Source: Phapecoctavirus 536P1. Taken from it: a stretch of DNA of 64,000 nucleotides. Below are positions 1 to 64,000 of this stretch, piece after piece. The translations under genes and the position numbers were made by a program. Numbering within the stretch: the first letter of the stretch is position 1; every line of letters starts with the position of its first letter. Under the pieces are notes generated by a model. That model did no database searches. It was not told where the DNA came from and saw nothing but the letters and a program-made list of their open reading frames with translations. The stretch lies in the sequence record OZ035728.1, one strand, 5' to 3'.

Positions 1-2
1 GT

Positions 3-2345
3 TTGTTAGATGATGAGGTGGCTTACGCAACAGCAGGTCAATCGTTAACAGGGATTAAAGCTCTGTATGATCCAGTAGCACAGTCTTCCTACACATTACC
101 TCCTAACATCACAGGAACTTTAACATCCTTGTCTGTTTCTGGAGTAATGACTTATTCTGGGGGGTCTGTAGATCTTTCTGCACTAGCTGTTGAACGTGGA
201 CAGTTTGTTCATTTGCCTACAAGCTTTGGTAATAACGTAACTCTGACAGCTAAAAATCAAACGATTGGACGTGGTGCTGGTCGTTATCGTTGGGCTGGAA
301 GTTTACCAAAAAGTATTTTGGCCTCCGATACATTGGAGACAAGCGGTGGATTAGGTCCAAATGCATGGGTTCTGACCAATACAGAAGGACTGTTAACCCC
401 TCGTGGTGGAACATACAACGATTTATTCGATGTTGTCTACTTGTCAGAATTTGCTAACAACACAACAACATATACCACACCAGAGGCAGCTTTCCAAGCG
501 GCACTGTTAGCAGCAAAAGCTTCGAAAAGCAAGATTCTCGATGCTTACGGTTGCGATATGACTTTCACGACAAGCTCTTTTGATATTCAAGGTATCACTT
601 TGCGTGGGGGTGTGTTCCGTGGTCAACGCGACTATCGTGTGCAAAATGCTACAGTAGAAGGCACAACTTTCCGTAACTCTCGTGTTATGTATTGGGGTGG
701 TGCTGTGCGCATGTTCGATTGTTTGTGGGACGGTGCTCCTCGCGCAGGTCAAGTTGGTAGCTTGGTATTCCAAGGCAACCCAATATCAGGTACTTTTGAA
801 ATTGATAACTGTACTTTTAAAAACGGGTTGTATGGCATCCTTCAACAAGGAACAGGGGAACCAGTAACACGTGGTGTCTTCCGTAACCTTACCTTCATGG
901 ACATGCAAGGTGATGCAATAGAACTGAACGTCATCAATAAACATTATGACGATGGTTGTGTGATTGAGAATATTTACCTGTCTAATATCGATGGGACTAA
1001 CGCTCCTATTCCTCTGTCCAACTGGGGTATCGGTATCGGTGTAGCTGGTAAAGGACCATATGGTTACGGAATCCCTGATGATCAATATTGCAAGAATATT
1101 ACAATTCGTAACGTTTTTGCAAAACGTTGTCGTCAGATTGTCCACGTAGAAGTTGGTCGTAATATCTCTATCGAAAACATTCATGGCGATCCAGACCAGA
1201 CCGTATCTGTTGGGACAGGTTTGGCAACTGGCGCAGTTGTAATGTATGGAAGTAAAGATTTTACGATTGACGGTGTTTACGGAGAGCCTAAAACAGACGG
1301 TAGCACACTTGCAAGTAATATCCGTATGATTTATTTGGAGTGGGGAACTAACGCAGTTCTGGACGGAGAGGGTAATCCGGTAGTTCCGGCACAGGGCAGA
1401 CCTTCAAATCCATGCTTTAACTATTCTGTTCGTAACATTCACACCAAAACTGGGCGTGTTTTTGCAGGAGTTTCCGCTGGGCCAGGTTATGAAAACAGAG
1501 TTAGCTTTGAAAATATTCGTTGCGCTGCATTGCAGTTGTTCGGTATAGCTTCTTGGCTTTCAATGTCTAACATCACCTGTAATATCTTCGATTGTGTTGG
1601 TCAACCTGAATCTGGTCCAGGGACATTTTATGATGGATTCTTCCGTAGAGAAAAATCTGTTCTTGAAATGGTTAACGTAAACTGTTACCCAGATGGCAAG
1701 ACGATGGTTACTGGTCGTCCACAGTGGAGCCGTTGCCGTTACTCGGATATTCATCGTGTCAACTGTAATGTTGAAGCTAATATGTATACCAATATCGCAG
1801 GTGGTATTGGAGCTATTGTAGGGACAACGGGCAAAGTTTATTACTTAGAGCCTAATCCTAGTCGAAACATTGATGGAATGCATTTCCCAACAGGGAAAGA
1901 GTTTGACAAAGGTGATATGATAGTCAAGGCGGATAATACGTTCTTCCTTGTAACAACAAGTGGGGCATATATTCCAGATATCCCAGCTTTCGGTATTCGA
2001 GCTACACAGGCAGGAGATACCTTCCTGACACAGAACTTGACTCCTAACGGGACAGCAACAAATGCTTCTTGGTTGTATCATTACCCTCTATCAGCAGGGA
2101 CACGTATCCGTATTCCTGGTGCTGGCGTAGGTGGAGCAGATTTGGACACAGTTATTACTCGTGCACCTTATCAAGATAATGATACGTGGACTAACCCAGT
2201 TAAAATAGACATTGCAGATCCAATTGTAACGCCTACAAGTGCTGGAGTTAGAATTAAAACCATACCTAATGATTCCAGTAATGTTTCTGTAGGTAATACT
2301 GCGGTTATTCGCCCAACGCCAGTAGTAGATGTGCCAACAACCTAA
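3..2345 (+). CDS. tail fibre / tailspike protein, 5' end cut by window edge
   Basis: 780-codon ORF open to window start; Gly/Thr/Asn-rich with beta-helix-like repeats; first of three consecutive fibre-like genes. Confidence 0.6.
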   Translation: MLDDEVAYATAGQSLTGIKALYDPVAQSSYTLPPNITGTLTSLSVSGVMTYSGGSVDLSALAVERGQFVHLPTSFGNNVTLTAKNQTIGRGAGRYRWAGSLPKSILASDTLETSGGLGPNAWVLTNTEGLLTPRGGTYNDLFDVVYLSEFANNTTTYTTPEAAFQAALLAAKASKSKILDAYGCDMTFTTSSFDIQGITLRGGVFRGQRDYRVQNATVEGTTFRNSRVMYWGGAVRMFDCLWDGAPRAGQVGSLVFQGNPISGTFEIDNCTFKNGLYGILQQGTGEPVTRGVFRNLTFMDMQGDAIELNVINKHYDDGCVIENIYLSNIDGTNAPIPLSNWGIGIGVAGKGPYGYGIPDDQYCKNITIRNVFAKRCRQIVHVEVGRNISIENIHGDPDQTVSVGTGLATGAVVMYGSKDFTIDGVYGEPKTDGSTLASNIRMIYLEWGTNAVLDGEGNPVVPAQGRPSNPCFNYSVRNIHTKTGRVFAGVSAGPGYENRVSFENIRCAALQLFGIASWLSMSNITCNIFDCVGQPESGPGTFYDGFFRREKSVLEMVNVNCYPDGKTMVTGRPQWSRCRYSDIHRVNCNVEANMYTNIAGGIGAIVGTTGKVYYLEPNPSRNIDGMHFPTGKEFDKGDMIVKADNTFFLVTTSGAYIPDIPAFGIRATQAGDTFLTQNLTPNGTATNASWLYHYPLSAGTRIRIPGAGVGGADLDTVITRAPYQDNDTWTNPVKIDIADPIVTPTSAGVRIKTIPNDSSNVSVGNTAVIRPTPVVDVPTT

Positions 2346-2351
2346 TGGAAT

Positions 2352-2376
2352 AGAGGGGGATTCCCCCTCTTCTTCC
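2352..2376 (+). terminator. GC hairpin AGAGGGGGA-TT-CCCCCTCT after fibre gene 1, weak T tract
   Basis: 9-bp inverted repeat directly after stop codon; near-identical palindrome recurs at 21546. Confidence 0.4.
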
Positions 2377-2406
2377 AATAGAATGGTCTAATGATAGGAG
2401 AGATAA

Positions 2407-4431
2407 ATGAATTTAACAAGACCTAATAGTGCGATAGCCGATCTGGTAGAAGCTACTTATCGAAAACGTCGCAGCTTTGAGGCAGGTTTTACATTACGTA
2501 ATTCCCGTGAAGTTTTGCTGTTAGCAGCAGAAGGGAATTATTACCAATGGAAAGGAACTTTTCCTAAAGTAGTTCCAGCAAACTCTACGCCAGCCACCAC
2601 AGGTGGTATTTCTTCCCTTGCATGGCAAAGTGTTGGGACCGCTGATGATATAGCAATTATCAATGCCAAGTTTACGGCAATGCAGCAACAGATTGATGAT
2701 CTGTCGGAAACAATACCTGAAGCTGGTAAATCGGCTTATCAGATCGCACTTGATAATGGTTTTGTTGGAACAGAAGCACAATGGCTTGCTTCTTTGAAAG
2801 GGGACACTGGTGCTCAACTTAATATTAAAGGATCATTAGCAAGCACTAGTGAACTACCATCCACAGGTAACGTTGCAGGGGATGGTTATATCGTAGGTGA
2901 TGTAATCTACGCTTGGGATGGTTCTGTTTGGAAACTTATTTCTTCTCTTGGACCAGAAGGGAAATCAGCTTATGAGGTATGGTTGGCAGATGGTAATACA
3001 GGATCTGTTTATGATTTTCTTACCTCTATAAAAGGTGATAAAGGTGATGTTGGTCCTACAGGGCCACAGGGAGCACCTGGTGTTAACGCCAACGGTTTTG
3101 ATTATCGTGGGGATTTGCCTTCTACAAGTAACTTACCACAACCTAACTCTGAAAACGTAAGCCAAGCTTATTCTATCAATGGTAATCTTTATGTCTCTAA
3201 CGGGACAGCTTGGGTCAACATGGGTAATATTGTTGGTCCTCAAGGTCCACAAGGTGAGGCAGGTAAAGACGGTCTTGATGGAACAGATGGAGATGAAGGG
3301 AAATCTGCATATCAAAGTTGGCTGGATGCTGGTAATGAAGGGACAGAAGTAGATTTTATTGCCTCACTTAAAGGTCCAAAAGGAGACAAGGGTGATCAAG
3401 GAGAGCGAGGTCCACAAGGTGAACTAGGTCCACAAGGACCAGTGGGTGCAACAGGATCAGGCTTAGAGATTATCGGGGTTCTGAACAGTGAAGCTGAACT
3501 TCCTCCTACTGGAGAAGTAGGCGATGCATATAAAATTAATAATGATTTGTATGTTTGGGTTCAAGATGCTACGGAATGGATGAATGTTGGCAGTCTTGGA
3601 GGAACATCAATTACAGCTAAAGGTCATGTTCCGAACAGTGAAGCTCTCCCTGTTTACAATAACTATGGCGATGCCTACTTAACTGAAGACACCAGTAATC
3701 TTTACATCTATACCTACGATCAAGACACCAATTCCGCATCTTTTGTTGACATGGGAAGTATTAAAGGCGACAAAGGTGAAAAAGGGGATAAAGGAGATAA
3801 GGGTGATCCTGGAACAAACGGAACCAACGGTACTGATGGAACCAACGGTAAGGACGGCGCACAGTGGTTTGTAGCAACAACTAATCCAGTCGCAGGTGAT
3901 GGTGTTATCAATGATTACGCTTTCAATACTACCACTGGAGCAGTGTTTAAGAAAACAGATTCTTCTGCATGGACACTTATAGGAACTCTTCCTAGTATAC
4001 CAGAAGCACCTCAAGACGGCTTGACGTATGGTCGTTCTGATGGGAACTGGATCGAAATATCAGGATCAGATCCTACAGAAGCTATAACACCAACTAGAGT
4101 TACAGCAGGTTTCATGGAACTTGAAACAACTACTGCCAACTCTGGAGCATCTTGGACTCCTTCTGGAACTTCCAATATGTATGTTGTTACAGTAACTGAC
4201 GCTCTGACAGTTGGAGCATGGCCTGGTGTCACTGGATCTACAAAACCTAAAGCATTTTCAGCAATGATTTATTTGATTCAAGATACAACGGGACACACGG
4301 TTACACTAGATGCGTCTTATGGAGCACTGAATGATACAGAAATAGCAACTACTGCTAACGCAGTAACAATTTTGCAATTAACGTATCCTGGTGTGGGTAA
4401 TATCGTGGACATGGTTGTTGTAACACGATAA
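2407..4431 (+). CDS. tail fibre protein with collagen-like G-X-Y repeats
   Basis: 674 aa; runs such as GDKGDVGPTGPQGAPG, GPKGDKGDQGERGPQGELGPQGPVG, GDKGEKGDKGDKGDPGTNGTNGTDG; SD AGGAGAG upstream of ATG. Confidence 0.75.
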   Translation: MNLTRPNSAIADLVEATYRKRRSFEAGFTLRNSREVLLLAAEGNYYQWKGTFPKVVPANSTPATTGGISSLAWQSVGTADDIAIINAKFTAMQQQIDDLSETIPEAGKSAYQIALDNGFVGTEAQWLASLKGDTGAQLNIKGSLASTSELPSTGNVAGDGYIVGDVIYAWDGSVWKLISSLGPEGKSAYEVWLADGNTGSVYDFLTSIKGDKGDVGPTGPQGAPGVNANGFDYRGDLPSTSNLPQPNSENVSQAYSINGNLYVSNGTAWVNMGNIVGPQGPQGEAGKDGLDGTDGDEGKSAYQSWLDAGNEGTEVDFIASLKGPKGDKGDQGERGPQGELGPQGPVGATGSGLEIIGVLNSEAELPPTGEVGDAYKINNDLYVWVQDATEWMNVGSLGGTSITAKGHVPNSEALPVYNNYGDAYLTEDTSNLYIYTYDQDTNSASFVDMGSIKGDKGEKGDKGDKGDPGTNGTNGTDGTNGKDGAQWFVATTNPVAGDGVINDYAFNTTTGAVFKKTDSSAWTLIGTLPSIPEAPQDGLTYGRSDGNWIEISGSDPTEAITPTRVTAGFMELETTTANSGASWTPSGTSNMYVVTVTDALTVGAWPGVTGSTKPKAFSAMIYLIQDTTGHTVTLDASYGALNDTEIATTANAVTILQLTYPGVGNIVDMVVVTR

Positions 4432-4435
4432 CAGA

Positions 4436-4459
4436 AGCCCCGAAAGGGGCTTTCTTTTT
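4436..4459 (+). terminator. intrinsic terminator
   Basis: AGCCCC-GAAA-GGGGCT hairpin followed by TTTCTTTTT immediately after stop of collagen-like fibre gene. Confidence 0.75.
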
Positions 4460-4472
4460 ATGGAGGGTTTAA

Positions 4473-7145
4473 ATGTTTCCAATTCCAATATTTACTATTA
4501 TGACCAGCACTGGTGTCGTTCCTCTGCCAGCAGGTATTGTTAAAAAAGTAATTACTTTAGATTACCCAGATAATGCTGGTAATTCTAACAGTAGTTTAGC
4601 AATTTTGCTTAATGATGGTAGATTGTTTACTCAAGGCGCAAACCTCTTTGGTGAGATTGCAGATGGAACTCGTAGTGCACGATTCAATAATTTCCACTTA
4701 GCTTCTACTGTAGTAGCGGATGTGTTTACCGCAGATCGTTGTTTTGTTATTAAAACTAACAGTGGGGGATGGCAATATTCAGGATTGACAGCAGGGTTGG
4801 TAGGATCTATAGCAGCAGGTGGTACGGATGCATGTGTAACTACTTGGACCAGCTTTCCATCTGTAATAACAGGGACTATTTCTTTAGCCAATCTTAAAGA
4901 GGTTAAAGGAGGGTATAACAATACTCTCTGGTTAATGAATAGCGGTGTTCTTTATGGATCGGGTCAAAACACAGTAGGCAGTTTAGGTGCAAGCACTACT
5001 AACGAAGTTTCTACTCCTCGTCAGATAACAAGCGCAGCAGTTGCTTTTGATGCAGGTTACAACCAATGCTCTTATGTCAACAATGTGGGAACCTTGCGTG
5101 TTTGTGGAGCTAGTAAAGGTTTAGCAGGTAATAATAACACAACAACCGCTTTTGTCAATGCCAAGATATCCACTACTGAAACAGTGTATGTCAAAGATTA
5201 CATCAATACAGTTTCCCAGACAATAGTTGTAGGAGATACCTCCGGTGGTACGGGTACGGTAAACTACTTGTATGTTAGGTCTAATACAGAAACAACCTAC
5301 ACTAAACTGGATACCTTTGCAGCAGGTTTCTCAACATGGAAGTTTCCACCAAGCCGCCACTCTTTTTTCGTTGGTATTAATAATTCCTTGTGGGCTATTG
5401 GTAAGAACTATACGGCAAACTTAGGTTTGGGGTATGATTCTGCGAGCGGAGATCCACTTCAAGTGGGAAAACCAGTTAAACCTGAAGGAGTGGGTTCCTG
5501 GGATATAAACAAGCTCACAAGCGTTCATACGCTGAATATGGATGTTACTAACCAATTAGGTTATCAAGGAACCTTTTTCGTTTATAATGGAGATATGTAT
5601 TATTCCGGTATTTGGAAAGATGGGAAAGCCTCGTATCTGTTCAATAGTGGTCTAAACTATAATAAATTCACACCAATAGCAAGCTCCGTGATTACGGGTG
5701 ATATTCTGGCAACTGGCTTAACTACAGATTCTTTAGGAATTTGTATTGTAGGTGGAACTAAACAGTTGACACATTCTGTTAGCCCAGAAGGAGGTAAACT
5801 TTTCAATATTAAATACACTTCTTCTGCCCCTGCAAACATGACAATATCATCTACTGGTTTAATGACTTTCCATGCAGAAGGTGGTTTTGATGCAGGTATG
5901 ACAGCCTTAAACGCTGAAGGAACAACTTTATCAGATACCTCTGGAGGATATGCTTCAACATTGAGTGTTTACACCCCTAGCTTATCTGCGATGGATGTAG
6001 GAACAACACAAACAATGGTAGCAGAAATAACGCCAACAGGAGCAGCAAGCTTACCTGGTATGGTTGTTGAGTATACAACTACAGATCCTAATGTTGCTAC
6101 AGTAGATCCTACAACTGGTGTAATAACTGGTGTTGGTGATGGTGGTTGTAGAATTGGTTGCACAGCTACGTATCAAGGTGTTGTTACCGCTTCTGATAGT
6201 TCTTATTTAACGGTGAATGCTGTTGCGGGAAAGGAGTTAGCTCCATCTCCGAGTAGTAGCTTAACGGTTCTAAACGGATATTTCAACCACTCGGCAGATG
6301 GGGCAATTACATTCCCAATTTTATCGGGTACTGTCACACCAGCTAACTTTGTAGTTAAGGTGGATGACGTTGTAATACCTTCAAATAAAGTAATATTTAG
6401 AAATAAAGCTTTCTCTACAGTGGATAGTTATCCAGCAGGAGAATATAGACTGGCTATTGAATTTGCAAGTGCTTCAGTAGTGAATAGTGTTGATGTGTCT
6501 ATGGAAGCAAATCCAGATCTTTTAGAATTATGGGGCGGCAACAGAATTGGTTATTCTACAAGCCCAGCCTCACAATTCTTAAAAGGTTGTGCTAACTTAA
6601 GACGAATAACTTCTGATTGTTTTAGTAACACATCTTACACCGGAACATCTATAAGTGGTATCTTCTCTGGCTGTACAAGTTTGACAGCTATCCCTGAAGG
6701 ATTATTCAGTGATGCTTTATTTCCTTCAATGACAACAATGTCAAGCACGTTTGAAGGCTGTACATCTTTAACATCTATTCCTTCAGATTTATTTAAGAAT
6801 CTATCAAAAGTTACAAGATATTCTTACACCTTTAAAGATTGCACCTCTCTTGCAGAAGTTCCAGCAGGAATGTTTGATAATATTCCAACGAAAGTGACCT
6901 CCTTAACAGCTACATTCCAAGGTTGTTTAGCACTTACAGATTTTAATAAAATCTTTAATGACAATCCAGGGTTAACTGTTTGTGGTAAACGTGGAGCATT
7001 ATCTTCTTTCTTTAGTGGATGCACAAATCTTACAGGAACAGGAACAACATTAACAAATACATTAGGCGGAGTAGCTAATAGTTACCTATTCAGGTATTGC
7101 ACAAAACTTTCTGATTATAACAACATTCCTTCGGGTTATAAATAA
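4473..7145 (+). CDS. tail fibre / receptor-binding protein with Ig-like (Big_2-type) domain and C-terminal BspA-type leucine-rich repeats
   Basis: 890 aa; Ig-like segment (TTDPNVATVDPTTGVITGVGDGG) and repeated GCTSLTxIP units near C-terminus; SD GGAGGG upstream. Confidence 0.6.
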   Translation: MFPIPIFTIMTSTGVVPLPAGIVKKVITLDYPDNAGNSNSSLAILLNDGRLFTQGANLFGEIADGTRSARFNNFHLASTVVADVFTADRCFVIKTNSGGWQYSGLTAGLVGSIAAGGTDACVTTWTSFPSVITGTISLANLKEVKGGYNNTLWLMNSGVLYGSGQNTVGSLGASTTNEVSTPRQITSAAVAFDAGYNQCSYVNNVGTLRVCGASKGLAGNNNTTTAFVNAKISTTETVYVKDYINTVSQTIVVGDTSGGTGTVNYLYVRSNTETTYTKLDTFAAGFSTWKFPPSRHSFFVGINNSLWAIGKNYTANLGLGYDSASGDPLQVGKPVKPEGVGSWDINKLTSVHTLNMDVTNQLGYQGTFFVYNGDMYYSGIWKDGKASYLFNSGLNYNKFTPIASSVITGDILATGLTTDSLGICIVGGTKQLTHSVSPEGGKLFNIKYTSSAPANMTISSTGLMTFHAEGGFDAGMTALNAEGTTLSDTSGGYASTLSVYTPSLSAMDVGTTQTMVAEITPTGAASLPGMVVEYTTTDPNVATVDPTTGVITGVGDGGCRIGCTATYQGVVTASDSSYLTVNAVAGKELAPSPSSSLTVLNGYFNHSADGAITFPILSGTVTPANFVVKVDDVVIPSNKVIFRNKAFSTVDSYPAGEYRLAIEFASASVVNSVDVSMEANPDLLELWGGNRIGYSTSPASQFLKGCANLRRITSDCFSNTSYTGTSISGIFSGCTSLTAIPEGLFSDALFPSMTTMSSTFEGCTSLTSIPSDLFKNLSKVTRYSYTFKDCTSLAEVPAGMFDNIPTKVTSLTATFQGCLALTDFNKIFNDNPGLTVCGKRGALSSFFSGCTNLTGTGTTLTNTLGGVANSYLFRYCTKLSDYNNIPSGYK

Positions 7146-7147
7146 GA

Positions 7148-7174
7148 AAAGGAGCCATTTGGCTCCTTTCTTTT
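7148..7174 (+). terminator. intrinsic terminator, probably bidirectional (ends fibre operon; faces end of minus-strand block)
   Basis: AAAGGAGCC-ATTT-GGCTCCTTT hairpin with TTCTTTTATT tail. Confidence 0.7.
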
Positions 7175-7209
7175 ATTCAGCGTTCAACCTCACACACTTG
7201 AAACAAACC

Positions 7210-8142
7210 TTAGAAGCAATGCAGGAAGTTTCGACCATATTGCAGTCCAATAGGAGCAAATGGAATATCATCGTCGAAGTCCATTGGAGGTTCTTCTTGA
7301 TTACTTGGAGTTGGTTCTGGTTGTGGTTCAGGCTTCTTAACTTCTTTCTTCTCTTCTTTCTTAGGTTGTTCTGCGGAACCACGAATGGCAGCAGCAACTT
7401 TATCAGACAGAGCCAGAACTTTACGAGCAGAATCAATCAGATCTTCTACAGAGACAGTCTTAATGGTATGGTCTTTACAAGCATTGAGAATAGCGTGACC
7501 AACAGATGCCCCAAGATCATAATCATTAATATCAACGCCACGAGATTCAGCAATTTCCGATTTCAGCGTGACAGTTGCAGATTGAACAACCCCAGCGATA
7601 TCGAAAGCATCGCCTTTAACACCATTACGAATCAGTTCCAGTGCACCATTTACTGCGTGACCAGTTTCCAGACCTACAGTATCACGTTTTTTATAGGGTT
7701 GCTTAGGAGCAGCATCGTTGGAACCCTTATTGCCAGAAGCTTTGTTAGACTTCTGAACACCATCGGTAGACAATACTGTAATACGAGATTTTTTAGTATT
7801 GTAGTAAGTTTTACCGCCTTTATTGTCAACGCGATCAATATCAATACTTACTTCTACACCTTTTTCAATAGTGATCCAGTTATCACCTTCTTTGACTTGC
7901 AGGTTTTCATAACCCTCTTTCAGTTCAATGTCACCAAGAGAAATCCAAACACCTTTCTCCTCTGGTTTAGCACCTTTCTCTTTCAGAACAAGAGAAGCTC
8001 GGTGAGTTGAAACAATCGTTTTTCCTTCCCAATGAAAAGTTTTAGGTTCAGCGAATTTATCCAGTTTAACGTAGTCTACGATACCAGTTGCATAAGTTAC
8101 GGTTTTGCCTTTACGATCAGTTTCAGTATTAATTACGGACAT
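7210..8142 (-). CDS. ssb: single-stranded DNA-binding protein with E. coli SSB-like acidic C-terminal tip (DFDDDIPF)
   Basis: 310 aa; C-terminus ...PMDFDDDIPF matches SSB C-terminal tip; Pro/Glu/Lys-rich linker; SD GAGGAG. Confidence 0.6.
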   Translation of the reverse strand: MSVINTETDRKGKTVTYATGIVDYVKLDKFAEPKTFHWEGKTIVSTHRASLVLKEKGAKPEEKGVWISLGDIELKEGYENLQVKEGDNWITIEKGVEVSIDIDRVDNKGGKTYYNTKKSRITVLSTDGVQKSNKASGNKGSNDAAPKQPYKKRDTVGLETGHAVNGALELIRNGVKGDAFDIAGVVQSATVTLKSEIAESRGVDINDYDLGASVGHAILNACKDHTIKTVSVEDLIDSARKVLALSDKVAAAIRGSAEQPKKEEKKEVKKPEPQPEPTPSNQEEPPMDFDDDIPFAPIGLQYGRNFLHCF

Positions 8143-8158
8143 TATTATCTCCTCTATA

Positions 8159-8551
8159 TTACATTAATTTTGCACAGAAAGAGCGGAGTCTTTCCATATC
8201 ATCTTGCTCTAACAGGTATTTACCTTTACCTATTCCAACTCCAATTTCACCGTTAGGGAAATGAACTATTTGCACTGGGAAACCTCCGAGTTTAATTGTG
8301 GCAGCTTTGCCTTCTTCGTCTATAACGTTTCGGATTGTATCTTGCAGTGAAATGAATTCTTTGTTTGTAACAGTGGTTTCAATTATTTCAGATGTTTCGA
8401 CACGAGCAGTTAGCTTCTTGTTTCCACCTTGAATAACCAAAATTTGAAAATAAAAAGAGTTGTCAAGACCTACAACATTTTTCTCAACTAGTGTCAAACT
8501 GGTATAGTTTCCATAAACAGTTTCAACAGCTATCTTAGAACGTTCAGTCAT
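8159..8551 (-). CDS. hypothetical protein
   Basis: 130-aa ORF in operon frame between ssb and nucleotidyltransferase; no motif recognised. Confidence 0.55.
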   Translation of the reverse strand: MTERSKIAVETVYGNYTSLTLVEKNVVGLDNSFYFQILVIQGGNKKLTARVETSEIIETTVTNKEFISLQDTIRNVIDEEGKAATIKLGGFPVQIVHFPNGEIGVGIGKGKYLLEQDDMERLRSFCAKLM

Positions 8552-8596
8552 TGAATGCTATCCTATCATAAAATGTTTAATATTGTCAAGCTTTAA

Positions 8597-9190
8597 TTAC
8601 CAAGGAATATCATCTTCTTCCAATCTGGTATCTACTTGAGGTGGACGTGGAACCTTAACCTCTTTCACAAAACGAAGATATGGGAAACGTGTAGCAATTT
8701 TAATAACATGTTTGGCATCTTCTCTAACATCTTTGTGCAAGAAGCAGATCCCTGTTTCCAAGGTTGTTTCAAAATCTTTAGAATAATAACAGTCCTTCCC
8801 ATCAAATGCAGCCTGGCAGATGGACAGATCGAACTCATTTAGAAAGGTTGTCATTACGCTTGGTTCCATAATCATAAGGTTGCAAAGCTGACCATCACGT
8901 TCAAACTCAAAAACGTGTTTAAGACCAGTAACACCTTCATAATTGTCAGAAGCCTCTTTGTTTCCTAGTTTACGAATATTGGTTCCCATTAAAGCAGATG
9001 CAATTAATCCTTGTATTTGTTCTTCAGTCCGATGTGCAGGAAGGGACGTATAGAAATCCAGATCACGTCCAGCAATATCAAGAATACGCCAATCACGAAC
9101 AGCACCGCCAGCCAAGACAGAATTAGGATCAGCGATCTTTAATACGGTAAGAATTTCTTTGGCAATATTGATTTGTTTTGATTTAGTCAT
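8597..9190 (-). CDS. minimal nucleotidyltransferase (Pol-beta superfamily, tRNA CCA-adding-enzyme head-like) with SSB-tip-like C-terminus
   Basis: 197 aa; motif LAGGAVRDW...DIAGRDLDF (G[SG]xVRD ... DxD); C-terminus ...LEEDDIPW resembles SSB tip. Confidence 0.55.
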   Translation of the reverse strand: MTKSKQINIAKEILTVLKIADPNSVLAGGAVRDWRILDIAGRDLDFYTSLPAHRTEEQIQGLIASALMGTNIRKLGNKEASDNYEGVTGLKHVFEFERDGQLCNLMIMEPSVMTTFLNEFDLSICQAAFDGKDCYYSKDFETTLETGICFLHKDVREDAKHVIKIATRFPYLRFVKEVKVPRPPQVDTRLEEDDIPW

Positions 9191-9401
9191 TGATACGCTC
9201 CACAGTTACTTTTACAACATCGTCCATATTAATCTCATCCCCCAAGACCTCAATAACACCTTCCTCATAAAGTCGAGCACATTCTTCCCACACTTCAGCT
9301 TCCGTCATTCCACCTGCAATCTTATTTGCAAGACCTTTAATAACATCTTCATTTTGTTCATCAACAAGAATTGAAACATTAAAGCTCACTAATTTACGCA
9401 T
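9183..9401 (-). CDS. hypothetical small acidic protein
   Basis: 72 aa, SD AAGGAG 6 nt upstream of ATG. Confidence 0.55.
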   Translation of the reverse strand: MRKLVSFNVSILVDEQNEDVIKGLANKIAGGMTEAEVWEECARLYEEGVIEVLGDEINMDDVVKVTVERIND

Positions 9402-9411
9402 TGTTTTCTCC

Positions 9412-9579
9412 TTATACTTCTAAACGGAAAGTTTCTTTAGATACAAAATCGTATCCACCTTTTTCAAGCCAATCATTGTAAACCTCATCAGCTTGAGACT
9501 CTATCATAAAATACCGAGTGGTAACTTCGTCTCCGACAATACGCACAATTTTATAGCAAATCATGATACCATTTCCCAT
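9412..9579 (-). CDS. hypothetical small protein (55 aa)
   Basis: ATG overlaps stop of upstream gene (TAATG); ends just before SD of next gene; below ORF-track size cutoff. Confidence 0.35.
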   Translation of the reverse strand: MGNGIMICYKIVRIVGDEVTTRYFMIESQADEVYNDWLEKGGYDFVSKETFRLEV

Positions 9580-9770
9580 TAATCTTCCTCCAGATCAATT
9601 TCATTATAACAATGTATACAGAAACCATCATTGTGCATATGTTGTTCATAAGACATATCTTTACCACAAGACCAACAACGGATATCCCCATCGTCCCATT
9701 CACGTTCTTCTTCGCCTTCAAATTCATTTGGTAGGTAAGGCATACCAAAATAATCTAAATCGTAACTCAT
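9579..9770 (-). CDS. small acidic zinc-ribbon-like protein
   Basis: CWSCG...CIHC pattern; start placed at internal ATG with SD AGGAG (track ORF begins at upstream GTG 9791). Confidence 0.5.
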   Translation of the reverse strand: MSYDLDYFGMPYLPNEFEGEEEREWDDGDIRCWSCGKDMSYEQHMHNDGFCIHCYNEIDLEED

Positions 9771-9778
9771 ATCTTCTC

Positions 9779-10357
9779 CTACCGAGTCCACTCCTTACGT
9801 TGTTCAATATGTTCAAGCATATCGTTATACAATGTTTTAAGATGTGGAACAACTCTTTGATCTTCTGTTTCAAAAAACTTTGTAAGCTGTTCTGCTTTAG
9901 CTTTCAACCAACAAAGATGTGCTTGGAGTTCCGTATCGAAACGACCGAGTGTTATGATACGTCCTCCGATTTTAATATGGGCCTTATACTTCTTACGATC
10001 CTTCTCATAATTACATCCTACCATTTGACCTGACTTCTTTCTGTAGGCTAAAAACTTATTAAGATTTCCAGAAATCATTAAGCAAGTATCAGGGGAGTAG
10101 ACTCCCCCTCCCATAAGATCCTTATCGAGTTCCGAGTTTTCCCAGTCGTCCCAAGTTTCCAACCAAGAGTAGAAGTTGGAAAACAGCTTCCACTCTTCAC
10201 AAACCGTCACTCCATGATAAACGACATCTCTTGCCTGTTGGCAAGATGAATAACACCTTCCCAACATTGCCATCCATTTCATATAAGCAGGGTGCATAAC
10301 CCCTTCAGGAGATCTTGCAGTAATGCTCCCATCAAAAACACCGTGACCATAAACCAT
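9779..10357 (-). CDS. HNH-family homing endonuclease-like protein with AP2-like DNA-binding domain
   Basis: 192 aa; YMKWMAMLGRCYSS...YHGVTVCEEWKLFSNF pattern typical of phage HNH_3 endonucleases; C-terminal KAHIKIGGRIITLGRFDTELQA resembles AP2; lies directly downstream of DNA polymerase. Confidence 0.5.
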   Translation of the reverse strand: MVYGHGVFDGSITARSPEGVMHPAYMKWMAMLGRCYSSCQQARDVVYHGVTVCEEWKLFSNFYSWLETWDDWENSELDKDLMGGGVYSPDTCLMISGNLNKFLAYRKKSGQMVGCNYEKDRKKYKAHIKIGGRIITLGRFDTELQAHLCWLKAKAEQLTKFFETEDQRVVPHLKTLYNDMLEHIEQRKEWTR

Positions 10358-10386
10358 AAAAACTCCTTAATAAGTAATAGGTTAGA

Positions 10387-13300
10387 CTAATGGCAACTGG
10401 CCCAGGAATTCCCTACATCATATCCAGCAGTAAGCTGAACATTAAGATTGTAAAATTCTCCAGCCTTAGTAACAGCTAAGGCAGCAAGTTCACCTGCCCG
10501 ACTATAGGCTGTAAACCATCCACCTTTGGGAGATTCATGAATGTTAGCCCAAATTTGCCCTGTCTCTTTTTCCTTATTATGCTTCCATTCTTCGACTTTA
10601 GCAAGGCATTCTTTATCAATTTTCTTTTGTTCTTCAGGATCGTCTACTTTCTTCCAACCTAATGATTCAGGTGAAAACCATTTAAATTCTACAAGGTTAC
10701 GAGAAACTTCAAGCTGGGCTTCATCGTGATATGCAATCATTTGTTGCACGAAATCTTTATTCTTCCAGTCATCTTTAAAGAAGTCAACACTTAGTCCTTC
10801 TTCTTCGATCATGTCGTCATAAATAACCATTGCACGTTTAGCACAGATAACCCCACCACTTTGGAACAGAGAGTTAAGAATCGCGTGAGCAGAACGAGTA
10901 GGAACCTTACGACCGTCAATACCCAAAACATATTGTTTACCAGTCTTAACCCAAAAGTCGTTTAAACGTTCTTTAAGACGCGCCAATGGGAATGCAGCTT
11001 CCCAGAAAGCATCAAACACCAATTGACCTGTAAACTTATCGCTACCAATTGTTTTAGCAACCTTGTCGGCTTGTGCACCATAGGTAATACCATACTTAAC
11101 AGATTTAGCAGGACTACGTTCAAATTTACGTCCAATAGTTTCAGTGATACGTTTTGCCATCATTGTGTGAACATCGTTAGGTTTCTCTAACAACAGAGCG
11201 TTACAATACTCGTGTGGCTCCGGCTCGTACCGCCAACAGTTTCCTGTGATGGTAATGCAGTCTTTCTGACGCATGACCCACGTACCAAGTTCTGTTTGTG
11301 GACACCAAACATCCTCTACACCCCACTCTTCAATAGTCAAACTTTGAACAGGAATGTGAGAGCGGTTAGTCAATGTTGCCACTTTTACTTTCTGCTCTTT
11401 TGTATTGAAAGCTACAGAGATATTGCCTCCATGCACCAGGTACGAGGCAGTTAAAGCTGCTTCAAAAAGTTCACCTGGGTTCTGCGCCCAACGCCAAACA
11501 GGTTTTTGTTTATGTTCATGCCAGTAACCATCTGCAATCAAGAAACCTTCCAAGAAAGCTACACGCTCGGCATGAGACATATTAACTACACGCTCTACCC
11601 ACGGAACATCCCATTTACCTTGTTGAACAGAAGTTAAACTATTTACCTGATCTTGTTCCATGTTAAATGGAGCATTACAAATAATATTATCTCCTGTGCA
11701 AAGCTCGGCAGTTGTTCTGACTTTAGGCACATAAGTATTCCCTTTACTACGGGTATTAACATACCAACGGTGATCTGCTGTTGCACGGTAAGTGTGTGAT
11801 TTCCCTTTAATCTCAAACGTCTTACTATTTTTATAGAAGACCTTACCTTTTACTTTAGTCCATTCTTTCATACCTGTTTCAGCATTGTACCCTAAAATCT
11901 CATCCCCTTCCTTCAGGTCGTGATATCCTACCCAACCTTTACGAGTCAAAGCTTGAGCATCCATCGGCACACAGTAATGCGACTCAATCTTTGCTTCCAA
12001 AGAGTCGAAGTCATAACCGATCTGGAAGTATTTAGGAACTTCTACACCAAACAAGTTACGCATCTCCCATCCAAACAAAGATGTGACACGAGGAATATTA
12101 GCTACAGATCTATGCTTCATACGAGAGGTTGCAGCATCACATGTAGCGGCTGGGGTAGGAATACGCCCATCAGCCCTTACTGCGGCTAAGAAACCTTTAT
12201 CGTATTCTTGATCTTCTTCATCTTCTTCCCAATCAGCACCGCCACCTAAAATAGAGTTCCTACGATGCTTATACGTTAAGTATTCTACAATCTGTGTAGC
12301 ATAAGGAAACTTCTCACCCAAAGCTTGCAGGTTAGGACAAATTTCTTTTTCCTGACCTTTGGTAAAACACGGGTTAGTCAATACTTTAAGACCGCGACCT
12401 TTACCTTTTGCTATACGCTCTTGAATCTTCCTTTCCAAGGTTTCCGGTGTGCACTCCAGATGATCACAACGATCCTGACAAAAATTAGAAGATAGAGTTT
12501 GCTCAACGTAAGCTCGAATACCTTTCTGAAGTTCTTCCTCGCTCTTTTTAATTTTGGTGCCAGATTTAAGCGTCAAGTCTTTATCTTTATATTCAGACGG
12601 TACCCAACCTAATCCTACAAGCCAGTTTTTAATATGGGTTGTATCGTTCAATGTTGCAGGGATATTAGGATCACATAGAGGCTCATCTGCTGCAACTGGC
12701 AGTTTCCACTCTTTCCCCAACATAACTAACCACCAATCGCCATCCCTCTCTTCCAAATGACCATCATGTTTCTTAGCAAAATTGATCATATGGTTAGTTG
12801 GCTCTAAGTTCTTTTTAATTTGCAACTTAGGTGGAATAAAAGCTTTAAGATAACCTTTTGTTGCTGGTTTAGGTGGCAAAATAGGCTCAACGAGTAAACG
12901 AAGACGCTCCATTTCTGCATCCAAAAAAGCAAGGTTCTCTTCTGCTTGTTTCATGTTAAAAGCAAACCCACGGTGTTCCTGGCGTGTAATAATGTCTGCT
13001 ACACGTTGTTCAAGTTCAAATGGACCTTCCCATTTATCATAATCACCCCATTCTTCCATAAGGTAATTATATACGCTCGTATTGGCTTTGTTGTCATAGA
13101 TACAGTAATAAAGCATATCCGCAGCAAAAGTCTTAAATCGATCTTCTTCTGGAATCTCTTTACGGAAATCTATTTTTACATCACCACCTGCTTTTCGAGA
13201 AAGTGCTGCCAAGCTATGTCCTGATTTGCCCTCAATCTTTCGATCTGGGTTTAACACTTTACTCAAAATCAAGGAGTCAATAAGTTTTACCTTATTTTTG

Positions 13301-13719
13301 CCCCACGTATTATATTTAACACTGTAATCTAATCCATAAAACAGTTTTGTAGCCAACCAGTCGTAGTTGATACCGTTGTGAGCCACAGCCATTTCAACCA
13401 GATATTCAGGCTTGTCTTTAAAATAACCTTCATGATTAATAAAATCTGGGAAATCTTTTAGTTGAAAATGTGTGTAATCTTGCGCCACATACTCTTTAAG
13501 AACATATGTGTATTTACCATCTGACTCTTCATAAGGACGCCCATCAAAGATGTATTTAGGGCCATCGTGGAAAGCTACTATTTCTCCTGTTTCATGGTTC
13601 TCTAAGACAATACAGTGCATTTGAAATGTGTCTTTGAGACGATAAGGACTAGCTAAATAATCAATAGTGTCATTATTCAACAATCCGTTTGCTTCAATAT
13701 CCCATGTAAACTTACTCAC
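10387..13719 (-). CDS. DNA polymerase, family A, with 3'-5' exonuclease domain, interrupted by an in-frame intein
   Basis: 1110 aa; exo motif WDIEANGL; pol motif A DFDSLEAKIESHY, motif B RSPAKSVKYGITYG, motif C YHDEAQLEV; GTG start with SD AGGAGG. Confidence 0.85.
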   Translation of the reverse strand: MSKFTWDIEANGLLNNDTIDYLASPYRLKDTFQMHCIVLENHETGEIVAFHDGPKYIFDGRPYEESDGKYTYVLKEYVAQDYTHFQLKDFPDFINHEGYFKDKPEYLVEMAVAHNGINYDWLATKLFYGLDYSVKYNTWGKNKVKLIDSLILSKVLNPDRKIEGKSGHSLAALSRKAGGDVKIDFRKEIPEEDRFKTFAADMLYYCIYDNKANTSVYNYLMEEWGDYDKWEGPFELEQRVADIITRQEHRGFAFNMKQAEENLAFLDAEMERLRLLVEPILPPKPATKGYLKAFIPPKLQIKKNLEPTNHMINFAKKHDGHLEERDGDWWLVMLGKEWKLPVAADEPLCDPNIPATLNDTTHIKNWLVGLGWVPSEYKDKDLTLKSGTKIKKSEEELQKGIRAYVEQTLSSNFCQDRCDHLECTPETLERKIQERIAKGKGRGLKVLTNPCFTKGQEKEICPNLQALGEKFPYATQIVEYLTYKHRRNSILGGGADWEEDEEDQEYDKGFLAAVRADGRIPTPAATCDAATSRMKHRSVANIPRVTSLFGWEMRNLFGVEVPKYFQIGYDFDSLEAKIESHYCVPMDAQALTRKGWVGYHDLKEGDEILGYNAETGMKEWTKVKGKVFYKNSKTFEIKGKSHTYRATADHRWYVNTRSKGNTYVPKVRTTAELCTGDNIICNAPFNMEQDQVNSLTSVQQGKWDVPWVERVVNMSHAERVAFLEGFLIADGYWHEHKQKPVWRWAQNPGELFEAALTASYLVHGGNISVAFNTKEQKVKVATLTNRSHIPVQSLTIEEWGVEDVWCPQTELGTWVMRQKDCITITGNCWRYEPEPHEYCNALLLEKPNDVHTMMAKRITETIGRKFERSPAKSVKYGITYGAQADKVAKTIGSDKFTGQLVFDAFWEAAFPLARLKERLNDFWVKTGKQYVLGIDGRKVPTRSAHAILNSLFQSGGVICAKRAMVIYDDMIEEEGLSVDFFKDDWKNKDFVQQMIAYHDEAQLEVSRNLVEFKWFSPESLGWKKVDDPEEQKKIDKECLAKVEEWKHNKEKETGQIWANIHESPKGGWFTAYSRAGELAALAVTKAGEFYNLNVQLTAGYDVGNSWASCH
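11239..11973 (-). mobile_element. intein with degenerate LAGLIDADG homing-endonuclease block inside DNA polymerase (residues about 583-827)
   Basis: 245-aa insertion directly after pol motif A; begins with Cys, ends ...ITITGN followed by Cys; internal block ERVAFLEGFLIADGY resembles LAGLIDADG; extein without insert about 865 aa. Confidence 0.6.
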
Positions 13720-14513
13720 TATTCCTCCTTTCTAATGTTCTCCAGAACCCACTGAAGTTCTTTTAAACTTAAACTTCTTACTCCCGCAGTTTTACTAGCT
13801 TCAGCTTTAAGTAACGGGTAAGCCTCAATGATACGCGTTTTAAGATCAGAAGTCAAGGCTTTTAAAAAATAGGTGGATGCTTCAGATAAAGAATCTTCTT
13901 CTGATAACACTTTACCTGCACTTGCTCCCGCTCTCCTAACGGCTATATCGTAGTCTTTACTGTTACCTAATACGAATAGTCGATTCTCTCCTAAAACAAC
14001 GGGAGAACGCTTCTCATTGCGTTTAATCCATATCTGGAATACACAAGGAACATCCCAAGGTTCTCCATGAAGAATAAAAGATCCTTTTGGACATTCTTCT
14101 TCGTAAAGAAGATGCATGTGGGGATTTAGTTTGTGTGCAAAAAAGATTTTTTGAAATGTGCGAGGCAAGATAAAACAAATACCACCTTCGTTATCCAACA
14201 TTTCAGCACAATGGTTAAAGAACTTAATGGCAAGACTAGCATTTTTTCCAAATGGAGGATTACCGACAAAAGCAGTTACACTACCAACAGACTCAACAGA
14301 TTGAGCTAAAAAATCTGCCTCAATACAATCTTCAAACTTAGGGTCAATATCAAAAGAAGTTATGTTTTTAAAACAAGAAGAGAAAGCTCCTTCTCCCGCA
14401 GATGGTTCTACGTAGTTAGCTTCCTCTCCAAAAATTTCTTTGATCTTATCACATAAGAACCCCGCATAAGCGGGGTTAGTGTAATATTGATCAAGTGTGT
14501 TCAACTTGCTCAA
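13719..14513 (-). CDS. DNA N6-adenine (or N4-cytosine) methyltransferase
   Basis: 264 aa; AdoMet motif EPSAGEGAF and catalytic VGNPPFG; TTG start with SD AAGGAGG. Confidence 0.7.
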   Translation of the reverse strand: MSKLNTLDQYYTNPAYAGFLCDKIKEIFGEEANYVEPSAGEGAFSSCFKNITSFDIDPKFEDCIEADFLAQSVESVGSVTAFVGNPPFGKNASLAIKFFNHCAEMLDNEGGICFILPRTFQKIFFAHKLNPHMHLLYEEECPKGSFILHGEPWDVPCVFQIWIKRNEKRSPVVLGENRLFVLGNSKDYDIAVRRAGASAGKVLSEEDSLSEASTYFLKALTSDLKTRIIEAYPLLKAEASKTAGVRSLSLKELQWVLENIRKEE

Positions 14514-14522
14514 TAGTCCTCC

Positions 14523-14954
14523 TTAGTTGTTAGCGAACTCAATAGTGAGGTCAACTTTACCATCATCAGAAATAACCATGTTTTTAGTATTTTTAAAGAT
14601 GATATCTACTTTACCTTCACTTACACGACAGAAGGCAACACCATCTGCAACTTTATCGATATAATATTTGTAAGAAAGAATACCCACTTTACTACGACCA
14701 GCACCTTTTGTGAAAGAAGGGCTTACATCGAAACGGAAACCTTTAGAAGAAACAACACGGTAAGAACGTCCAGTTGGGATATGTTCAATAACAGAAACAT
14801 TGTTCTCAACAACTTTTACAGCAAACTCTTCAGGATGATCCTCAACAATCATATGTGGGATGGCAAATGCCAACGCTTGTTTGTGTTTAATAACACCAGC
14901 ACCCAGAGCACCAGCAGCTTTAACTTTTGCATTCAGATCGATTGTCATACGCAT
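14523..14954 (-). CDS. hypothetical protein
   Basis: 143 aa; SD GAGGAG; first gene after terminator that ends primase gene. Confidence 0.55.
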   Translation of the reverse strand: MRMTIDLNAKVKAAGALGAGVIKHKQALAFAIPHMIVEDHPEEFAVKVVENNVSVIEHIPTGRSYRVVSSKGFRFDVSPSFTKGAGRSKVGILSYKYYIDKVADGVAFCRVSEGKVDIIFKNTKNMVISDDGKVDLTIEFANN

Positions 14955-15021
14955 TTTTACTTCTCCTCTTGTTTGGTTGATGAGACAAGTATAAGTCCCT
15001 TCCGCAAAGTTGTCAACAGGT

Positions 15022-15048
15022 ATTTTTAATAAAAGGGCCGAAGCCCTT
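15022..15048 (-). terminator. intrinsic terminator after primase-helicase
   Basis: minus-strand reads stop codon then GGGCTTCGGCCC hairpin followed by TTTTATTAAAAATA. Confidence 0.7.
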
Positions 15049-16825
15049 AATAGTTGCTATCCGTAGGCAAATTAGCAGGATTGTTGAAATACTGCTCTTT
15101 GTCATGCAGAGTTGCAGTTCTAATATCATAGTAAAACTGCCCTGCTGGACCAGTTTCCGAGAACTCACGGTTTTTTAGGATAAAGCAATGAGTCGTATTG
15201 CGTTCTACAGGGTCTTCAGCGGCTTTATCTCGTTCCAAAGCCAAGGTAATACCAGCACCTTTAGCCAAGAAACTACTACCCATTGCATCGTCCTCTGTTA
15301 AGTGTTCATTGCCACCATTAGCCGATTTCTTAACGTGTGAGATGACGATAATAGTTATAGCATACTCTTTCATAATGCGCTTCAACCATGTTGCTAACTC
15401 TTCTTGGGCTTGAACATCCATACCAGAAAGCAAATCAGAATAAGGGTCGATAACAAGAATTGTTACTCCAAAATAGATGATCATTTCCAAAACTTTTTCT
15501 TTAATAGACTCCACATCTGCTCCACGATCATCACATACATAAAAACGTGGTGATCCATCTTCTCTTTCGTAAAAATCTAGGATTTTTTCTTTATTCTCTT
15601 CCAAGATTTGAAATTTCTCTTCCGGTGTTTTCCTGTGTAGAGGAATATGCAGGAACGAGGACAACAGGTTACGAGAATATTTCTTATAAGTTGCTTCCAA
15701 GGACAGGATACCTAGGGTATGTTCTGGGTGCGCAACAATAATATGTTTGGTGATCTCGTTCACCATCAAAGTTTTACCGATACTGGTCTTTGCCAGGATG
15801 ACTGTAATCTCTTCCTCTACTAAACCACCACCCAGCATGTTTGCAGCTACACGCATAAAAGGAGGCAAGGTAATCATCTTGGATTCCAAGCATTCTAATG
15901 CAGCTTCATACAAGACATTAGAAGCATAAACACCTGCTGGGGTGTATAGACGAGCACTCCAAAAAGCTTTTACGAAATCTTTTGCACGACCTTCTTCCAG
16001 ATATTGATTGGCATCCTTAAGATCCATCTGCATACGGTAGACTTTGTTACGAGGCAGCACCTTAACAATATTTTCAAATGCCTCATTACCTGCTTTATCA
16101 TTATCCATGCAAACAATAATCTTCTTAAATTTTTCAAAGAAAGGATATTGTGCCTGAACTTGTTTATACATACTGGTTTCACCAGTTGTGCCACTAACTA
16201 CTGCTGGAAGTTCATATTTGTTGTCCAAGTTTTCAGACAGCATTTGATAAGCTGCCAGAGCATCGTGTTCACCACCTGTAATTACCACAGTATGAGAACG
16301 GTCTGCAAAACGAATTTGTCCAAAAAGATCTACATCTTTACCTACTTGACCAATAGGTTTACTGAAATCTTTAGGATGAATACGACGCTTAAAACCAACC
16401 AATTCTTTACCGATAGTAGTTGGATATAAACAACTTTCTACTACCATCTGATCCCCTTCCTGACGGTATTCATAACGAACACCATAGAAAGATGAAACTT
16501 TTTCTTTAATGCCTCGATAACCACGTGGGTTGGTTGATGTTTCTTGAACAATTTTACGATGAATCTGTTTATTAAATTCCGAACCCACAATCTCCTCCTC
16601 TTCTTCTAAAACTTCACCATTTTCTCGTAACCATTCTACACTAGGAATAGTATATTCACACGCAAAGCACTTAGCACCTTTATGCTCTCCATTAGAATCT
16701 AATCCATAAACCATCAGGTTATTACGAGAGCGATCCTTGCCATTTTTCATGCAGCGCGGACAACCTGTATGTCCTTCCTTGCTAAGATCAACATCAAATC
16801 CATATTTAGTTATAATGTGCGACAC
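15047..16825 (-). CDS. T7 gp4-like primase-helicase
   Basis: 592 aa; N-terminal Zn-finger (CPRC...CFAC), TOPRIM motif IIVCMDNDKAGNEA, helicase Walker A AKTSIGKT; GTG start with SD AGGAG. Confidence 0.85.
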   Translation of the reverse strand: MSHIITKYGFDVDLSKEGHTGCPRCMKNGKDRSRNNLMVYGLDSNGEHKGAKCFACEYTIPSVEWLRENGEVLEEEEEIVGSEFNKQIHRKIVQETSTNPRGYRGIKEKVSSFYGVRYEYRQEGDQMVVESCLYPTTIGKELVGFKRRIHPKDFSKPIGQVGKDVDLFGQIRFADRSHTVVITGGEHDALAAYQMLSENLDNKYELPAVVSGTTGETSMYKQVQAQYPFFEKFKKIIVCMDNDKAGNEAFENIVKVLPRNKVYRMQMDLKDANQYLEEGRAKDFVKAFWSARLYTPAGVYASNVLYEAALECLESKMITLPPFMRVAANMLGGGLVEEEITVILAKTSIGKTLMVNEITKHIIVAHPEHTLGILSLEATYKKYSRNLLSSFLHIPLHRKTPEEKFQILEENKEKILDFYEREDGSPRFYVCDDRGADVESIKEKVLEMIIYFGVTILVIDPYSDLLSGMDVQAQEELATWLKRIMKEYAITIIVISHVKKSANGGNEHLTEDDAMGSSFLAKGAGITLALERDKAAEDPVERNTTHCFILKNREFSETGPAGQFYYDIRTATLHDKEQYFNNPANLPTDSNY

Positions 16826-16837
16826 TTTGTTCTCCTG

Positions 16838-17116
16838 TTAAAATGGTTCGTTAGTCTCCATCATATATTCTGCTTCTAGTTCTTCCATGTGCTTTCTAAA
16901 TTGGAAAGCAATTTCTGCTACAGTTACATTTAAATCTTTTTCAAAAACTTCTGTAGATCCTTCATAAAAACGAATACCGTCAATTAAAAGCCCTCCGTGG
17001 TAATCCCAATCGCTTTCACGAGAAAGTGGATTAGGTTCTTCATAATAGTAATCCACCTCCACGACCAAGGCTTTCCCGTTACGAGTGGTGTATTCAAAAT
17101 CAAAAGTGTTAATCAT
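16838..17116 (-). CDS. hypothetical protein
   Basis: 92 aa; SD GAGGAG; stop overlaps next start. Confidence 0.55.
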   Translation of the reverse strand: MINTFDFEYTTRNGKALVVEVDYYYEEPNPLSRESDWDYHGGLLIDGIRFYEGSTEVFEKDLNVTVAEIAFQFRKHMEELEAEYMMETNEPF

Positions 17117-18060
17117 TATAGCTCCTCAAATAAAAGTCTACGACGCTCATTCAACACATCAATGTGATAATGAGTCCTGACATACTTAGCTAATGCTAAT
17201 CCTTTCTCCATGCAAACATCGGGAGCACTTAATAAGTATTCCGTAATATCTTTCCACTCGGAAGGTGTTTCAGCAAAGAATAACAAATCTTTAAACTCTT
17301 GTGTATGATAATTCTCACGAGGAGAGCAGATTAAAGGTAAACCCTTAGCACCTGCCTCAAGAATTTTAAGATTGCTTTTTGCATTATTAAACACGTTATC
17401 GATCAATGGTGCAAGACTGATTTGATGACCATCGTAAGATTCCATGTAGTTGGCATATGGTCTTACACCTTCATAAACACAAGTTGGTGCTACATTTTCT
17501 CTGATTAAAGACCATTCACGACTACTTAAAACTTCAGAATCCCTACGAAAACCACATATTGTAAGATCTTTACCAAAATCGGGTAAGATAGCCAAATCTT
17601 GTTTATGTGTTTCACTTCCAGCCCAGACTAATGGAGTTTTGGAGTAGCGATCACGGGTCAACACAAATTGACCTTCATCGTAAGGAAGTCCATTAGGGAT
17701 TATGTGCACATTATCATTGTATTGTGAAAGTTCAACTTGCAAGGCAGGTGTCGTAGTTGTAACAAGATCACTGTGCTCTAAAAACCATTTTAAATGTTCA
17801 CGAATACCTGATTCAAAAATACCTTCTAACATGTGTCCTTTTGGAATAACTAAAGAGTCATCCAAATCCATAACCATTTTAAAGCCTAGGTTTTTAAGGG
17901 CTAAAAAGCCCTCTTTACCTTTTGTTGGCACTCCGTTAAAAACGAAAACGTTGTGTTTAGGTTGTGAAGAGAACTGCCTTGAGTAAGGCAGCACTACCCT
18001 ATGGAAATCGCAGACACTATAATTGATTCCGTTACGATTGTCAAGAATTATTTGTCCCAT
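17116..18060 (-). CDS. glycosyltransferase-like protein (GT-B-type C-terminal motif), paralogue of 18068..19015
   Basis: 314 aa; conserved KSNLKILEAGAKGLPLICS and VWAG blocks shared with neighbouring paralogue. Confidence 0.5.
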   Translation of the reverse strand: MGQIILDNRNGINYSVCDFHRVVLPYSRQFSSQPKHNVFVFNGVPTKGKEGFLALKNLGFKMVMDLDDSLVIPKGHMLEGIFESGIREHLKWFLEHSDLVTTTTPALQVELSQYNDNVHIIPNGLPYDEGQFVLTRDRYSKTPLVWAGSETHKQDLAILPDFGKDLTICGFRRDSEVLSSREWSLIRENVAPTCVYEGVRPYANYMESYDGHQISLAPLIDNVFNNAKSNLKILEAGAKGLPLICSPRENYHTQEFKDLLFFAETPSEWKDITEYLLSAPDVCMEKGLALAKYVRTHYHIDVLNERRRLLFEEL

Positions 18061-18067
18061 ACTTCAC

Positions 18068-19015
18068 CTACAAACTTTCAATAACCTGGCGTCGCAATTC
18101 GTTTGCATCTGCCAGATTATAATGTGTTCGAACATGTTCCGCTAAGAACAAGCCGCGATCTTCCCGATAGTTCGGATTGCGAAGAAGCTTAACAATTTCG
18201 TAATGCCATTCTGCTTTATTCTCTGCATAAGCAACAGCGCGAGCATCTACAGGGTTAAAATAAGGTAATACCTTAGAACAAACAATCGGAATACCTTTTG
18301 CCCCAGCTTCAAGGATTTTGAGATTACTTTTACAATTATTAAAATCATTATCTACCAAAGGAGCTATAGCAATAGCATGACTTTCGTAAACACTCATGTA
18401 ATTATCTAAATCTTTTACAGCAGCTTTATATTTGGCGTTTGGTAAATTTCTACGGATCTTAATCCACTCTTGACCTGTGATACTCTGCGATGCTTCATAT
18501 CCTGCAATAGTAAGAAGTTCATCATCGAAAGTATTAGAGACTAGTCGTAAATCGGGTTCGTGACTAGCACCGCCAGCCCATACAACAGGGGTACCGGATG
18601 AACGATCATTTGACAAAGTGAATTGTCCGCTATCAAAAGGAAGTGCATTTCGGATCACAACAACATTTCTATTTAAATGACGGATTTTATATGCCAAATA
18701 TTCCGTAGTCACAATGACCACATCAGCAAGCTTAACCATAGCCACAATAGCGTGAGTGTTTGACTCATATAAACTTGCTAAATAATGTTCTGGATTAAGT
18801 TGGTAGAAATCATCTAAATCTACAACAATCTTAACACCTTGACGTTTCAGGGACAGAACATATTCTGCACCTTTAGAATGAATACGGTTAAACACGACAA
18901 CATCTTTCTTAGGCTGAAAATTATTGTTGTTAAATGGCATAACAATACGATGATAATCACAACCACTGTGAGGTTTTGCATCAATTTTCAGTTTAGTCCA
19001 TTTTTTATTTGACAT
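18068..19015 (-). CDS. glycosyltransferase-like protein, paralogue of 17116..18060
   Basis: start placed at internal ATG with SD GAGGAGG (track ORF extends to 19054); shares CDYHRIV, VWAG, KSNLKILEAGAKGIPIVCS, HVRTHY blocks with paralogue. Confidence 0.5.
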   Translation of the reverse strand: MSNKKWTKLKIDAKPHSGCDYHRIVMPFNNNNFQPKKDVVVFNRIHSKGAEYVLSLKRQGVKIVVDLDDFYQLNPEHYLASLYESNTHAIVAMVKLADVVIVTTEYLAYKIRHLNRNVVVIRNALPFDSGQFTLSNDRSSGTPVVWAGGASHEPDLRLVSNTFDDELLTIAGYEASQSITGQEWIKIRRNLPNAKYKAAVKDLDNYMSVYESHAIAIAPLVDNDFNNCKSNLKILEAGAKGIPIVCSKVLPYFNPVDARAVAYAENKAEWHYEIVKLLRNPNYREDRGLFLAEHVRTHYNLADANELRRQVIESL

Positions 19016-19688
19016 GTGCCAGTGCCTCCTCATAAGAAATTCGGATTTTCCCATTTTTAATATCTTCTAAAGACGCTTTATATTCTTCCCAGTTAATGCC
19101 AATAGCAGCTTCTTTCTCTTCTTTTGTCAGATTAGCAAAAGGCATAGGATTGTTTCCAAAAACATCGTCTGGGTGGATATAAGCCATGATACGAAGTGGA
19201 CAAGGTATTGCCTGAATACCCTGATTCAAACCAGCAGCTTTCAAACGGTGTACCCATTCAGCATCTTCAAAACCATAGCCGTGAGTGTAAGGGCGGAAAT
19301 AACCCATCTTCTCAACAACGGCACGAGAATACATTGCAAATTGACACATTGCAAGTTCCCAGAGAATAACTTCTCCTTTACTCCCAACAACTTTATCTTT
19401 GAAATACTCCGGCATACCAAAGAAATCCCATCCTCCAGAGACAGCTTGATCTACAAAATATGTTTCCCATCCCTCCATGATTGGGTAGCAATCGTCGTCA
19501 AAAATAAACCAATAATCATAACCTTCTTCATAAAACTGGTGCATAAGTTCATTCCTGGCGTAAGCTACACCTTTACGATCTGGATCGTTGAATACTCGAA
19601 AATCTGCACGTGGATCTGTTACAAGGTAATCTTTAAGTGGACGGACACCTACAGTGATAACACCAACTCCGATTTTAATATTTTCCAT
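19005..19688 (-). CDS. glycosyltransferase (GT-A-like, DxD-type)
   Basis: 227 aa; acidic DDD in WFIFDDDCYP; SD AGGAGAG. Confidence 0.45.
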   Translation of the reverse strand: MENIKIGVGVITVGVRPLKDYLVTDPRADFRVFNDPDRKGVAYARNELMHQFYEEGYDYWFIFDDDCYPIMEGWETYFVDQAVSGGWDFFGMPEYFKDKVVGSKGEVILWELAMCQFAMYSRAVVEKMGYFRPYTHGYGFEDAEWVHRLKAAGLNQGIQAIPCPLRIMAYIHPDDVFGNNPMPFANLTKEEKEAAIGINWEEYKASLEDIKNGKIRISYEEALAHVK

Positions 19689-19696
19689 TTTCTCTC

Positions 19697-20260
19697 CTAA
19701 ATAGTTTTACTGTGATCATGACAGTGTAATAAATGATGTATAGACCGTTGAGGATTTGTTTGACCTAATCTGTAAATGTGAAACAGATACATTCCCCGCA
19801 TCAATCCTAACCTCTTTCCTTTTTCATGTAAAGTGCGAGAGAAAATTAAGTCGAATTGGATAGATTTTTCTTCGAAAGGAATTTCATTCCACAATGATTT
19901 TCTAAAAAGCAAAAAGAAACCTGCCAGAGGTATTCCGAAAGGAACTTCTTCAACACTCACTTTATGATGTTCTCTTGCAACCTTAGCATATTCTATATGA
20001 TTTAGAATATCTGGGTCATCGTTAATTTGGTTAGAGAAAAGCTGATAACCACTACCTAACCTGTTACAAGTTGCACCTATTACATCAAAAGGTGGGTTTG
20101 ACATAACAAGTTCTTCAAGCATAGATGGTTGATCAGGCAGAAGGAACATTGTATCGGTATCTCTTAAACACACCCAACTATCATCTGGAAGAACGGCAAT
20201 AGCTTCATTGATAGCCTTGCCGATATTTCCTGTCAGATAGGGAGTAATATAATAAATCAT
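19697..20260 (-). CDS. glycosyltransferase-like protein (GT-A-like)
   Basis: 187 aa; CLRDTDTMF DxD-like motif; SD GGAGGGGGA. Confidence 0.4.
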   Translation of the reverse strand: MIYYITPYLTGNIGKAINEAIAVLPDDSWVCLRDTDTMFLLPDQPSMLEELVMSNPPFDVIGATCNRLGSGYQLFSNQINDDPDILNHIEYAKVAREHHKVSVEEVPFGIPLAGFFLLFRKSLWNEIPFEEKSIQFDLIFSRTLHEKGKRLGLMRGMYLFHIYRLGQTNPQRSIHHLLHCHDHSKTI

Positions 20261-20277
20261 TCTCCCCCTCCGTCATA

Positions 20278-20469
20278 TTAGCTGTCGGCTACAATTCCAC
20301 GTTTAATCATTTCTTGTTGGATCTGAATGACACGATCTCGTGCTTCCATATATTCTTTAAAAGATTCTTGGAGATGGTCACGAGCTACATCTCGTAGTTT
20401 AATCAGTTTGTCGTTTGTCACTTCTTGAAGAGAGATTTCGCCAGTTTCATTGGTCCCAAGCGTTTTCAT
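20278..20469 (-). CDS. hypothetical small protein
   Basis: 63 aa ORF in operon. Confidence 0.45.
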   Translation of the reverse strand: MKTLGTNETGEISLQEVTNDKLIKLRDVARDHLQESFKEYMEARDRVIQIQQEMIKRGIVADS

Positions 20470-20677
20470 TTACAACCTCCTTAATAGCTACTGCACAGTT
20501 CTTACAGATACATTGACCTTTGTTCTTAGAAATTTCAATGTAAGGTTCATTTTCGTTTTCCCCGCGTCGTGAGTCGTATATTACCGTATTGAAGCAGACA
20601 ACGCAAATGTTTTTAATAACGACATATTTTTGCACTTTTTGTTTAGTGCGAAAATTAACTTCAATGATTTCTCCCAT
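20447..20677 (-). CDS. hypothetical small Cys-rich protein
   Basis: start at internal ATG overlapping upstream stop; contains CVVCF...CICKNC. Confidence 0.45.
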   Translation of the reverse strand: MGEIIEVNFRTKQKVQKYVVIKNICVVCFNTVIYDSRRGENENEPYIEISKNKGQCICKNCAVAIKEVVNENAWDQ

Positions 20678-20961
20678 CAGTGAATCTCCCCTAAAATGTT
20701 GTTTTGAGACATTACTGCGGAGCATTCTACAGCATCATGAGTTCTTGCAAAACGCTCCCACAACACAGCATCTACTTTAAGAACCATACAAGGATAAATA
20801 CTATCGTTGATCATATCAATACTATATTTATCTACATCTTTTTCATCTTCCATAAACAAAGTAGCGTATGCTTCCAAATGCTTACGGGTGTAGTATACGT
20901 CCTCTTCGGTAAGACCAACAACCAGGTAACTTGCTACAACAACAGTATTATCTTCTTGCAT
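20677..20961 (-). CDS. hypothetical protein
   Basis: 94 aa from internal ATG with SD AGGGGAG. Confidence 0.5.
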   Translation of the reverse strand: MQEDNTVVVASYLVVGLTEEDVYYTRKHLEAYATLFMEDEKDVDKYSIDMINDSIYPCMVLKVDAVLWERFARTHDAVECSAVMSQNNILGEIH

Positions 20962-20962
20962 T

Positions 20963-21484
20963 TTAACTCCCCTTTGGTAGATAGAAACCATGCACTTTAT
21001 CTCGGTAAACAAGACGCATATCACGTTCCCAGTGTGTCCTTATATTCCGTTTCTTGAAGTATAGAGCACCTTTAGTAACATCTAAAACAGACCGCAATTC
21101 AGGAAAATGTTTCTCTAAATAAAGTAAACGTTCCGCTATTGCTTTTGCTTCCTGCCACTTATCTTTCTCTGTCACGTTAAAAGTTTTCGCATATGAAAAT
21201 TGCCCTTTCTGGAGCAAGACTCCCCTGACTGTGTTAGGGAAGTAGGCATCATTTCTTCTGTTGATTACCACATTCCCAACGGCATTCATTCCTTTTTTAC
21301 CCAGACCGCGACCTTCTGCGTAAATTGCACAAGCTAATAGAATTTTATCATTATATTGCTTTGTACATTTGTGAACTACTTTAGCGGTTTTTACGTTTGC
21401 AGCTTCGGCTTTCGCCACAACAGGTGTAAATGTAAAAGCAGTTAAGGATAGTAACGCAACTGTTACAAAGTTTTTTATCAGCAA
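20963..21484 (-). CDS. secreted cell-wall hydrolase (SleB/Hydrolase_2-like), possible lysis enzyme
   Basis: 173 aa; N-terminal signal-like hydrophobic segment ending AKAEA; TTG start with SD AGGAGG. Confidence 0.45.
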   Translation of the reverse strand: MLIKNFVTVALLSLTAFTFTPVVAKAEAANVKTAKVVHKCTKQYNDKILLACAIYAEGRGLGKKGMNAVGNVVINRRNDAYFPNTVRGVLLQKGQFSYAKTFNVTEKDKWQEAKAIAERLLYLEKHFPELRSVLDVTKGALYFKKRNIRTHWERDMRLVYRDKVHGFYLPKGS

Positions 21485-21545
21485 ATTTTGCCTCCTTTTT
21501 AAGTTAACGAACTTCTAGTATAACACGATAGAGGCTTTATTGCAA

Positions 21546-21565
21546 GAGGGGGATTTCTCCCCCTC
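21546..21565 (-). other. GC palindrome GAGGGGGA-TTTC-TCCCCCTC between terD and hydrolase gene (no U-tract)
   Basis: perfect 8-bp arms; same core as hairpin at 2352. Confidence 0.4.
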
Positions 21566-21583
21566 AAAATCATTTGTTAATTA

Positions 21584-22186
21584 TTATGGACATTCATACC
21601 ATTCTTTTTTACCACCGAAGGCCATCACCACATCACAAATATCCAGACCAGCTTTACCTACACCATATGCTTTCAGCTTCCATTCCCCATCTTCACGAAC
21701 CAAGGAAGCCACGTGGCAGATTGTGTTGCCAGCTACTTCAGGAGCCAGGAAGTCAAAATCCAGAATTTCCACATTACGCTCGGAGTCGAAGATTTTAAGC
21801 ATACCTTCAGAAGCATGACCGAAACGTTTCAGACCTGTATCATCATCAATAGTCAGAACAAAGGCAATCTCTTGTGCATCAGGAGAGATTTTAGCCAGAG
21901 TAATATCAATCTGCTCCATGCTGCCAGTTCCATCACGAACATCGTCACCAGCGAAGGTAGAACGTTCAGGATCAAACTTGTTAGCATAGCAAACCAGATG
22001 ACGTGCAGACAGCATTTCAGGATTGCCAGCGGCATTGTGACGACAAACCAGTGCACTTACATCCAGATCCAGTTTAGAATCAGATTTCCAAGAGAACTCC
22101 AGGCGTAGTTCTTTCAGAGCCGGAGCAACTTTCTTCAGGGAAATTTTTTCGCTAGAGCCTTTTTTCAGGGAAATTTTATCAGTCAT
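21584..22186 (-). CDS. terD: TerD-family protein
   Basis: 200 aa; N-terminal ISLKKG...ISLKK repeat, DLDVSAL, GDDVRDGTG, EWKLKAYGVGKAGL blocks match E. coli TerD layout. Confidence 0.8.
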   Translation of the reverse strand: MTDKISLKKGSSEKISLKKVAPALKELRLEFSWKSDSKLDLDVSALVCRHNAAGNPEMLSARHLVCYANKFDPERSTFAGDDVRDGTGSMEQIDITLAKISPDAQEIAFVLTIDDDTGLKRFGHASEGMLKIFDSERNVEILDFDFLAPEVAGNTICHVASLVREDGEWKLKAYGVGKAGLDICDVVMAFGGKKEWYECP

Positions 22187-22201
22187 CTTTTGTCTCCTCT
22201 A

Positions 22202-22471
22202 TTATTTAAGTGTAATACCAGTTACAGTCAATTCTACTTCCAAAAGCTTAGATGTGTTTTGGATTGATACTAATTGTGCATGATGGTTTAGTTCTACAGC
22301 AGAATAATCATTTTCCCCATCATCTACTTTTAAATAAACAATGATTTCACTAAGGTCTAAACCATTTTCGTCAAATGCATTTTCATAGACGAAAGTATCT
22401 CCTACATCCAAATCTTTAATGGTAAGGCATCGTTTATTTACTTTTTGCTCATCAATTTCGAAGTTTAACAC
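22202..22471 (-). CDS. hypothetical protein, paralogue of 23493..23771
   Basis: 89 aa; GTG start with SD AGGAGG; shares DVGDTF and VTGITLK-type blocks with paralogue. Confidence 0.5.
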   Translation of the reverse strand: MLNFEIDEQKVNKRCLTIKDLDVGDTFVYENAFDENGLDLSEIIVYLKVDDGENDYSAVELNHHAQLVSIQNTSKLLEVELTVTGITLK

Positions 22472-22700
22472 TTCTTCCTCCTAATATTATCTCCGGTTTA
22501 TATATACGAAGAATTATAGCATTTTCATTTTCTTTGTCAACCCATTCTTCATAATCAGGCCATACATGAATCTCTACTCTACTTACAATATCTTCCATTC
22601 GCACAGTCCCAATGAAATACTCTTTGAGACTGCACATAATGAAAGCTTCTCTCTCGCGCCAATAATTTTCTATGACTTGAGAGGCAAGCTCGTCGATCAT
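22452..22700 (-). CDS. hypothetical protein
   Basis: 82 aa; start overlaps stop of vWA gene (ATGA). Confidence 0.45.
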   Translation of the reverse strand: MIDELASQVIENYWREREAFIMCSLKEYFIGTVRMEDIVSRVEIHVWPDYEEWVDKENENAIILRIYKPEIILGGRSVKLRN

Positions 22701-23491
22701 TTTTTAGCACCTACTTTAACAACCCACTCTCCGAACTCTTCAGATAAGAGTTTGTCATAAAGCTCTGAATCTGTCAAGTCTAAATCTTTAATGCCAATAA
22801 AACCAACATTATCATAAGCATTTGCCAGTTCTTTCAGGAAGCCAAACTTCTCATTACCAACGCCAACCATGAACCAATAAATAGGTTTATTCTTATTCTC
22901 TTCAATAAGACGACGAACAGCACTAGGATCACCATTCTCACCATCCGTCTGGAAGAATACAACACCAGGGGTAACGTCAGCACCTGGTTCAGACACAGCT
23001 ACAACCTTTTCACGCTCTACAGATACTGTTTCAGTTTTACCAAGCAGACGATTAAAGAAGCCTTTCTTTGGAGCCTCTTCTTGTACCACTTGTTTAGTGG
23101 TAATATATTTGGTAACAGTGCCAAAATACTCATCGTAGATATCTGCCATTACAGGGGCGTAATTTGTTCCACCTCCGATACGAACATTACGCATACATTT
23201 ACCAACATAGTCATCGTAAACGTCTGCTGTTGCTGGAGTAAGCTCTTGGGAACTCGTATTGAAGGCCCACATATCAATTTGTTGATTATCGTCGAACAGC
23301 ATACCAAAAGGAAGCAGTTTACCTACAAAATCACTCACTACCCCACTAGAATATAGACCATGCATACTACCAGAAATATCTAGAGCACATGCTACACGAA
23401 GAACAATCTTACCTTCATTCAGGTTCTTATTCTTTTTCAGAGAGAAAGCAAGGTTTTCTTGACGTTTTTTCAGGCTGATTTTATCGGACAT
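22697..23491 (-). CDS. von Willebrand factor A domain protein (TerY-like)
   Basis: 264 aa; MIDAS motif DISGSM; N-terminus SDKISLKK echoes TerD N-terminus; SD AGAAGGAG. Confidence 0.7.
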   Translation of the reverse strand: MSDKISLKKRQENLAFSLKKNKNLNEGKIVLRVACALDISGSMHGLYSSGVVSDFVGKLLPFGMLFDDNQQIDMWAFNTSSQELTPATADVYDDYVGKCMRNVRIGGGTNYAPVMADIYDEYFGTVTKYITTKQVVQEEAPKKGFFNRLLGKTETVSVEREKVVAVSEPGADVTPGVVFFQTDGENGDPSAVRRLIEENKNKPIYWFMVGVGNEKFGFLKELANAYDNVGFIGIKDLDLTDSELYDKLLSEEFGEWVVKVGAKK

Positions 23492-23492
23492 A

Positions 23493-23771
23493 TTATTTCT
23501 CCTTCTTAAGTGTAATGTTGGTAACTTCTAAATCTACTTCCACCACGTTTGTATCTGGTGCGATACAATGTGTATAACCTCGTTGTGCCATTCCCCCATT
23601 CATGCAGATTGCGCTATTTAGGGAACTTTTAATGAATACTAAATGAACGTAAGGGTCCAATCCTGCGTCTTGATAGGCAGCATAATACATAAATGTGTCC
23701 CCTACATCAAGATATTCAAAAGGAACAAATAAATCTTGACACTTTTCTTCTTGAATATTGAATCTAAACAC
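23493..23771 (-). CDS. hypothetical protein, paralogue of 22202..22471
   Basis: GTG start with SD GAGGAGG chosen (track ORF extends to 23837). Confidence 0.45.
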   Translation of the reverse strand: MFRFNIQEEKCQDLFVPFEYLDVGDTFMYYAAYQDAGLDPYVHLVFIKSSLNSAICMNGGMAQRGYTHCIAPDTNVVEVDLEVTNITLKKEK

Positions 23772-24327
23772 GCATACCTCCTCTACCAATTTTGAAGCCC
23801 AAATCGTAAGCTTCCTTAGTGATCTTTTGTAACTCACTTATAGGAAGTGTTACAAGAGGATCATCTTCTTCAATTTCCATCTTGTCATCTTCTGTTTCAA
23901 TGAGAGTATTATGCACTTTGTGATAAGGGTTGTCAACACGTTTAAACTTATTCTTTTCTGTGCTGAAAAAACAATCTGGATCTTCTTCACCATCACCCCA
24001 ACCTTGGTTAGGATCTCCGTCAGATTGTTCTGTAGGGATTTCACCTGTAAAGTACTCTTCCAGCACCATAGCGATACCGTCCCTTGGATTTGAGGAATGC
24101 ATCAAATCACAAACCTTACCCCAATCCATAGCCCATTCGAACCGTTCACGAACGCCATTTTCATCCTCTTTTCCAGAGAAAACACAACCATAACTATCAT
24201 AGTTGCCATACATCTCTTCAATAACAACACCGTCTTTCAAAAGAAAGAGGTAGCAAGGTGATCCGTCGAAAGAAGTAGAAAGGGCAGCTTTGCCCGATTC
24301 TTTGCACAAAAAACTAAAACAACCCAT
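23764..24327 (-). CDS. hypothetical acidic protein
   Basis: 187 aa; SD AGGAGGG. Confidence 0.55.
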   Translation of the reverse strand: MGCFSFLCKESGKAALSTSFDGSPCYLFLLKDGVVIEEMYGNYDSYGCVFSGKEDENGVRERFEWAMDWGKVCDLMHSSNPRDGIAMVLEEYFTGEIPTEQSDGDPNQGWGDGEEDPDCFFSTEKNKFKRVDNPYHKVHNTLIETEDDKMEIEEDDPLVTLPISELQKITKEAYDLGFKIGRGGMRV

Positions 24328-24530
24328 TACAAACCCTCCTTCAGATTATCAAGAGCTACAGTGGTTTCACAAAATTCTCCATAAGCTTTATGATGTTCCA
24401 GAAAAGCTTCGGGTCCACCCCAGTCATTATCTTGTGTATTCCAACCATCAATAAAAGCATCTTCAATGATTGTGATCAGTTCTTGTCGGGTTAACTGGAT
24501 AATATTAGGATCGTTATCGTAGTTAAACAT
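24327..24530 (-). CDS. hypothetical small protein
   Basis: 67 aa; SD GAGGAGG. Confidence 0.5.
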   Translation of the reverse strand: MFNYDNDPNIIQLTRQELITIIEDAFIDGWNTQDNDWGGPEAFLEHHKAYGEFCETTVALDNLKEGL

Positions 24531-24696
24531 CTTCTTCCTCCTCTAAAATATGAAACCCGTAATTACAATAGTCCTGAAAGGTTTCGTGCGCAAGATCTTC
24601 TATATCCTCTTGAGACATATCATCTTCAATTTCGATATCCACAACCTCATTGCATCCACACCAAGCAGTTTCAATATTCACTCGTAATATTTTCAT
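24526..24696 (-). CDS. hypothetical small Cys-containing protein (56 aa)
   Basis: SD GAGGAGG; start overlaps upstream stop and stop overlaps downstream start. Confidence 0.4.
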
Positions 24697-24890
24697 TACT
24701 CCTCCTCATTGAAGTCAATATCTGCAAGGAGTTGGAATTTACGGAAGTTACGACAACCTTCATAAATATAACAATCACGACAAACTGCTAGAACACTTGG
24801 GGGATATATGCCTCCCATCGGTGCGAATCGTTTTTCGTCATCATAACGGACACCAATGTCTTCATCAATTATATAGATACGGATTCTCAT
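24696..24890 (-). CDS. hypothetical small protein
   Basis: 64 aa; start overlaps stop of TelA-like gene. Confidence 0.45.
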   Translation of the reverse strand: MRIRIYIIDEDIGVRYDDEKRFAPMGGIYPPSVLAVCRDCYIYEGCRNFRKFQLLADIDFNEEE

Positions 24891-25999
24891 TTACCAAGCC
24901 CTCGTTTCACAGCAGCTACCATCCCGTCTTCCAGAGATTGAACTTCATTAATATAATCAACACGAGCAGCACGGGCTTCCGTATTGATGCGGTTAGTTTC
25001 TTCTAACATCTTAACCAAGTTTTCCTGATCGTGACGCAGAGTTTCAATATCGAGCACTTGACGGTTAGCCAGGGCTGCTGCTTCGATCTGATTCTGTGTG
25101 GCAAGATCGCTACCCAGTTTAATTGCCAGGTTAAATTCATCAAGAACGTTATTCTGCGTCTCTGCTGCTTTCATTTGACGTAAGCTCTCGATATACATTG
25201 AGAAGTTAGCAGAGTAAGCAGGAATAACATTATTTACTATGTTACGCGCAGATCGCATTAAGCTTGCAGAAACTTTTTGCATACCTTGTACACGCGGTCC
25301 CATTTGGACACACAGTAGGCGCAATGCCTTTAAATCTGCAATACGAATCTCCAGAAGATCCAAAGTGTCTCGGATCACTTGTCGCTGTTCTACTGCATCT
25401 TCTGGAAGAGCAGCCAAAGCTTGTTCTTCTTTTTCATAGGTTGCTGTTAGAAGCTGCATATCTCGGTTCAAACTTGCAGCATATTGTCCAATAGCTTGAT
25501 GTAGTTTTTCAAGATATACCAAGGAATCTTCTTCTTTGCGAATATCCGTTTGAAGGTTCTTTACCAACTCTTCAATACGGTTATTAACATTATCAAACTC
25601 CCCAAACAGGTCTTCTTTCATACCCATAACTTTTTTAATGAGTTTAGTAATACCTTTGCTTTGTTTAATAGAGTTTGGATCAAGTTGTTTTGCCTGTTTA
25701 ATCAAAGCTGTGAGTCGTTCACTCATCTGATCGCCTTGATTACTACGTTGATGTTTTAATACCTCGGCATTCAAGGAACGCAAGGTTGTTCCTGCCTCTG
25801 CCCCAATCTCTTCGATCTCTTGTCGGGTCATAGAAGGTAAAACTGGAACTTCTTGCGGTGCTGCTGGTGCATAAACAGGACTGGCATCTAACACGCTTGG
25901 AGCGAATACAGATTTACTTGCATCTGTTGTTGCAGCAAATACGCTCATTTCAGGCTTCTTCTGACCACCAGTAGCTGCTTTTAAAAATGGACTTGTCAT
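24887..25999 (-). CDS. TelA-like (toxic anion resistance family) coiled-coil protein, tentative
   Basis: 370 aa, long heptad-like helical segments; size and context beside TerD/vWA/TerC; assignment by context, not by a clear motif. Confidence 0.4.
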   Translation of the reverse strand: MTSPFLKAATGGQKKPEMSVFAATTDASKSVFAPSVLDASPVYAPAAPQEVPVLPSMTRQEIEEIGAEAGTTLRSLNAEVLKHQRSNQGDQMSERLTALIKQAKQLDPNSIKQSKGITKLIKKVMGMKEDLFGEFDNVNNRIEELVKNLQTDIRKEEDSLVYLEKLHQAIGQYAASLNRDMQLLTATYEKEEQALAALPEDAVEQRQVIRDTLDLLEIRIADLKALRLLCVQMGPRVQGMQKVSASLMRSARNIVNNVIPAYSANFSMYIESLRQMKAAETQNNVLDEFNLAIKLGSDLATQNQIEAAALANRQVLDIETLRHDQENLVKMLEETNRINTEARAARVDYINEVQSLEDGMVAAVKRGLGK

Positions 26000-26586
26000 T
26001 CTTCATTCTCCTCTTCTGCATCTCTTATATATGGTGAAACACCGTACTCTTTAGCTACTTTAACCCAATCATCCCATTTATACAACCATAATTTTCCTTC
26101 AGTTCCTTCTTTATCTGATTTCAACCACATATTAGGTTGCTTACCTGGGTACATGCGATTAGGTTTACGATTATAACCTCTAACACATCTTGTCGCAAAC
26201 CTATCTACCAGAACAAGAACATATTTATACTCGTGGTTCAACGGCTCTTTGGAAGTGGCTTTAGGATTAGCCCCTAACTCTGCTGCCAGTTTTTGCCAAT
26301 GAGCACCGTGCCTACTAAACTTACCCATACAACCATCAATAGCATGAGCAATTTCGTGCTTCATTGTATCCACGATCATATCTCTTGTAGAGTTCTTATG
26401 CAAGTGCCAATTTACAACAACAATTTTATCTCGGTAGTTGCACCAACCGAAAGAGTTATTAACTTTGTTTCTAACACAAGCTTTATATCCTGCTTCACGT
26501 AACATGTTGTAGTAAACAGGAAAATCTTCTTTTATTTCCTGCATCACTTCCCACCACAAGAGTTGCAAGTCTCTCTCGGTATACAT
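25996..26586 (-). CDS. SprT-like zinc metallopeptidase domain protein
   Basis: 196 aa; HEIAH...HGAHW (HExxH plus third His). Confidence 0.5.
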   Translation of the reverse strand: MYTERDLQLLWWEVMQEIKEDFPVYYNMLREAGYKACVRNKVNNSFGWCNYRDKIVVVNWHLHKNSTRDMIVDTMKHEIAHAIDGCMGKFSRHGAHWQKLAAELGANPKATSKEPLNHEYKYVLVLVDRFATRCVRGYNRKPNRMYPGKQPNMWLKSDKEGTEGKLWLYKWDDWVKVAKEYGVSPYIRDAEEENEE

Positions 26587-26589
26587 AAC

Positions 26590-27183
26590 TTACACCTTAA
26601 AAGTGAAATGCGTGGTCGTGGCTTCAAAATCAAGGCCAGATAAACGTGCACTGAAATCTGAAATATTTGTAATTAAAAAGCTTTTATGCATACCTAACAC
26701 AGCCACGCTTTCAATATCTTCTACTAACATTTCAATCATGTTAGAAACATGGCTGAACGTAGAGTTTTGTTTTTTGATGGTGTAGAAAGAAAGATTCCCA
26801 CCTGCTGTATAAGATACCTCTTCAAAATCTTTAATCGTATATTGTGTGCCATCAGTAAAGAAAATGGTAGCTTTATTAGTAGCACGTTTCTTGTTTTTTG
26901 GTCCTTTTTTACGTTTACTGCGAGTAGGCAAACCGTTTGGAAATACCGTAGCTACAAATTCTTCAGGAGAAACCTCCTTACCGAAATCATAACCGTAAGA
27001 AACAGCGTCTATAAACTCGTCGTCTTCATTTTTAAAATAATGAAAATAGGGCCAATTTGAGAGATTATCGAGCATCTTATGCTCATCCACAGCAGAGAAC
27101 GTATCCCTCAAAGCACGTGTGATTTGCAAAGCATTAGGCAAACTTTTAACACCTGTAATGGAAGTACGAATAGAAATTGTCAT
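26590..27183 (-). CDS. hypothetical protein
   Basis: 197 aa; SD AAGGAG. Confidence 0.55.
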   Translation of the reverse strand: MTISIRTSITGVKSLPNALQITRALRDTFSAVDEHKMLDNLSNWPYFHYFKNEDDEFIDAVSYGYDFGKEVSPEEFVATVFPNGLPTRSKRKKGPKNKKRATNKATIFFTDGTQYTIKDFEEVSYTAGGNLSFYTIKKQNSTFSHVSNMIEMLVEDIESVAVLGMHKSFLITNISDFSARLSGLDFEATTTHFTFKV

Positions 27184-27197
27184 TGTTTTTCTCCTTA

Positions 27198-27635
27198 TTA
27201 ACGTCGCTTGCTACGAGATGAACTCTTTTTACTTAAAGGGCTATTGTAAGATTTACGAGTTGTATAGCTACTATTTGTTTTAAAAGTTTGTCTCGGCTTT
27301 TCATAAGTTTTTATCTCTTGTTTAGGCTTACTATAAAAATTAGTTTTCGGTTTAGGTGTATTATAATGCTTATTAATAATCGTTCTGTTATCGTTATAAT
27401 CCCCACTGCTACGATTACTACCGCCACTCATCATATGCCCTAACAACATACCTGTAGCAAACTCACCAACACCGCTACTACTAGAACCGCCACCATTGTT
27501 GATAATAGTTGTATCTCCGTCAGATCCTTGTTGAGCGTATTGTTGAGGAGGTTGTTGGTATTGTGCAGGATTTGTTTCATCCTCGCAAGCTGTTAAAAAG
27601 ATACAACCAATTAAAATCAGGGCTAGTTTTTTCAT
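27198..27635 (-). CDS. lipoprotein with Gly/Ser-rich and basic C-terminal regions
   Basis: start at internal ATG giving MKKLALILIGCIFLTAC lipobox signal. Confidence 0.55.
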   Translation of the reverse strand: MKKLALILIGCIFLTACEDETNPAQYQQPPQQYAQQGSDGDTTIINNGGGSSSSGVGEFATGMLLGHMMSGGSNRSSGDYNDNRTIINKHYNTPKPKTNFYSKPKQEIKTYEKPRQTFKTNSSYTTRKSYNSPLSKKSSSRSKRR

Positions 27636-27818
27636 ATTTGCTTTCCTCGTTTTGGCTATTAATACATCTGTGTTTGAAATCTCCAGAGAAGCAATAAAGT
27701 TGCTCTCCATCTCGGTATAAACTCACTTTACTGCCGTTGATTACGCTTGTCAATACAAAAATTACAACAAACAACCCTATTGCAAAACAAATATTTTCAA
27801 ACACAACCAACAAGTATT

Positions 27819-28169
27819 TCATTTTAAAAATACCTCATCATCAGTTTCATTATCCCAGAAGAACAAGTCCCAACCATTCGGATCATTCCATTTAGCTGCT
27901 GGAGAAGTCCATATTTGCTCGATATCAATATTCAAAACTTCACCGTTTCGTTTTGAAACAGCTTTAGTTAATTCCCAACGGGATACAGGCTCCACTTCCC
28001 CTGAACCACTCCCACAACAAGCTACCACATTAGGAGGCAAATTAATTGGATCTTTGGTCACAATCATAACGCTTACCCCAGGGTAAACTTTTGAAAGATA
28101 ATCTGAAACGTAATCAACATCATCAGGTAAATCCCAAACAAGTTTTTGAATTTCATCAAAATTACTCAT
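27819..28169 (-). CDS. hypothetical acidic protein
   Basis: 116 aa; SD AGGAGAG. Confidence 0.55.
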   Translation of the reverse strand: MSNFDEIQKLVWDLPDDVDYVSDYLSKVYPGVSVMIVTKDPINLPPNVVACCGSGSGEVEPVSRWELTKAVSKRNGEVLNIDIEQIWTSPAAKWNDPNGWDLFFWDNETDDEVFLK

Positions 28170-28211
28170 AAGTCTCTCCTATAAAATAGCCTCCCGAAGG
28201 AGGCTCATCTA

Positions 28212-29186
28212 TTAAACAGCAGCTTCTTCTTTTTCAGGGAAGATAAAGCTTGCAATAACACCAAGAGCTAATGTGCCTAGAACAATCATCAGACTTACGT
28301 TAGGGGAAATATCATGCGGGAGGAATGACCACTTGGCATGAAGTGTTTCACCGAACGGGTGATACATAAGTTTAGCACCAACAAACACCAGAACCACAGC
28401 AACAGCTTTCTCTAAGTGAACCAGATATTTCACAGCTACACTTAACACAAAGAAAAGTGCACGTAAACCAAGAACAGCCATCAGCATTGCAGAATAAACT
28501 AGCAGAGGTTCTTGTGTCACACCAATAACAGCCGGAACTGAATCAAAAGAGAACACAATATCTGTAAGCTCAATAACAAACACACAAAGAAGAGCAGGAG
28601 TTGCATATTTAATACCATTCTTAATGGTAATGAACTTTTCACCATCCAGTGCGTTGTGCACAGGCAGAACTTTACCTACTAAACGAACAGCCCAATGTTT
28701 AGAGTAATCAATATCTTCTTCTTCGTCACCACCTTTGATAATAGCAACGGCAGACCAAGCTACAATCAGACCGAACAACACTTGGACCGACCAATGCAGG
28801 TTAAACAAAGCTGTCCCTGCTGCAACAAAAACACCTCGGAAGACAATGGCACCTGCAATACCCCAAAGTAAAATCTTATGTTGGAGATGTGTGCTCTTAA
28901 TTCCAAAGCTTGCAAAAATTGCCATGAACACCATTAGGTTATCTACAGAAAGACTCTTTTCCAACACATATCCACTTAGGAAAAGTGCGGCAAACTCTTT
29001 ACCATGCTCTACCCAAATGAATGCGTAATATCCTAAAGCTAAAGCAATCCAAAAAACAGACCAAAGCAAAGCAGATTTAATTCCAATTTCTTTATTCTCT
29101 TTATGACCAAAGAAATCGATACCAATAGACAATGCCAAAATACCAACTAAAACAACTACATCAATAATTGGGAAACCGAGTTGCAT
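28212..29186 (-). CDS. terC: TerC-family integral membrane protein
   Basis: 324 aa, multiple TM segments; duplicated TerC motifs VLEKSLSVDNLMVF and IELTDIVFSFDSVPAV. Confidence 0.8.
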   Translation of the reverse strand: MQLGFPIIDVVVLVGILALSIGIDFFGHKENKEIGIKSALLWSVFWIALALGYYAFIWVEHGKEFAALFLSGYVLEKSLSVDNLMVFMAIFASFGIKSTHLQHKILLWGIAGAIVFRGVFVAAGTALFNLHWSVQVLFGLIVAWSAVAIIKGGDEEEDIDYSKHWAVRLVGKVLPVHNALDGEKFITIKNGIKYATPALLCVFVIELTDIVFSFDSVPAVIGVTQEPLLVYSAMLMAVLGLRALFFVLSVAVKYLVHLEKAVAVVLVFVGAKLMYHPFGETLHAKWSFLPHDISPNVSLMIVLGTLALGVIASFIFPEKEEAAV

Positions 29187-29213
29187 TCTTTTCTCCTCTC
29201 TTTGCGGGGAACT

Positions 29214-29262
29214 ATTCCCCGCTTCATGTGATATATCTTACTCTTTTTAAGAACTATGTCAA
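29214..29262 (-). promoter_or_regulatory. promoter-hairpin cassette upstream of terC (same architecture as the 51-60 kb array)
   Basis: minus strand reads TTGACA-N16-TAAGAT, then GCGGGGAA-TAG-TTCCCCGC stem-loop, then AAAGAGAGGAG leader and terC ATG. Confidence 0.6.
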
Positions 29263-29265
29263 CAC

Positions 29266-29487
29266 TTATTTTGTTGAATGAGAGGAAAAGATTCCTCGTA
29301 ATACCGCCAGAATAAACGAAACACAAACCACGGTCCAGAAGGTTACTGGGACAGTGATATCTGCATGACCCATAACTTCAGCAACATAGTTGTAAGCCAG
29401 CAACAGTAACCAAGCTGGAATCAAACTAAGCATAAAAGCAATAACAAAAAAGCTTACCACTGCAACAATACCTGCAAAAACACCCAT
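29266..29487 (-). CDS. small membrane protein
   Basis: 73 aa, two hydrophobic helices; SD AGAGGAG. Confidence 0.55.
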   Translation of the reverse strand: MGVFAGIVAVVSFFVIAFMLSLIPAWLLLLAYNYVAEVMGHADITVPVTFWTVVCVSFILAVLRGIFSSHSTK

Positions 29488-29499
29488 ACTAATCTCCTC

Positions 29500-29973
29500 T
29501 TAAAGTTTATAAATAGTCACATCGTGACCTGTTTTTACTAAAGTTTCTTCAATCATCACTTGGATGATAGCCCAATTACCTCCAGCATATCCAGCGCCAA
29601 TCATAGGTAAGCCGATCTTACATTTTTGGTCACGGAGAAGCAAATCATTAGCCATAGCTATTAGTGCATCGTAAAGTGCATCATAGTCCAACTGACGACC
29701 TTTAGCATTGTATCCGTAACGGTATTGTCCGTATAGATTATATACCAAAGGGTCTGATTGTTCGTCTGGCACCCCTAAACTAAAAGAACCTAACTTACTT
29801 TGATCACCAGCCATTGTGTCTAAATCTGCCGCATATGCATAAGGGAATGCTCGTTTAATTTGCGGAGCAATTCCTGCTCCCATATTACACATACAATTGC
29901 AACAATGAGCAATAACAGTTACTTCTCCTGCTTTAGCGGCATCAATAAGATTACCTGTTTTCATTTTAAGCAT
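29500..29973 (-). CDS. macro domain protein (ADP-ribose binding/processing)
   Basis: start at internal ATG with SD AAGGAG (track ORF extends to 30078); VIAHCCNCMCNMGAGIA and LPMIGAGYAGG macro-like blocks. Confidence 0.55.
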   Translation of the reverse strand: MLKMKTGNLIDAAKAGEVTVIAHCCNCMCNMGAGIAPQIKRAFPYAYAADLDTMAGDQSKLGSFSLGVPDEQSDPLVYNLYGQYRYGYNAKGRQLDYDALYDALIAMANDLLLRDQKCKIGLPMIGAGYAGGNWAIIQVMIEETLVKTGHDVTIYKL

Positions 29974-29986
29974 TTTTAGCTCCTTA

Positions 29987-30814
29987 TTACAGAATATGTT
30001 GTTTTGTGTAACGATCCAAGAATTCAAAGTTTTCAGCATACTTTGAAATTCGGTTGTAACCTTCTCCCAAACATCCAAAGAAAAGTTGCTCTACATAGTA
30101 GTGTGGCAATTGGCTAAGAATGATTTTGAAGTCTTCGTGATTTTGGCCCATAAGATACTTAATAGGACGAACAAGGCACTGTGCATCACGTTCTTCATTA
30201 ATCATTTTAACAAACGCTTCTGGTGTATTAATGTAGTTAAAATTCAGTTTAGCTTCGGTATCTGCTTGATTACCTTCGTATTTTGCAAAATACAAGAAGT
30301 AAACATCATTTTTAACTTGATTTTCATCAAGGATCTCAATCAGTTTGTCTTCATGCGTTCCAGTGATATTTACATCATCAATGAATACAAGCTTCTTATC
30401 ACCCCAGAATTCTTTGTTGCAGTAGAATGTATCACCATCAATAAGTTTCTTACGACTAGCTTTATCCAAGAAACCATAATCGTTGATATAGCTAACTTTA
30501 CGATGAATAATGTCCAGTTCTGCTGAACGACCTTGATCATATTGTGATTGCAACATATTAAAATAATTAATAAAATGATCTGTCATCATTGTTGCAGCAT
30601 TATGCACATGGTTATAAGGAGAAGGAATGATAACAAATTGTTCCCCAATATGTTTCATTGCCACTTGAGCAAAAAACTGAAGTGCCAATTCTTTACCCAT
30701 ACGACGCGCAGCCTGGTTACTACCAAATTTCAATTTTGAATAATCTTGGATATCAAAAGTAGCAGTTTCCAAGTCATCAAATTTATTTGCAAAAATTTGA
30801 GTTTGATTACGCAT
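29987..30814 (-). CDS. type I phosphoribosyltransferase-family protein
   Basis: 275 aa; PRPP-binding-like KKLVFIDDVNITGTH; SD GAGGAG. Confidence 0.55.
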   Translation of the reverse strand: MRNQTQIFANKFDDLETATFDIQDYSKLKFGSNQAARRMGKELALQFFAQVAMKHIGEQFVIIPSPYNHVHNAATMMTDHFINYFNMLQSQYDQGRSAELDIIHRKVSYINDYGFLDKASRKKLIDGDTFYCNKEFWGDKKLVFIDDVNITGTHEDKLIEILDENQVKNDVYFLYFAKYEGNQADTEAKLNFNYINTPEAFVKMINEERDAQCLVRPIKYLMGQNHEDFKIILSQLPHYYVEQLFFGCLGEGYNRISKYAENFEFLDRYTKQHIL

Positions 30815-31463
30815 TTACAATTTCTCCTCTTTTAAGTTTCTCTAGTAAGTCGTTAGGGTTCTTAATATGACAAAAGTTAAATCCTAAGTCAACACATTTT
30901 CCATCATATTCTTCACTATCGCCTACGTGCAACACTTCGTGCCCTAATAGAGGGATCGGAGAATACGTGAGCGTGCGAGCAAAGAATCGCGGGTCTGGTT
31001 TACAAAGTAAAGCTTCATCCGAGAAATGGGTGAACTCAAAACAATTCCAACTATCAAACTTACAAGCACGACGCAGGATATCCCCTGATATGAAGTTGGT
31101 GTTGCTCTTAATACTCAAATCATAACGCCCCGAAAGATACAGCAAGTACATCGGCAGATCTACGGCTACGTGTGGTGGAAACTTAAGGAACCACTGTTCA
31201 CACTCGAAACGAAGCTTTGCAGACTTCCAAGGCGTTATCCCAAGTTCAGAACCAAGTCTTTCCCAGGCGTATGCTGCACACTCGGCTTTGCCTTGAAGTG
31301 CTGCATTATCCAGTTCCTTTTTGATCTTTTTATAAGCTGCTCTTGCTTCCACTTCCGTAATATCTCCATATTTTGCGATAGTCCAGGCTCGCATGTCTGC
31401 GTAATTGGAGTTTGCTGTGATCAGTGTGTTCCATACATCAAAAGAGATATGTTTAATAGTCAT
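30807..31463 (-). CDS. HAD-superfamily hydrolase/phosphatase-like protein
   Basis: 218 aa; motif I-like ISFDVWNTLI and motif IV-like HVGDSEEYD. Confidence 0.5.
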   Translation of the reverse strand: MTIKHISFDVWNTLITANSNYADMRAWTIAKYGDITEVEARAAYKKIKKELDNAALQGKAECAAYAWERLGSELGITPWKSAKLRFECEQWFLKFPPHVAVDLPMYLLYLSGRYDLSIKSNTNFISGDILRRACKFDSWNCFEFTHFSDEALLCKPDPRFFARTLTYSPIPLLGHEVLHVGDSEEYDGKCVDLGFNFCHIKNPNDLLEKLKRGEIVNA

Positions 31464-31464
31464 A

Positions 31465-32070
31465 TTAAGCCCACCATGCGTCTAAGTTAAGATTACTGTC
31501 CACTACTACTTGTTCTATGTGGTAGCCTTTTATCTGTATCCCACTGTTCAAGAGCATATCATACGCTTCATTGAAACGCAACTTATCTTCTGCGGAATAT
31601 AAGCGAGCATTATAAAATCGGTAATCAATTTCTTCAGCATTAGAAGAAATACGGAAGAAGTTTGTTTCTACTTCGGGATCACTTGCTGAAGTCTTAATGT
31701 GAACTTCTCCATAATTTTCTTTACTTAGATCCATGAAAAGAACACAGGCGACATGTTTAAACATTCGTTCCAGTTTGTAACGAACAACATTGAAACCTGC
31801 ATTCTCAAGTTTTTCTACACACTGCAACATTAAAGTAGTGTCGAGATCGCTTTGATATTTTGTTAACATACGATCACGTTGAGATTTTGTATCCCGATGT
31901 AAATCAATTGTTGTGCATTTGGCACCAATAATCTTAGCTGCTTTCATCAACTCTTCAGAACTAACGTTAGATAAAGTAAGATGAAAATGGGCTTTCCACA
32001 CTTTTTTAGCAGGGACACCAAAAGATTTATCCCCGCTATTTGGCATGTTAACTACTACACTATGTTGCAT
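31465..32070 (-). CDS. hypothetical protein
   Basis: start at ATG after SD GAGGAG (track begins at adjacent GTG). Confidence 0.55.
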   Translation of the reverse strand: MQHSVVVNMPNSGDKSFGVPAKKVWKAHFHLTLSNVSSEELMKAAKIIGAKCTTIDLHRDTKSQRDRMLTKYQSDLDTTLMLQCVEKLENAGFNVVRYKLERMFKHVACVLFMDLSKENYGEVHIKTSASDPEVETNFFRISSNAEEIDYRFYNARLYSAEDKLRFNEAYDMLLNSGIQIKGYHIEQVVVDSNLNLDAWWA

Positions 32071-32085
32071 CACTTATCTCCTCAC

Positions 32086-32277
32086 TTAAAATGGAAGTCT
32101 TTGAAGTTCATCTCCTCCGATATCAAGTAATTTAGCAACATCTCGATCAGAAAGCAACTCTTTTCTTTGTAAAATATCCACAAGGGTTGCAAGAATGTCC
32201 TTAACGTCCCGATCACTGTTCTTCAAAAGTTCTCCTGCCGTCCCTACTCTATCTCCTACAGCAAAATATGTAACCAT
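32086..32277 (-). CDS. hypothetical small protein
   Basis: start at internal ATG with SD AGGAGG (track ORF extends to 32310). Confidence 0.45.
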   Translation of the reverse strand: MVTYFAVGDRVGTAGELLKNSDRDVKDILATLVDILQRKELLSDRDVAKLLDIGGDELQRLPF

Positions 32278-32290
32278 GAAACCTCCTAAG

Positions 32291-32761
32291 TTAATCTGAT
32301 TGCCAACCACTTGCCGTTTTGGTCCATAATCTTTGATTATCTGACCCTCTGAAAGGTTTTGTAGTTGGATTGTTTATTTCATACTTTCCGTCTACAATAA
32401 TGTCAACAAGATTTTTAATATACAAAGGCACTTCCTCAAAAGTATATCCTGTATACACCATTATATCTTTGCTTGACCCATAAACGTCTCTAACCTTTTC
32501 TATAAGGTTTTTAACATTGTAAATATTCTGCGGATCTAATGGCTCTCCTCCTAAAATTGTTAAACCTTTTACAAACGGTCTTGACAAATCTTTTAAAACT
32601 TGCTCTACATTTTCGTGAGTAAATGGTTTCCCATAAGAATAAGACCAGGCTTTTTGGTTAAAACAGCCACGACAACCGTGGCTACAACCACTAACCCAGA
32701 GGGAGCACCTAACTCCCTCGCCATTAATAAGATCTACAGGTTCATATCCTGCAAAATTCAA
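32291..32761 (-). CDS. nrdG: anaerobic ribonucleotide reductase activating protein (radical SAM)
   Basis: 156 aa; YEPVDLINGEGVRCSLWVSGCSHGCRGCFN matches NrdG N-terminus with CxxxCxxC cluster; TTG start overlapping nrdD stop. Confidence 0.85.
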   Translation of the reverse strand: MNFAGYEPVDLINGEGVRCSLWVSGCSHGCRGCFNQKAWSYSYGKPFTHENVEQVLKDLSRPFVKGLTILGGEPLDPQNIYNVKNLIEKVRDVYGSSKDIMVYTGYTFEEVPLYIKNLVDIIVDGKYEINNPTTKPFRGSDNQRLWTKTASGWQSD

Positions 32762-33729
32762 AGATGTTTCTCCCTTTGCAAAACTTCCTGCATTTTACCT
32801 TTGTTGTAAGGGCGTGAATTAGGGGCAGAAAGATACCCTGACACACGTCTAACTACAGAAATAGTTTCTTCTTCATGGTTGCCACAATCAGGACACTCAA
32901 ACCCTTTAGCCGTTGCCTTAAATTCTCCATGAAAACCACACTTAAAGCATTGATCCACGGGCTGATTAATACCAAAATAGTGAATATGTTCATAAGCGTA
33001 GTCTACTAAAGTCTCCAAAGCTTCTAAGTTATTCTTTAAGTTTGGTGTTTCTACGTAACTTATGTTACCACCATTACTAATCTGTGCAAAACCTGCTTCA
33101 TAATCCCATTTTTCAAAAGGATTTGTTACCAACCATACAGGTTGATGAAAAGAGTTAGTAAGATAGTCTCTTTCTACCAAACCTGGGTATTTTTCATTTA
33201 AAGCTGTTGCAAACTTATAGCACAAGGATTCTGCTGGAGTTCCATAGAGACTAAACGCCAGCTTAGATCGCTCTTTAAACACAGCACACACATCTTTCAT
33301 ATGTTGCAGAATGTTTTTACCAAGTTCCTTTTTATCTTTTTCTTCTGGATAAAGGATTTCCAAAGCTTCAGCAAGACCTACATAACCAATACTAATAGAA
33401 GCATAACCACCTTCAAACAAAACACCAATTTCATCATTGGCATTTAAACGCGCTAAAGCCCCTTCCATGAAAAGAATAGGGTTTTCAGATGCTTTGGTAT
33501 GTCTGATACGGTTTACACGTAGCATGTGAGCATCGTAGGCTATCTCCATATGTTTATTAAGAAGATCGGTGAAAGATTCTCCTTTACTTCTCGCTTCCGC
33601 AGCAATCAGAGGCAAGTTGATAGAAACTACTCCAAGGTTGAATCGTCCATCATATTTTTCTCCTTGCTCTGTTGCATAGTATGACAAGAAACTTCTACAC
33701 ATTATGTTCAAAGTGGCTCGCAAGGCCAC
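32758..33729 (-). CDS. nrdD: anaerobic ribonucleoside-triphosphate reductase, C-terminal part (downstream exon/fragment)
   Basis: Zn-ribbon CFKCG...CPDCG and glycyl-radical motif RRVSGYL at C-terminus; first residues of the ORF are probably insertion-derived. Confidence 0.75.
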   Translation of the reverse strand: MALRATLNIMCRSFLSYYATEQGEKYDGRFNLGVVSINLPLIAAEARSKGESFTDLLNKHMEIAYDAHMLRVNRIRHTKASENPILFMEGALARLNANDEIGVLFEGGYASISIGYVGLAEALEILYPEEKDKKELGKNILQHMKDVCAVFKERSKLAFSLYGTPAESLCYKFATALNEKYPGLVERDYLTNSFHQPVWLVTNPFEKWDYEAGFAQISNGGNISYVETPNLKNNLEALETLVDYAYEHIHYFGINQPVDQCFKCGFHGEFKATAKGFECPDCGNHEEETISVVRRVSGYLSAPNSRPYNKGKMQEVLQREKHL

Positions 33730-34520
33730 TCCCGCACCATTACGTGCTGCTGCATGTCACCATGCAGATCAGACTATATCTTCATGCTTAAAGCATGTCT
33801 ACCATTTGGGGTGTCATAGGCTTACACCCTACGCTGCTACATTCATCACAGCTAGTCGTTAGGCATTTCGTAACAGAACTCATAATCATAATTATTTGGT
33901 GCTCCTTGTTTTAAGATTGCAGATATTCTTTTTCTGTCCAACCCTAAAGCGTCAGCACAACATCTCAGACTTTTAAAGTAAAAAACTTCACCAGTAGCCT
34001 TATGAGTAGCTTTTACACTGTGACACCTTGTGTAGAAAGCATAACAGTTATTATCGTAACCCTCTTGCGTGTTGTCTGGACAAGATCCCCACTCAAGATT
34101 GTATACACTGTTGTCTTTCCTATTGTCACCTTTATGCTTCACATAAGGTAAATTGTCTGGATTGGGTAAAAACGCTTCAGCTACAAGTCTGTGCACCCGA
34201 AAGCAAACAGTTTTCTTGTTTTTACGTATTCTGACAAGTTGGTATCCTGTGTTTATTTCTTCCCACGAGCGAAGGATTCTTTCATCCTTATACCTGGTAC
34301 AATAAACATTTCCAAGCTCGTCAATTTCATACCCTTCAAAATCACGAATTTGTTTTCTCATATCAGTACCCCCCTTCTTCTGTGTTGGGAGTTCTGTTAC
34401 GTTTAGCACGGGATTGTCTCTGTTGAGAGTTCCCCCGTTTAGGCAGATTTTACATGAGCAGTTATAGTTTACCCATACTCGTAACAGTGCCATCTGCTGA
34501 TCCCGTAACTTCTTTGTTCA
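33730..34520 (-). mobile_element. insertion splitting nrdD: putative group I intron carrying an HNH homing endonuclease ORF (boundaries approximate)
   Basis: nrdD reading frame broken into 293-aa and 323-aa pieces that together give about 600 aa; about 120 nt of GC-rich, hairpin-rich non-coding sequence lies between HNH stop and downstream nrdD piece. Confidence 0.45.
33852..34361 (-). CDS. HNH homing endonuclease (intron-encoded candidate)
   Basis: start at internal ATG (MRKQIRDFEGYEIDELGNVY); VHRLVAEAF and KHKGDNRKDNSVYNLEWGS HNH-type blocks. Confidence 0.6.
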   Translation of the reverse strand: MRKQIRDFEGYEIDELGNVYCTRYKDERILRSWEEINTGYQLVRIRKNKKTVCFRVHRLVAEAFLPNPDNLPYVKHKGDNRKDNSVYNLEWGSCPDNTQEGYDNNCYAFYTRCHSVKATHKATGEVFYFKSLRCCADALGLDRKRISAILKQGAPNNYDYEFCYEMPND

Positions 34521-35343
34521 AAGGAACAGAAATAAAATCTGGATAAATACGATCAGCACAACATGCCAAAGCTTGTTGCTTAAGGTCATAGTTAGGATCA
34601 CTAGGTTTCATGTTAACACCTTCTTGTAAAAAGAAAATAACTTTAGGGAATACAGGCGTTACATGATCTTTGCCTAGACCGTTACTATGCACTTTAAGAT
34701 AGTTAGCTGTAATCATTCTGCCAAAAACAGAGGTATCCAGACCCATACTGATTGTAATAAAAGGAGATTGTCCATTAACACTCATTAAAGTATTAACCTG
34801 ATACAAGAGAGTTTGCATAGCATCATATACATCTTGTTCGGTCATTTCTAGGGCTTCTTTCCTTGCATAACAACCGTAGCGACGTTTGGTTATCTCCATG
34901 TTTTTAAGGAAACTAGCTTCAACATAAGGACTAAGACCTTTATCAATGTGCGCACACGTCTGACCTCCATACTGACTGGAGGCAACAGCTTGGATAATTT
35001 GAGTTAGCACTGTGGTAGCTACCCCAATAGATTTTGGTTTTTCTATCTGTGCGGCTCCGATCTTAAAACCATTCTCTAACATATCTTGATAATTAACAAG
35101 ACAACAGTTTGTAAGAGGAGAGAGTAGATAATCCAAGTCGTGAATATGTCCAAAACCTTCTGTATGCCATTCTGACAAGTTTTTTGGCAGTATCTGTGTC
35201 ATTGCCATATGTTTGCTTAAAATCCCCGCCAAGAGATCCCTATGCGTGTTAACGAGGTGGGAAGGTTTGTTTGCATTCTCTCTAGTGTATGTTTCTGAAG
35301 TGCGATCTAAAAAAGAAAAAACATCTTGGTACAAATCTTTCAT
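34462..35343 (-). CDS. nrdD: anaerobic ribonucleoside-triphosphate reductase, N-terminal part (upstream exon/fragment; 3' end of ORF runs into insertion)
   Basis: 293-aa ORF upstream of and co-linear with C-terminal nrdD piece; SD AAGGA. Confidence 0.6.
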   Translation of the reverse strand: MKDLYQDVFSFLDRTSETYTRENANKPSHLVNTHRDLLAGILSKHMAMTQILPKNLSEWHTEGFGHIHDLDYLLSPLTNCCLVNYQDMLENGFKIGAAQIEKPKSIGVATTVLTQIIQAVASSQYGGQTCAHIDKGLSPYVEASFLKNMEITKRRYGCYARKEALEMTEQDVYDAMQTLLYQVNTLMSVNGQSPFITISMGLDTSVFGRMITANYLKVHSNGLGKDHVTPVFPKVIFFLQEGVNMKPSDPNYDLKQQALACCADRIYPDFISVPLNKEVTGSADGTVTSMGKL

Positions 35344-35418
35344 TATTAATCCTTATTTTGTGAGTAGAACTATTATTCTACCTCTTCCAACCGAAAAAAG
35401 CTTTGAGGAAAATCAAAA

Positions 35419-35439
35419 AAGGCGCAAAGTGCGCCTTTA
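35419..35439 (-). terminator. intrinsic terminator after the 448-aa gene
   Basis: AAAGGCGCACTTTGCGCCTTT hairpin followed by TTTTTGATTTT on minus strand. Confidence 0.6.
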
Positions 35440-35443
35440 AGTT

Positions 35444-36790
35444 TTATTGTTTGGAGAGGAATTGTCTTCCCATAATCTTACCGTTCTTTACAGCGGTCCC
35501 ATCATGTCCATTATAATCCCAAGTTCCGTCGATATTACGCAAGAAGCTATCACGAACAGTGTAGGCTTTACCGTTCTCTACTTTACTTTCTTCCACAATG
35601 ATCGCCATAACAAGCTTATTTTCAATTTCGGTAGTAACCGATTCTTTGATACCCTCTGTAACTTCACGATCATATTGGATATAAACTCGCTCCTCGGTTA
35701 CTTGCACGTCTACCACATTTTTAAATGTGTAGGTCTGTTGTGTAGTGTAGAGGACACGAACGACACTCTTCTTACCTACTGGCGGCTTCTGACGACGTTT
35801 GCGGTAACGTGGAGATGGGTTAAGTTTAATATAACCTACAATATCTGATCCATCTCCAGAGTGGCTCCAATAAAATGTCTCTGCCAAACCTTTTCCTTGG
35901 TCCCCATTTCGAAAAAGAACATTAACAGGACCATCACAAGGGCGTCTACCTCCGATGTGTGCTTGGTATTTTGCTGTTCTTGGGAGAACAAAATATTCTT
36001 CAATCTGCCATTCACTATCGTATTTCTCCCATTCGAAGTGGTTGGCTTTACATACTTCTAAAACACCATTTTTGTAACGGACTTGAACAAAGTCTTCACA
36101 AGGTTGAATACCTGTATTAGGAATATAGGTAGGCTCTGTGTCTTCTGGTTCAAAAGTCTCTTTTTGTTGTTCCACATCTTCCACTTTTCTTACATGCTTA
36201 GTATAAAACATATCTTTAAACTCCTGCGCTTCAACCTCAACTGCAAATTCATGTTCTCTGACAGCCGGAGGCACAAGGCTTCCACACTCAAGATGCAGCG
36301 CATCCAGACCTGCCATTTTATCGTAAAAGATAACTTTTCGATACTTCTTACCGTCTTCTGGAATAGCAGGGTCTACTCGTTTAAGACGGGAAGCATCGCT
36401 TTTAGTCCAAAAACTCTTCCCTGTTGTATTATTGAAAGTAGTAATCATTTCTTCAATTTCTTCTTCAGAAAGGTTACTAGTGTCTGTGTAAACATCTTCA
36501 ATTTTTAGCATTTTAGTTTTCTTAAGAATTAAATCTAGCATTGCATCTCCTGTAAAACGTAGCTCATTATCTCCTACTGTCGGCTCTCCAGAAAATTCAT
36601 TGGTCCCGACTGTATGACAGATGTATGGAAAATTTGTGCAACCGTGTAAAAGAGCATATTGTCCTGTAAGTTTAGGATCTGTCTCTTTAGTCCAACCATA
36701 TGCAATTTCAATAGCTTTGCAAAGCCTATCGAACAAGCCCCGATTGTTTGCCGCTGTTACCAAATCTTGCTTATGTGTATATACATTCAT
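35444..36790 (-). CDS. hypothetical protein (448 aa)
   Basis: long ORF with SD GAGGAGGG; no motif recognised. Confidence 0.65.
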   Translation of the reverse strand: MNVYTHKQDLVTAANNRGLFDRLCKAIEIAYGWTKETDPKLTGQYALLHGCTNFPYICHTVGTNEFSGEPTVGDNELRFTGDAMLDLILKKTKMLKIEDVYTDTSNLSEEEIEEMITTFNNTTGKSFWTKSDASRLKRVDPAIPEDGKKYRKVIFYDKMAGLDALHLECGSLVPPAVREHEFAVEVEAQEFKDMFYTKHVRKVEDVEQQKETFEPEDTEPTYIPNTGIQPCEDFVQVRYKNGVLEVCKANHFEWEKYDSEWQIEEYFVLPRTAKYQAHIGGRRPCDGPVNVLFRNGDQGKGLAETFYWSHSGDGSDIVGYIKLNPSPRYRKRRQKPPVGKKSVVRVLYTTQQTYTFKNVVDVQVTEERVYIQYDREVTEGIKESVTTEIENKLVMAIIVEESKVENGKAYTVRDSFLRNIDGTWDYNGHDGTAVKNGKIMGRQFLSKQ

Positions 36791-37341
36791 AATAACCCTC
36801 CTCGTTTTATTGCAATAGATGCCCTAGGCTCTGCGATACCAGTGGCGTATAAATACGGATGACCTTGTGGAGAAGTTCTCATCCCAAACGAACCTAATTC
36901 TAACCCATACATATCTTCCACGTCAAGACCAATATCTGTCTCTATGATTTGAGTTTGAACTTTGTAATACGTCCAAAAGAAATAGCGCATAGTTTCGGCA
37001 TATTCTTTGATGGATGCTCCTGGATAAAACTCAATAATTTCCAACTTCAAGAAAATGTTAAAATGAACATCATCTAACTCTTCTTCTGTTCGGTAGCAAG
37101 GTGTTAGAGCCATATAAGGATGATCTGTTGAAAATTCAAACCCGTCTTTCTCCATCTGGAGGAAAGACTGCTCTGCACTGGCTACGTAGAACTTACCATT
37201 AGGATGCCCCAAGGGGCAATCCTCTTTACCTTCTGGTAATGTATATGCAAGGATATCCGCATCTACAAGATAAGGGACTTCCAACATCTCCGCAAATCGC
37301 CCATAGTAATCAATAGCTTGAGCAATAACAGCTACGTTCAT
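36787..37341 (-). CDS. class II aminoacyl-tRNA synthetase-like / AsnA-like catalytic-core protein, tentative
   Basis: 184 aa; YVASAEQSF, ALTPCYRTEEE and GLELGSFGMR resemble class II aaRS motifs; SD GGAGGA. Confidence 0.35.
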   Translation of the reverse strand: MNVAVIAQAIDYYGRFAEMLEVPYLVDADILAYTLPEGKEDCPLGHPNGKFYVASAEQSFLQMEKDGFEFSTDHPYMALTPCYRTEEELDDVHFNIFLKLEIIEFYPGASIKEYAETMRYFFWTYYKVQTQIIETDIGLDVEDMYGLELGSFGMRTSPQGHPYLYATGIAEPRASIAIKRGGLL

Positions 37342-37589
37342 GATCTTCCTCCTGTGCGGAAAGCACGTTTAGTAATGTTGGACATAACGATTAAATCTTG
37401 TAAAGTCATGTCTGGGAACTGTTGTTCTAAAACTCCCTCAACAGCACCTATAATATCTGATAATTCAACAAGTTGCATTATTTTGCAATCCTGTTCAACA
37501 GCATCAAAAAGTTCTTCTACTTCCTCTTTAATCTTTTCTATGCTGCCATAAGGTTGTTTCTTAATGTCTGTTATGTGATACCCTGCCAT
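37338..37589 (-). CDS. MazG-like nucleotide pyrophosphohydrolase, tentative
   Basis: 83 aa all-helical; EEVEELFDAV...ELSD pattern; start abuts helicase stop. Confidence 0.35.
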   Translation of the reverse strand: MAGYHITDIKKQPYGSIEKIKEEVEELFDAVEQDCKIMQLVELSDIIGAVEGVLEQQFPDMTLQDLIVMSNITKRAFRTGGRS

Positions 37590-39182
37590 TTAACGATCCT
37601 CTCTGATTTGATTAATCTTACGAGCAAGGGCAGCTATAAGTTTATCTTCTTCGGATATAGGAGCCGTGCTCTTACCTAAACGATGCATGTCTAGAATCTC
37701 TTGAACAGTCCGGTTCCATTGTAGACATTTAATACAACGTGTATGTGCAACATACAGAAGATTTCGTTCTGATTCTTCAAGACCTACCCACTCACCCTTC
37801 TTATCATAATTAGAAGGAAAGTCATTTGCAACAATAACCTGATCCCACTCCAAACCTTTTGATTTATGGGCCGTAGTTAAAGTAACTTTAGCCGTTGGAG
37901 AGTTACGGTGCATACGTAAAGTGTATGCAATATTATTAGCTTTACCAGAAACAACAATGTTTAAAAGTCGTTTTGCATCAGGATCTGATTCTGCACACTC
38001 TACAAATTCTTCCCAAGAAGTGTAAGGTAGAACTGTCTCATGCTTAACTTTGTCCAAATCACCTCTACGTAAAGCATTAACACTATCAACCATAGAAATG
38101 AAATCTTTGGTATCTACGTTAATAATAATCTCTTCTCCGTTAGCGATTCGGTCCATAGCTTCGAGCAACAGGGTCAAATTCTTACGGAAAATAATGGTGT
38201 AAGGTTTACTATAATCTACCACATCAGAATGAAAACTTCCAGTGACAGTATCATAACCTTTCCCTACCAGCGGATGCTTCAGAGGTGAGCGATCAGAAAG
38301 GATCGCATTAGCAATGTCCGCAACTTTAGGACCAAAGCGAAAACAAGCTGTCAGAGGCAACTCAACCCCATATGTAGCCGTTTGCTTCATCATGTTCTGG
38401 CTTCCACGGAACTGATAAATACTCTGAAACTCATCACCCACAACAACAATACGTTTAGCCGATTTAGCATTGCGAAGGATAGACAGGAATGCAGGGTTAA
38501 CATCCTGGAATTCATCTCCAAAAATAATATCGTATCCTAAATCTTCTTTACTCAATTCAAAGAGTTTCACATAGGTGTCATGAGTCATAATGGTTTCTGA
38601 TTTAGGATCAATACGCTCACGCCAAAGTTGCTTCGCATATTTAACAACTTCGTTAATAAGTTTTTGTTCGTTGATGTTCTTACGTTTAAGATCTGACATA
38701 TGCACTTTAGGAAAATGTTTATGTCCAATATGTTCATCGTCAGAAAACTCGTATTTAGCTAAAGTTTGTTTTACCATTAACCCGATCATTGCACGAGTCA
38801 GTAGCACTTTACCATTCTTATCAATCAAGTTCTGAATCTTGAATTTTTTGGCAATCTCACTACCAGTTCCAGCTACGTTAACATATTGACCTTCTGGACG
38901 AGACAATTTGTGTCGAAGGTTTTGTGGAAGACGCTGGTAACAGATTGAATGTAGCGTTCGGCACATAACATTAGGCGGCATTTTACGTCGAGCTTCCTCT
39001 GCCATACTTTTGTTAAACGCCAAGTATAGAATACTATCATTTGTGCCATTAGCCAACATATACAGTGTTGACGTTTTACCTGATCCAGATTTAGCTTGAA
39101 TTGTAACGAAACGATTTTCTTGATACCCACTTTCAATAGCGTATTGTTCATCGGTAGGTGTAAAACTCAATTGTGTAGACAC
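37590..39182 (-). CDS. UvrD/PcrA-like superfamily 1 DNA helicase
   Basis: 530 aa; Walker A QAKSGSGKTSTL and DExQ-type box IIFGDEFQD; GTG start with SD AGAGGAG. Confidence 0.8.
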   Translation of the reverse strand: MSTQLSFTPTDEQYAIESGYQENRFVTIQAKSGSGKTSTLYMLANGTNDSILYLAFNKSMAEEARRKMPPNVMCRTLHSICYQRLPQNLRHKLSRPEGQYVNVAGTGSEIAKKFKIQNLIDKNGKVLLTRAMIGLMVKQTLAKYEFSDDEHIGHKHFPKVHMSDLKRKNINEQKLINEVVKYAKQLWRERIDPKSETIMTHDTYVKLFELSKEDLGYDIIFGDEFQDVNPAFLSILRNAKSAKRIVVVGDEFQSIYQFRGSQNMMKQTATYGVELPLTACFRFGPKVADIANAILSDRSPLKHPLVGKGYDTVTGSFHSDVVDYSKPYTIIFRKNLTLLLEAMDRIANGEEIIINVDTKDFISMVDSVNALRRGDLDKVKHETVLPYTSWEEFVECAESDPDAKRLLNIVVSGKANNIAYTLRMHRNSPTAKVTLTTAHKSKGLEWDQVIVANDFPSNYDKKGEWVGLEESERNLLYVAHTRCIKCLQWNRTVQEILDMHRLGKSTAPISEEDKLIAALARKINQIREDR

Positions 39183-39196
39183 GTATTTCTCCTCTC

Positions 39197-39706
39197 TTAA
39201 TAAAAACTCTTGACAATCCTCATCATTTCCTTAGCTCTGCTGGCGTAAGGTTCTTTTAGATTAGGTGGCAAATGTGCATTAATGTACCCCATTTGTTTTT
39301 CCCATGTCCACTTATCTTTAAATCTTGGCATGGTGTCTCCTGCTAAACTGTTTTCTTTTCGTGTTTGAATAATCCAATTACATGGAAAATGCACACCACC
39401 TTTACGGAAGGGAATATAATGTCCCAATGTGAATGCCTTATTATTCTTTAAACGTCCAGCTAAATTAAGATTAACAATAAGACTACGAAACACGTAGTAT
39501 TGATAAAGATTGTCAACAGTATATACAGAGTAGTATGCTCTAAGTGCATTATCTCGACTAAGATTACCAACATCCAAACTGCACCAGTTTAAATTACTTG
39601 GATCGTAGTTGTGATTATCAATCCATTCTTCTCTTTCCTCAAATTCTGCATTAACAGCAGACTGCCCTGCTGTAGATACAAAAAGAGAATTTGCATCAAA
39701 GAACAT
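39197..39706 (-). CDS. hypothetical protein
   Basis: start at ATG after SD AAGGGGGA (track begins at GTG 39712). Confidence 0.55.
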   Translation of the reverse strand: MFFDANSLFVSTAGQSAVNAEFEEREEWIDNHNYDPSNLNWCSLDVGNLSRDNALRAYYSVYTVDNLYQYYVFRSLIVNLNLAGRLKNNKAFTLGHYIPFRKGGVHFPCNWIIQTRKENSLAGDTMPRFKDKWTWEKQMGYINAHLPPNLKEPYASRAKEMMRIVKSFY

Positions 39707-39719
39707 ACTCACTCCCCCT

Positions 39720-40073
39720 TTAGTTTACATCGTTTAGAGCATTACCAATCTTTAAGATAATAACATCGTTAAGAGCTTCTTCTCCATTAAGGCCAGAGAA
39801 AGCAGGAGTAACGAAAGTTACCATGTAATAATGGTCTTCTTGTAGGATTGCGATAACGCCGTCTAGTTTAACATCTCCTGTGAAACGAAAAACTTTCAAC
39901 TTTTGTTCTAAAGGAAGATCTCCTTCAACATTTAAAACCATATCTCCAACACCAAACTTTTCTGCCCCGATGTAGATGTAAGCTTGGTCCTCTTTTTTAT
40001 GATAATACAGTGTTGCTTGTTTGTCTTGTAGTGTTGTGATACCAAACACATCTACATCAATAATATTTTTCAA
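39720..40073 (-). CDS. hypothetical protein
   Basis: 117-aa ORF. Confidence 0.5.
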   Translation of the reverse strand: MKNIIDVDVFGITTLQDKQATLYYHKKEDQAYIYIGAEKFGVGDMVLNVEGDLPLEQKLKVFRFTGDVKLDGVIAILQEDHYYMVTFVTPAFSGLNGEEALNDVIILKIGNALNDVN

Positions 40074-40085
40074 AAAATTCTCCTC

Positions 40086-40628
40086 TTATTTTGTGTTGAC
40101 CTTATTTCGCATTAACCTGTGGGATACAGAGTTGCGAGATCTGTTTAGAACCTTACCAATCCCTGCATGACTATACCCTTCACTATTTAACTTTTCAAGA
40201 ATCTGGTCTTCTTCCTCTGTCCAGTAGCGGCGTTTAGCTTGTCTATCATCCACACCATACATGATAGGTTGCTTTACATCCATCACTTTTAGCAATCTGA
40301 CAGCCTCTTCCGCTTTCTCTTTTTTGAAACGGAGATAAGGGATTAAATTCTCAAGCAATCTTATCACACTTTCTCTGCTGCTAACATTGATATTATACAT
40401 CAAATTATCATATTTTTCAGCCCAAGCTACGCGCGATGTGAAAGAGACAGTATATCCATAACTTTCCAACTCTTTAGCCAAATCGGTCATTTCTTCTGCC
40501 GATCTCTCGTGTTGTGTAAGGTTTACTGTGTAGGAGTCTGAAGTCTCCCTGTTTCTGCTTATAATAGACCCATCACAATCTATGCAACCTGCGTAGTAAG
40601 CATAAAACAGTTGTTCTTTTATGTCCAC
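40086..40628 (-). CDS. LAGLIDADG-like domain protein fused to C-terminal helix-turn-helix
   Basis: YYAGCIDCDGSI resembles LAGLIDADG; C-terminal WTEEEDQIL...GKVLNRSRNSV HTH-like; GTG start. Confidence 0.45.
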   Translation of the reverse strand: MDIKEQLFYAYYAGCIDCDGSIISRNRETSDSYTVNLTQHERSAEEMTDLAKELESYGYTVSFTSRVAWAEKYDNLMYNINVSSRESVIRLLENLIPYLRFKKEKAEEAVRLLKVMDVKQPIMYGVDDRQAKRRYWTEEEDQILEKLNSEGYSHAGIGKVLNRSRNSVSHRLMRNKVNTK

Positions 40629-40632
40629 AATA

Positions 40633-40995
40633 TTAACCTAAACACATACGTGCGATCAGACCCTGGATGAGTTTATCTGCTTCTTCACGATCATAGTCGG
40701 TATCTTCTATACCACCATCTTCGTCACGATAAACTTTACCTTCCAGGTACCCAGCATCGATCAAACCAATAATCAAATCGAACTGCCAGCAAGAGTTACC
40801 GAAAGGGCGTTTTCCACTGAAACTATCTTCTTCTTCCCAAAGTGTAGAGAGCAGTCGTCTGAAATATTCACGCACAGTAACAGTGCCAAGATCATCGTCT
40901 TCAAAAACAACATCTAAAGCGTCTGGTTCAGCTTTCTCTACAACAGGTACATAACGTTGACCATTAATAACAACATCTACAATCGTTTCTCTCAT
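40633..40995 (-). CDS. hypothetical acidic protein
   Basis: 120-aa ORF, start overlaps upstream stop. Confidence 0.5.
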   Translation of the reverse strand: MRETIVDVVINGQRYVPVVEKAEPDALDVVFEDDDLGTVTVREYFRRLLSTLWEEEDSFSGKRPFGNSCWQFDLIIGLIDAGYLEGKVYRDEDGGIEDTDYDREEADKLIQGLIARMCLG

Positions 40996-41354
40996 TTTTC
41001 CTCCTTCTTGTATTCTAAGAACATGTCAACTTCATAAGCTGTCCGTTCATTAAATTTACTAGGATCTACTAAAATAAAAAGTTGTTTATTTATATCTTGA
41101 AACTCTTTTACTACAATGTAAAGGTGTTTCTTACAAGAGAAGCCTGTTGCTTGATAAGCATCGCCCCAATCATCCACACCTTTTAATGTTTCTACATACT
41201 TACATTTTATTTTATCTTTACCGTCTTGGTAAAGTGCTTCACCTCCGAACCATGTGAAGAACTTAGTGCGATCTGCCCCAACCTTAAAGCCGTCACGAGC
41301 AAAAACACCAGTAGAGGCTAATAACAGCAAGGCAAACAGCACTTTTCTCATCAC
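40992..41354 (-). CDS. secreted/periplasmic protein
   Basis: signal peptide MMRKVLFALLLLASTGVFA. Confidence 0.55.
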   Translation of the reverse strand: MMRKVLFALLLLASTGVFARDGFKVGADRTKFFTWFGGEALYQDGKDKIKCKYVETLKGVDDWGDAYQATGFSCKKHLYIVVKEFQDINKQLFILVDPSKFNERTAYEVDMFLEYKKEEK

Positions 41355-41659
41355 ATCTCCTCGTCGGACTTCAAGGCTTTAGAGAATACTACATTAAACA
41401 TTTCACCGCAACCATTATTAACATAATACATGATGTAATTATCATCTTCGTCTACAGGCGCACGATACTCCAATTCATAACTATATAGATTAGAATTACT
41501 TGTGCAACCTTGTGGAAACCAAAAGTAAAGTTCACCACAAGATTCTACCCATTTAAGACCAGTCCGATCTTCAAATACTAATGTAGATGGATTTTCTGAA
41601 TCTTTTACAGCTTCTTCGTAATACTGGTGCACCGTAACTGCTAATGATAATGTACTCAT
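41351..41659 (-). CDS. hypothetical protein
   Basis: start at ATG after SD GGAGG (track begins at adjacent GTG 41662). Confidence 0.5.
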   Translation of the reverse strand: MSTLSLAVTVHQYYEEAVKDSENPSTLVFEDRTGLKWVESCGELYFWFPQGCTSNSNLYSYELEYRAPVDEDDNYIMYYVNNGCGEMFNVVFSKALKSDEEM

Positions 41660-41832
41660 CACGCCTCCAAATAGTGTTTACAAATGACAAAACGCCATGT
41701 TTGTTTATAATAGTCTCTTTTTTCAAGAGCCTCTTTGTAAGAGGGTATACGTTGCGACAGAAGCATCCATTCACAATCTGCACCCATTCTTCCATAAAGC
41801 GCGTAACGGATGTTACTTTGTTTATCTCCCAT
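41659..41832 (-). CDS. hypothetical small protein (57 aa)
   Basis: strong SD AAGGAGG 5 nt before ATG; stop overlaps next start; replaces out-of-frame track ORF 41571..41795. Confidence 0.4.
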   Translation of the reverse strand: MGDKQSNIRYALYGRMGADCEWMLLSQRIPSYKEALEKRDYYKQTWRFVICKHYLEA

Positions 41833-41875
41833 AAATGCCTCCTTAATCTTGTTTACAAGTATACCCTCTAATTAG

Positions 41876-42073
41876 TTACACTTTTTCCCAAGTACCAAAA
41901 GCACAGGAAGGGTAGATCCCAACTTGAGGGTTTCCGTTATCATCTTTGAAAGTAAAACTGTTGTTGTCTTTATCAAGAACTGTAGAATAAATCTTACCAA
42001 CAGTAACGCAGTTGGAAGCTTGACCCAGTTCAGTGAGAGTAAGACATTTCATTTTCTGTTTCTTTGTAGCCAT
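41876..42073 (-). CDS. hypothetical small protein
   Basis: 65 aa; SD AAGGAG; promoter upstream. Confidence 0.55.
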   Translation of the reverse strand: MATKKQKMKCLTLTELGQASNCVTVGKIYSTVLDKDNNSFTFKDDNGNPQVGIYPSCAFGTWEKV

Positions 42074-42103
42074 TTATAAAATCTCCTTAGTAAGTGAATC
42101 TTT

Positions 42104-42133
42104 ATTCTACACAAAGAGCTTTGCACATGTCAA
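42104..42133 (-). promoter_or_regulatory. sigma70-like promoter (TTGACA-N18-TAGAAT)
   Basis: consensus hexamers about 25 nt upstream of ATG 42073; -35 embedded in an inverted repeat. Confidence 0.5.
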
Positions 42134-42155
42134 GTAGCTCTTTATCAGATTAGTC

Positions 42156-42425
42156 TTAATGATTGGTGATGTTGATGACAATCTTAGTTTCAACCTTAGC
42201 CCAACAGGAGTCTGCTTCATTAAAACGACTATTCACAATGTATTCTCCTGCACGAGAACCTGTTAAGCACACTGCACCTGTATCTGTAGCCAAATAGTAT
42301 TCCCGTTCTTGTTCATCTACTTCTGCAATGTAATAGTAGAAAACAGACATAGGTTCAATTTCAGATAAACGGTATAACTTTGGAACAGGGGATTTCTCGA
42401 TAAACTCAACAGAAGTTTTACTCAT
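42156..42425 (-). CDS. hypothetical protein
   Basis: 89 aa; SD AGGAG; ATGA overlap with upstream gene. Confidence 0.55.
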   Translation of the reverse strand: MSKTSVEFIEKSPVPKLYRLSEIEPMSVFYYYIAEVDEQEREYYLATDTGAVCLTGSRAGEYIVNSRFNEADSCWAKVETKIVINITNH

Positions 42426-42619
42426 TTGTTTTCTCCTAGATCTAAACTAATTAAGAAGTCACGAAGGATGATCATTTGTTCTGTAGACAATGATAATACA
42501 CCTTCTCCATAAATATCACCAGACCATTCAGCAGTAAGATCTAACACACCAGTACCAGGGAACCAGTCTACTGTGATCTGATTACCATTAGAATCAGGTA
42601 GTACACCATTAACTAACAT
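42422..42619 (-). CDS. hypothetical small protein
   Basis: start moved to internal ATG with SD AGGAGAG because a TTGTTC-N17-TAAGAT promoter lies inside the longer track ORF. Confidence 0.45.
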   Translation of the reverse strand: MLVNGVLPDSNGNQITVDWFPGTGVLDLTAEWSGDIYGEGVLSLSTEQMIILRDFLISLDLGENK

Positions 42620-42645
42620 AACACACTCTCCTATTATTGTTCTTG

Positions 42646-42674
42646 ATCTTACGATCATCTACCGATAAGAACAA
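42646..42674 (-). promoter_or_regulatory. sigma70-like promoter (TTGTTC-N17-TAAGAT)
   Basis: hexamers positioned about 25 nt upstream of revised ATG 42619. Confidence 0.4.
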
Positions 42675-42795
42675 GTACTTAAATCTCTGTTCTTCGAACA
42701 TCTGACGATAGAGATTAATCTATTACATAATCTATACTCGCTATCGCTCGACCCTTCGGGGTTAGGGTAGCATATTTTTTGAAAAAAGTCAACAC

Positions 42796-43146
42796 TTATT
42801 TTTTGGTAAGTAGATAAATCAATTGTTCACCTGCTTCTGGTGCATATAGTGCTTTAGTATCGAAGTCAAAGAAGTGAGTGACTCCTGTTACTTTGGATGT
42901 ATGAATAGATAATCGTGCAAGCTTAAGCAGATTATCCATTTCCGCAATCTTTGCACGAAATACTGCACGTGTAGCGTCAAAAGCTGCATGTGGCATGTAT
43001 TTACGATTTAGACTACTACGTTTAAATTTACGATAATCTGCAATGATCCTGTTACGTTCTTTGTTCAAGTGCTTTACCAGTGCAGTATATACATGTGGTT
43101 CTTTGTTAGCCATTGTTAATCTCCTCTTCATATATTGGTAGTGCAT
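42796..43146 (-). CDS. hypothetical basic protein
   Basis: 116-aa ORF. Confidence 0.5.
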   Translation of the reverse strand: MHYQYMKRRLTMANKEPHVYTALVKHLNKERNRIIADYRKFKRSSLNRKYMPHAAFDATRAVFRAKIAEMDNLLKLARLSIHTSKVTGVTHFFDFDTKALYAPEAGEQLIYLLTKK

Positions 43147-43318
43147 GGTATGCGATCACAGGTGCCAAGTCAAAATAAAAATGACCATTGATAACAGCTA
43201 TCGTGCCATTGCGTGTTTTGTTAACTTCACAGAATCCCTTCTTGCCGTTTGCCATGATTACAAGCCACTCTCCGATAGGAACATCCTCGGTACCAGATAC
43301 TTTAATCCATCCACTCAC
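43106..43318 (-). CDS. hypothetical small protein
   Basis: 70-aa ORF overlapping neighbours at both ends. Confidence 0.4.
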   Translation of the reverse strand: MSGWIKVSGTEDVPIGEWLVIMANGKKGFCEVNKTRNGTIAVINGHFYFDLAPVIAYHALPIYEEEINNG

Positions 43319-43575
43319 TTTACTTCCCCTTTGTAATCGGACACTATACCAGGTCTTACTTTTGCCTTAAGATGTTTCAACTCTGCCATAGGAGTTGCCA
43401 CTTGTATAAGGTTAATAATTTCAACCTCGTAGATAGTATACTCATAACCCGCATACTTCCCAATGGAATGCAGGTATTTGATAGCATGTTCAGGTGAATC
43501 TGCTTCAACATACCCCAAATCTTTTGTAGTGCGGCCTTCACAGTCGCCTTCTGTAGTTACGTGATAAAGTGTCAT
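43315..43575 (-). CDS. hypothetical protein
   Basis: 86 aa; SD GAGGAGG. Confidence 0.55.
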   Translation of the reverse strand: MTLYHVTTEGDCEGRTTKDLGYVEADSPEHAIKYLHSIGKYAGYEYTIYEVEIINLIQVATPMAELKHLKAKVRPGIVSDYKGEVK

Positions 43576-43721
43576 AAAACCTCCTCATAGTAAGGTAAAG
43601 CCTTGATCAGTTGTTCTGAAGTGCCATTTTGCACCCACGTAACACCCTTGTCAAGAGAAACATACCCTTTCTTATTGATAAATTTACGGAGACAACCAGT
43701 GAACTTGTTTTTGTAGATCAT
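43572..43721 (-). CDS. hypothetical small basic protein (49 aa)
   Basis: ATGA overlaps at both ends link it translationally to neighbours. Confidence 0.35.
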   Translation of the reverse strand: MIYKNKFTGCLRKFINKKGYVSLDKGVTWVQNGTSEQLIKALPYYEEVL

Positions 43722-44152
43722 TTCTTCTTTCCTTTCTTTAATTTGTTGTGACCTTTACCCTTATAAAGCTTGTGATTACGAGCAGACGGGTTATTTTGGT
43801 TCTCCAGACGGCTAACAGGTGTATTCCAAAGGTTTCCTACTACAAAAGATGCTGCCACAAGTTCTTCCAGGTATACAAAATCCAAAGCAGGTATCTTTGT
43901 TTCCCTCATCTCGCGTTCTACATTAGACAACACGCCTTCTTCCTTACTGTCTTCTTTTTCAATTACAGACCAACCCTCTTCCTGCCAAGCTTCCCCTCTG
44001 AACCAAGTTTCCATGTTATAACCTTGTTCGTCGAGAATAACACCATCTCGCATCTCAAACCATTCGCCACCACAAAAATGGCGGTGCTCAACACGTCTAC
44101 CTTCCTTCATTGCTTCTTTAGCTTCGGGCCAAGTCAGTTTGATGTTTTGCAT
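43718..44152 (-). CDS. hypothetical protein, first gene of minus-strand block
   Basis: 144 aa; SD AAGGAG; promoter immediately upstream. Confidence 0.6.
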   Translation of the reverse strand: MQNIKLTWPEAKEAMKEGRRVEHRHFCGGEWFEMRDGVILDEQGYNMETWFRGEAWQEEGWSVIEKEDSKEEGVLSNVEREMRETKIPALDFVYLEELVAASFVVGNLWNTPVSRLENQNNPSARNHKLYKGKGHNKLKKGKKK

Positions 44153-44182
44153 TTGTTTTCTCCTTTTGTTTGGTAGGAGTTG

Positions 44183-44210
44183 ATCTTAACAAGATTAAAA
44201 AGTATGTCAA
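44183..44210 (-). promoter_or_regulatory. sigma70-like promoter (TTGACA-N16-TAAGAT) for minus-strand block
   Basis: consensus -35 with recurrent TAAGAT -10 about 30 nt upstream of ATG 44152. Confidence 0.55.
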
Positions 44211-44213
44211 TAC

Positions 44214-44241
44214 TTGATCTGAAATTATTTTCAGGTATCAT
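44214..44241 (+). promoter_or_regulatory. divergent sigma70-like promoter (TTGATC-N16-TATCAT) for plus-strand early genes
   Basis: back-to-back with minus-strand promoter; about 25 nt upstream of ATG 44267. Confidence 0.45.
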
Positions 44242-44266
44242 GTATGAACATTAACAAGAGAGGTAG

Positions 44267-44560
44267 ATGATGAACATTACTTTAGCAACTAAGAATATTT
44301 CTGAAACAATTAACGGTTTTGGTGTGATTGTAGCCTTGCACGGTAACAATGAGAAATGGTTGGCTTCTTTTGAAGAGGATCGTCAACACAACATTATTTT
44401 AGATGCCCCTATAAAAGTTATGCATATCGTTGGTGAAAGCAAAGTGCTCACTTCCTCCCGTTCAAAAGAACAAATTACAAATGAATTAGTAAAACTGCTT
44501 GACAATGTTCTTAACATGTTTGATAATGCACCCATCGATACAAAACGTGTCTTAATGTGA
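44267..44560 (+). CDS. hypothetical protein
   Basis: 97 aa; SD AAGAGAGG. Confidence 0.55.
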   Translation: MMNITLATKNISETINGFGVIVALHGNNEKWLASFEEDRQHNIILDAPIKVMHIVGESKVLTSSRSKEQITNELVKLLDNVLNMFDNAPIDTKRVLM

Positions 44561-44572
44561 GAGGAGAACAAA

Positions 44573-44710
44573 ATGTACTATTCACAAGACGAAGTAGCAA
44601 ACATTAAACTGGCAGTGGGAGATCTTATTGTGTCACCTAACTACTATTGGGATAACAGAGATTTGGTTGAAGTAGTAACCCATGTTGGAGTTGAAGGTAT
44701 TGTGCTCTAG
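44573..44710 (+). CDS. hypothetical small protein (45 aa)
   Basis: SD GAGGAG 7 nt before ATG. Confidence 0.4.
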   Translation: MYYSQDEVANIKLAVGDLIVSPNYYWDNRDLVEVVTHVGVEGIVL

Positions 44711-44856
44711 ATACTAGGTGGAGGTGTTGTTGGGGAAATGGAACGTTATACGACAACGAAGAAACTGGTAAGCTCTTATCACATGTTTTTACACCAAGGT
44801 TCGGAAGAGTATACAGCTTTCTTGTTGAAATTAGATGCAGATCGGGAGAAGGCACG

Positions 44857-45213
44857 ATGAAAATTGTACACGATGAAATTCAAATAGAAGAAAGTGACCT
44901 GATGGATTTGGATGCAGTTTTGGGGGAGGTAATCTATGCAGGAATTAAAGCCTTCCGTGAGAAGGCAAACAATAGCACGTTTGTCATGATCCCCACTAAA
45001 CTGATGCGTGTTTTGTATCCAAATAGAAGTGCGCCGTATACAGATGAAGAAGAGGAGACAGGTAGAAGAGAGTGGTTAAATATTTTAGAAAAGATGGAGA
45101 ATGCTTTTATTGATAGTGGTAATCCAGAAATCGTGTATGCTGAAGATCAAAGGAAGGCACGGTTAGAGGGCCGTCTTTTATTCGCTAGTTATTTTGATAA
45201 TCTTTGGAGCTAA
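44857..45213 (+). CDS. hypothetical acidic protein
   Basis: 118-aa ORF. Confidence 0.55.
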   Translation: MKIVHDEIQIEESDLMDLDAVLGEVIYAGIKAFREKANNSTFVMIPTKLMRVLYPNRSAPYTDEEEETGRREWLNILEKMENAFIDSGNPEIVYAEDQRKARLEGRLLFASYFDNLWS

Positions 45214-45215
45214 AT

Positions 45216-45392
45216 ATGTCTGAATTCTTCACAATGGCTTTCTTAGGGATCTATCTGATTATTAGTGCTGTTGGCTTAATCATGTCTCTAATAGAGGAAA
45301 TGGGAATTAAGTGGAATTGTGCATTCGGTATAGCTCTTATGCTCACTCCAGTTTGGATCTACATTTGCAAATCGGTTGAACTAATTGGTTAA
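45216..45392 (+). CDS. small membrane protein
   Basis: 58 aa from internal ATG with SD GGAG; two hydrophobic segments. Confidence 0.5.
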   Translation: MSEFFTMAFLGIYLIISAVGLIMSLIEEMGIKWNCAFGIALMLTPVWIYICKSVELIG

Positions 45393-45402
45393 TGGAGGTA
45401 AT

Positions 45403-45741
45403 ATGTTTAGTAAAGAAATGAGAGAGGTGATCGCTACTCTGGTAGTTGATCATGGTGTTGAAGTTGAGCGTCACGTTTGGAAAGACGAGCCTCCTTTCTT
45501 TGATTTGGCATCACGGGCTAAAAGTCACATGTATCTCCTTGAAGATGATAAGGATTTTATTCTGCGTATGCGTTATGATCGAGAGTTTAGAATTCCTCTT
45601 GACACAGATCCTGATGATGTAGTATTGTGGTTGGCAGAGCATTTCGCATTTAACGCTCTACATGGAAGAAGTTTTGGTAATGAACGTTGGGATACCATTT
45701 GTCGTAAACATAATATTGAACCAGAATACGGGAGTATGTAA
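45403..45741 (+). CDS. hypothetical protein
   Basis: start at ATG after SD GGAGG. Confidence 0.55.
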   Translation: MFSKEMREVIATLVVDHGVEVERHVWKDEPPFFDLASRAKSHMYLLEDDKDFILRMRYDREFRIPLDTDPDDVVLWLAEHFAFNALHGRSFGNERWDTICRKHNIEPEYGSM

Positions 45742-45992
45742 TGTTAAGTATCAAACCTAAAATGATTACTGAAGATCAAAAAGATTACATTTATAAATGT
45801 GGTCGGGTGTGGAAAGAATACACTAAAGGTAATGAAGTTATTGTAGTTACGGAACATGCTATTTCTTTATCAGATCTTTTTGGTGATTATTTGCAAGTCA
45901 TTAAAATTGGTATTGACAGAGGTTTGGTGCAGGTGTTAACATTATCCCAAGTTGAAGCAGAACACTTAGACAAAATCATTGTCGAGTTCTAA
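45741..45992 (+). CDS. hypothetical protein
   Basis: 83 aa; TAATG overlap with upstream gene. Confidence 0.55.
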   Translation: MLSIKPKMITEDQKDYIYKCGRVWKEYTKGNEVIVVTEHAISLSDLFGDYLQVIKIGIDRGLVQVLTLSQVEAEHLDKIIVEF

Positions 45993-46005
45993 GAGGAGAA
46001 AGAAT

Positions 46006-46170
46006 ATGATCTCTTTAGAATCAATAGCTTTTAAGAAAGGGTATACCGCAGGGTTCAAGTTTGGTATGTTTAATAAAGTAAATCCATATTGTCCAATGAC
46101 ACACAAAAAGGAATTCGAAGAATGGGAAGATGGATTTTCTAAAGGCTATCAGGCAAAGGGTTGGTTGTAA
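46006..46170 (+). CDS. hypothetical small protein
   Basis: 54 aa from ATG after SD GAGGAG. Confidence 0.45.
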   Translation: MISLESIAFKKGYTAGFKFGMFNKVNPYCPMTHKKEFEEWEDGFSKGYQAKGWL

Positions 46171-46179
46171 GGAGAGAAT

Positions 46180-46344
46180 ATGATTTTAAACTTCATCATC
46201 AACTTGTGTTTGACATTGGGACTACTTTGTGCAATAGTATCTCCTTTGGTTGGTGAATATTGTTCTGAATTGGCGATGTTTATAGTTCTTGGTGCGGCTA
46301 TTGCTAATATGTTTGTCGCTGCGATTTGTATGTTGTGGGAATAG
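46180..46344 (+). CDS. small hydrophobic membrane peptide (54 aa)
   Basis: SD AAGGAGAG; two predicted TM helices. Confidence 0.45.
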   Translation: MILNFIINLCLTLGLLCAIVSPLVGEYCSELAMFIVLGAAIANMFVAAICMLWE

Positions 46345-46355
46345 GAGGGAAGTTT

Positions 46356-46712
46356 ATGAAAAAATTAATCTTAGCCACATTGCTGGCTACCGTAAGCTTC
46401 ACCACTTACGCTCAAAAATTTGTAGCAGTTAAAACGAATATTGGTAAAGATGTTGTGATCACAGGCAACAAGTTTTACTATACACTTGGGAATGGTGTTC
46501 TAGAAGAGTGCAAAGATGTTGAGGCATATACAGGAAAAGAAGATAACACGGAACGTCCTTTTTATTCGATTATAGCTACTTGCAAAAATGAAATAGTAGC
46601 TATTAAACAATACAAAGATGCACCTGGAGGAGAGTACTTATTAATCAAGAATATTAAGAGTGAAAAAACTGCAAAGTTTACAGTAATTATTTTAAAAGGA
46701 GAAACGTTCTAA
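46356..46712 (+). CDS. secreted protein
   Basis: start at ATG after SD AGGAGG; signal peptide MKKLILATLLATVSFTTYA. Confidence 0.6.
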   Translation: MKKLILATLLATVSFTTYAQKFVAVKTNIGKDVVITGNKFYYTLGNGVLEECKDVEAYTGKEDNTERPFYSIIATCKNEIVAIKQYKDAPGGEYLLIKNIKSEKTAKFTVIILKGETF

Positions 46713-47851
46713 TGAAATACACTATTTTTGGAGATGTGGCTGTTGTAAATAAGGAATATGGTGTTGAAGCTAATAAACTTCCTGCTGGAGTTTGGGTTGT
46801 CAACTGCGATCCGCACGGTAACTACTCTTTAGTGCGTGGCGAAAGTTTCTCTCTTCCAAACACTCTTTATGGGGAAACTAAAGACCGCGCCGCACATGTT
46901 ATTAAAACATTTGCTCGTCGTAGCAAAGAAGGTAAAAATACTGGAGTGTTACTGACAGGGACAAAGGGCAGTGGTAAGACGATGTTAGCTAAACTGATTA
47001 GCATGTCCCTAATGTCCACAGAAGGTTTAGGTATTCCAACCATTTTGGTGACACAGCCTTACACAGATGCTGGATTCTTAGAATTTATGAGTAAAATTAC
47101 AGATCGTGCTGTTGTTTTATTTGACGAGTTTGATAAAGTGTACGCTAAGAAAGAAGATCAGGAAGCACTGTTGACCTTGTTGGATGGAACAGGAAGTGGA
47201 AATAAACTTTACATCCTCACTAAAAATAGCGGCTATATCTCGGAATATTTTGTAAACCGTCCTAGTCGTATCTATTACAGTTTCAATTACGATAAACTGT
47301 CTAGTGAAACTATGTTAGATTACTTGGATAAGAACTTGGTAAATAAAAAACACGTAGATAACTTCCAACGTTTATGGGATGTTAGCACAGAGTTGTCTTT
47401 CGATGTTATTCAAGGCATTGTAGAAGAATTGAATTTCTATCCAAAAATGACTTTTAAAGAATGCCTTGAAATGATGGGTATTTCTTTAGGCAATGATGCT
47501 AAATGGAATGTGGCTTCTATCGTAGCTAATGGCAAAACTCTGAAGGTGAATTGGATCAATAACTGGCACGACTTCACCCCTACTAAGTTTTTGTCGGGTG
47601 CTTGTTCCTTGAACATCTATCTGCAAAGCTTGAAAGATGATGAAGTTGAAGCAATGGAAACCAACAGTTATGTTATCCTGGATGAAGATGGTGATCCACA
47701 TATTGATCTATGTGCAACGACGGATGGTCTAACTTGTGATCTGATTGAAGGTGGTAAGATTCTGGTTATGAGCACCACACCAGGAAACACTCTGCGAGTG
47801 GTGCTGGAGCCTGTAACACAACGTTCCACCACACTAGGTAGCGTGTTCTAA
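46712..47851 (+). CDS. AAA+ family ATPase
   Basis: 379 aa; Walker A GTKGSGKT, Walker B VVLFDEFDK. Confidence 0.7.
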   Translation: MKYTIFGDVAVVNKEYGVEANKLPAGVWVVNCDPHGNYSLVRGESFSLPNTLYGETKDRAAHVIKTFARRSKEGKNTGVLLTGTKGSGKTMLAKLISMSLMSTEGLGIPTILVTQPYTDAGFLEFMSKITDRAVVLFDEFDKVYAKKEDQEALLTLLDGTGSGNKLYILTKNSGYISEYFVNRPSRIYYSFNYDKLSSETMLDYLDKNLVNKKHVDNFQRLWDVSTELSFDVIQGIVEELNFYPKMTFKECLEMMGISLGNDAKWNVASIVANGKTLKVNWINNWHDFTPTKFLSGACSLNIYLQSLKDDEVEAMETNSYVILDEDGDPHIDLCATTDGLTCDLIEGGKILVMSTTPGNTLRVVLEPVTQRSTTLGSVF

Positions 47852-47866
47852 TAAGGCTCCCTTATT

Positions 47867-47890
47867 AAACCCGCTTCGGCGGGTTTTGTT
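47867..47890 (+). terminator. intrinsic terminator
   Basis: AAACCCGC-TTCG-GCGGGTTT hairpin followed by TGTT after ATPase gene. Confidence 0.65.
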
Positions 47891-47928
47891 ATATTGATTT
47901 CAGTTTAATAGGAAGAGAATTGTTAGAT

Positions 47929-48921
47929 ATGCCAGTAAAGAAGAGTATTGAAACATATATGGAAGAATGTAAGCCGATAGCTGAGGCTAAAGGGATTACC
48001 ATTCTCGGCACGTATGGAGAAGATAAAGGTGTGCATACGAAGATGATCAATCGTTGTGAACATGGTCATGAATGGAACACTACAACCTTTAATAAATTTA
48101 AGTCTGGTCGTGGTTGCCCTGTTTGTAGGTATGAGAGAGCAGGACAAGCTAAAACTATTCCAGATGATCAGCACATACAAGATTTTATGAATACAGGCAA
48201 GTTTAAACCTGGGACTATCTTCACTAATACAGGAAAACGAGCTAAAGGAGGGCGCAATATTTTATGGTGTGTAGAGTGTCCTGTTTGTAGTGTTGATGAA
48301 TATGTTCAAGCGGGTGTCTGCAATGGTAAATTTTACTCTACAGGGAGTAGCCTTAAAAAAGGGCAAACCCCTTGCCGTTGTGCAACTAACTATCACCACA
48401 CAGAAGAACAGATCACCTACAGAACAAAGAAGGAAGTAGAGAGTAAAGGATACATTTGGATAGGATGGATCGGGAAACCTTTTGCACATGGTAAGTTTAA
48501 ATATGGATGTAAGGAGCACGGAGAGCAGATAGGACGTGCAAGGGATTTATTACACCAGGGTAGTGGTTGTCCTGGTTGCGCTGGCAAGAATCAACAACAG
48601 GCATACATTAACAACGTCTATGATGAACAAGGTGTTCTTTGTGCATTGAAGTTTGGCATTGCCAATAATAGCGATCAGCGTATTAAGATCCAGAACTACA
48701 ACAATGTGTTTACGATGAAACAAACCCAAGTGTGGCGCTTCCCTACTGTGAAGCAATGCAAAGATGCAGAAAAGCGTTGTAAGCGTGTCCTTCACACGGA
48801 AGCAGTGAGCAAATATTCTATGCCAGATGGCTACACAGAGACAGTGGAGTTATCTTGCATGGCATCAATACAAAATATTTATAAACTTTATGGTGGAACA
48901 TTACAGGAGGAAACATGTTAG
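47929..48921 (+). CDS. zinc-ribbon repeat protein (possible nucleic-acid-binding / endonuclease-like)
   Basis: 330 aa; three spaced CxxC-type clusters (GCPVC, ECPVC, GCPGC), each preceded by His-rich segment. Confidence 0.5.
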   Translation: MPVKKSIETYMEECKPIAEAKGITILGTYGEDKGVHTKMINRCEHGHEWNTTTFNKFKSGRGCPVCRYERAGQAKTIPDDQHIQDFMNTGKFKPGTIFTNTGKRAKGGRNILWCVECPVCSVDEYVQAGVCNGKFYSTGSSLKKGQTPCRCATNYHHTEEQITYRTKKEVESKGYIWIGWIGKPFAHGKFKYGCKEHGEQIGRARDLLHQGSGCPGCAGKNQQQAYINNVYDEQGVLCALKFGIANNSDQRIKIQNYNNVFTMKQTQVWRFPTVKQCKDAEKRCKRVLHTEAVSKYSMPDGYTETVELSCMASIQNIYKLYGGTLQEETC

Positions 48922-49280
48922 TTGACGTTCAAATTATGCGCAACGAAAGAATGGACTTCTTTGAAGCAGTAGAGAAACATCTGATCCGATGGGACTATGA
49001 ATTTGTTCCTGCTGGATGTGGACCAGTAGAGCATTTAGCGGAAGACGACGATGTATACATGATCATTCGTCAAGCGTACCAGACAGACCAGTGTGAAGAA
49101 ACTCCCGAACTGATTTTGTTTGAGTGTAAAGATCTTGCAAAATATTTTGACTATGGTGGAAAAGAGGGTCATAATCTCTCCAGATACAATAAACGTCTAC
49201 TTATCTTAGACTACATGCGGAACAACAAACACAAACTCATCGACGCAGACGCAGTTTATGGCTACTGGTGGATGGACTAA
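48915..49280 (+). CDS. hypothetical acidic protein
   Basis: 121 aa; SD AGGAGG. Confidence 0.55.
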   Translation: MLVDVQIMRNERMDFFEAVEKHLIRWDYEFVPAGCGPVEHLAEDDDVYMIIRQAYQTDQCEETPELILFECKDLAKYFDYGGKEGHNLSRYNKRLLILDYMRNNKHKLIDADAVYGYWWMD

Positions 49281-49293
49281 CAAAGGAGAAACT

Positions 49294-49473
49294 ATGGCAC
49301 GTTTAGCAGACCATGAAATCTTTAAACCTATTCTGAACCACTATGATGAACTTAAGGCAGTGTTGGATTGTTATAGAGAGGATGAAGAACGTTTGGAAGT
49401 GAATCTTAAGATAGTTCTGATGAAAGCTTTTCAAGACGGGCAAGCTGAAGTCTTAGGAGGCATGAAAAAATGA
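49294..49473 (+). CDS. hypothetical small protein
   Basis: 59 aa from ATG after SD AAGGAG. Confidence 0.45.
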   Translation: MARLADHEIFKPILNHYDELKAVLDCYREDEERLEVNLKIVLMKAFQDGQAEVLGGMKK

Positions 49474-50012
49474 GAATAACTGATGAATATGTATTCTTCT
49501 TTTCACATAAAGATGTGTTTAGTAATTGGTATATTGCACCCTTTACAGAAACCGAACCAGGTTACAATCAGACATTTAATTGTGTCGAACAATACATGAT
49601 GTGGCGTAAAGCTTTGCTTTTTAATGACCACAACACGGCACAGGCTATTCTGACTCATAGTTTGATACGAAAAGATGAGAAGATCCAAGCTTATTACAAA
49701 CGTATGGGTAGGGCAGTGTCGGATTTTGATAACAACGTATGGGAAGAGAACCGTGAGCGTATTGTTATGCGAGGTTTATGTTTGAAATATGTACAGAATC
49801 CAGATTTGTATGCAGACTTACACCTTTACCAATACAAAACGTTTGTTGAAGCAAGCCCTTACGATAAGGTTTACGGAATTGGAATGGGGATGTATGAACC
49901 AGGGGTGCTAAACCCTGCTACCTGGAAAGGGCAGAATCTTTTAGGCAAATATCATAATAAACTGATCGAAATACTTTTCCCAGACAAAATACCGCAAAGA
50001 CGATATTTGTGA
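49470..50012 (+). CDS. NADAR-domain protein (YbiA-like N-glycosidase family)
   Basis: 180 aa; FFFSHKDVFSNWY and EQYMMWRKALLF blocks parallel E. coli YbiA FYS...FSNF and EHYFQAxKF; SD AGGAGG. Confidence 0.65.
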   Translation: MRITDEYVFFFSHKDVFSNWYIAPFTETEPGYNQTFNCVEQYMMWRKALLFNDHNTAQAILTHSLIRKDEKIQAYYKRMGRAVSDFDNNVWEENRERIVMRGLCLKYVQNPDLYADLHLYQYKTFVEASPYDKVYGIGMGMYEPGVLNPATWKGQNLLGKYHNKLIEILFPDKIPQRRYL

Positions 50013-50066
50013 TATTTTAACTTTTTTCATTTTTAGAACAAAGGTGTCACTTTGTAGCACAGAAAT

Positions 50067-50103
50067 AAGGCTCCTACAGCACCGTAGAGAGCCTATTATT
50101 TTG
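50067..50103 (+). terminator. probable intrinsic terminator after NADAR gene
   Basis: imperfect GGCTCCTAC...GTAGAGAGCC hairpin followed by TATTATTTTG. Confidence 0.45.
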
Positions 50104-50255
50104 TCCTATACAAACACTTGTCTTTTTCAGTTGGCATTGCTAGGATTCGATCTGGGTGGGTTCCTGAAGGTCTACCAATAAGATTAAAGGTTATCTCAAA
50201 TTCCCACTACCTGTTATCTCAAAAATCCCTCAAATTATTTAAACTTTTTAAGAAT

Positions 50256-50302
50256 TTACAAAAGTGAAAGTTGAAAACCAAAATTTAAAGTTTAGGAAAA
50301 TT
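50256..50302. repeat. 47-bp A-rich direct repeat, copy 1
   Basis: TTACAAAAGTGAAAGTTGAAAACCAAAATTTAAAGTTTAGGAAAATT; about 42/47 identical to copy 2. Confidence 0.6.
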
Positions 50303-50393
50303 ATCTTAAAATGTTAGATACAAAACAAAACTCAAAAGTCAAGGAAAATTTTAAAAATTTTGCGCGCCCACAGTATTTAAAGTTTTTTTGCTT

Positions 50394-50440
50394 TTACAAA
50401 AATGAAAGTACAAAAGCAAAATTTAAAGTTTACAAAAATT
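50394..50440. repeat. 47-bp A-rich direct repeat, copy 2
   Basis: TTACAAAAATGAAAGTACAAAAGCAAAATTTAAAGTTTACAAAAATT. Confidence 0.6.
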
Positions 50441-50455
50441 TTTATGCAGGTGAGA

Positions 50456-50472
50456 ATGAGAAGAGTTCTCAT
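50456..50472. promoter_or_regulatory. perfect palindrome ATGAGAAGAGTTCTCAT (operator-like)
   Basis: 7-bp arms around GAG; shares TTCTCAT half-site with Fur-box-like sites. Confidence 0.4.
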
Positions 50473-50480
50473 GTGGAAAT

Positions 50481-50503
50481 GCAAATGATAATGATTCGCA
50501 TTT
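50481..50503. promoter_or_regulatory. Fur-box-like site (weaker)
   Basis: AAATGATAATGATTCGCATTT; shares TGATAAT core with Fur consensus GATAATGATAATCATTATC. Confidence 0.3.
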
Positions 50504-50540
50504 AAGTTTATAAATGAGATTGATTCTTATTCAATAAGGT

Positions 50541-50569
50541 AAATGATAATCATTCTCATTTAGAGAATG
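50541..50569. promoter_or_regulatory. Fur-box-like palindromic operator
   Basis: TGATAATCATTCTC matches Fur consensus core TGATAATCATTATC at 13/14; continues into palindrome TCATTCTCATTTAGAGAATGA. Confidence 0.45.
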
Positions 50570-50819
50570 ACGCGCAGGGGTGGTGTTTATCTCGCGCTCC
50601 CGTGTCCCCTCGCCATGTAATAAGAATAACAGATCCAGCCAGGAAAGCAAGCGATTATTTTTATCTTTACATTTCTTTACAAATTTATTTTAGACGAGCT
50701 ACCGGCGATCAACCTTCCAACCAGCGCCCTGGTATGTTAGCCCCGCCTTTACGCCGTGGGGTGGCGCTTCCTCTTCTGTATGTAAAACAGTATAAGCCCG
50801 ATCCCTGGGCTTGTCAAGA

Positions 50820-51086
50820 TTATTTTTTGTTTTCTTGCCAGGATAGGACACCTAACCAAAAATGCATATCGCCCCGCGCCCCTGGTGGGATCTTGCTTTC
50901 CCCGCCGCCACTGCAAGCCCATAAATAACCATCAGCGAACGGATCAAAGTTTTCTATTTCTTCCACCTTATGATCGCCCAGGTTGAGAACTGTTTCAGCC
51001 TTTAAGCCCGTTGCGCTTGCTACCTGGTGCACCGTGCCGCCTTGCCAGCCCAATGAGTGCATAAGGTGTAATGTAGTATTTGTCAT
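50820..51086 (-). CDS. hypothetical protein in GC-rich island
   Basis: 88-aa ORF with GC-rich codon usage unlike surrounding genes; weak SD. Confidence 0.35.
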   Translation of the reverse strand: MTNTTLHLMHSLGWQGGTVHQVASATGLKAETVLNLGDHKVEEIENFDPFADGYLWACSGGGESKIPPGARGDMHFWLGVLSWQENKK

Positions 51087-51195
51087 GGTGTCGCCCTTTC
51101 TTTGTTGTGCGCCCTGGTTGGCGCGGTAGAAAGATGATAGCCTTTTCCTTTATATATAGCAAGCAAAAAGAAAATAAAAAAGATTGAAAAAGTGG

Positions 51196-51224
51196 TTGAC
51201 GTTCCTCACCTGGTAGCGTAGTAT
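51196..51224 (+). promoter_or_regulatory. sigma70-like promoter (TTGACG-N17-TAGTAT) heading the cassette array
   Basis: hexamers about 135 nt upstream of ATG 51360. Confidence 0.45.
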
Positions 51225-51359
51225 TCATCTTGTCGAGGGGGGCGAGGCACAACGACAATAAACAACAGGAGGGCGCAATGTAGGACGGGCAAAGGTGAGG
51301 ATCTCCATAATCCACCGTCAACCAACAAAAAACATCATTCATCACCTGGAGTTAAAATC

Positions 51360-51557
51360 ATGGCAACATTGCACATTGTGGCGAAAGCTGGACAAATCAA
51401 CGTAATAGTAAACGGTTTTACTGAGTTCAGTCATCCCCAGGATGATCATGAAACGGTTTTATCTTTCATTGATTCCCTGTTAGAAATGGGAGTCATTACA
51501 GAAGACCAGCACGCTACAAAATGCAAGCGCGTTAATCAAATTGCAGGAATAGAATAA
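51360..51557 (+). CDS. hypothetical small protein
   Basis: 65 aa; first ORF of array. Confidence 0.55.
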   Translation: MATLHIVAKAGQINVIVNGFTEFSHPQDDHETVLSFIDSLLEMGVITEDQHATKCKRVNQIAGIE

Positions 51558-51563
51558 AAACTA

Positions 51564-51626
51564 TTGACAACAAACAACAACCTGATAAGATGTGTCACAT
51601 AGGGCGGCGGAATGGTCCAGCCGCTC
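51564..51626 (+). promoter_or_regulatory. promoter-hairpin cassette A
   Basis: TTGACA-N16-TGaTAAGAT then GGGCGGCGGAATGGTCCAGCCGCTC stem-loop starting about 3 nt after predicted +1. Confidence 0.6.
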
Positions 51627-51649
51627 ACAACAGAAGAGAGATTATAATC

Positions 51650-51922
51650 ATGGCATCATATAGCGCAACAATGATCGTAGCTGGCACCACTGGTAAACCT
51701 ATGAGCGGTGGCGGATCTTTCGCAAATATCAACATTGACGGGCGTTTATCCCTGGACGCAGCGATCACCGTGGCGCGGGAAACATTTAAGAAAGAATGTA
51801 AATTCAATAAACAAGATTATCTCGGTTTTGCTATTGAAAAAACCGCGCGCTTTGTTGATTATAAAAGCCCGAAAATGGTTGATACTACACTAAAAGCGCA
51901 AGATGTAGCGTTTTTGCTTTAA
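51650..51922 (+). CDS. hypothetical small protein
   Basis: 90 aa from ATG after purine-rich leader AGAAGAGAG. Confidence 0.6.
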   Translation: MASYSATMIVAGTTGKPMSGGGSFANINIDGRLSLDAAITVARETFKKECKFNKQDYLGFAIEKTARFVDYKSPKMVDTTLKAQDVAFLL

Positions 51923-51925
51923 GGC

Positions 51926-51980
51926 TTGACATTAACGAATAATTTGTTAATATGTTACATAAAGCGGGAATAGTTCCCGC
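51926..51980 (+). promoter_or_regulatory. promoter-hairpin cassette B
   Basis: TTGACA-N16-TAATAT then GCGGGAA-TAG-TTCCCGC. Confidence 0.6.
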
Positions 51981-51998
51981 TATTTGTAAGGTGGTAGA

Positions 51999-52256
51999 AT
52001 GTTTTACATCAAATTAAAAGGTCACGTGATCGCGTTCAAAGATAACGCTTTTTACAGATTAGCAAAATATGCGTTAATACATCCCCACTATGTTTATATA
52101 AGGGGGCGTGATGAAATAAATATCTTTGATCAAACAACATGCGAGAACATCGAGATCCGCAAGGTTGGCGTACGTGATTATCGTACATCTTTCTACCCTT
52201 GCAAGGATTCAGCAAGTCTTTTTAAAGTATGCCAATTGTTGAAAAAAGGTGGTTAA
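51999..52256 (+). CDS. hypothetical small protein
   Basis: 85 aa. Confidence 0.6.
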   Translation: MFYIKLKGHVIAFKDNAFYRLAKYALIHPHYVYIRGRDEINIFDQTTCENIEIRKVGVRDYRTSFYPCKDSASLFKVCQLLKKGG

Positions 52257-52257
52257 T

Positions 52258-52815
52258 ATGGGCCGCGAATATGTGATCCAGTCTTGGGTAAAACATGAAG
52301 CAGATGATCCGCGCATCATTCCCGATCATCTTATCGATGAATCCACGGGATATAGCGGTGAGCAAATAGGTAACAGATTAGCACGTAGTAACGGCAACGT
52401 AAAAGCGCGTTATGTGCGCCCTGGCTGGCTGGCAAATGGTAACGCTGATTTATCCAGTGCGGAAGATGCGAGCGACGGCGCGAAAGATAATCCTTTGTAC
52501 AAAATTGATCCGGCTTTTCGTGTCCTGGATGAATACCCCAGCAAGATAGCGGCGCTCGATCAGGCCCTGGAAAGTAAGCGCATCACCTGGACCGCTTACA
52601 ACATGGCAAAAAACGTACTTGATGGTAAATTGATTCAAGCTGAAAGGAAATTAGCCAAAATTGCAGCCATAGCCCAGGAGGAAGACGAGGAGACAACGGA
52701 AGAGGAAGAGTACGAAGAGATCCCGCCGTTGTTGTGTGTTGATGCTTTTCCTGATTATCAGCCGACAGAGGAAGAAAAAAGGATTGCACTAGAAAACTTT
52801 GAAAATAGTCTTTGA
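52258..52815 (+). CDS. hypothetical protein with acidic C-terminus
   Basis: 185 aa from ATG after SD AGGTGG. Confidence 0.6.
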   Translation: MGREYVIQSWVKHEADDPRIIPDHLIDESTGYSGEQIGNRLARSNGNVKARYVRPGWLANGNADLSSAEDASDGAKDNPLYKIDPAFRVLDEYPSKIAALDQALESKRITWTAYNMAKNVLDGKLIQAERKLAKIAAIAQEEDEETTEEEEYEEIPPLLCVDAFPDYQPTEEEKRIALENFENSL

Positions 52816-52869
52816 CATATCGCCGCCACTGGCATAATATTTACCACGTAGGGCGGCAATGGTGCCGCT
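52812..52869 (+). promoter_or_regulatory. promoter-hairpin cassette C
   Basis: TTGACA-N17-TAATAT then GGCGGCA-ATGG-TGCCGCT. Confidence 0.6.
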
Positions 52870-52897
52870 CATAGTGAAATTATGCAAGAGGTTTACA

Positions 52898-52993
52898 ATG
52901 ATTAATAAAGAAAATAGCTTGACGGTTGGAACGATTAACGCTATCATTTTCGCCGTTCCATTTTGGGTTGTAGTAGCGGCTATTATTTTCTAA
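52898..52993 (+). CDS. small hydrophobic peptide (31 aa)
   Basis: SD AGAGG; single predicted TM helix. Confidence 0.4.
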   Translation: MINKENSLTVGTINAIIFAVPFWVVVAAIIF

Positions 52994-53002
52994 AAAATAT
53001 TC

Positions 53003-53063
53003 TTGACAACGTTTTTTAATCTGATAAGATGTGTCACATAGGGCGGCGGAATACTTCCCCGCC
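53003..53063 (+). promoter_or_regulatory. promoter-hairpin cassette D
   Basis: TTGACA-N16-TGaTAAGAT then GGCGGCGGAATACTTCCCCGCC. Confidence 0.6.
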
Positions 53064-53084
53064 AAAACAAAAAAGGGTAACACA

Positions 53085-53447
53085 ATGAGCAAGCAAATCA
53101 ATACTATCATGTTTAATCTGGTATCTTTCCGCGATGATATGAAAAATTTACCACGTGAAACGGTTGATATTCATGTTTCAGCTTATCGCGCCCTTATTGA
53201 TATGTTACCGCTAAAACGTGATCAACATGCCGCTAATATGATGCTTAATGCTATGCTTAAAAAGATGATTCAAACGGATCTCACCCTGGCGTATGAGTAT
53301 CAAGGGCGCTTATATGCAACTTACAACAAGGCGGTACCTGGTCTGGGAAGTACCGAAGAGTTGCACGGCTTAAACCTGGATCAAAACACTTGGGATAGTA
53401 TGCGCCGCGTTATGATATGGGCCGAAAGCGGTAAAATTTACGAATAA
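53085..53447 (+). CDS. hypothetical protein
   Basis: 120 aa from ATG after leader AAAAAAGGG. Confidence 0.6.
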   Translation: MSKQINTIMFNLVSFRDDMKNLPRETVDIHVSAYRALIDMLPLKRDQHAANMMLNAMLKKMIQTDLTLAYEYQGRLYATYNKAVPGLGSTEELHGLNLDQNTWDSMRRVMIWAESGKIYE

Positions 53448-53452
53448 AAACG

Positions 53453-53512
53453 GTTGACACTGTTTAAACTTCTGGTATAGTTTACCACATAGGGCGGGAA
53501 GTGGTTTCCCGC
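53453..53512 (+). promoter_or_regulatory. promoter-hairpin cassette E
   Basis: TTGACA-N16-TGgTATAGT then GGCGGGAA-GTGG-TTTCCCGCC. Confidence 0.6.
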
Positions 53513-53535
53513 CAACAATGAAAAAGGTTATCATC

Positions 53536-53901
53536 ATGGCTATTAATATTAATGTTTCCGCTTATGCTACCCTGGCTAACACGGCTAAAATTGAATTATC
53601 CAGCATTGAGGCGGTGCATATTAGCGCCCGTCGCTGGTTTCAACGGTCCTACGGTAACACATATTTTTCTTTAATGGTTGACGTTGAGATCGGCGGTAAA
53701 CTGATCGAGGTGGTTAACGTTCCGTTTCAATATGGCTATGGTGATCATTTTGATACCGTCGCCCTGGAAGAGTTTAGCAAGGTTATCAACCTGGAAGGTA
53801 AAGAGTTTTCAAATTATGCCTACCTTTCCCGTTTTTGCCGTGACAATGGGATCACTGTATACAGTCATGCAAGCGATGTTAAACGTAAAAAAGATCTATA
53901 A
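53536..53901 (+). CDS. hypothetical protein
   Basis: 121 aa from ATG after AAAAAGG leader. Confidence 0.55.
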   Translation: MAININVSAYATLANTAKIELSSIEAVHISARRWFQRSYGNTYFSLMVDVEIGGKLIEVVNVPFQYGYGDHFDTVALEEFSKVINLEGKEFSNYAYLSRFCRDNGITVYSHASDVKRKKDL

Positions 53902-53907
53902 AAAGCA

Positions 53908-53969
53908 TTGACAGCACGAATAAAAAGAGTAAACTGTATTACATAGAGAGCGGGAATACTTCCCGCCTC
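53908..53969 (+). promoter_or_regulatory. promoter-hairpin cassette F
   Basis: TTGACA-N16-TAAACT then GCGGGAA-TAC-TTCCCGC. Confidence 0.55.
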
Positions 53970-53990
53970 ACTGAAAAAGAGATTAATATC

Positions 53991-54230
53991 ATGGCTAAAT
54001 CAAAAATGTTCTTAGGTCACAAAAATAAAACCCATTGGAATGTAAGCCTCTGGATTAATAACGATGAATCATTATATCGGTTGGCGAAAGAATTTATCGC
54101 CGCTAATACTAATCGTAATGATGCTGCGCGGGATATGATGCTTTTTCTGGAACAAACTGGACAAGATAAAACGCCAGACGGTTTCAAATATAGCACTACT
54201 GCGATCCGTGCCGCGATGGTTGGAATGTAA
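53991..54230 (+). CDS. hypothetical small protein
   Basis: 79 aa. Confidence 0.6.
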   Translation: MAKSKMFLGHKNKTHWNVSLWINNDESLYRLAKEFIAANTNRNDAARDMMLFLEQTGQDKTPDGFKYSTTAIRAAMVGM

Positions 54231-54239
54231 TAAAAACAG

Positions 54240-54299
54240 TTGACAACGTTTAAAATTAGTGTAAGATGTATCATATAGGGCGGGAAGTGGTTTCCCGCC
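54240..54299 (+). promoter_or_regulatory. promoter-hairpin cassette G
   Basis: TTGACA-N16-TGTAAGAT then GGCGGGAA-GTGG-TTTCCCGCC. Confidence 0.6.
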
Positions 54300-54320
54300 A
54301 AAACAGAGAGATTAAAGATT

Positions 54321-54548
54321 ATGGCTATCAATATTGTTCGCGTATCCGGCACCGTTGGCACTTCCCAGGTTATTGCAGTTGTAACAAACAAAAAGATTAA
54401 TGATGTATGTGAGATCTTGAATAAGTGGGCTGTTGCTAATTTTGGGGAATATGCAAGCGTCGAGTACATCGAATCCTACCAGGTGCCAACCATCAGCCTA
54501 ACCGATCTCAACGTTGATCGCCTGTTATGCCTGGATGAATTAATCTGA
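54321..54548 (+). CDS. hypothetical small protein
   Basis: 75 aa. Confidence 0.6.
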   Translation: MAINIVRVSGTVGTSQVIAVVTNKKINDVCEILNKWAVANFGEYASVEYIESYQVPTISLTDLNVDRLLCLDELI

Positions 54549-54557
54549 AAAAGATTG

Positions 54558-54620
54558 TTGACACGGGAAAGAAAAAGAGTAAACTGTATTACATCAAGGC
54601 GGCGGAATGGTCCACCGCCT
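54558..54620 (+). promoter_or_regulatory. promoter-hairpin cassette H
   Basis: TTGACA-N16-TAAACT then GGCGGCGGAATGGTCCACCGCC. Confidence 0.55.
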
Positions 54621-54643
54621 AACAAAGAGAAGAGGAAAACACC

Positions 54644-54811
54644 ATGATCACTTTCGCTACCCGTGAAGCCGCTCGCAATGTTGCCCGTAAAGTTAACGCC
54701 GCCAACCTGGGTGCTACGTTTAAAGCACCTGTAAAAGATGAATCAGGAAAATGGATCTTCCCTGGTCTGCGTCACGCTGATAAGCTAGGCACTTTAAGCC
54801 TTAAAAAATAA
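54644..54811 (+). CDS. hypothetical small protein (55 aa), N-terminus MITFA shared with next gene
   Basis: SD-like AGAGAAGAGG leader. Confidence 0.45.
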   Translation: MITFATREAARNVARKVNAANLGATFKAPVKDESGKWIFPGLRHADKLGTLSLKK

Positions 54812-54814
54812 TCG

Positions 54815-54854
54815 TTGACTTTTCGTTATAGCGCCCATCATAAGGCGCTATAGA
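54815..54854 (+). promoter_or_regulatory. atypical cassette I (TTGACT then ATAGCGCC-loop-GGCGCTAT palindrome)
   Basis: -35-like hexamer but hairpin sits where -10 is expected; different stem sequence. Confidence 0.35.
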
Positions 54855-54885
54855 GAAGAGAAACCACTACTAACAAGGAAACATC

Positions 54886-55107
54886 ATGATCACTTTCGCT
54901 ATTGTCGCCGTTGTTGCTGGTCAGGTTTACATAAACGATACATTCACCACAGAAGACAAGGCCGCAGGAGACATAACCGCCGTTTACAATGAGTGCAAGG
55001 CAGTAGAAAGGATGTTAGCGCCTTGTATGCTAATGAGTGAACGCCAGGACGGGATAACAGTATTTACTAACATTGAAACAGGGTACCAAATGGTAGTAAC
55101 AAAATAA
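54886..55107 (+). CDS. hypothetical small protein
   Basis: 73 aa. Confidence 0.55.
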   Translation: MITFAIVAVVAGQVYINDTFTTEDKAAGDITAVYNECKAVERMLAPCMLMSERQDGITVFTNIETGYQMVVTK

Positions 55108-55110
55108 AGC

Positions 55111-55167
55111 TTGACACGGATTTAATTTTCAGTAAACTGTTACACGTAGGGCGGGAATAGTTCCCGC
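55111..55167 (+). promoter_or_regulatory. promoter-hairpin cassette J
   Basis: TTGACA-N16-TAAACT then GCGGGAA-TAG-TTCCCGC. Confidence 0.6.
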
Positions 55168-55185
55168 TAAAAAGAGAGAAAGACC

Positions 55186-55539
55186 ATGAAAGCACAAAAT
55201 ACAATTAAAGAGTACATCCTTGCCGCTATCGATTTTAATGATTATGGTATTACAACCGAAAAAGAGAAGATCGCGGAATTGATGCGCCGTTTTAATTCCG
55301 AGTACTGGTACCCTGATAACCAATCACGTTTTAATTATAGTATTGTTAAAGCACTTGCATCATGGTTACAAGGTTTGCCATCAGATATCAATATCGCTTT
55401 CGAATATTGGGAAATTGATCGCTTGTTAACATCCTGGGGATACATTAAAGAGAATAGCAGCGATGATAAAATCCAACGAGAAAGGGAAAATTATTGGCTT
55501 TATATTGCAGGAGTGATCCTTGCTTGCTCTTATGAATGA
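55186..55539 (+). CDS. hypothetical protein
   Basis: 117 aa. Confidence 0.6.
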   Translation: MKAQNTIKEYILAAIDFNDYGITTEKEKIAELMRRFNSEYWYPDNQSRFNYSIVKALASWLQGLPSDINIAFEYWEIDRLLTSWGYIKENSSDDKIQRERENYWLYIAGVILACSYE

Positions 55540-55545
55540 TAAACC

Positions 55546-55600
55546 TTGACAATTTTACAAAACAGTTTAAATTAACAATATAGCGGCAATGGTGCCGCTC
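55546..55600 (+). promoter_or_regulatory. promoter-hairpin cassette K
   Basis: TTGACA-N16-TAAATT then GCGGCA-ATGG-TGCCGC. Confidence 0.5.
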
Positions 55601-55618
55601 ATATGAAGAGGAAACAAA

Positions 55619-55765
55619 ATGAAGACATCTAATCGCGCAGAAAAAATTCAATCTTCCAAGATCCGCAAGGCCTGGAACGAGGAAGTGATCCGCAAAGGCG
55701 ACAAGCGCAATAAAACAAAGCGCGGGAAGAGTGACAAATATAATTGGATGGATTTAGAGGATTAA
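55619..55765 (+). CDS. small basic protein (48 aa)
   Basis: Lys/Arg-rich; followed directly by terminator. Confidence 0.45.
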   Translation: MKTSNRAEKIQSSKIRKAWNEEVIRKGDKRNKTKRGKSDKYNWMDLED

Positions 55766-55772
55766 CATAACA

Positions 55773-55799
55773 AGGGCGCACCAAGCGCCCTTTCTTTTT
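55773..55799 (+). terminator. intrinsic terminator (GGGCGC-ACCAA-GCGCCC + T tract), copy 1
   Basis: identical hairpin and T tract recur at 60792. Confidence 0.75.
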
Positions 55800-55820
55800 A
55801 TATGTAGAGGATAAACAAAG

Positions 55821-56006
55821 ATGACTTTAAGCGAGCTTAAAACAGCCTACAACGCAACATTAAAAATAGCCGTGCGTTACCGTGATGCGTATGGTTTTAT
55901 CGCGCAGGGCGTGATCCTGGGCTTTTCTGACGATGGTTTGATCTATGTTGATGCACATCATAACAAGGTAAAACCTGAAAACGTCATTAGCATAAAATAT
56001 CTTTAA
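55821..56006 (+). CDS. hypothetical small protein
   Basis: 61 aa; SD GAGGA. Confidence 0.55.
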   Translation: MTLSELKTAYNATLKIAVRYRDAYGFIAQGVILGFSDDGLIYVDAHHNKVKPENVISIKYL

Positions 56007-56012
56007 AAGTGG

Positions 56013-56072
56013 TTGACACCATAACCGGACCTGTTAAACTGTATTACATCAGGCGGGGAATAGTTCCCCACC
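56013..56072 (+). promoter_or_regulatory. promoter-hairpin cassette L
   Basis: TTGACA-N16-TAAACT then GGCGGGGAA-TAG-TTCCCCACC. Confidence 0.55.
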
Positions 56073-56091
56073 ATACAAAAAGGTAAATATT

Positions 56092-56298
56092 ATGATCACC
56101 GCAAAACAAGAGAAAATCATTATCGACGTTGCAGCCGTTGCCGCTATTGCTATTATTGGATCTTATTATGATACCCGTTTCCCGTCGGCTATGCATGAGG
56201 TCGCCGCCGTTGCATCAGTTGGCGTACTGTTTTACGTTGGTAAACGCTATTTATCACCAATGATTAACAAGCTGACACCGTGGAAAAATAAAGGTTGA
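56092..56298 (+). CDS. small membrane protein
   Basis: 68 aa with hydrophobic segment. Confidence 0.55.
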   Translation: MITAKQEKIIIDVAAVAAIAIIGSYYDTRFPSAMHEVAAVASVGVLFYVGKRYLSPMINKLTPWKNKG

Positions 56299-56353
56299 TC
56301 CTGTTTTATATTGTGTTATAGTTATCGTGTAGGGCGGCAATGGTGCCGCGCCC
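56295..56353 (+). promoter_or_regulatory. promoter-hairpin cassette M
   Basis: TTGATC-N16-TATAGT then GGCGGCA-ATGG-TGCCGCG. Confidence 0.5.
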
Positions 56354-56369
56354 CTTTGAGGATGCAATC

Positions 56370-56654
56370 ATGAGTAAAGCTAACACCGTGCTAATGTTTT
56401 CCCTGATTAATGATCCCGCTTACTTGTCCAACATGACGCAGGAGGGTAACACATTAACGGCAACATTCACCAATAAGCTTGACCGAGTGATCATCATCTC
56501 ACTGAAAACAGTTAGTAAAGGCTTTTACTCGTTAGCTTATCATTGGATCACCGATACCGATGAGACAAGCCAGGACTATAGCGCCCCTTTCCCTGAATCA
56601 ATGGCACGGGAGATCATCGCCGCCGTTGTAAATGATGGTTTGTTTACTGAATAA
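56370..56654 (+). CDS. hypothetical protein
   Basis: 94 aa from ATG after SD GAGGA. Confidence 0.55.
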   Translation: MSKANTVLMFSLINDPAYLSNMTQEGNTLTATFTNKLDRVIIISLKTVSKGFYSLAYHWITDTDETSQDYSAPFPESMAREIIAAVVNDGLFTE

Positions 56655-56672
56655 AATAATTTAGAAAAAGGC

Positions 56673-56729
56673 TTGCAATCATTTTGAGATAGTGTATATT
56701 TAATTCATAGGGCGGCGGGAATAGTTCCC
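56673..56729 (+). promoter_or_regulatory. promoter-hairpin cassette N
   Basis: TTGCAA-N16-TATATT then GGCGGCGGGAA-TAG-TTCCC. Confidence 0.5.
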
Positions 56730-56752
56730 AAAGCAAACGAGAGGATTACACG

Positions 56753-56872
56753 ATGAGCAAGTACACAGTAGAATACACGGTAGAAAATCCGGCAGTATCC
56801 GAAGGTAAAAAGATGACATTTGCCATCAATATAATCGCTTTCGTTGTCACTATCTTATCAATCATCTTATAA
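56753..56872 (+). CDS. small hydrophobic peptide (39 aa)
   Basis: SD GAGAGGA; C-terminal TM helix. Confidence 0.45.
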   Translation: MSKYTVEYTVENPAVSEGKKMTFAINIIAFVVTILSIIL

Positions 56873-56882
56873 GGTGCACACC

Positions 56883-57044
56883 ATGAAAACAACAGATATT
56901 ATCAAAGAGATCGCCCTTGCCGCTGGCGTTGAGATCGAGGAAGTGATCGCGCTCAATCTTACAGAAAACGATCTGCGCAACTATGAAGCGGAAAGCGTGA
57001 AAGCAAGCGGCGCGGTCCTGGTATATGATCCGGCTAACAAGTAA
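56883..57044 (+). CDS. hypothetical small protein (53 aa)
   Basis: ATG 10 nt after stop of preceding peptide gene. Confidence 0.45.
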   Translation: MKTTDIIKEIALAAGVEIEEVIALNLTENDLRNYEAESVKASGAVLVYDPANK

Positions 57045-57053
57045 GGGGATAAC

Positions 57054-57203
57054 ATGAATCCGAAAGATATGCAAGCATGGAAAGGGTACGACGATCTAAG
57101 CGCCTTGCGCAATAAGTCAAGCCGTAACTTTAGACGGTTGGAAGCAAAGAAAAAGAAAAATAGTTTGACAAGTCCGCCTAGTCTGATAATATATATCTTG
57201 TAG
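57054..57203 (+). CDS. hypothetical small basic protein (49 aa)
   Basis: SD AAGGGGA; 3' end overlaps cassette O promoter. Confidence 0.35.
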   Translation: MNPKDMQAWKGYDDLSALRNKSSRNFRRLEAKKKKNSLTSPPSLIIYIL

Positions 57204-57222
57204 GGCGGCAATGGTGCCGCTC
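57165..57222 (+). promoter_or_regulatory. promoter-hairpin cassette O
   Basis: TTGACA-N16-TGaTAATAT then GGCGGCA-ATGG-TGCCGCT. Confidence 0.6.
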
Positions 57223-57241
57223 ACAAGAAGAGAGAAAAATC

Positions 57242-57526
57242 ATGAAAATCACAAAAAGCCTAACTAATTATGCAGCACGTCGCGGATTATGTTTAACCGT
57301 TGAAAACTTAGGGAAAGAAGACTTTTTGTGTTTTTGGGAGCTTGAAAATGATTGCGAGTGGATGTTTTCTTATTCTATCTGCGAAGATCAAAACGGTTGT
57401 TTGTTAACCTGGCGCGGTAATATCTGTTTACCGGAAGAAATTAAAGAAGAGTTACCAGGTACGATCATGACAGAGAGACAGCTTAAGGAAGTGATCAATT
57501 TTGTAGGGCAAAACATTAAAAAATAA
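57242..57526 (+). CDS. hypothetical Cys-containing protein
   Basis: 94 aa. Confidence 0.6.
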   Translation: MKITKSLTNYAARRGLCLTVENLGKEDFLCFWELENDCEWMFSYSICEDQNGCLLTWRGNICLPEEIKEELPGTIMTERQLKEVINFVGQNIKK

Positions 57527-57527
57527 T

Positions 57528-57590
57528 TTGACAGTAGGCAAACAACGTAGTAAAGTTTATTACATAGAGCGGCGGAATGGTCCACCGCTC
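57528..57590 (+). promoter_or_regulatory. promoter-hairpin cassette P
   Basis: TTGACA-N17-TAAAGT then GCGGCGGAATGGTCCACCGC. Confidence 0.55.
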
Positions 57591-57611
57591 ACAACAGAAG
57601 AGAAACAAATC

Positions 57612-57782
57612 ATGATCCCGACTATGTTTTATGTATCGCGCAAAGGTCACAATATTTTTTGGTCTGAAGATTTAAATGAAGCTATGACGTTTGCCCGTGA
57701 TCGTGTTGCTATCGGTGGCGTTAACATCACCGTAACCGATGAAAATGGCATTGAATACTATAACGGCGACGATGAAGAATAA
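57612..57782 (+). CDS. hypothetical small protein (56 aa)
   Basis: ATG after leader AGAAGAGAAACAAATC. Confidence 0.5.
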   Translation: MIPTMFYVSRKGHNIFWSEDLNEAMTFARDRVAIGGVNITVTDENGIEYYNGDDEE

Positions 57783-57788
57783 TTAATG

Positions 57789-57813
57789 AGGCGGGGGGAG
57801 TATTCCCCGCCGT
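57789..57813 (+). promoter_or_regulatory. leader stem-loop Q without recognisable promoter
   Basis: GGCGGGGGGAG-TAT-TCCCCGCC directly upstream of SD of gene 57831. Confidence 0.4.
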
Positions 57814-57830
57814 CAATAAAGAGGTAAATC

Positions 57831-58100
57831 ATGAAAATATCATTGGACGTTGCAATCAAGGCCATCGAATCCGGTTACATCCTGGTAAAAGATGATAAGG
57901 CTAAAATAGTGCATCATGTTAACAAGGAAACAGGCGAAAGCATGATCACATATAAAGCCGCCTACTTTCTCCAATCAGTAGCAGATCCGCGCGTACAACG
58001 CCAGGTTACGGCGGCTATTGCTAAAAAATTATGTGCTTTACAGGGTGCAAGTTTTAACGAGATTGCCCCGTGTTTTGAGTGGTCAAGCTTGAAAAAATAA
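57831..58100 (+). CDS. hypothetical protein
   Basis: 89 aa; SD AGAGG. Confidence 0.6.
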   Translation: MKISLDVAIKAIESGYILVKDDKAKIVHHVNKETGESMITYKAAYFLQSVADPRVQRQVTAAIAKKLCALQGASFNEIAPCFEWSSLKK

Positions 58101-58101
58101 T

Positions 58102-58163
58102 TTGACAACAATTATAAATCGGGTAGAATGTATTTCGTAGGGCGGGGCAATAAGGCAACGCCC
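58102..58163 (+). promoter_or_regulatory. promoter-hairpin cassette R
   Basis: TTGACA-N16-TAGAAT then GGGCG...CGCCC stem with long loop. Confidence 0.5.
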
Positions 58164-58181
58164 ATTAATGAGGGTAGAATC

Positions 58182-58286
58182 ATGTTAGAGAAAATTTTCA
58201 CGGTCGTAGTAGTGGGCCTGGCGTTATCGGTTGGAGTAGTTGCAACTATGGCTAATATGATCCTATCTTCCCACGGTATCGGCTAA
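58182..58286 (+). CDS. small hydrophobic peptide (34 aa)
   Basis: SD GAGGG; single TM helix. Confidence 0.4.
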   Translation: MLEKIFTVVVVGLALSVGVVATMANMILSSHGIG

Positions 58287-58300
58287 AAGAGAGACACAAC

Positions 58301-58687
58301 ATGAAAACAGAAATCATTATTGAAATCATCAACGGCTATAAAGAAGCCTTTATTTTTGCTGAATCAGCAAGGGATCATGAAGGTAATTTTATTGATAACT
58401 TAGACGATTATGATTTTTCTCCTAGCGCGGACGAACGGATCGCCCAGGATGTAACAGCCTTTATTAATGCTAATCTTGCCGCTATCTCTGAGGCAATGAG
58501 CGACGGCGCAACAGCCATCCAGATCGGGAGTGATTTACATTTTACCCGTAACGGTCACGGCATAGGCTTTTGGAATCGCCCTGAAATATACACTACTAAC
58601 ACGGCGAACCGCCTAACAAATGCCGCTAAGTTTATGCCTATTGTGTCGGCTTACATTGGTGAAGATAATTTGATTTATATTGAATAA
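58301..58687 (+). CDS. hypothetical acidic protein
   Basis: 128 aa; leader AAAGAGAGACACAAC. Confidence 0.6.
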   Translation: MKTEIIIEIINGYKEAFIFAESARDHEGNFIDNLDDYDFSPSADERIAQDVTAFINANLAAISEAMSDGATAIQIGSDLHFTRNGHGIGFWNRPEIYTTNTANRLTNAAKFMPIVSAYIGEDNLIYIE

Positions 58688-58693
58688 AAAGTA

Positions 58694-58751
58694 TTGACAC
58701 AGATCGCCAGTGTGCTAATATTTACCACGTAGGGCGGCAATGGTGCCGCTC
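58694..58751 (+). promoter_or_regulatory. promoter-hairpin cassette S
   Basis: TTGACA-N16-TGcTAATAT then GGCGGCA-ATGG-TGCCGCT. Confidence 0.6.
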
Positions 58752-58770
58752 ACTGTAAAAGGTAAACATT

Positions 58771-58962
58771 ATGAAAACTATCACCTATCTGGAATCTAAT
58801 AACATGTTTTTCGCCCCCGTTGATGAAATCATCGAAGCATTAAACAACGAGGAAGGGATCAAAGGTTTATCTTATAGCCAACTTTTAGGAATGGTTGCAG
58901 CAAATGAGGAGCTTGCTTACTATATTGAAAATTTTGATGAAGCTGTAATCTTTACAAAATAA
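58771..58962 (+). CDS. hypothetical small acidic protein
   Basis: 63 aa. Confidence 0.55.
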   Translation: MKTITYLESNNMFFAPVDEIIEALNNEEGIKGLSYSQLLGMVAANEELAYYIENFDEAVIFTK

Positions 58963-58964
58963 TC

Positions 58965-59021
58965 CTTGATCTAATCTCTCAGATAACTTATATTTAATGC
59001 GTAGGGCGGCAATGGTGCCGC
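58965..59021 (+). promoter_or_regulatory. promoter-hairpin cassette T
   Basis: TTGATC-N16-TATATT then GGCGGCA-ATGG-TGCCGCC. Confidence 0.5.
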
Positions 59022-59040
59022 CGATAATGAGGAAAACAAA

Positions 59041-59340
59041 ATGGAAACTATCGCTATTGTTACCGTAGAAAAACTGGTTGTTGGTGATGTATTCGCGTTA
59101 ATGGTGCCTAACAGCAGCAAGCTGGGCGCTTATGAAGTAATGGATCATAAAAATGAATCATTTGGCGACGGTTGCACAATGGCGGTAAAATCTTTAAAGG
59201 ATGGAATCATCCGCCAGGCTAACTGGCACAAAGGGAATCAAGTCGGTTTAATATCAGCTAATTTCTTGCCAGAAGAGCAAACATTAGATCAACTATCAGG
59301 CGGTAAGACGTTAGCCGAACTACTGGAAACAGCGATCTAA
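59041..59340 (+). CDS. hypothetical protein
   Basis: 99 aa. Confidence 0.6.
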   Translation: METIAIVTVEKLVVGDVFALMVPNSSKLGAYEVMDHKNESFGDGCTMAVKSLKDGIIRQANWHKGNQVGLISANFLPEEQTLDQLSGGKTLAELLETAI

Positions 59341-59347
59341 TCGACAA

Positions 59348-59364
59348 GGGGCGGCAACGCCCCC
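59348..59364 (+). promoter_or_regulatory. leader stem-loop U (GGGGCG-GCAA-CGCCCC, GNRA-type loop)
   Basis: hairpin 30 nt upstream of ATG 59394; no promoter hexamers seen. Confidence 0.4.
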
Positions 59365-59393
59365 ATTAAACGCAATAGGAAGAGGATAGACAC

Positions 59394-59678
59394 ATGAAAA
59401 AGACGATCGCAGTAGTTGCCCTGGTTGTTGGTATTAACGCGCCTGTAATGGCGAAAGAGTTGCCAGAATCCATCACGTTAACCGATATTAACGCAGTGAA
59501 CCGGATCGGTGTTAATTATCGCCTATGCCTTGCCGCTAAAACTTTCCAGGACGGCACAACAGAGTACTACGGATTCGAGGGTGTTCGGTGCGGTGAGCTT
59601 GCACGCGACCTTAAGGAAGATCCAGACCTTGAGGCCATACCGATGACCGTAAACGGTAAAGCCCAGGTAAACCGCTAA
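59394..59678 (+). CDS. secreted/periplasmic protein
   Basis: signal peptide MKKTIAVVALVVGINAPVMA; SD AGGAAGAGGA. Confidence 0.6.
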   Translation: MKKTIAVVALVVGINAPVMAKELPESITLTDINAVNRIGVNYRLCLAAKTFQDGTTEYYGFEGVRCGELARDLKEDPDLEAIPMTVNGKAQVNR

Positions 59679-59680
59679 CC

Positions 59681-59815
59681 ATGAGAAAGGTAATCATCAC
59701 AATGGGGATCGTAGTAGCAACGCTGGCGCTTATTCCCTTCCTGGTTGAATATGTGCTGATTAATGTTGTCCTAGTAGTCAGTGACCTATTGGAAACGGTT
59801 GGCACCTGGTTTTAA
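59681..59815 (+). CDS. small membrane peptide (44 aa)
   Basis: ATG 2 nt after upstream stop; two hydrophobic stretches. Confidence 0.4.
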   Translation: MRKVIITMGIVVATLALIPFLVEYVLINVVLVVSDLLETVGTWF

Positions 59816-59823
59816 AAATAAAT

Positions 59824-59853
59824 AAACAGGACTTGTTTTTGTCCTGTTTTTTG
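59824..59853 (+). terminator. intrinsic terminator
   Basis: ACAGGAC-loop-GTCCTGT hairpin followed by TTTTTTG. Confidence 0.65.
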
Positions 59854-59991
59854 TTATACTTATTAAACGGGCGGCACTTGGGAGCAGGTGAAGATAATCA
59901 CCGGAAGATCCCGCTATATATCGATAGCTAATACCTATCAAACAACAAAACATCAAAGAGATAAACTATTAAATCTTTACAATCCTACATA

Positions 59992-60020
59992 TTGACCGAT
60001 AAATCACAACAGTTTAATAT
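59992..60020 (+). promoter_or_regulatory. sigma70-like promoter (TTGACC-N17-TAATAT), no leader hairpin
   Basis: about 50 nt upstream of ATG 60069. Confidence 0.45.
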
Positions 60021-60068
60021 TGTTTTCAGAGGTTAAAATATTCCCCAAACGAAAACAGGAAAAAGAAA

Positions 60069-60305
60069 ATGAAAGAAGTTATGATCCTCAAAAAATCACC
60101 TATTTTACGTGGTGGCTTTATCGCTTACTCTGATGATCTGTTAATTGCAACAGTTGCAAAAATACTAAAATCAGAAGATGACAGTAAAAACGGCGTTTAT
60201 CGTATCTGTTTCACCCGTGGAAAATTACAAGGTAAGATCGCTTATGCCTTTGACTTACAAGATGTAAACGATAAAATATGCGCTGTTATTGATTATGCAA
60301 AATAG
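60069..60305 (+). CDS. hypothetical small protein
   Basis: 78 aa; A-rich SD. Confidence 0.55.
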   Translation: MKEVMILKKSPILRGGFIAYSDDLLIATVAKILKSEDDSKNGVYRICFTRGKLQGKIAYAFDLQDVNDKICAVIDYAK

Positions 60306-60317
60306 TTAATTTTCTTA

Positions 60318-60358
60318 TTGACACCGGATCACGCTTGCATTATTATTTATCACGTAGG
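60318..60358 (+). promoter_or_regulatory. cassette V: promoter with degenerate leader (CACGTAGGGC retained, stem lost)
   Basis: TTGACA-N17-TATTAT then CACGTAGGGCAAATCATTTT. Confidence 0.45.
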
Positions 60359-60392
60359 GCAAATCATTTTAAACGGTAAACGAGGAATCACC

Positions 60393-60776
60393 ATGAGCAA
60401 TATCATCAACCTGGCAGCGACTGTAAACGGTAAAGACTTTAACGGCGCTGTAGACCGTGATCCTATGTGGTGCTTATCAGTGTTTAAAGGCGACCTGGTT
60501 GAAGTTAGAACAACCGAAGGGTATAGCGATGATTATAAATGTGAGATCCATTTGCATAACTGGTACACGGGTAAAACTTATGCGCTGAATCACGCGTTTA
60601 TCGGAAAAATCGAATATTGTGAGATGATTGACGAAGAAACGGGGCAAGATTTTAGCGAAAACGTTTATATTCGTTCAGAAACATTAGCCGAACGTTTGAT
60701 CGAGAAAATGAAAGCAAAAAATAAAATTAATTTATCTCATTGGATTGATATAACAAACGATCCAGCTTATCAATAA
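60393..60776 (+). CDS. hypothetical protein
   Basis: 127 aa from ATG after SD GAGGAA. Confidence 0.6.
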   Translation: MSNIINLAATVNGKDFNGAVDRDPMWCLSVFKGDLVEVRTTEGYSDDYKCEIHLHNWYTGKTYALNHAFIGKIEYCEMIDEETGQDFSENVYIRSETLAERLIEKMKAKNKINLSHWIDITNDPAYQ

Positions 60777-60791
60777 ATAACATTTCACACC

Positions 60792-60818
60792 AGGGCGCAC
60801 CAAGCGCCCTTTCTTTTT
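60792..60818 (+). terminator. intrinsic terminator (GGGCGC-ACCAA-GCGCCC + T tract), copy 2; closes cassette array
   Basis: identical to terminator at 55773. Confidence 0.75.
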
Positions 60819-60959
60819 GCCCGAACAATGTTGATAGCTTTCGCCTATGAAAAACCGACACAGAACAAAATTGAATAAATAGCGGTATCAAGCTAATCAA
60901 CCATTAAACGAATAACCATACCTCCCAGGGTAACAGGCTGTTAGAGAGCCATTTATAGC

Positions 60960-61320
60960 GGTTAAAATCGATCAACAACCAACAACAAACCATCAAAAAC
61001 ACCTTTTTACCTCCTTTCTAGTGCAATGATAACCATTATCATCTACCCATGATTATCTATGCAATATAAGCGCATAACTATAATGTTGATAATAGTTCGC
61101 AACAACTAACCAACAAACAACATAAAACAATAAGCAAACTAATCATAATCAAAGGAATAATAGCAAGATGATTGATAACGACAAACAATCAAACCATGAT
61201 AAATACTAAGCAAAATAACGATAACACGACAAAACAACCAACTAACGAACAATAACAAACGAAACCATTAAAATAATAACTATTAGCAAAATAGTGCATG
61301 AATGAAATCATTACAAAACG
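60960..61320. repeat. A/C-rich, G- and T-poor low-complexity tract without ORFs
   Basis: runs such as CAACAACCAACAACAAACCATCAAAAACACC and AACAACATAAAACAATAAGCAAACTAATCATAATC; strong strand asymmetry. Confidence 0.6.
61026..61043. promoter_or_regulatory. Fur-box-like site
   Basis: TGATAACCATTATCATC resembles 3' two-thirds of Fur consensus. Confidence 0.3.
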
Positions 61321-61882
61321 AATCATTCACAGAGTCATCATTAGCACGCTACGCCGGACACGTAGCGAGCTAATAATAAGCCAACTACACCCCAACAATC
61401 ATAACCATCGGTGACGGTTATTTCTTGTTACTGCGTAGCTTGCAATAATTGCAAGCGTAATGACGCTTACACTTATTGCGCTGGCTTATTATTAGCATTA
61501 TATGTAATTACCAAGATCATAACATTAGCGCAATAACAATAATCATTGTGGTAATTACAAGAGTTATCACTATCGTTCAGTGTGATCATCATTAGCAGGA
61601 TGAATAATTGCACGTAGCAACATGAGCGAATAGCGACAGGTTGCATAGTGTGCACATAGTGTATAAACATACAAGAAAATAAAGGCTAATCTTTTGGGGG
61701 CGAATACTATCGCGTAGCGATATGTTGAGCACTAAGAGAAGAGATAAACCTTAATCATGGGGGCGTAAATATCCGCAGGATTGCCAACGGCGATCCGGTA
61801 GGATGTTGAGCACCTTCTCTTAAACGTAAATAAAATCAGAAAATTCTTGATTTATTTTAGTTTTTATGTTAATAAACGTTTA

Positions 61883-61900
61883 AATAATAATCATTCTCAT
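61883..61900. promoter_or_regulatory. Fur-box-like site
   Basis: AATAATAATCATTCTCAT; 12/14 to TGATAATCATTATC core. Confidence 0.4.
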
Positions 61901-62061
61901 ATAAATAATAGTCCGTCTGTCATGAGCGGGATCAGTTGACAATGTTCCGTCATATGATGAAGTTGCCAAACCATTGATAAATAAGTGTTTGTGTGATTTA
62001 TAATCAGGTGGCCCACCTTGTCGCTATGTTGGCATGAGCCTTGCATAAGTCATTGAATACG

Positions 62062-62085
62062 AATGATAATTATTCTCATTCTCAT
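62062..62085. promoter_or_regulatory. Fur-box-like site
   Basis: AATGATAATTATTCTCATTCTCAT; 12/14 to Fur core with duplicated TTCTCAT. Confidence 0.4.
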
Positions 62086-62421
62086 GATATTTGGGAATTG
62101 TCGCTGCGTGGACCTGACGGCCCGAAAATTCGCGTTAAGCACTTCTTACGTATGCGCCATGATTTTTGCCATATCATATTGATTCTATTAGATATTCTTG
62201 CCATGATTGCCATGAAACAGGGTGTCCCGAAATAATCTCTCCCCGTAGATATTTTGGGTTACTTTTTATACAAGAGCGGGGTGTCAAAAATAATCGGTAT
62301 ATATGGGATAATTGATAGGAATCCCCTATGATAATTCGATTGTAATTCCCTAAGATTGATCGTATGATGTTGGTGATTGATGATTGCCATGAAAGATGGC
62401 TAACGATGAGAGGAGATTGTC

Positions 62422-62766
62422 ATGCAAGAGAGTAAAAATGTTCCGTTGAGTAGTTTACGTCTAATGAAGTTTTACAAAGCTTGGCTTGCTGGTGAGGTAG
62501 AAGGTCACACAACGAGTGGCTTGTGCATATGTTTGATTAAGTATGTAGAGGGAACATATCCTGATGAACTGTTACCTCGTCTACAACAGGAGATGAAATC
62601 ACAGTTTATTGGTGCAGGACTGGATTACAATTTCCCGTTTAATGAAGGTGGTTATGAGGAATACACCTTCGAACATAAAAAACATATTTGCCATAAAAAC
62701 AAACATCGTATACAATGGGTGCTAGATAGAATTCAAGATTACGAAGGAGAGAAAAATGACAAATAG
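62422..62766 (+). CDS. hypothetical protein, paralogue of 62756..63124
   Basis: 114 aa; SD GAGAGGAG; shares SSLRLMKFYKAWLA...TTSGLCICL pattern with next gene. Confidence 0.6.
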   Translation: MQESKNVPLSSLRLMKFYKAWLAGEVEGHTTSGLCICLIKYVEGTYPDELLPRLQQEMKSQFIGAGLDYNFPFNEGGYEEYTFEHKKHICHKNKHRIQWVLDRIQDYEGEKNDK

Positions 62767-63124
62767 TATTCCGTTGAGCAGTGCAACATTGCTTCGCTTC
62801 TATAAAGCATGGATTGCCAACTATCCTGCAATGAATCGCACAACGAGTGGCTTATGTGGTTGTCTGGTAGATTATGTAGATGATTTTGTTGGTGAGACAA
62901 CTAGAGAAGAAGATAGAAGATGGCGGGATAGTTTGTTGGACCGTTTGAAATATGAAATGAGGAAACAATTTACATGTGCAGGGCTGGACTATAATCTTCC
63001 GTTCAATGCAGATTGCATGGATTACCTTTCAGAGTGTATAAACTTGGCGTGTCATACCAACACGTTACGTCTTCAATGGGTGAAAGACAGAATTGAAGAT
63101 GCAAATAATGCTTGCATTGAATAA
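62756..63124 (+). CDS. hypothetical protein, paralogue of 62422..62766
   Basis: 122 aa; SD AGGAGAG; SSATLLRFYKAWIA...TTSGLCGCL. Confidence 0.6.
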   Translation: MTNSIPLSSATLLRFYKAWIANYPAMNRTTSGLCGCLVDYVDDFVGETTREEDRRWRDSLLDRLKYEMRKQFTCAGLDYNLPFNADCMDYLSECINLACHTNTLRLQWVKDRIEDANNACIE

Positions 63125-63173
63125 AAATGTCTGTATAGTGGATGACATAACAGATAGCCAATGAGGAGATGAA

Positions 63174-63383
63174 ATGAAGAATTTGAAAACTGTCACAATG
63201 TTCTTGACTGATCCTACACGTGTGCAAGCACTGGCTAAAGCCAGCCGTGTAGCTGTAGAATTCCAAAACTTTAAGCCGTCCGTTGTGACAGGCAGTGAAA
63301 CGTGTGTTATCGATTTCATTAACGAATACTTCCGAGGGAATCCGGTTAGTCGTTACTTCATTAAGGGTCTGAAGGATGCATAA
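63174..63383 (+). CDS. hypothetical small protein
   Basis: 69 aa; SD GAGGAG. Confidence 0.55.
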   Translation: MKNLKTVTMFLTDPTRVQALAKASRVAVEFQNFKPSVVTGSETCVIDFINEYFRGNPVSRYFIKGLKDA

Positions 63384-63384
63384 T

Positions 63385-63606
63385 ATGAAACGCATGAAAA
63401 TTCGTATTGAGAATGATGGTGGTTATAAAGGATTGGCACATGCAAAATTTCCACTTGTGTTGGAAGCTACGGTGGAATACAGTGGGCTTGCTCATGTGCG
63501 ATTCTCGAAGATGATGGAAGTGCAGGAATGGTTTTGGGACGAGATAGATGCACGAGAAGGAGAAGATTATGTTTTCTTTCCTCACGAATATAACATTGTC
63601 TATTAA
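63385..63606 (+). CDS. hypothetical small protein
   Basis: 73 aa from ATG after SD AAGGA. Confidence 0.5.
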   Translation: MKRMKIRIENDGGYKGLAHAKFPLVLEATVEYSGLAHVRFSKMMEVQEWFWDEIDAREGEDYVFFPHEYNIVY

Positions 63607-63618
63607 AGGTTGTGTGCA

Positions 63619-63858
63619 ATGATCACACCACAACAGAATGAAGCCGCAATGGATCTTCTTGATAGTTTGTATTTCGATAATTGGTACTCTGAATGTGAAT
63701 GGATGAATATGCAAACTCTGAAAGAGAAGACAAAAGCGTTGATTACAGTAGATCAATTTCTTGCAGAGACGGAAAGAATGAATTATGATATGGCATCTCG
63801 CGCACGACGCGTTTCCATTTTCAATAAAATGTTAGCATTATGGGGAGGTAGAAAATGA
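63619..63858 (+). CDS. hypothetical small protein
   Basis: 79 aa from internal ATG. Confidence 0.5.
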   Translation: MITPQQNEAAMDLLDSLYFDNWYSECEWMNMQTLKEKTKALITVDQFLAETERMNYDMASRARRVSIFNKMLALWGGRK

Positions 63859-64000
63859 GACAATTCACTATACTGGCAGCTTATGTGCAATGTGTTCACG
63901 ATTATGTTAGTGCTCATACAGGTTTGCTGGAAGTTACCAGTAAAATTGAAGGTAATATGGGTACTGTCTGTGTGCAACATACTTTATCCAATGTGCCGTT
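63855..64000 (+). CDS. hypothetical protein, 3' end beyond window
   Basis: ATGA overlap with upstream stop, SD GGGGAGG; ORF open to window end. Confidence 0.45.
   Translation, partial: MRQFTILAAYVQCVHDYVSAHTGLLEVTSKIEGNMGTVCVQHTLSNVP

Follow-up and report, generated by a model that had tools for sequence, protein, structure and literature searches.

The locus under study belongs to a phAPEC8-like Phapecoctavirus phage, and all positions given here are those of the window, that is, the whole 64,000-nt stretch of DNA that was analysed. The minus strand carries, in this order, the DNA polymerase gene (DNA pol A, 10387–13719), several small ORFs, a nucleotidyltransferase (NTase), a 130-aa protein, an SSB-like protein and a terminator-like hairpin (Table 1). 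The 130-aa protein has no match in Pfam, NCBIfam or the PDB, and its gene is co-inherited with the NTase and SSB-like genes in the related loci L003 and L012–L022. The NTase diverges far more rapidly than the adjoining genes (37% versus 63–71% identity), and the trio of genes is kept together while the NTase drops to 34% identity. A literature search covering NTases with SSB-like tails and the NTase gene of Phapecoctavirus returned nothing relevant.

Table 1. Positions of the features discussed in the text, in window coordinates.
Feature	Position	Strand	Basis
Terminator-like hairpin, bidirectional, at the end of both the minus-strand operon (NTase, 130-aa, SSB-like) and a plus-strand tail gene	7147..7170		
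15-codon extension of the SSB-like gene with its stop (7254->7210), overlapping a 21-codon putative HNH endonuclease gene remnant (7238->7173)	7173..7254	-	Match to Tr1 gene
SSB-like protein, 310 aa: OB-like beta domain (1-125), four-helix domain (156-253), disordered linker, EPPMDFDDDIPF (284-295), 15-aa extension	7210..8142	-	AF2 model, pLDDT 78
Conserved 130-aa protein between the NTase and SSB-like genes	8159..8551	-	phrog_16560, a function-unassigned PHROG
Disordered C-terminal linker and tip of the NTase, residues ~178-197, ...VPRPPQVDTRLEEDDIPW, with stop codon; SSB-tip-class motif in the last 5-7 residues	8597..8659	-	pLDDT; tip conserved, linker variable
Stand-alone minimal nucleotidyltransferase with a predicted class II-like head; G28-G29, R32, D33, W34, D43, D45	8597..9190	-	ORF, PHROG, AF2, Foldseek, homologue alignment

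The original prediction had placed a phage SSB ending in DFDDDIPF two genes away from the NTase, and this description is correct only in part. The motif MDFDDDIPF is indeed present in the second gene downstream, where the 12 residues of EPPMDFDDDIPF are identical to the tip of E. coli SSB. DFDDDIPF, however, occupies residues 288–295 of 310 and is followed by the 15 residues APIGLQYGRNFLHCF; since it is internal, the idea that the NTase terminus echoes the SSB tip is not exact for the phage of the window. In sister phages (e.g. Schickermooser) the SSB-like protein stops at ...DDDIPF. As far as sequence comparison can tell, the 15-residue extension is the leftover of a decayed HNH endonuclease insertion: the remnant MVETSCIASKVCFKCVRLNAE, ending at its stop codon, matches the N-terminus of an intact 164-aa gene of Citrobacter phage Tr1, which there overlaps the SSB-like gene by 29 nt, and rV5 has the same 29-nt overlap. 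The identification of the downstream gene as an SSB stands on its C-terminus. It is annotated as SSB in NC_052662, but the matches to Pfam, NCBIfam and PDB profiles are restricted to the last 20–45 residues, and the predicted N-terminal beta domain gives weak matches to OB folds (probability 0.9–0.99, E 0.02–0.2).

The NTase itself agrees well with its earlier description. Translation of the ORF gives 197 aa with LAGGAVRDWRILDIAGRDLDFY (G28 G29 ... D43 L D45), so that the predicted GGAVRD...DxD signature is present as GGAVRD...DLD, and the protein ends, as had been noted, in ...RLEEDDIPW. The structure prediction proposed at that time as a check yielded an AF2 model with a pLDDT of 86.6 and a class II head fold. 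The same model, Foldseek and the PDB profile search bear out that the body and tail domains of CCA-adding enzymes are missing: ordered structure stops near residue 176, and the protein has about half the length of these enzymes (344–445 residues among the PDB matches). The 35 best Foldseek matches in the PDB comprised class II CCA-adding enzymes and bacterial poly(A) polymerase exclusively (E 1e-5 to 5e-3, TMq 0.40–0.58), with 6QY6, 1MIV, 1OU5, 3AQK and 3H39 as the best structural matches. The alignments span about 166–209 columns of targets of 342–517 residues, the resemblance being confined to the N-terminal part of the latter. The profile search aligned helix 1 and the GGAVRD...DxD stretch with CCA-adding enzymes (E 0.0025), and the protein matches phrog_10174 (E 6.5e-63) and phrog_1614 (E 5e-11), both labelled 'nucleotidyltransferase'. 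GG, R32, W34, D43 and D45 do not vary among 56 homologues, whose aligned columns are on average 33% identical. No position stands out as a conserved third catalytic carboxylate; E95 is invariant in the close clade only. These data support, on the strength of the model, a stand-alone NTase with the class II (CCA-adding/poly(A) polymerase) head fold and motif A, one in which only the catalytic head and some of the neck of those enzymes remain. With a pI of 5.8 its core is slightly acidic, unlike that of a typical nucleic-acid binder. An assignment to the MNT type (HEPN/MNT antitoxin) or to MenT-type toxins was considered and rejected, MenT1 appearing only at rank 44 (E 0.02, TMq 0.26); no HEPN or antitoxin gene was found beside the NTase among the window ORFs by Pfam or PHROG.

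With class II tRNA nucleotidyltransferases and poly(A) polymerase I (PF01743) the NTase shares the Pol-beta-type head, the N-terminal helix and motif A (GGxVRD-x9-DxD, the DxD lying on the next strand). Several GenBank records go further than the plain name nucleotidyltransferase, which the gene already bears there, and call it 'putative tRNA nucleotidyl transferase / poly(A) polymerase'. The original prediction, too, had allowed for a role in tRNA 3'-end repair. According to this explanation the enzyme would repair or mature CCA ends, rebuilding damaged host or phage tRNAs, for instance against tRNA-targeting defences; in its favour are the closest solved folds and motif A, the database labels, the 11 tRNA genes carried by the phage lineage and the CCA-adding enzymes known from jumbo phages (PMC7824862). 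The match to PF01743, however, reaches 13.9 bits (E 0.07) against a gathering cut-off of 23; 26 of the 56 family members match it at E <= 0.01, the best at 4.3e-5. The only NCBIfam match is to TIGR02692 with 12.6 bits, and phmmer against the PDB returned noise only. In class II enzymes motif B (RRD) serves ribose selection and motif D (EDxxR) is the base-selecting amino-acid template. Neither forms a conserved column in the sequence alignment of the NTase family, where the nearest pattern is NEFDLSICQA in the NTase itself (family consensus FxxSICQA), and hhalign against E. coli Cca aligned 40 columns, covering motif A only. The protein differs from class II enzymes in being half their usual size, in lacking the domains that bind and measure the tRNA, in being encoded in a DNA-replication module and in having an SSB-type tail. 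The tRNA complement also speaks against such a role. The window holds no tRNA genes, all 11 of those in the near-identical phage Mt1B1_P17 already encode CCA, their cluster is about 40 kb away from the NTase gene, and the host has its own Cca. CCA maturation was rejected as the main explanation on these counts, and, with the family adjoining replication genes rather than tRNA genes or those for RNA ligase or kinase, we regard tRNA end repair as decidedly unlikely.

The family to which the NTase belongs (PHROG 10174/1614) is large and restricted to phages. Profile matches across the core yielded 1,034 representatives at E <= 1e-3, mostly stand-alone proteins of 170–230 aa; PF26128 is listed for the homologues P0009, P0015, P0017 and others. 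In BFVD there were 116 matches at E <= 1e-3, the best-scoring of them mostly phage proteins of 137–230 aa, including those of LKD16, PP2 and Ninurta and ORF223 of ICP1. The surroundings of the gene were counted in 44 divergent clusters (60% identity threshold, genes within 4 kb): a primase/helicase gene is found in 24, DNA pol A in 21 and another polymerase in 6 more, an HNH homing endonuclease in 13 and a 5'-3' exonuclease in 8. A location in the DNA-replication module is thus characteristic of the NTase both in the window and family-wide, and this synteny could in part reflect common descent and not function. Adjacency to an SSB gene is not a rule of the family; it is confined to Stephanstirmvirinae-like phages, and in the distant homologues P0018 and P0011 the gene is surrounded by small early genes, none of which encodes an SSB-tailed protein.

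A phenotype has been reported for one relative only, Gp22 of the Klebsiella phage fHe-Kpn01, which is remote (hhalign with the NTase family: probability 70%, E 4e-5, 114 columns) and toxic in E. coli (PMC7291057). Together with the LKD16, PP2, Ninurta and ICP1 proteins it represents stand-alone class II-like heads of about 170–210 aa, whose genes, like that of the window, adjoin those of DNA polymerase and primase-helicase; gp22 directly follows the DNA polymerase gene. Gp22 differs in having a clear third carboxylate, D115, opposite which hhalign places a family-wide N/Q (N104) of the NTase family, and in its terminus, ...IQEVRDAY, which is not SSB-like.

The C-terminal tail of the NTase shares several properties with the SSB C-terminal tip. 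The AF2 pLDDT falls to 61 at residues 181–190 and below 50 at residues 191–197, and the disordered linker leads, as in E. coli SSB (MDFDDDIPF), to acidic residues followed by I-P-aromatic with the free carboxylate at the extreme C-terminus. The two differ in that the NTase ends in Trp and not in Phe, has a shorter, E-rich acidic run (LEEDDIPW) and carries the tail on an enzyme instead of an OB fold. Among the 391 window ORFs of at least 40 aa, the acidic-[ILV]P-aromatic motif occurs in two, the NTase and the SSB-like protein, and is truly C-terminal in the NTase only. No further IP-motif tails were found in the phage (the window and 100 kb of Mt1B1_P17, scanned outside record positions 50,001–62,999 and the last 1.2 kb of that record). 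Acidic, aromatic-ended ORFs lacking the IP motif do occur, namely the RNR small subunit (...DDEELDF) and two others.

All ten relatives at 59–98% identity retain DDIPW, one of them as DSFPW, while the preceding 12 or so residues vary in sequence and length. Tr1, whose NTase core is 36% identical, keeps the tip (...SKPKDIPW) on a linker of its own, and comparison of the window, L013, Tr1 and P0018 gives the signature of a linear motif, a constant tip on a free linker. No overlapping ORF could explain this conservation, and 45 nt separate the tail from the next gene. The tail is a strongly conserved disordered D-[IF]-P-W-COOH extension of the Phapecoctavirus lineage and a few others, and its conservation, to judge from these alignments, is not due to chance. 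Its likeness to the SSB tip might nevertheless be devoid of functional meaning, a chance or lineage-specific terminus on an ordinary accessory NTase. Indeed, most of the family does without it: a P-aromatic tip is found in 16 of 200 members, and the syntenic close relatives phi92, muut and L014–L022 lack the motif (phi92 and muut end in ...NNEEFKI, others in ...FMDEI or ...PDVFNF), which means that the tail is not essential to the core function of the family. Its rarity in the window and its persistence in Tr1 speak against such an accident, as does the repeated acquisition or retention of similar tips (NDFPW, PDDIPW, NDIPW, DDGIPF) in separate, distant branches of the NTases, and we consider this explanation quite improbable. 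The presence of the tail does not correlate with the form of the phage SSB tail, tail-positive NTases standing alongside both the tip and the extended form and the tail-negative muut having the extended one. All SSB-like proteins of these phages have a terminal Phe, and with its Trp the NTase may therefore have a receptor different from the SSB-tip pockets.

The same ending is found on many other phage proteins. Of 120 matches in viral contigs to DDIPW followed by a stop, 111 close an ORF of 70 aa or more, and these ORFs fall into 28 unrelated phage protein clusters. Among them are canonical PF00436 SSBs, gp2.5-like SSBs, a Toprim+DnaB (T7 gp4-like) primase-helicase, an SF2 helicase and a dNMP kinase. 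The PF00436 SSBs, an 18-member cluster (E 6e-37), end in DDDIPW, and Trp must accordingly be a natural variant of the tip. The occurrence of DDIPW-COOH on so many unrelated proteins suggests that borrowing of the SSB tip is a general route for phage enzymes.

In bacteriophage T7 the tail of gp4 resembles that of gp2.5 and binds the polymerase. Thus one phage's SSB and a non-SSB replication protein share acidic, aromatic-ended tails, as do, at locus L086, a DnaB-like helicase (...DDRVPF) and a gp2.5-like SSB (...DEDVPF). In our case, by contrast, the second bearer of the tail is a nucleotidyltransferase, and the motif is of the bacterial IP[FW] type and not the ...DF of T7. The acidic tail of gp2.5 contacts other replisome proteins; it also competes with ssDNA for the surface on which gp2.5 binds it, and it stabilises dimers (PMC10359462). 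By analogy with the latter activity, the NTase tail could be an intramolecular regulator, an acidic pseudo-substrate lying on its own active-site cleft or a device for oligomerisation, and would then recruit nothing. The core of the NTase, however, is not basic, and it is the exact D-[IF]-P-W-COOH that is conserved and not the net charge, as the lysine-containing tail of Tr1 illustrates. Moreover, a common external receptor fits better with the same five residues ending 28 unrelated clusters. Regulation of this kind appears very improbable.

The tip of E. coli SSB recruits at least 17 partners (PMC10018359). We reasonably infer that the NTase is recruited to such SSB partners, because it ends in a disordered motif that is conserved and resembles the SSB tip, and the case is strengthened by the fact that DDIPW also ends canonical SSBs, the T7 gp4-like primase-helicase and other replication proteins. 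The location among replication genes together with the conserved DDIPW tag also points to a role at the fork rather than on tRNA, and the NTase probably works there. The explanation we favour as a whole, to which we would give an even chance, is that of a replication-associated minimal NTase acting at SSB-organised ssDNA by means of a docking tail of the SSB-tip class. The short motif would place its final aromatic side chain and free carboxylate in the pockets by which SSB tips are recognised, either on host SSB-interacting proteins or, as in T7, on the phage's own polymerase or helicase. The enzyme would thereby be tethered to SSB-organised ssDNA at forks and recombination intermediates, where it would most likely add nucleotides without a template to a 3' end (RNA primer or DNA) or modify a fork-associated target.

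Alternatively, the tail could be mainly a competitive decoy that saturates the SSB-tip pockets of host repair and restart proteins (ExoI, RecQ, PriA, RecG and others), with the NTase domain serving as a scaffold or as a modifier of the partner, for example by AMPylation. The resemblance to the host tip would suit such a decoy, as would the fast divergence of the NTase relative to its neighbours, which is often seen in arms-race genes. The toxicity of Gp22 might be cited as well, but that protein is toxic without a tail of this kind, which is thus dispensable for toxicity. In addition, the catalytic motif is under strong family-wide purifying selection, which argues against a pure scaffold. We consider the decoy explanation unlikely.

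From the perspective of the favoured explanation, a more specific and frankly tentative picture, which we hold to be possible but not probable, is that of a fork-tethered, template-independent NTase whose DDIPW occupies SSB-tip pockets of host partners or of the phage replisome and which tails or nucleotidylates 3' ends or proteins at SSB-coated DNA. Acidic-IP[FW] tips would in this case be a portable 'address label' into the SSB hub, exemplified by NTases, dNMP kinases, AAA ATPases and helicases, and the tethered enzyme could, for instance, block host 3' exonucleases or restart factors. The partner of the last eight residues would reveal the enzyme's site of action.

Head-only NTases are common in the replication modules of phages as different as the phAPEC8-like, phi92-like and phiKMV-like groups, ICP1 and many uncultured phages, and for the protein studied here the database label 'tRNA nucleotidyltransferase / poly(A) polymerase' is probably misleading. 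Borrowing of the SSB tip suggests a way in which phage enzymes may reach the replication fork or compete with host SSB partners, and it is relevant both to how phages take over host DNA metabolism and to the design of antibacterials directed at the SSB tip.

In the window, the stretch 7000–9500 is 98–99% identical to E. coli myophages of Phapecoctavirus (phAPEC8-like, Stephanstirmvirinae), vB_EcoM_DE16 and Mt1B1_P17 among them. The records of these relatives label the gene of the 197-aa nucleotidyltransferase (NTase) 'nucleotidyltransferase' or 'putative tRNA nucleotidyl transferase / poly(A) polymerase' and the gene two downstream 'single-stranded DNA-binding protein'; the enzyme as such is therefore no new discovery. 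Our literature search found no paper on the NTase gene of these phages, nor on the C-terminal tail of its product, and the NTase is a kind of enzyme that has been annotated before but is uncharacterised.

The original prediction of a 197-aa protein with a GGAVRD...DxD signature, devoid of the body domains of CCA-adding enzymes and ending in LEEDDIPW, was confirmed by the translated ORF, in which the tail domain is absent too. The Pfam PolyA_pol score is below the threshold (13.9 versus 23 bits), and two PHROG families, both labelled 'nucleotidyltransferase', are matched (10174, E 6.5e-63; 1614, E 5e-11). The AlphaFold2 model, built from 56 homologues (mean pLDDT 86.6, pTM 0.81), has a class II-type head fold; its order stops at about residue 176, and pLDDT is below 50 over residues 191–197. 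The top 35 Foldseek matches in the PDB (including 6QY6, 1MIV, 1OU5, 3AQK and 3H39; E down to 1e-5, TMq up to 0.58) comprise nothing but class II CCA-adding enzymes and bacterial poly(A) polymerase, with alignments of only about 166–209 columns on targets 342–517 residues long. Similarity at the sequence level is limited to the first helix and motif A (GGxVRD...DxD). Since G28, G29, R32, W34, D43 and D45 are invariant in the 56 homologues (mean column identity 33%), conservation of this metal/NTP motif speaks for a working site that binds nucleotide and metal.

The NTase thus resembles class II CCA-adding enzymes in the head fold and motif A but differs from them in having neither the body and tail domains nor conserved motifs B and D. 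No conserved counterpart of motif B (RRD) was found, the segment there being NEFDLSICQA, nor one of motif D (EDxxR). E95, the candidate third carboxylate, is invariant in the close clade only, and the core is mildly acidic (pI 5.8). With several defining features failing despite the head fold and motif A, we do not file the protein as a CCA-adding enzyme. Repair of tRNA CCA ends, which had been considered as a role, is quite unlikely. The window has no tRNA genes; in the near-identical Mt1B1_P17 the 11 annotated ones (10 recovered by ARAGORN) lie about 40 kb off, and as the genome itself supplies the CCA of all 11, they can mature without CCA synthesis. The E. coli host has its own Cca, and the neighbourhood gives no hint of RNA repair.

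On the minus strand the NTase gene follows those of a Pol A DNA polymerase, an HNH homing endonuclease and three small ORFs, the last of which its start overlaps by 8 nt, and precedes those of a conserved 130-aa protein and an SSB-like protein. The HNH gene, lying between the polymerase gene and the small ORFs, is missing from the same site in Mt1B1_P17 and Schickermooser. The intein-like insertion in Pol A begins with CVPMDAQ... and finishes with ...ITITGN followed by Cys, and outside it Pol A (865 residues) shows 100% identity to the polymerase of Mt1B1_P17, which has no intein; Pfam recognised no Hint domain in the insertion at E ≤ 0.001.

Features of the NTase locus and of related loci
Feature	Position	Strand	Remarks
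Terminator-like hairpin	7147-7170		closes operon after SSB-like gene
Remnant of downstream gene, 21 codons	7238->7173	-	MVETSCIASKVCFKCVRLNAE, then stop; intact versions in Tr1, rV5
SSB-like protein, 310 aa	7210-8142	-	contains ...EEPPMDFDDDIPF
130-aa protein	8159-8551	-	phrog_16560
NTase, 197 aa	8597-9190	-	ORF; contains LAGGAVRDWRILDIAGRDLDFY; C-terminus ...RLEEDDIPW
HNH homing endonuclease, 192 aa	9779-10357	-	phrog_953, E 2e-68
Intein-like insertion, 245 aa	11239-11973	-	residues 583-827 of Pol A (gene 10387-13719)
tRNA cluster of Mt1B1_P17 (L010)	L010 31210-33132 (record 94.2-96.1 kb)		11 annotated, two flagged pseudo; CCA directly after each
Tail-sharing pair, viral contig L086	3062-3904 and 6199-6750		same contig as an NTase homologue

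The trio of NTase, 130-aa and SSB-like genes is kept in phi92/muut-like and other ~150-kb phages, where NTase identity falls to 34–38% while the SSB-like protein still retains 47–71%. Rates are sharply unequal inside the trio: in L003 and L014–L022 the NTase is just 37–38% identical where the SSB-like protein is 63–71% identical. Either the NTase evolves very fast or a distant paralogue has taken its place there. The 130-aa gene always lies between the other two (37–100% identity, 11 loci); its product, with no family detected and no solved homologue, could be a partner subunit of either.

We surveyed 80 viral-contig loci with NTase homologues (44 clusters at 60% identity), clustering neighbours within 4 kb. 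Primase/helicase (phrog_239) is the commonest neighbour (24 of 44 clusters). DNA polymerase A is found in 21 and a polymerase of another family in 6 more, an HNH-AP2 homing endonuclease related to the one in the window in 13, and 5'-3' exonuclease in 8. BFVD fold matches place the same small protein in the phiKMV-like podophages LKD16, PP2 and Ninurta, in Caulobacter and Aeromonas phages and in ICP1 (ORF223). In Klebsiella phage fHe-Kpn01 a remote relative, Gp22 (182 aa), is encoded directly after the DNA polymerase gene. Aligned by hhalign (probability 70%, E 4e-5, 114 columns), Gp22 has D115 where the family has an N/Q throughout (N104 in the NTase). Gp22 is reported to be toxic on expression in E. 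coli (PMC7291057). The NTase family is thus a widespread, uncharacterised part of phage replication modules. The context differs in two metagenomic phages (L005 and L007, carrying homologues P0018 and P0011), where the gene comes first in a rightward block of small early-type genes, upstream of TerC and dTDP-rhamnose-pathway genes and opposite a UvrD-like helicase and an RlaP-like gene.

The disordered tail has a conserved end of the SSB-tip class. In ten relatives (59–98% identity) the last five residues are DDIPW, or DSFPW in one, while the preceding 10–15 residues differ in sequence and length. The Tr1 NTase, with 36% core identity and a longer basic linker, yet ends in ...KPKDIPW; P0018 ends in ...SNDFPW, and other branches in PDDIPW, NDIPW, DDGIPF, KPIPF or ESIPY. 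Such a pattern is typical of C-terminal linear motifs that are functional, and an overlapping gene does not explain it because 45 nt separate the NTase from the next ORF. That the tail serves intramolecular regulation is highly improbable. The syntenic phi92/muut-type NTases end in ...NNEEFKI and others in ...FMDEI or ...PDVFNF; the tail is therefore a lineage-specific addition and no family constant.

The SSB tip expected two genes away is there as a DDDIPF motif, but it is not a true tip. The last 12 residues of EEPPMDFDDDIPF are identical to the tip of E. coli SSB, defined as DDDIPF (PMC5872125); the motif is internal (residues 288–295) and followed by APIGLQYGRNFLHCF, 15 codons more, whereas in Schickermooser and other sister phages the protein stops exactly at ...DDDIPF. 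The NTase alone hence has a true acidic-IP-aromatic carboxy-terminus in this phage. Citrobacter phage Tr1 carries an ORF (MVETSCTASKVCFKCG...) with an HNH motif (...CPLHH...), annotated as hypothetical only, whose first 29 nt lie within the 3' end of the SSB-like gene; in rV5 the first 29 nt of an annotated endonuclease VII gene lie there likewise. As the extension in the window overlaps a remnant of an HNH endonuclease gene (7173–7254, minus strand), it seems to be what a mobile endonuclease insertion, since decayed, has left behind. Among 120 homologues 73 end at the tip and 26 carry a 14–17-aa extension; in these 26 the tip was apparently buried in this way, and the carrier phages are viable. 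The tail of the SSB-like protein is its sole sequence match to SSBs. The AlphaFold2 model of this protein (pLDDT 78) consists of an N-terminal beta domain (1–125), a four-helix domain (156–253) and a disordered tail, the beta domain giving weak OB-fold matches to Ta0387 OB, an RPA OB domain, Stn1 and TEBP (probability 0.9–0.99, E 0.02–0.2); the name 'SSB-like' is reasonable but not proven.

That the likeness between the two ends is meaningless is very unlikely: among 391 window ORFs of at least 40 aa, only these two have the acidic-[ILVFM]P-aromatic motif, and the observation is real and non-random. Searching IMG/VR for D-D-I-P-W-stop gave at least 120 matches (L094–L213); among those listed, 111 of 120 end ORFs of at least 70 aa, and the proteins, tails trimmed, form at least 28 unrelated clusters. 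These include SSBs (canonical PF00436 with at least 18 members, one at E 6e-37; gp2.5-like, phrog_112; phrog_9002), a T7 gp4-like Toprim+DnaB primase-helicase, an SF2 helicase, an AAA_5 ATPase, a dNMP kinase, a Pam3 gp34-like protein and many proteins of unknown function, one ~200-aa family of at least 25 members having no PHROG or Pfam match. Three structural classes of SSB are present among the listed proteins. In L086, beside an NTase homologue, a DnaB-like helicase (...DDRVPF) and a gp2.5-like SSB (...DEDVPF) share one tail type, as in T7. SSB tips thus occur naturally with Trp as well, and in phages it is common for non-SSB replication or nucleotide-metabolism enzymes to carry a tip of the SSB type. 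T7 offers a parallel, its gp4 having a tail similar to that of gp2.5. The acidic tail of gp2.5 touches other replisome proteins (PMC10359462).

The tip of E. coli SSB brings in at least 17 partners (PMC10018359). The proposed recruitment of the NTase to SSB partners through its tail is well supported by the comparative evidence. The tail would dock in pockets that read SSB tips, either of host SSB-interacting proteins or of the phage polymerase or helicase, and so concentrate the NTase at SSB-coated DNA, where it may carry out template-independent nucleotidyl transfer on a 3' end or a fork-associated target; we put this reading as a whole at about even. A decoy or inhibitor of the host SSB partners is an unlikely alternative function. 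Caveats on this reading are the mildly acidic core, the uncertain third carboxylate and the fact that relatives function without the tail. In addition, tail-bearing NTases end in Trp but every one of the 120 SSB-like homologues in Phe; the NTase may have a receptor of its own, or the Trp may adjust how tightly the tail binds.

The gene is best described as a replication-module minimal nucleotidyltransferase with an acquired address tail of the SSB-tip class. Its tail points to borrowing of the SSB tip as a general phage strategy and gives experiments a direct way into what a large orphan family of phage enzymes does.

Follow-up and report, generated by a model that had tools for sequence, protein, structure and literature searches.

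The polymerase gene and its insert

The stretch of DNA analysed here (the window) comprises 64,000 nucleotides of Phapecoctavirus 536P1 (OZ035728.1), an E. coli phage resembling phAPEC8, and all features described below lie on its minus strand. An ORF of 1110 aa (10387..13719, GTG start, ~127.6 kDa) is assigned to an intein-containing precursor of a family A DNA polymerase. Sequence comparison supports this host family, with both motif A and the Pol A palm/fingers region recognizable: the Pfam DNA_pol_A match is above threshold (2e-11), and the polymerase sequence without the intein can be aligned to T7 DNA polymerase (E 1e-22). In this alignment D570 is paired with T7 D475, which we take to be the catalytic Asp of motif A. 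The motif itself reads DFDSLEAK (11989..12012) and includes D570 as its catalytic Asp.

The ORF falls into three parts. The N-extein (11974..13719, aa 1-582, ending ...AKIESHY) is identical in protein sequence to aa 1-582 of the polymerase of phage phAPEC8. It is followed by the putative intein (11239..11973; 245 aa, 28.0 kDa), which runs from Cys1 to Asn245 and corresponds to precursor residues 583-827. The C-extein (10387..11238, aa 828-1110 plus stop) carries the DNA_pol_A match; its first residue, Cys+1 (11236..11238), is native to the polymerase and is also found in intein-free alleles. A preliminary description made from the sequence had noted an ORF about 245 aa too long, with an insert directly after motif A that starts with Cys and ends ITITGN before a further Cys. 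These details hold: the excess over the 865-aa phAPEC8 polymerase is exactly 245 aa, the insert maps exactly to the residues given above, and the T7 alignment identifies the preceding motif as motif A. The insert sits between ...DFDSLEAKIESHY and CWRYEP..., begins CVPMDAQ immediately past GYDFDSLEAKIESHY, includes ERVAFLEGFLIADGY, and ends with ITITGN, the next residue being Cys. Its start is 12 residues past D570. The insertion point Y582|C is paired with T7 F487|M488, and the T7 alignment is free of gaps across this site.

Exactly these 735 bp are missing from the phAPEC8 polymerase gene, which reads …GAATCACACTAC|TGTTGGCGGTAC… across the insertion point. Its 865 aa are those of the joined exteins (865/865 residues), and the 43 nucleotide differences between the two sets of exteins are all synonymous. 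The same exact absence is seen in 7 other Phapecoctavirus alleles, and 20 more distant polymerases likewise have no insert; T7 is among the distant polymerases without a counterpart. Since it is missing from near-identical as well as distant polymerases, the insert is not a conserved polymerase subdomain, the reading that would have told against the preliminary description.

Within the insert, the N-terminal part of a predicted HINT splicing domain (intein residues 1-102, 11668..11973) comprises blocks A and B, as judged from the secondary structure of the model and from the match of the profile to solved inteins, which spans residues 5-101. Family conservation places block B at TADHRW (11764..11781), with T65 at B:7, H68 at B:10 and W70 at B:12. 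An endonuclease-like domain follows (11338..11667), delimited by the structure model and by alignment with the second unit of two-unit relatives. It includes a LAGLIDADG helix HAERVAFLEGFLIADG (11527..11574) that, in the model and by family conservation, ends with the acidic D148 and with G149. The C-terminal part of the HINT domain (residues 213-245, 11239..11337) holds blocks F and G, DVWCPQTELGTWVMRQKDCITITGN. Here Cys224 (11302..11304) occupies block F position 4, where class-3 inteins have their initiating nucleophile, and block G reads TITGN (11239..11253), with T243 at G:5, G244 at G:6 in place of the usual His, and N245 at G:7.

Evidence for an intein

We consider it very likely (a probability of roughly 85%) that the segment is a genuine self-splicing intein, consisting of a HINT domain with an inserted endonuclease-like domain. 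A single-sequence search recovered relatives of the insert at E-values of 1e-27 to 1e-19, a signal far above chance. The 187 family members show no variation at Cys1, at the His of B:10 or at the terminal Asn, and T65 is kept in 186. The residue at +1 is Ser in 107, Thr in 49 and Cys in 31, and nothing else occurs there. Thus the intein blocks for which the preliminary description had proposed a search, A (Cys1), B (T65-x-x-H68), F and G (Asn245), are present together with the +1 Cys and are conserved across the family. Relatives are found in roughly 100 other protein contexts, always before Cys, Ser or Thr; the distinct flank contexts of the family number about 117, and three further divergent PolA proteins carry a member at the same motif A site.

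The family profile matches solved inteins, with E-values of 4.8e-7 for Spl DnaX, 7.9e-6 for AceL NrdHF and 8.5e-6 for NrdJ-1. The profiles of relatives were needed for these matches; a single-sequence PDB search with the intein gave weak matches only. In the proposed scan with intein models, the curated ones did not recognise the intein at threshold: Pfam Intein_splicing (PF14890) scored 17.5 bits against a cut-off of 35.8, and the NCBIfam and PHROGs scans of the intein yielded no match. The intein is a member of a divergent clade, which numbers ~1,000 cluster representatives at E<=1e-30 and ~15,000 at E<=1e-3, and for which we found no description in searchable papers.

An AlphaFold2 model of the intein (pLDDT 92.3, pTM 0.89) is predicted to adopt the HINT fold. 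In a Foldseek search of the PDB, its best matches are endonuclease-bearing inteins, TliVMA (4.8e-9) followed by PI-SceI, PhoVMA and PI-PfuI, and the best 50 of 438 matches are all intein, Hedgehog or BIL structures. Asn cyclisation is usually assisted by a penultimate His. This residue, common but not obligatory at G:6, is absent here, where Gly244 takes its place; Gly is found at this position in 186/187 family members.

The 34 carrier records appear to be propagated phage isolates, and the host enzyme is presumably the replicative polymerase of the phage. With the catalytic Asp only 12 residues away from the insert, propagation of these phages would imply that the insert is removed. We propose that the 127.6-kDa precursor would be translated and the intein would then fold, upon which either Cys1 (as in the canonical class 1 route) or Cys224 would attack the N-terminal splice junction. 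Once the N-extein had been passed to Cys+1 and Asn245 had cyclised, a 99.7-kDa active polymerase, joined at its native ...ESHY-CWRY... junction, would be released along with the free intein of 28 kDa. For annotation, the mature enzyme would accordingly be entered as a predicted product of 865 aa and 99.7 kDa, not 1110 aa.

Splicing class

Besides Cys1, the family carries the WCT triad of class 3 inteins at positions B:12, F:4 and G:5 (as defined in PMC7891396 and PMC5050341): W70 is conserved in 184, C224 in 187 and T243 in 185 of the 187 members. Cys224 lies 21 residues ahead of the terminal Asn, a spacing shared with the Msm and Mle DnaB class-3 inteins (PMC5222942), and the class-3 structures 6zgq, 6rix and 6bs8 are among the fold matches. 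A full and essentially invariant signature of this kind would fit a class 3 route, in which Cys224, not Cys1, attacks first, giving a branched thioester at block F that precedes the transfer to Cys+1. In that case Cys1 would be kept for another reason, for example as a back-up nucleophile or for redox control. Such a route is possible but, in our judgement, unlikely. The invariance of Cys1 argues against it, since class 3 is defined by a missing N-terminal nucleophile (PMC2807308); of the WCT inteins listed by Tori et al. (2010), only 3/37 have Ser1 or Cys1. The Cys at +1 in the window is also something that almost never occurs in class-3 inteins (PMC5222942, PMC2807308). Finally, the family profile is no nearer to class-3 than to class-1 solved inteins, the E-value for class-3 AceL NrdHF being about equal to those for class-1 Spl DnaX and NrdJ-1, and a block F-G profile matched no solved intein among PDB sequences. 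Neither profile, then, detects a specific affinity of the family to the class-3 clade. In the literature we found no description of inteins of this type that combine Cys1 with the class-3 triad, have an invariant penultimate Gly, or carry a single LAGLIDADG unit.

The endonuclease-like domain

The LAGLIDADG-like block named in the preliminary description is present as one unit, and the usual pair is not. The motif reads AFLEGFLIADG, and the model elements are H134-148, E149-154, E157-164, H168-180, E185-189 and E197-201. When the isolated domain is searched by fold, 16 of the top 17 matches are LAGLIDADG proteins, with I-CeuI at the top (probability 0.84-1.0, TMq ~0.55, and E-values of only 0.03-0.3). 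Pfam LAGLIDADG_3 scores 12.8-14.6 bits against a cut-off of 22.5, and 6/21 family members match at E<=1. The intein chain contains no second LAGLIDADG unit, that is, no pair of blocks C and E, and the domain is half the usual size. Relatives of 312-341 aa have two units (L024, P0013, P0034), and it is the second of these to which the single unit aligns. With one unit only, the endonuclease would have to dimerise.

This architecture also suits a different interpretation, that the intein splices but that its endonuclease domain no longer cleaves, being one half left over from an ancestral LAGLIDADG domain with two units. On that interpretation the element would have spread by ordinary homologous recombination only and would be kept because imprecise loss would kill the polymerase. 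A homodimeric endonuclease might be expected to prefer a dyad-symmetric target, and the symmetry of the site here (best score 5-6 of 11) does not rise above the gene-wide background (mean 5.8). Functional LAGLIDADG enzymes are built of two such units (PMC3267165), the family includes mini-intein derivatives (P0005, P0008, P0009), and recombination in the polymerase gene of these phages is extensive. Decay to a remnant is nevertheless doubtful. The one-unit layout is not a single case of decay, as a length of 230-270 aa is shared by 127/187 diverse family members (in a list biased towards the query profile). The catalytic type of residues is also retained: position 148 is D or E in 182/187 members and G149 is kept in 181/187, so that the active-site-like set of D148, G149 and Q164 is found in 181-182/187. 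The dN/dS ratio is 0.035 in the endonuclease domain, against 0.028 overall.

If the coexistence of triad and Cys1 reflects real biology and not a coincidence of residues, this intein would be the first whose endonuclease depends on homodimerisation of the intein. Tentatively, the clade could represent the two-nucleophile state from which class-3 inteins have been proposed to arise in phages, or a lineage that uses both routes, with an endonuclease that is an obligate homodimer; we hold this to be a conjecture with the odds against it.

Recent movement between phages

The insert is a precise 735-bp presence/absence polymorphism that has moved recently across two phage genera. Between the window and Justusliebigvirus UAB_1, the intein is 96.7% identical in nucleotides and the exteins 75.0%; for PaulScherrer the corresponding values are 91.6% and 75.2%. 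In the tree of exteins, alleles with and without the intein are interleaved, and phage PD06 (L005) has the intein while a 99.3%-identical polymerase (L006) is without it. The sequence up to 60 nt from the junction holds an excess of synonymous differences in 4/8 carriers and in 0/8 empty alleles (p from 4e-4 to 2e-7 in three carriers, 0.025 in the fourth), so that several carriers have tracts at the junctions that are conversion-like. The earlier suggestion of homing-element traffic thus gains support from intein and extein identities, from the interleaving of alleles and from the junction tracts.

The same data bear on the question of a remnant endonuclease. An intein that has crossed between polymerases just 75% identical in nucleotides, with conversion-like tracts centred on its junctions, fits break-initiated repair better than random crossover. 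For an active homing intein, the free protein would cut intein-less polymerase alleles during co-infection, and repair of the break would copy the intein in, carrying short flanking tracts along. Both activities of the insert, splicing and DNA cleavage, are inferred here, as is mobility by means of its own endonuclease.

A neighbouring HNH gene was considered as a linked element and rejected: HNH occurs without the intein in UP17 and SF1-1, and the intein without HNH in ESCO5.

That the segment is not a splicing element at all, and instead is a lineage-specific domain kept in the mature polymerase or a cleaving-only domain of the bacterial-intein-like (BIL) type, is highly improbable: the failure of every curated intein model to reach threshold and the missing penultimate His would suit it, but polymerases with identical exteins work without the segment, it is only 12 residues from the catalytic Asp, it combines a predicted HINT fold with Cys1, TxxH, terminal Asn and a +1 nucleophile, and the same module precedes Ser, Thr or Cys in many unrelated proteins. 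The BIL reading in particular was rejected on the +1 nucleophile, which is present here and which BIL domains lack (PMC7664689).

Comparison with known systems

The intein of the window is an element of an ordinary and known kind, and the same intein has already been annotated in PaulScherrer (BASEL Bas60, MZ501100; Maffei et al. 2021, PMC8594841), where its 735 nt are entered as a mat_peptide. The two inteins share the insertion point (…IESHY|C…TITGN|CWRY…) and the length of 245 aa, and are 97.1% identical in amino acids and 91.6% in nucleotides. They differ in that the PaulScherrer host polymerase belongs to the genus Justusliebigvirus, with exteins 80% (aa) and 75% (nt) identical to those of the window. 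The PaulScherrer intein is known as an annotation only, and we found no account of its sequence features or its activity. Phage SD2 (PQ821640) has the gene annotated as an ‘intein-containing DNA polymerase precursor’. In the records checked, for 12/34 carrier phages, the gene is called just ‘DNA polymerase I’ or ‘hypothetical protein’, and the features under the match in carrier records have the same plain naming for all but SD2 and PaulScherrer. Literature on single-motif LAGLIDADG inteins, PolA inteins and inteins of Stephanstirmvirinae, phAPEC8 or phi92 gave nothing beyond the BASEL annotation, and a 2024 paper still states that no inteins have been reported in coliphages (PMC11162368).

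The intein belongs to E. coli phages that are easy to grow and that occur naturally with and without it, for example ESCO5 (carrier) and phAPEC8 (empty). Such pairs make it testable whether one or both nucleophiles are used when Cys1 and the class-3 triad coexist, and whether a LAGLIDADG domain of one unit can drive homing when embedded in an intein. For recombination between coliphages that are therapeutic candidates, the insert is also a convenient marker.

Among solved inteins, PI-SceI, TliVMA, PhoVMA and PI-PfuI (class 1) have a LAGLIDADG-fold domain between the N- and C-terminal HINT parts, as does the window intein according to its model, and share with it Cys1, TxxH, the terminal Asn and a +1 nucleophile. 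They differ in their two units (blocks C and E), in their length of 360-540 aa and, in many cases, in an additional region for DNA recognition, whereas the window intein fits one unit into 245 aa and has Gly for the penultimate His and Cys for Asp at F:4. Class 3 inteins (mycobacteriophage Bethlehem DnaB, Msm/Mch DnaB1, AceL NrdHF) resemble it in the WCT residues, the Cys-to-Asn spacing and their association with phages. In contrast, they have no nucleophile at the N terminus, and their +1 residue is nearly always Ser or Thr; the window family always has Cys1, and its member here has Cys+1.

The free-standing, intron-encoded homing endonucleases I-CreI, I-CeuI and I-MsoI, which are homodimeric, have a single LAGLIDADG helix ending in an acidic residue and Gly, a beta-beta-alpha-beta-beta arrangement and a conserved Gln past strand 2, all of which have likenesses in the modelled window domain. 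These enzymes are about 160-210 aa long and recognize pseudo-palindromic targets, whereas the unit in the window is about 95-110 aa, is embedded in an intein and has a target with dyad symmetry at background.

The mycobacteriophage Bethlehem gp51 (RDF) intein (Kelley et al. 2016, PMC5050341) differs in that its host protein is unrelated, it is treated as class 1 and the WCT triad is unreported for it. It is likewise a phage intein with Gly at G:6, and changing this Gly to His led to accumulation of the precursor (PMC5050341); Gly at this position is therefore compatible with splicing.

The intein and its host gene

The polymerase ORF of 1110 aa (10387..13719, - strand) contains a 245-aa insert, mapped exactly to ORF residues 583-827 (11239..11973, - strand), whose presence is confirmed and whose reading as an intein is supported. 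It opens CVPMDAQ directly after GYDFDSLEAKIESHY, holds ERVAFLEGFLIADGY and closes ITITGN, followed by Cys; the preliminary description had coordinates, start, inner motif and end right to the base. The region is 97-99% identical in nucleotide sequence to phAPEC8-like E. coli myoviruses (Phapecoctavirus, Stephanstirmvirinae). The host gene encodes a family-A DNA polymerase: Pfam DNA_pol_A scores above threshold in the C-extein, and with the intein left out the sequence can be aligned to T7 DNA polymerase (E 1e-22). In this alignment D570 of DFDSLEAK lies opposite T7 D475, the catalytic Asp of motif A, and the insertion point Y582|C lies opposite T7 F487|M488. The insert therefore falls 12 residues past the catalytic Asp, where T7 polymerase has nothing.

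A nucleotide search returned 33 records covering the full query and many others with 78% coverage in two pieces. The phAPEC8 polymerase (NC_020079) has 865 aa and reads ...AKIESHY|CWRYEP... at the insert site; the joined exteins of the window are identical to it at 865/865 residues, with 43 synonymous nucleotide differences. Exactly the same 735 bp are missing from seven further Phapecoctavirus alleles. Checked against these intein-free polymerases and that of T7, the segment is not a polymerase subdomain. Only two of 22 IMG/VR polymerases have the segment at the motif A site, and related polymerases with Val at +1 are insert-free. On the sequence evidence, the Cys at +1 is native to the polymerase and not part of the insert.

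In the suggested intein HMM scan, curated models gave no more than a hint, below threshold (Pfam Intein_splicing, E 0.004; LAGLIDADG_3, E 0.15), with nothing from NCBIfam or PHROGs. A 23-member profile of the intein's own family matched solved inteins (Spl DnaX, 4.8e-7; AceL NrdHF, 7.9e-6; NrdJ-1, 8.5e-6), and the splicing residues are conserved. Homology searches defined a family signature, CVPxD..ALT..GW ... T..H.W ... DVWCPxTE.GTWVMRQ...ITITGN, whose hosts are many proteins unrelated to one another, among them PolA (at motif B), a PF19846 protein (FDVYP|SAYANGW), metallophosphoesterases and FabA-like dehydratases. Searched exhaustively with a family profile, 1.84 billion representatives yielded 14,869 matches at E<=1e-3, of which 1,042 reached E<=1e-30. 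Among the 187 full-length family domains that could be aligned, on which all conservation counts are based, there is no exception to Cys1, His B:10 or Asn G:7, and Thr B:7 is found in 186. Every domain is followed by Ser (107), Thr (49) or Cys (31), over about 117 different flank contexts; protein splicing needs just such a nucleophile at this position, regardless of the host protein. An AlphaFold2 model from the 23-member alignment (pLDDT 92.3, pTM 0.89) found as best Foldseek PDB matches the endonuclease-bearing inteins TliVMA (4.8e-9), PI-SceI, PhoVMA and PI-PfuI, with mini-inteins, Hedgehog and BIL domains ranking next. Exact indel, conserved splicing residues, predicted fold and family distribution together uphold the original reading of the insert as an intein. 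It presumably splices, since the phages are viable and the insert occupies an active-site position.

Genes flanking the polymerase

The last base of an upstream 264-aa ORF (13719-14513, - strand), annotated in relatives as a DNA N6-adenine methyltransferase, is also the first base of the polymerase's GTG start codon (13719), an overlap that points to translational coupling. In phage vB_EcoM-Ro121c4YLVW (L028, MH051333) the GenBank polymerase CDS begins 99 nt downstream of the start in other records and the sequence is collinear, probably reflecting inconsistent start-codon annotation.

The polymerase gene is followed directly by a 192-aa ORF (9779-10357, - strand) that matches PHROG 953 'HNH endonuclease' (E 2e-68), probably a free-standing homing endonuclease gene. 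Like the intein, this ORF is polymorphic for presence: iGC_PHA_EC001, UP17 and SF1-1 have it, phAPEC8 and ESCO5 lack it, and its distribution is independent of the intein.

A single LAGLIDADG unit

The HINT domain (intein residues 1-102 and 213-245) is interrupted by an inserted domain (103-212) modelled as one helix-strand-strand-helix-strand-strand unit: H134-148 (the LAGLIDADG helix), E149-154, E157-164, H168-180, E185-189 and E197-201. Modelled by itself (pLDDT 87.5), this domain has LAGLIDADG proteins as 16 of its 17 best fold matches (I-CeuI, I-DmoI, bI3 maturase, I-AniI, PI-SceI, I-MsoI, I-CreI), with probabilities of 0.84-1.0 and TMq of about 0.55, the E-values for this small query being only 0.03-0.3. 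The end of the LAGLIDADG helix is kept (D/E in 182/187, then Gly in 181/187), as are a Gln after strand 2 (181/187), aligned with the Gln of ITQK in I-DmoI, and a basic residue after strand 4 (149/187).

Relatives of 312-341 aa (L010, L024, P0013, P0034) have two LAGLIDADG units, whereas the window intein has one, which aligns with their second. A length of 230-270 aa is found in 127 of the 187 domains, a list biased towards the query profile; by this count the one-unit form is common, not a lone decay product. Functional LAGLIDADG enzymes are made up of two units (PMC3267165), and a working nuclease here would thus need two paired inteins. The intein may dimerise for nuclease function; a literature search found no report of an intein whose single-unit nuclease needs such pairing.

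Relatives at other sites

The closest relatives (44-52% identity; P0021-P0024, P0110, P0142 and others) lie in metagenomic PolA fragments, all family-A, mostly at motif B (...AKTFIYA|TLYGAG...). P0073, P0106 and P0115 share the motif A site of the window intein, but with Thr+1. These placements suggest a PolA-specific sublineage that has changed insertion sites. Two IMG/VR loci (L010:3001-6534, L024:3001-6474) encode polymerases 43-46% identical to the window's, with no motif A intein and with same-family inteins of 338 and 341 aa at motif B (SAK.VKYG|C...VVTITGN|CSYNAQPP); the L024 intein has two LAGLIDADG motifs, and the second is degenerate in L010. Six proteins (P0046, P0047, P0048, P0049, P0065, P0066) carry at least two inteins of this family at different sites. 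In two pairs with near-identical hosts (P0005 versus P0002, P0009 versus P0013), a mini-intein (142-163 aa) and an endonuclease-bearing intein (245-328 aa) occupy the same site, which look like snapshots of endonuclease-domain loss.

Horizontal transfer

The intein DNA is found in 34 phage records, at >=98.5% identity in Phapecoctavirus, 91.7-96.7% in Justusliebigvirus and 77.5% in Klebsiella phage KP13-16. Between the window and Justusliebigvirus UAB_1 (L040, a Salmonella phage), nucleotide identity is 96.7% for the intein and 75.0% for the exteins; for PaulScherrer the values are 91.6% and 75.2%. Between PaulScherrer and UAB_1, both Justusliebigvirus, the order is reversed (94.8% and 98.7%). 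The 19.5 synonymous differences between the window and UAB_1 inteins are confined to codons 1-102, and codons 103-245 have none, so that the intein is a mosaic, recombinant between lineages.

A neighbour-joining tree built from Phapecoctavirus exteins intermixes carriers and empty alleles. For example, the carrier Ro121c4 and the empty allele ESCO37 differ at 3 N-extein positions. The polymerase of PD06 (L005), with intein, is 99.3% identical to that of L006, without. Compared with elsewhere in the gene, synonymous differences are in excess <=60 nt from the junction in four of eight carriers (window, p = 4e-4; ESCO5, 2e-7; Ro121c4, 5e-7; 10C3, 0.025) and in none of eight empty alleles; these excesses look like co-conversion tracts of variable length. 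Comparison of the window and PaulScherrer inteins gives a dN/dS of 0.028 overall, with 0.035 for the endonuclease domain. Identity contrasts, mosaicism, interleaved tree, junction tracts and low dN/dS jointly support recent, repeated horizontal transfer, and selection acting on the endonuclease domain. The transfer pattern across genera and the interleaved alleles agree with the homing-element traffic proposed initially. The intein may cleave DNA; the rival explanation is that it spread by recombination only. Dyad symmetry of the target site was not above background.

Prior annotation and splicing chemistry

As a discovery the intein is ordinary, being already annotated in a relative: in the PaulScherrer record (BASEL Bas60, MZ501100) the product is named 'intein-containing DNA polymerase precursor' and a mat_peptide of 735 nt labelled 'intein' lies at the same position, and the BASEL paper annotated inteins via comparative genomics, two for PaulScherrer (PMC8594841). 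Phage SD2 has the same product name; in the remaining carrier records inspected the gene is named DNA polymerase or hypothetical protein. A 2024 paper states that none have been reported in coliphages (PMC11162368), and our literature search turned up no study characterising either this intein or its clade. Interest remains in the single LAGLIDADG unit and in the uncharacterised clade signature (Cys1, WCT triad and penultimate Gly), both open to direct testing in E. coli phages that grow easily and occur as natural carrier/empty pairs.

With triad positions placed according to PMC7891396 and PMC5050341, the class-3 signature is complete beside Cys1: W70 (B:12) in 184/187, C224 (F:4) in 187/187 and T243 (G:5) in 185/187. 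Class 3 is defined by this triad and the lack of an N-terminal nucleophile; only 3/37 WCT inteins of Tori et al. had Ser1 or Cys1, and their mechanism was left open there (PMC2807308). By published definitions the window intein is formally class 1 with a class-3 triad, and either Cys1 or C224 may make the first attack. The family profile was no nearer to class-3 than to class-1 structures, and a block F-G family profile gave no match among solved inteins. G:6 is Gly instead of His in 186/187 domains, and a mycobacteriophage intein provides functional precedent for a penultimate Gly (PMC5050341). From Cys F:4 to Asn G:7 the window intein spans 21 residues, the same as in the class-3 Msm and Mle DnaB inteins (PMC5222942).

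Follow-up and report, generated by a model that had tools for sequence, protein, structure and literature searches.

In the mycobacteriophages Che8, Corndog and Myrna, operons of glycosyltransferases (GTs) and O-methyltransferases glycosylate capsid and tail-tube proteins, and in PBCV-1 (through A064R) and mimivirus, virus-encoded rhamnose synthesis and several GTs serve to glycosylate capsid or fibril proteins. In the spore crust of Bacillus subtilis, glycosylation depends on CgeB and SpsA-L, of which SpsI-L are homologs of RmlABCD. Single enzymes, TarP of a Staphylococcus aureus prophage and RmlT of Listeria (associated with rmlACBD), act on the teichoic acid of Gram-positive bacteria, while the T-even alpha/beta-glucosyltransferases and the MT/5mYOX- or ThyS-associated clusters are GT sets of DNA hypermodification. 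The locus described here belongs to the phAPEC8 and phi92-type phages, which are often isolated and used in therapeutic cocktails; the phage analyzed is a common E. coli phage of the phAPEC8 group.

The window (the whole stretch of Phapecoctavirus 536P1 DNA that was analyzed, 64,000 nucleotides of record OZ035728.1) contains, on the minus strand at 17116-20260, four tightly packed glycosyltransferase genes beside the primase gene (Table 1). The GT-B paralogs GT1 and GT2 come first, with the mutually unrelated GT-A enzymes GT3 and GT4 upstream. A reading of the letters alone (the sequence-only reading) had proposed four genes at this position, two GT-B paralogs and two GT-A proteins with DxD motifs; the genes are real and strongly conserved, and Pfam, PHROG, profile and structure matches support both the gene calls and the fold guesses. 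The block genes are under the same selection as the primase (dN/dS ~0.1). What the present evidence establishes is a conserved glycosyltransferase block that was annotated already: RefSeq labels it "glycosyltransferase x4", the corresponding labels of all four genes are in public databases, and the sugar genes of this phage have been discussed in two papers. New are the recognition of the GT3 and GT-B pair, often with GT4, as a mobile cassette, its rmlABCD context, and the poor support for a DNA target. NCBIfam has no model for any of GT1-GT4. A scan for promoter-like and terminator-like sites found no excess over shuffled sequence (40 vs 34.8 +/- 6.5, and 6 vs 7.4) and no terminator-like site between the block genes; it adds nothing to what the tight gene spacing already tells.

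Table 1. Genes of the glycosyltransferase block, with positions in the window.
Gene	Position	Strand	Product
GT1	17116..18060	(-)	Predicted GT-B-type glycosyltransferase, 314 aa
GT2	18068..19015	(-)	Predicted GT-B-type glycosyltransferase, 315 aa
GT3	19005..19688	(-)	Predicted GT-A glycosyltransferase, 227 aa; invariant DDD and ED
GT4	19697..20260	(-)	Predicted small GT-A glycosyltransferase, 187 aa; invariant D34-x-D36

GT1 and GT2 are 41% identical to each other, and both match PHROG 7162 (E = 2.9e-145 and E = 3.2e-149, respectively). GT1, which keeps all invariant residues of a 29-sequence family alignment, just passes the Pfam model Glyco_trans_1_2 (PF13524; 25.2 bits, cutoff 25); the matches of GT2 to Glyco_trans_1_4 (E = 1.4e-4) and Glyco_trans_1_2 (E = 4.6e-4) are both below cutoff (the two GT2 scores are 20.6 and 22.6 bits), and a PF13524 match is precomputed for many homologs. 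A profile of the GT-B family retrieves TreT (E = 6e-4), PglA, BshA and sucrose-phosphate synthase (SPS) from the PDB, mainly through the C-terminal half; the one pointer to an N-terminal domain is a weak Pfam match, to Glyco_transf_4, in that half of GT1. A search of PDB sequences with GT1 as a single sequence returned nothing meaningful. Neither protein matches the Pfam families of T4 AGT and BGT at E values up to 1, and these two enzymes are absent from the PDB matches of both the single-sequence and the profile searches. From these matches, GT1 and GT2 are predicted to have a GT-B fold of the GT4-like / Glyco_trans_1_2 enzyme type. The GT2 reading frame is open as far as 19054, but the ATG at 19015, which is preceded by GAGGAGG and is also the RefSeq start, is its likely start.

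GT2 resembles the single GT-B protein of a Serratia prophage, a lambdoid phage and metagenomic contigs (46-53% identity) more closely than GT1 does (37-40% to the single-GT-B cassettes), and is 40% identical to that of a P22-like contig. GT1 is restricted to a lineage of ~150-kb myoviruses. By these comparisons, GT1 is a diverged duplicate of GT2, and GT2 is the ancestral copy of the cassette.

In GT3, D64-D65-D66 and E141-D142 are invariant across 14 family members, as are D34 and D36 in GT4 across 24. Each is predicted to fold into one Rossmann-like alpha/beta/alpha domain, which can be superposed on GT-A enzymes of known structure. The deoxyhexose transferases WrtF, RmlT and MtdL rank among the top structural matches of GT3, and the first two among those of GT4; A064R, mimivirus R699 and R655, and STIV A197 are also among the matches of the pair. 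Single-sequence searches of PDB sequences yielded nothing meaningful for either protein, and the sole PDB match of the GT3 profile, Vps33A, was rejected as spurious. On the basis of the modeled structures, together with the DxD motifs and an acidic base, GT3 and GT4 are predicted to be GT-A enzymes of the GT2-like type.

The core of the block, GT3 and a GT-B gene with or without GT4, is a mobile cassette shared among unrelated phages: GT3 accompanies the GT-B gene wherever the cassette is found, and GT4 is an optional third member. In a prophage of Serratia sp. M24T3, the order is GT4-GT3-GT-B (41%, 37% and 39-51% identity, respectively), and the genes lie between the lysis genes and a run of HNH, TerS, TerL and capsid genes. 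A lambdoid phage carries GT3-GT-B between its Q-antiterminator/HicAB region and its holin-lysozyme genes, a classic late cargo site, and the P22-like contig has GT-B and GT3 between TerL and portal. In Cellulophaga phages, a GT4-like domain is fused to a TOD1-like GT, beside a Methyltransf_24 gene and within the head-morphogenesis module. The sequence-only reading had placed the block inside the replication module; in this phage the genes are co-oriented and closely packed with early/middle replication genes, not late genes. A functional meaning does not follow: three temperate-type phages unrelated to one another have the cassette next to late genes for lysis, packaging or the head, and its place beside replication genes is thus incidental.

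Two neighbors were considered as partners and rejected. The small acidic ORF at 16838-17116, a candidate carrier or acceptor protein, has no Pfam match, is conserved only where the primase follows (contigs L007-L010 and L016), and does not accompany the Serratia, lambdoid or P22-like cassettes. The adjacent adenine methyltransferase was dismissed as a functional partner, since phi92-like phages and L007 retain the block but lack that gene at this position.

The most informative partner of the block lies beyond the window, where the sequence-only reading could not see it: a complete dTDP-L-rhamnose operon, rmlABCD, is present in the genus. We used the complete genome of ESCO5, a 98.8%-identical relative, for genome-wide content; its RmlA, RmlB, RmlC and RmlD all score above the NCBIfam equivalog cutoffs, and it has no annotated glycosyltransferase genes beyond the four of the block. 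The operon suggests that at least one of the sugars transferred is probably L-rhamnose, by way of dTDP-L-rhamnose. The rml pathway was noted in both phage genera by Olsen et al. (PMC7552041). Homologs of RmlC at at least 60% identity occur in 131 phage records, the same number as for GT4 at that threshold; this is a co-occurrence within one lineage, in which both could be simply inherited core genes. The examined flanks of the Serratia, lambdoid and P22-like cassettes contain no rml genes.

Like the virion-glycosylation sets of mycobacteriophages and giant viruses, the block consists of several virus-encoded soluble GT-A and GT-B enzymes, and, as in the giant viruses, the virus itself also encodes synthesis of the rhamnose nucleotide sugar (here four GTs and a complete RmlABCD). 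The fusion of GT4-family relatives to a second GT, with Methyltransf_24 alongside, mirrors the GT-GT-methyltransferase design of A064R. The likeness to these sets is one of fold, with no detectable sequence relationship. The Phapecoctavirus system also differs in operating in a Gram-negative host and in its donor, which would be bacterial Rml-type dTDP-rhamnose rather than UDP-rhamnose. TarP and RmlT differ in being single enzymes directed at Gram-positive teichoic acid, whereas the cassette comprises three or four enzymes, belongs to enterobacterial phages and occupies late-gene positions. The spore-crust genes of B. subtilis, which are cellular and not viral, are similar only at the level of family or fold, without evidence of direct descent. 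With the DNA hypermodification clusters, which frequently adjoin genes for replication or packaging, the block shares a mixture of GT-A and GT-B enzymes, the DDD and ED motifs of their GT-A members, and TarP and BshA as common structural neighbors. Unlike those clusters, it is accompanied by no enzyme that would make 5hmC or 5hmU among the ESCO5 annotations and the scanned proteins described below, and the phages' DNA is susceptible both to cutting in vitro and to restriction in vivo.

Accordingly, we favor a model in which GT1-GT4 would be soluble cytoplasmic glycosyltransferases that act in sequence on a short oligosaccharide. Three enzyme types, one of them (GT-B) duplicated within the ~150-kb myovirus lineage, would probably form three or four linkages. 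L-rhamnose, supplied as dTDP-L-rhamnose, is probably among the sugars, and the inverting GT2-like GT-A enzymes GT3 and GT4 would be the likeliest rhamnosyltransferases. The acceptor would be something other than bulk DNA, most likely one or more abundant virion proteins, and the product a coat of glycan such as mycobacteriophages, chloroviruses and mimivirus have. A virion component as target agrees with the late co-expression of the cassette and virion genes in several carrier lineages. We regard it as probable that the acceptor is a non-DNA glycoconjugate of some kind. That it is specifically a virion protein is a tentative assignment, which we hold at somewhat less than an even chance, and the model as a whole, a rhamnose-containing oligosaccharide on a non-DNA acceptor that is most likely a virion protein, is proposed with the same reserve.

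Several observations weigh against a virion protein. The cassette moves between phages with unrelated capsid proteins, and an acceptor available everywhere (DNA, for example, or a molecule of the host) would suit a hopping cassette better than one particular phage protein; the block of this phage is also packed with early/middle replication genes. DNA-modifying GT clusters likewise adjoin terminase and structural genes (Pyle et al., bioRxiv 10.1101/2023.12.21.572611), and for that reason a late-module position alone does not discriminate between targets. The literature searched contains no report of a glycan on phi92 or phAPEC8-type virions, and on the function of the block it offers only a suggestion by Olsen et al. 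(2020), a remark by Maffei et al. (2021) and the HincII RFLP discussed below.

The phAPEC8 and phi92-type phages devote ~7 kb (the four glycosyltransferases and rmlABCD) to a sugar structure. A virion target, if true, would to our knowledge make these the first glycan-coated phages known from Gram-negative hosts. For therapeutic phages, such a glycan would bear on recognition by antibodies, clearance, binding to mucus and stability, and it would mean that unrelated phages can acquire a coat through a small mobile cassette. Should the host envelope or DNA be the target instead, the block would represent a new exclusion or anti-defense mechanism.

The host envelope, the other target that the sequence-only reading had named, is a rather unlikely acceptor, although several observations point toward it. 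Here, soluble GTs at the inner membrane face would add rhamnose-containing residues to a lipid-linked or lipid A-core glycoconjugate (Und-PP-GlcNAc, LPS core or ECA precursors), and the altered surface would exclude other phages or keep progeny off debris. The structural neighbors TarP, TarS, RmlT, PglA, AvpGT, GlfT2 and WrtF act on lipid-linked or cell-wall polymers, prophage-encoded TarP provides a precedent for a soluble phage GT-A enzyme that remodels a wall polymer, and a host acceptor is universal, as would suit a cassette that hops between enterobacterial phages. In addition, LPS core or surface glycans are the receptors of these phages (PMC8594841), and Maffei et al. annotated both GT-B proteins as 'putative disaccharide synthase'. 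The block, however, comes without a membrane anchor, flippase, ligase or Gtr-type partner. No hydrophobic segment is found in any of the four proteins (maximum Kyte-Doolittle value 1.65 in a 19-residue window), which indicates no transmembrane segment, and there are no membrane partners in the block as would be expected of Gtr-type (GtrABC) seroconversion. In the temperate phages, moreover, the cassette occupies a late, Q-dependent or packaging region and not the neighborhood of immunity or integration genes, so that the enzymes would be made minutes before lysis, when new LPS could not replace the LPS already on the surface. Eight genes would also be a large investment for such a purpose.

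Another soluble acceptor is decidedly unlikely. It could be a host protein modified during takeover, a small nucleoside-like metabolite, or a free oligosaccharide or glycolipid. A TerD / vWA-TerF / TelA / TerC / PRTase / HAD cluster lies a few kb from the block, and in contig L010, HAD and PRTase_3 genes are 1.1 kb upstream of the GT genes; a nucleoside-like metabolite is the product predicted for this neighboring gene set. Bacterial proteins can be glycosylated, as illustrated by GT-A toxins and by EarP, which glycosylates a bacterial protein with rhamnose. The Serratia, lambdoid and P22-like cassettes, however, are without any Ter or PRTase genes, and three or four different GTs with a sugar-nucleotide pathway of their own would be more in keeping with an oligosaccharide made in bulk than with regulatory mono-glycosylation.

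Glycosylation of DNA bases to resist restriction, raised by the sequence-only reading, is very unlikely; the evidence points away from DNA, and of the options considered this one is poorly supported and the least supported. A version of it was also suggested by Olsen et al., with rhamnose-containing sugars on a modified base that evade nucleases. The block does form one tight gene string with the primase-helicase and DNA polymerase, DNA is a universal acceptor, and the additions made by GT clusters that modify phage DNA can range from mono- to trisaccharides, with terminase genes sometimes close by. The DDD and ED of GT3 resemble the R...DDD...EDY/F motif of DNA GT-A enzymes, and GT3 has weak matches to TAGT (PF20691; 19.3 bits, cutoff 27.5, residues 32-68 only) and to PHROG 842, a beta-glucosyl-HMC-alpha-glucosyltransferase (E = 7e-6, below threshold). 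Both, however, span only ~38 residues around the nucleotide-sugar site, and when the GT3 structure is compared with BFVD, a TAGT-domain protein ranks 26th (E = 1.3e-5), after generic GT2-like and giant-virus GTs. The pI values of the four proteins are 5.7, 8.5, 4.9 and 6.0, making three of the four acidic, and the lambdoid and P22-like carriers draw on the dNTP pools of the host for replication.

The sequence-only reading saw no hydroxymethyl-pyrimidine synthesis gene in the window and rightly left the substrate open. The complete ESCO5 genome likewise has no annotated ThyA-type hydroxymethylase, 5mYOX or TET/JBP dioxygenase, or C5-methyltransferase. A Pfam scan for TET, C5-methyltransferase and ThyA found no match in 20 further proteins, among them all annotated DNA methyltransferases and part of the hypothetical proteins. 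A divergent ThyX-like protein, annotated in ESCO5 as 'thymidylate synthase', could be seen as favoring DNA, but it matches ThyX only weakly (31.6 bits, cutoff 87.9). According to Pyle et al. (bioRxiv 10.1101/2023.12.21.572611), about 65% of GT contigs are without such partner enzymes, which makes DNA modification by them less likely. HincII cuts Phapecoctavirus DNA, giving RFLP patterns in a study in which only three other phages resisted cutting (PMC10269720), and phi92-like phages were found 'exceptionally susceptible' to restriction systems of types I, II and III (PMC8594841), six in all for Bas60-62, which carry an orthologous block. In model score, partner enzyme and, according to this literature, restriction resistance, the block falls outside the TAGT/JGT-like DNA GT-A enzymes. 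More improbable still is a rhamnose-containing glycan placed sparsely or at specific sites on phage DNA, a DNA end or a packaged component, and made without a hydroxymethyl-pyrimidine precursor; neither HincII nor the six restriction systems would reveal such a mark, which could serve packaging, ejection or the evasion of a defense other than classical restriction.

The window derives from a phAPEC8-like E. coli myovirus (genus Phapecoctavirus, subfamily Stephanstirmvirinae) and maps onto ESCO5, a close relative with a complete genome, from ~90.9 kb across the record end to ~1.6 kb. Across 16800-20500, a region that 70 phage records cover, identity to phage ukendt is 99.0% and to ESCO5 98.8%. 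Four consecutive minus-strand ORFs, GT1 to GT4, occupy 17116-20260 and are separated by 7-8 nt or overlap slightly; GT2 very probably begins at 19015, because a GAGGAGG site lies upstream and RefSeq uses the same start. RefSeq already labels all four genes as glycosyltransferase in ESCO5, ukendt, ZCKP1 and others, and the BASEL annotation of the orthologues in the phi92-like phage PaulScherrer gives two as "putative glycosyltransferase" and two as "putative disaccharide synthase". Annotation of the genes, and discussion in print of a possible link to rhamnose, are therefore known; new here are the modularity and mobility of the cassette, its association with late genes elsewhere, and the collected evidence against DNA as its acceptor. 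The sigma-70 consensus is matched at 11 of 12 positions in two places, immediately within the 5' end of GT1 and between the primase and the next ORF; both may be due to chance, as the overall number of promoter-like matches does not exceed that of shuffled sequence.

Features of the glycosyltransferase block, its surroundings and related loci
Feature	Sequence	Position	Strand	Remark
Family-A DNA polymerase ORF	window	10387-13719	-	1110 aa
Adenine methyltransferase (Dam-like)	window	13719-14513		
Sigma-70 match	window	14988-15016	-	
Primase-helicase	window	15047-16825		adjacent to 92-aa ORF
92-aa ORF	window	16838-17116	-	
GT1	window	17116-18060	-	314 aa
Sigma-70 match	window	18016-18044	-	
GT2	window	18068-19054	-	longest ORF; 315 aa from probable start
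GT3	window	19005-19688	-	227 aa
GT4	window	19697-20260	-	187 aa
Small ORFs	window	20278-21024		upstream of GT4; three CDS in RefSeq
SleB-type endolysin	window	20963-21484		beyond small ORFs
TerD	window	21584-22186	-	
vWA-TerF-like	window	22697-23491	-	
TelA	window	24887-25999	-	
SprT-like protease	window	25996-26586	-	
TerC, phosphatase, PRTase, HAD hydrolase	window	beyond SprT-like protease, to ~30000	-	
rmlD-rmlC-rmlA-rmlB	ESCO5 (L004)	30493-33771		outside window
RefSeq "DNA methyltransferase" label	ESCO5 (L005)	13543-14022		without Pfam support
RefSeq "DNA methyltransferase" labels	ESCO5 (L004)	19479-20162, 26573-27082		without Pfam support
Sugar gene set	contig L013	7227-10733		

GT1 to GT4 are glycosyltransferases, as the sequence-only reading had proposed: each protein has a match to a PHROG family with that annotation (E = 1e-79 to 1e-149). 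Its two tandem GT-B-like paralogues are likewise recovered. GT1 and GT2 share 41% identity, and although Pfam GT-B matches are weak (for GT1, 25.2 bits to Glyco_trans_1_2, whose cutoff is 25; for GT2, slightly under cutoff), a profile of their 29-sequence family matched GT4-family GT-B enzymes in the PDB, namely TreT (E = 6e-4), PglA, BshA and sucrose-phosphate synthase; both are accordingly predicted to be of GT-B type. Neither looks degenerate, as both retain all family-invariant residues. The two proteins read as GT-A-like with DxD motifs carry invariant DDD (64-66) and ED (141-142) in GT3 and D34-x-D36 in GT4, and structure comparison, a contribution of the present analysis, confirms the GT-A assignment of both. 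No hydrophobic segment was found in any of the four, and their pI values are 5.7, 8.5, 4.9 and 6.0 for GT1 to GT4, respectively. Relative to the phi92-like orthologues, pN is 0.16-0.25 and pS 0.68-0.82, with dN/dS ~0.10 where computable, the same as for the adjacent primase-helicase.

The block is a mobile cassette. Its homologues in a set of 5.8 billion proteins are few and phage-borne, and we sorted their contexts into five groups. Phapecoctavirus, the phi92-like Justusliebigvirus and metagenomic relatives at ~60-75% identity share one gene order: Ter cluster, SleB, small ORFs, GT4-GT3-GT2-GT1, small ORF, primase. Contigs at ~50% identity encode GT4-GT3, a single GT-B, the small ORF and primase; this GT-B is 49-53% identical to GT2 and ~37% to GT1, which marks GT1 as the derived duplicate. 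A prophage of Serratia sp. M24T3 retains the order GT4, GT3, GT-B, with identities of 41%, 37% and 39-51%, between holin/endolysin/spanin genes and HNH-TerS-TerL-capsid-portal. In a lambdoid phage, a GT3-like and GT-B pair (37% and 46%) has the Q antiterminator/HicAB region on one side and holin-lysozyme on the other, a site that in lambdoid phages holds late cargo, stx for example; a P22/Sf6-like contig has GT-B and GT3 between TerL and portal. The GT4 domain family is large (976 representatives at 50% clustering), and the domain often makes up the C-terminal half of a protein with TOD1/MUCI70-like GT, GT2 domains or Methyltransf_24; in Cellulophaga siphoviruses such a fusion is part of the head-morphogenesis module, next to a Methyltransf_24 gene. 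The placement inside a replication module noted from the sequence thus holds here, beside the primase-helicase, but is specific to this lineage, since outside it the cassette accompanies late genes. Just after TerS, the metagenomic phage contig L013 has a different glycan cassette that includes amino-sugar synthesis: behind a more distant GT-B homologue (33% identity) come a GT2 enzyme, a GT of the collagen-glycosyltransferase family GT_PLOD, and a DegT/DnrJ/EryC1 sugar aminotransferase.

ESCO5 encodes a complete rml operon for dTDP-L-rhamnose synthesis, all four products of which exceed their NCBIfam equivalog cutoffs (238.9 vs 224, 225.3 vs 156, 459.5 vs 361, 428 vs 365). It is surrounded by nrdAB, glutaredoxin and thyX-like genes, and adjoins a "thymidylate synthase" (332 aa), beyond which an NT5C-like deoxynucleotidase is encoded. 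The full genome has no annotated glycosyltransferases besides the four of the block, and RmlC and GT4 are each found at >=60% identity in 131 phage records with identical organism breakdown. The complete pathway in both genera has been termed "peculiar", and rhamnosylation of hydroxymethylated nucleotides was proposed (Olsen et al. 2020, PMC7552041). From this co-occurrence in one lineage, it is a reasonable inference that the block consumes dTDP-rhamnose; the examined flanks of the temperate-phage cassettes contain no rml genes. The likeliest users of dTDP-beta-L-rhamnose would be the inverting GT2-like GT-A enzymes. Because there are three enzyme types, one duplicated, and a dedicated sugar-nucleotide pathway, the system probably synthesizes a tri- or tetrasaccharide stoichiometrically.

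As acceptor we tentatively favor virion proteins, because of the late-gene position in several phage lineages carrying the cassette, the GT-GT-methyltransferase fusions and the Cellulophaga head-module location, and the precedents for virus-encoded virion-protein glycosylation in PBCV-1, mimivirus and mycobacteriophages. Four points weigh on the other side: mobility would suit a universal acceptor better, the genes linked to the block in this phage are early ones, DNA-modifying GT clusters may also sit near terminase genes (Pyle et al.), and we found no virion glycan reported for these phages in the literature. Host envelope glycoconjugates are a rather doubtful acceptor: the structural neighbors TarP, RmlT and PglA are consistent with them, but late expression is a poor fit and membrane partners are lacking. 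A soluble acceptor of another kind is unlikely; among such readings is a connection with the neighboring Ter/PRTase/HAD genes, which are absent from the other cassette contexts.

Glycosylation of DNA bases, the lead first drawn from the sequence, is the least supported option and quite improbable; DNA is probably not the acceptor. Where phage DNA glycosylation is known, it depends on 5hmC or 5hmU, which arise either through a ThyA-type hydroxymethylase or through a methyltransferase together with 5mYOX/TET (Pyle et al.). The window had appeared to lack a hydroxymethyl-pyrimidine synthesis gene, and neither route is annotated in the whole of ESCO5. The "thymidylate synthase" of this genome matches the ThyX type only weakly (31.6 bits, cutoff 87.9), and Pfam found no TET, C5-methyltransferase or ThyA among 20 further ESCO5/window proteins, including every annotated "DNA methyltransferase". 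Of the latter, the gene between portal and scaffold encodes in reality an XkdF-like prohead protease (E = 1.4e-11). There was no Pfam match at E up to 0.01 for two more genes with this label or for the Dam-like gene of the window, which has a GNPPFG motif. Matches of GT3 to TAGT and PHROG 842 are sub-threshold and span only ~38 residues around DDD, and a TAGT protein ranks 26th in the BFVD structure search. Restriction sensitivity in the literature also speaks against DNA. HincII RFLP patterns were obtained from 39 of 42 ESCO-collection phages, including ESCO5-type Phapecoctaviruses, only ESCO10, ESCO47 and ESCO58 being resistant (PMC10269720), and Bas60-62, phi92-like phages in which the orthologous block is present, have been described as "exceptionally susceptible" to restriction systems "despite a putative dTDP glycosylation machinery" (PMC8594841). 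A sparse or site-specific modification of DNA, though improbable, would be compatible with these results.

Two neighbors were rejected as members of the sugar system. The adenine methyltransferase is indeed close to the block in the window, but is absent from the corresponding position in phi92-like phages and metagenomic contig L007. The 92-aa ORF, which shares 1 nt with the GT1 stop codon and ends 12 nt before the primase-helicase, is very acidic (pI 4.2) and has no Pfam match; it is kept wherever primase-helicase follows (35-67% identity over the N-terminal half), is absent from the temperate-phage cassettes, and probably serves as an accessory protein of primase or replication. The polymerase ORF is longer than its L007 orthologue (760 aa); the extra segment is intein-like, starting with Cys and ending in TGN before the next C, and the phi92-like orthologue is labeled "intein-containing DNA polymerase precursor". 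The full Ter-type stress gene set (~21584-30000) of this lytic phage is syntenic across relatives, and contig L010 has the HAD/PRTase pair immediately upstream of its GT block. GC skew is negative from 6 to 44 kb and positive elsewhere, its sign switches (~6000 and ~44000) agreeing with those of coding strand between plus-strand structural/other genes and the long minus-strand replication/metabolism block. In the GT-block region, E. coli Phapecoctavirus/Justusliebigvirus genomes are matched at 98-99% identity by records of Campylobacter phages B15, A150, A145, C3 and A110a, Acinetobacter phage vB_AbaM_ABPW7 and Klebsiella phage ZCKP1; the hosts named in these records seem doubtful and may stem from contamination or from artefacts of propagation.
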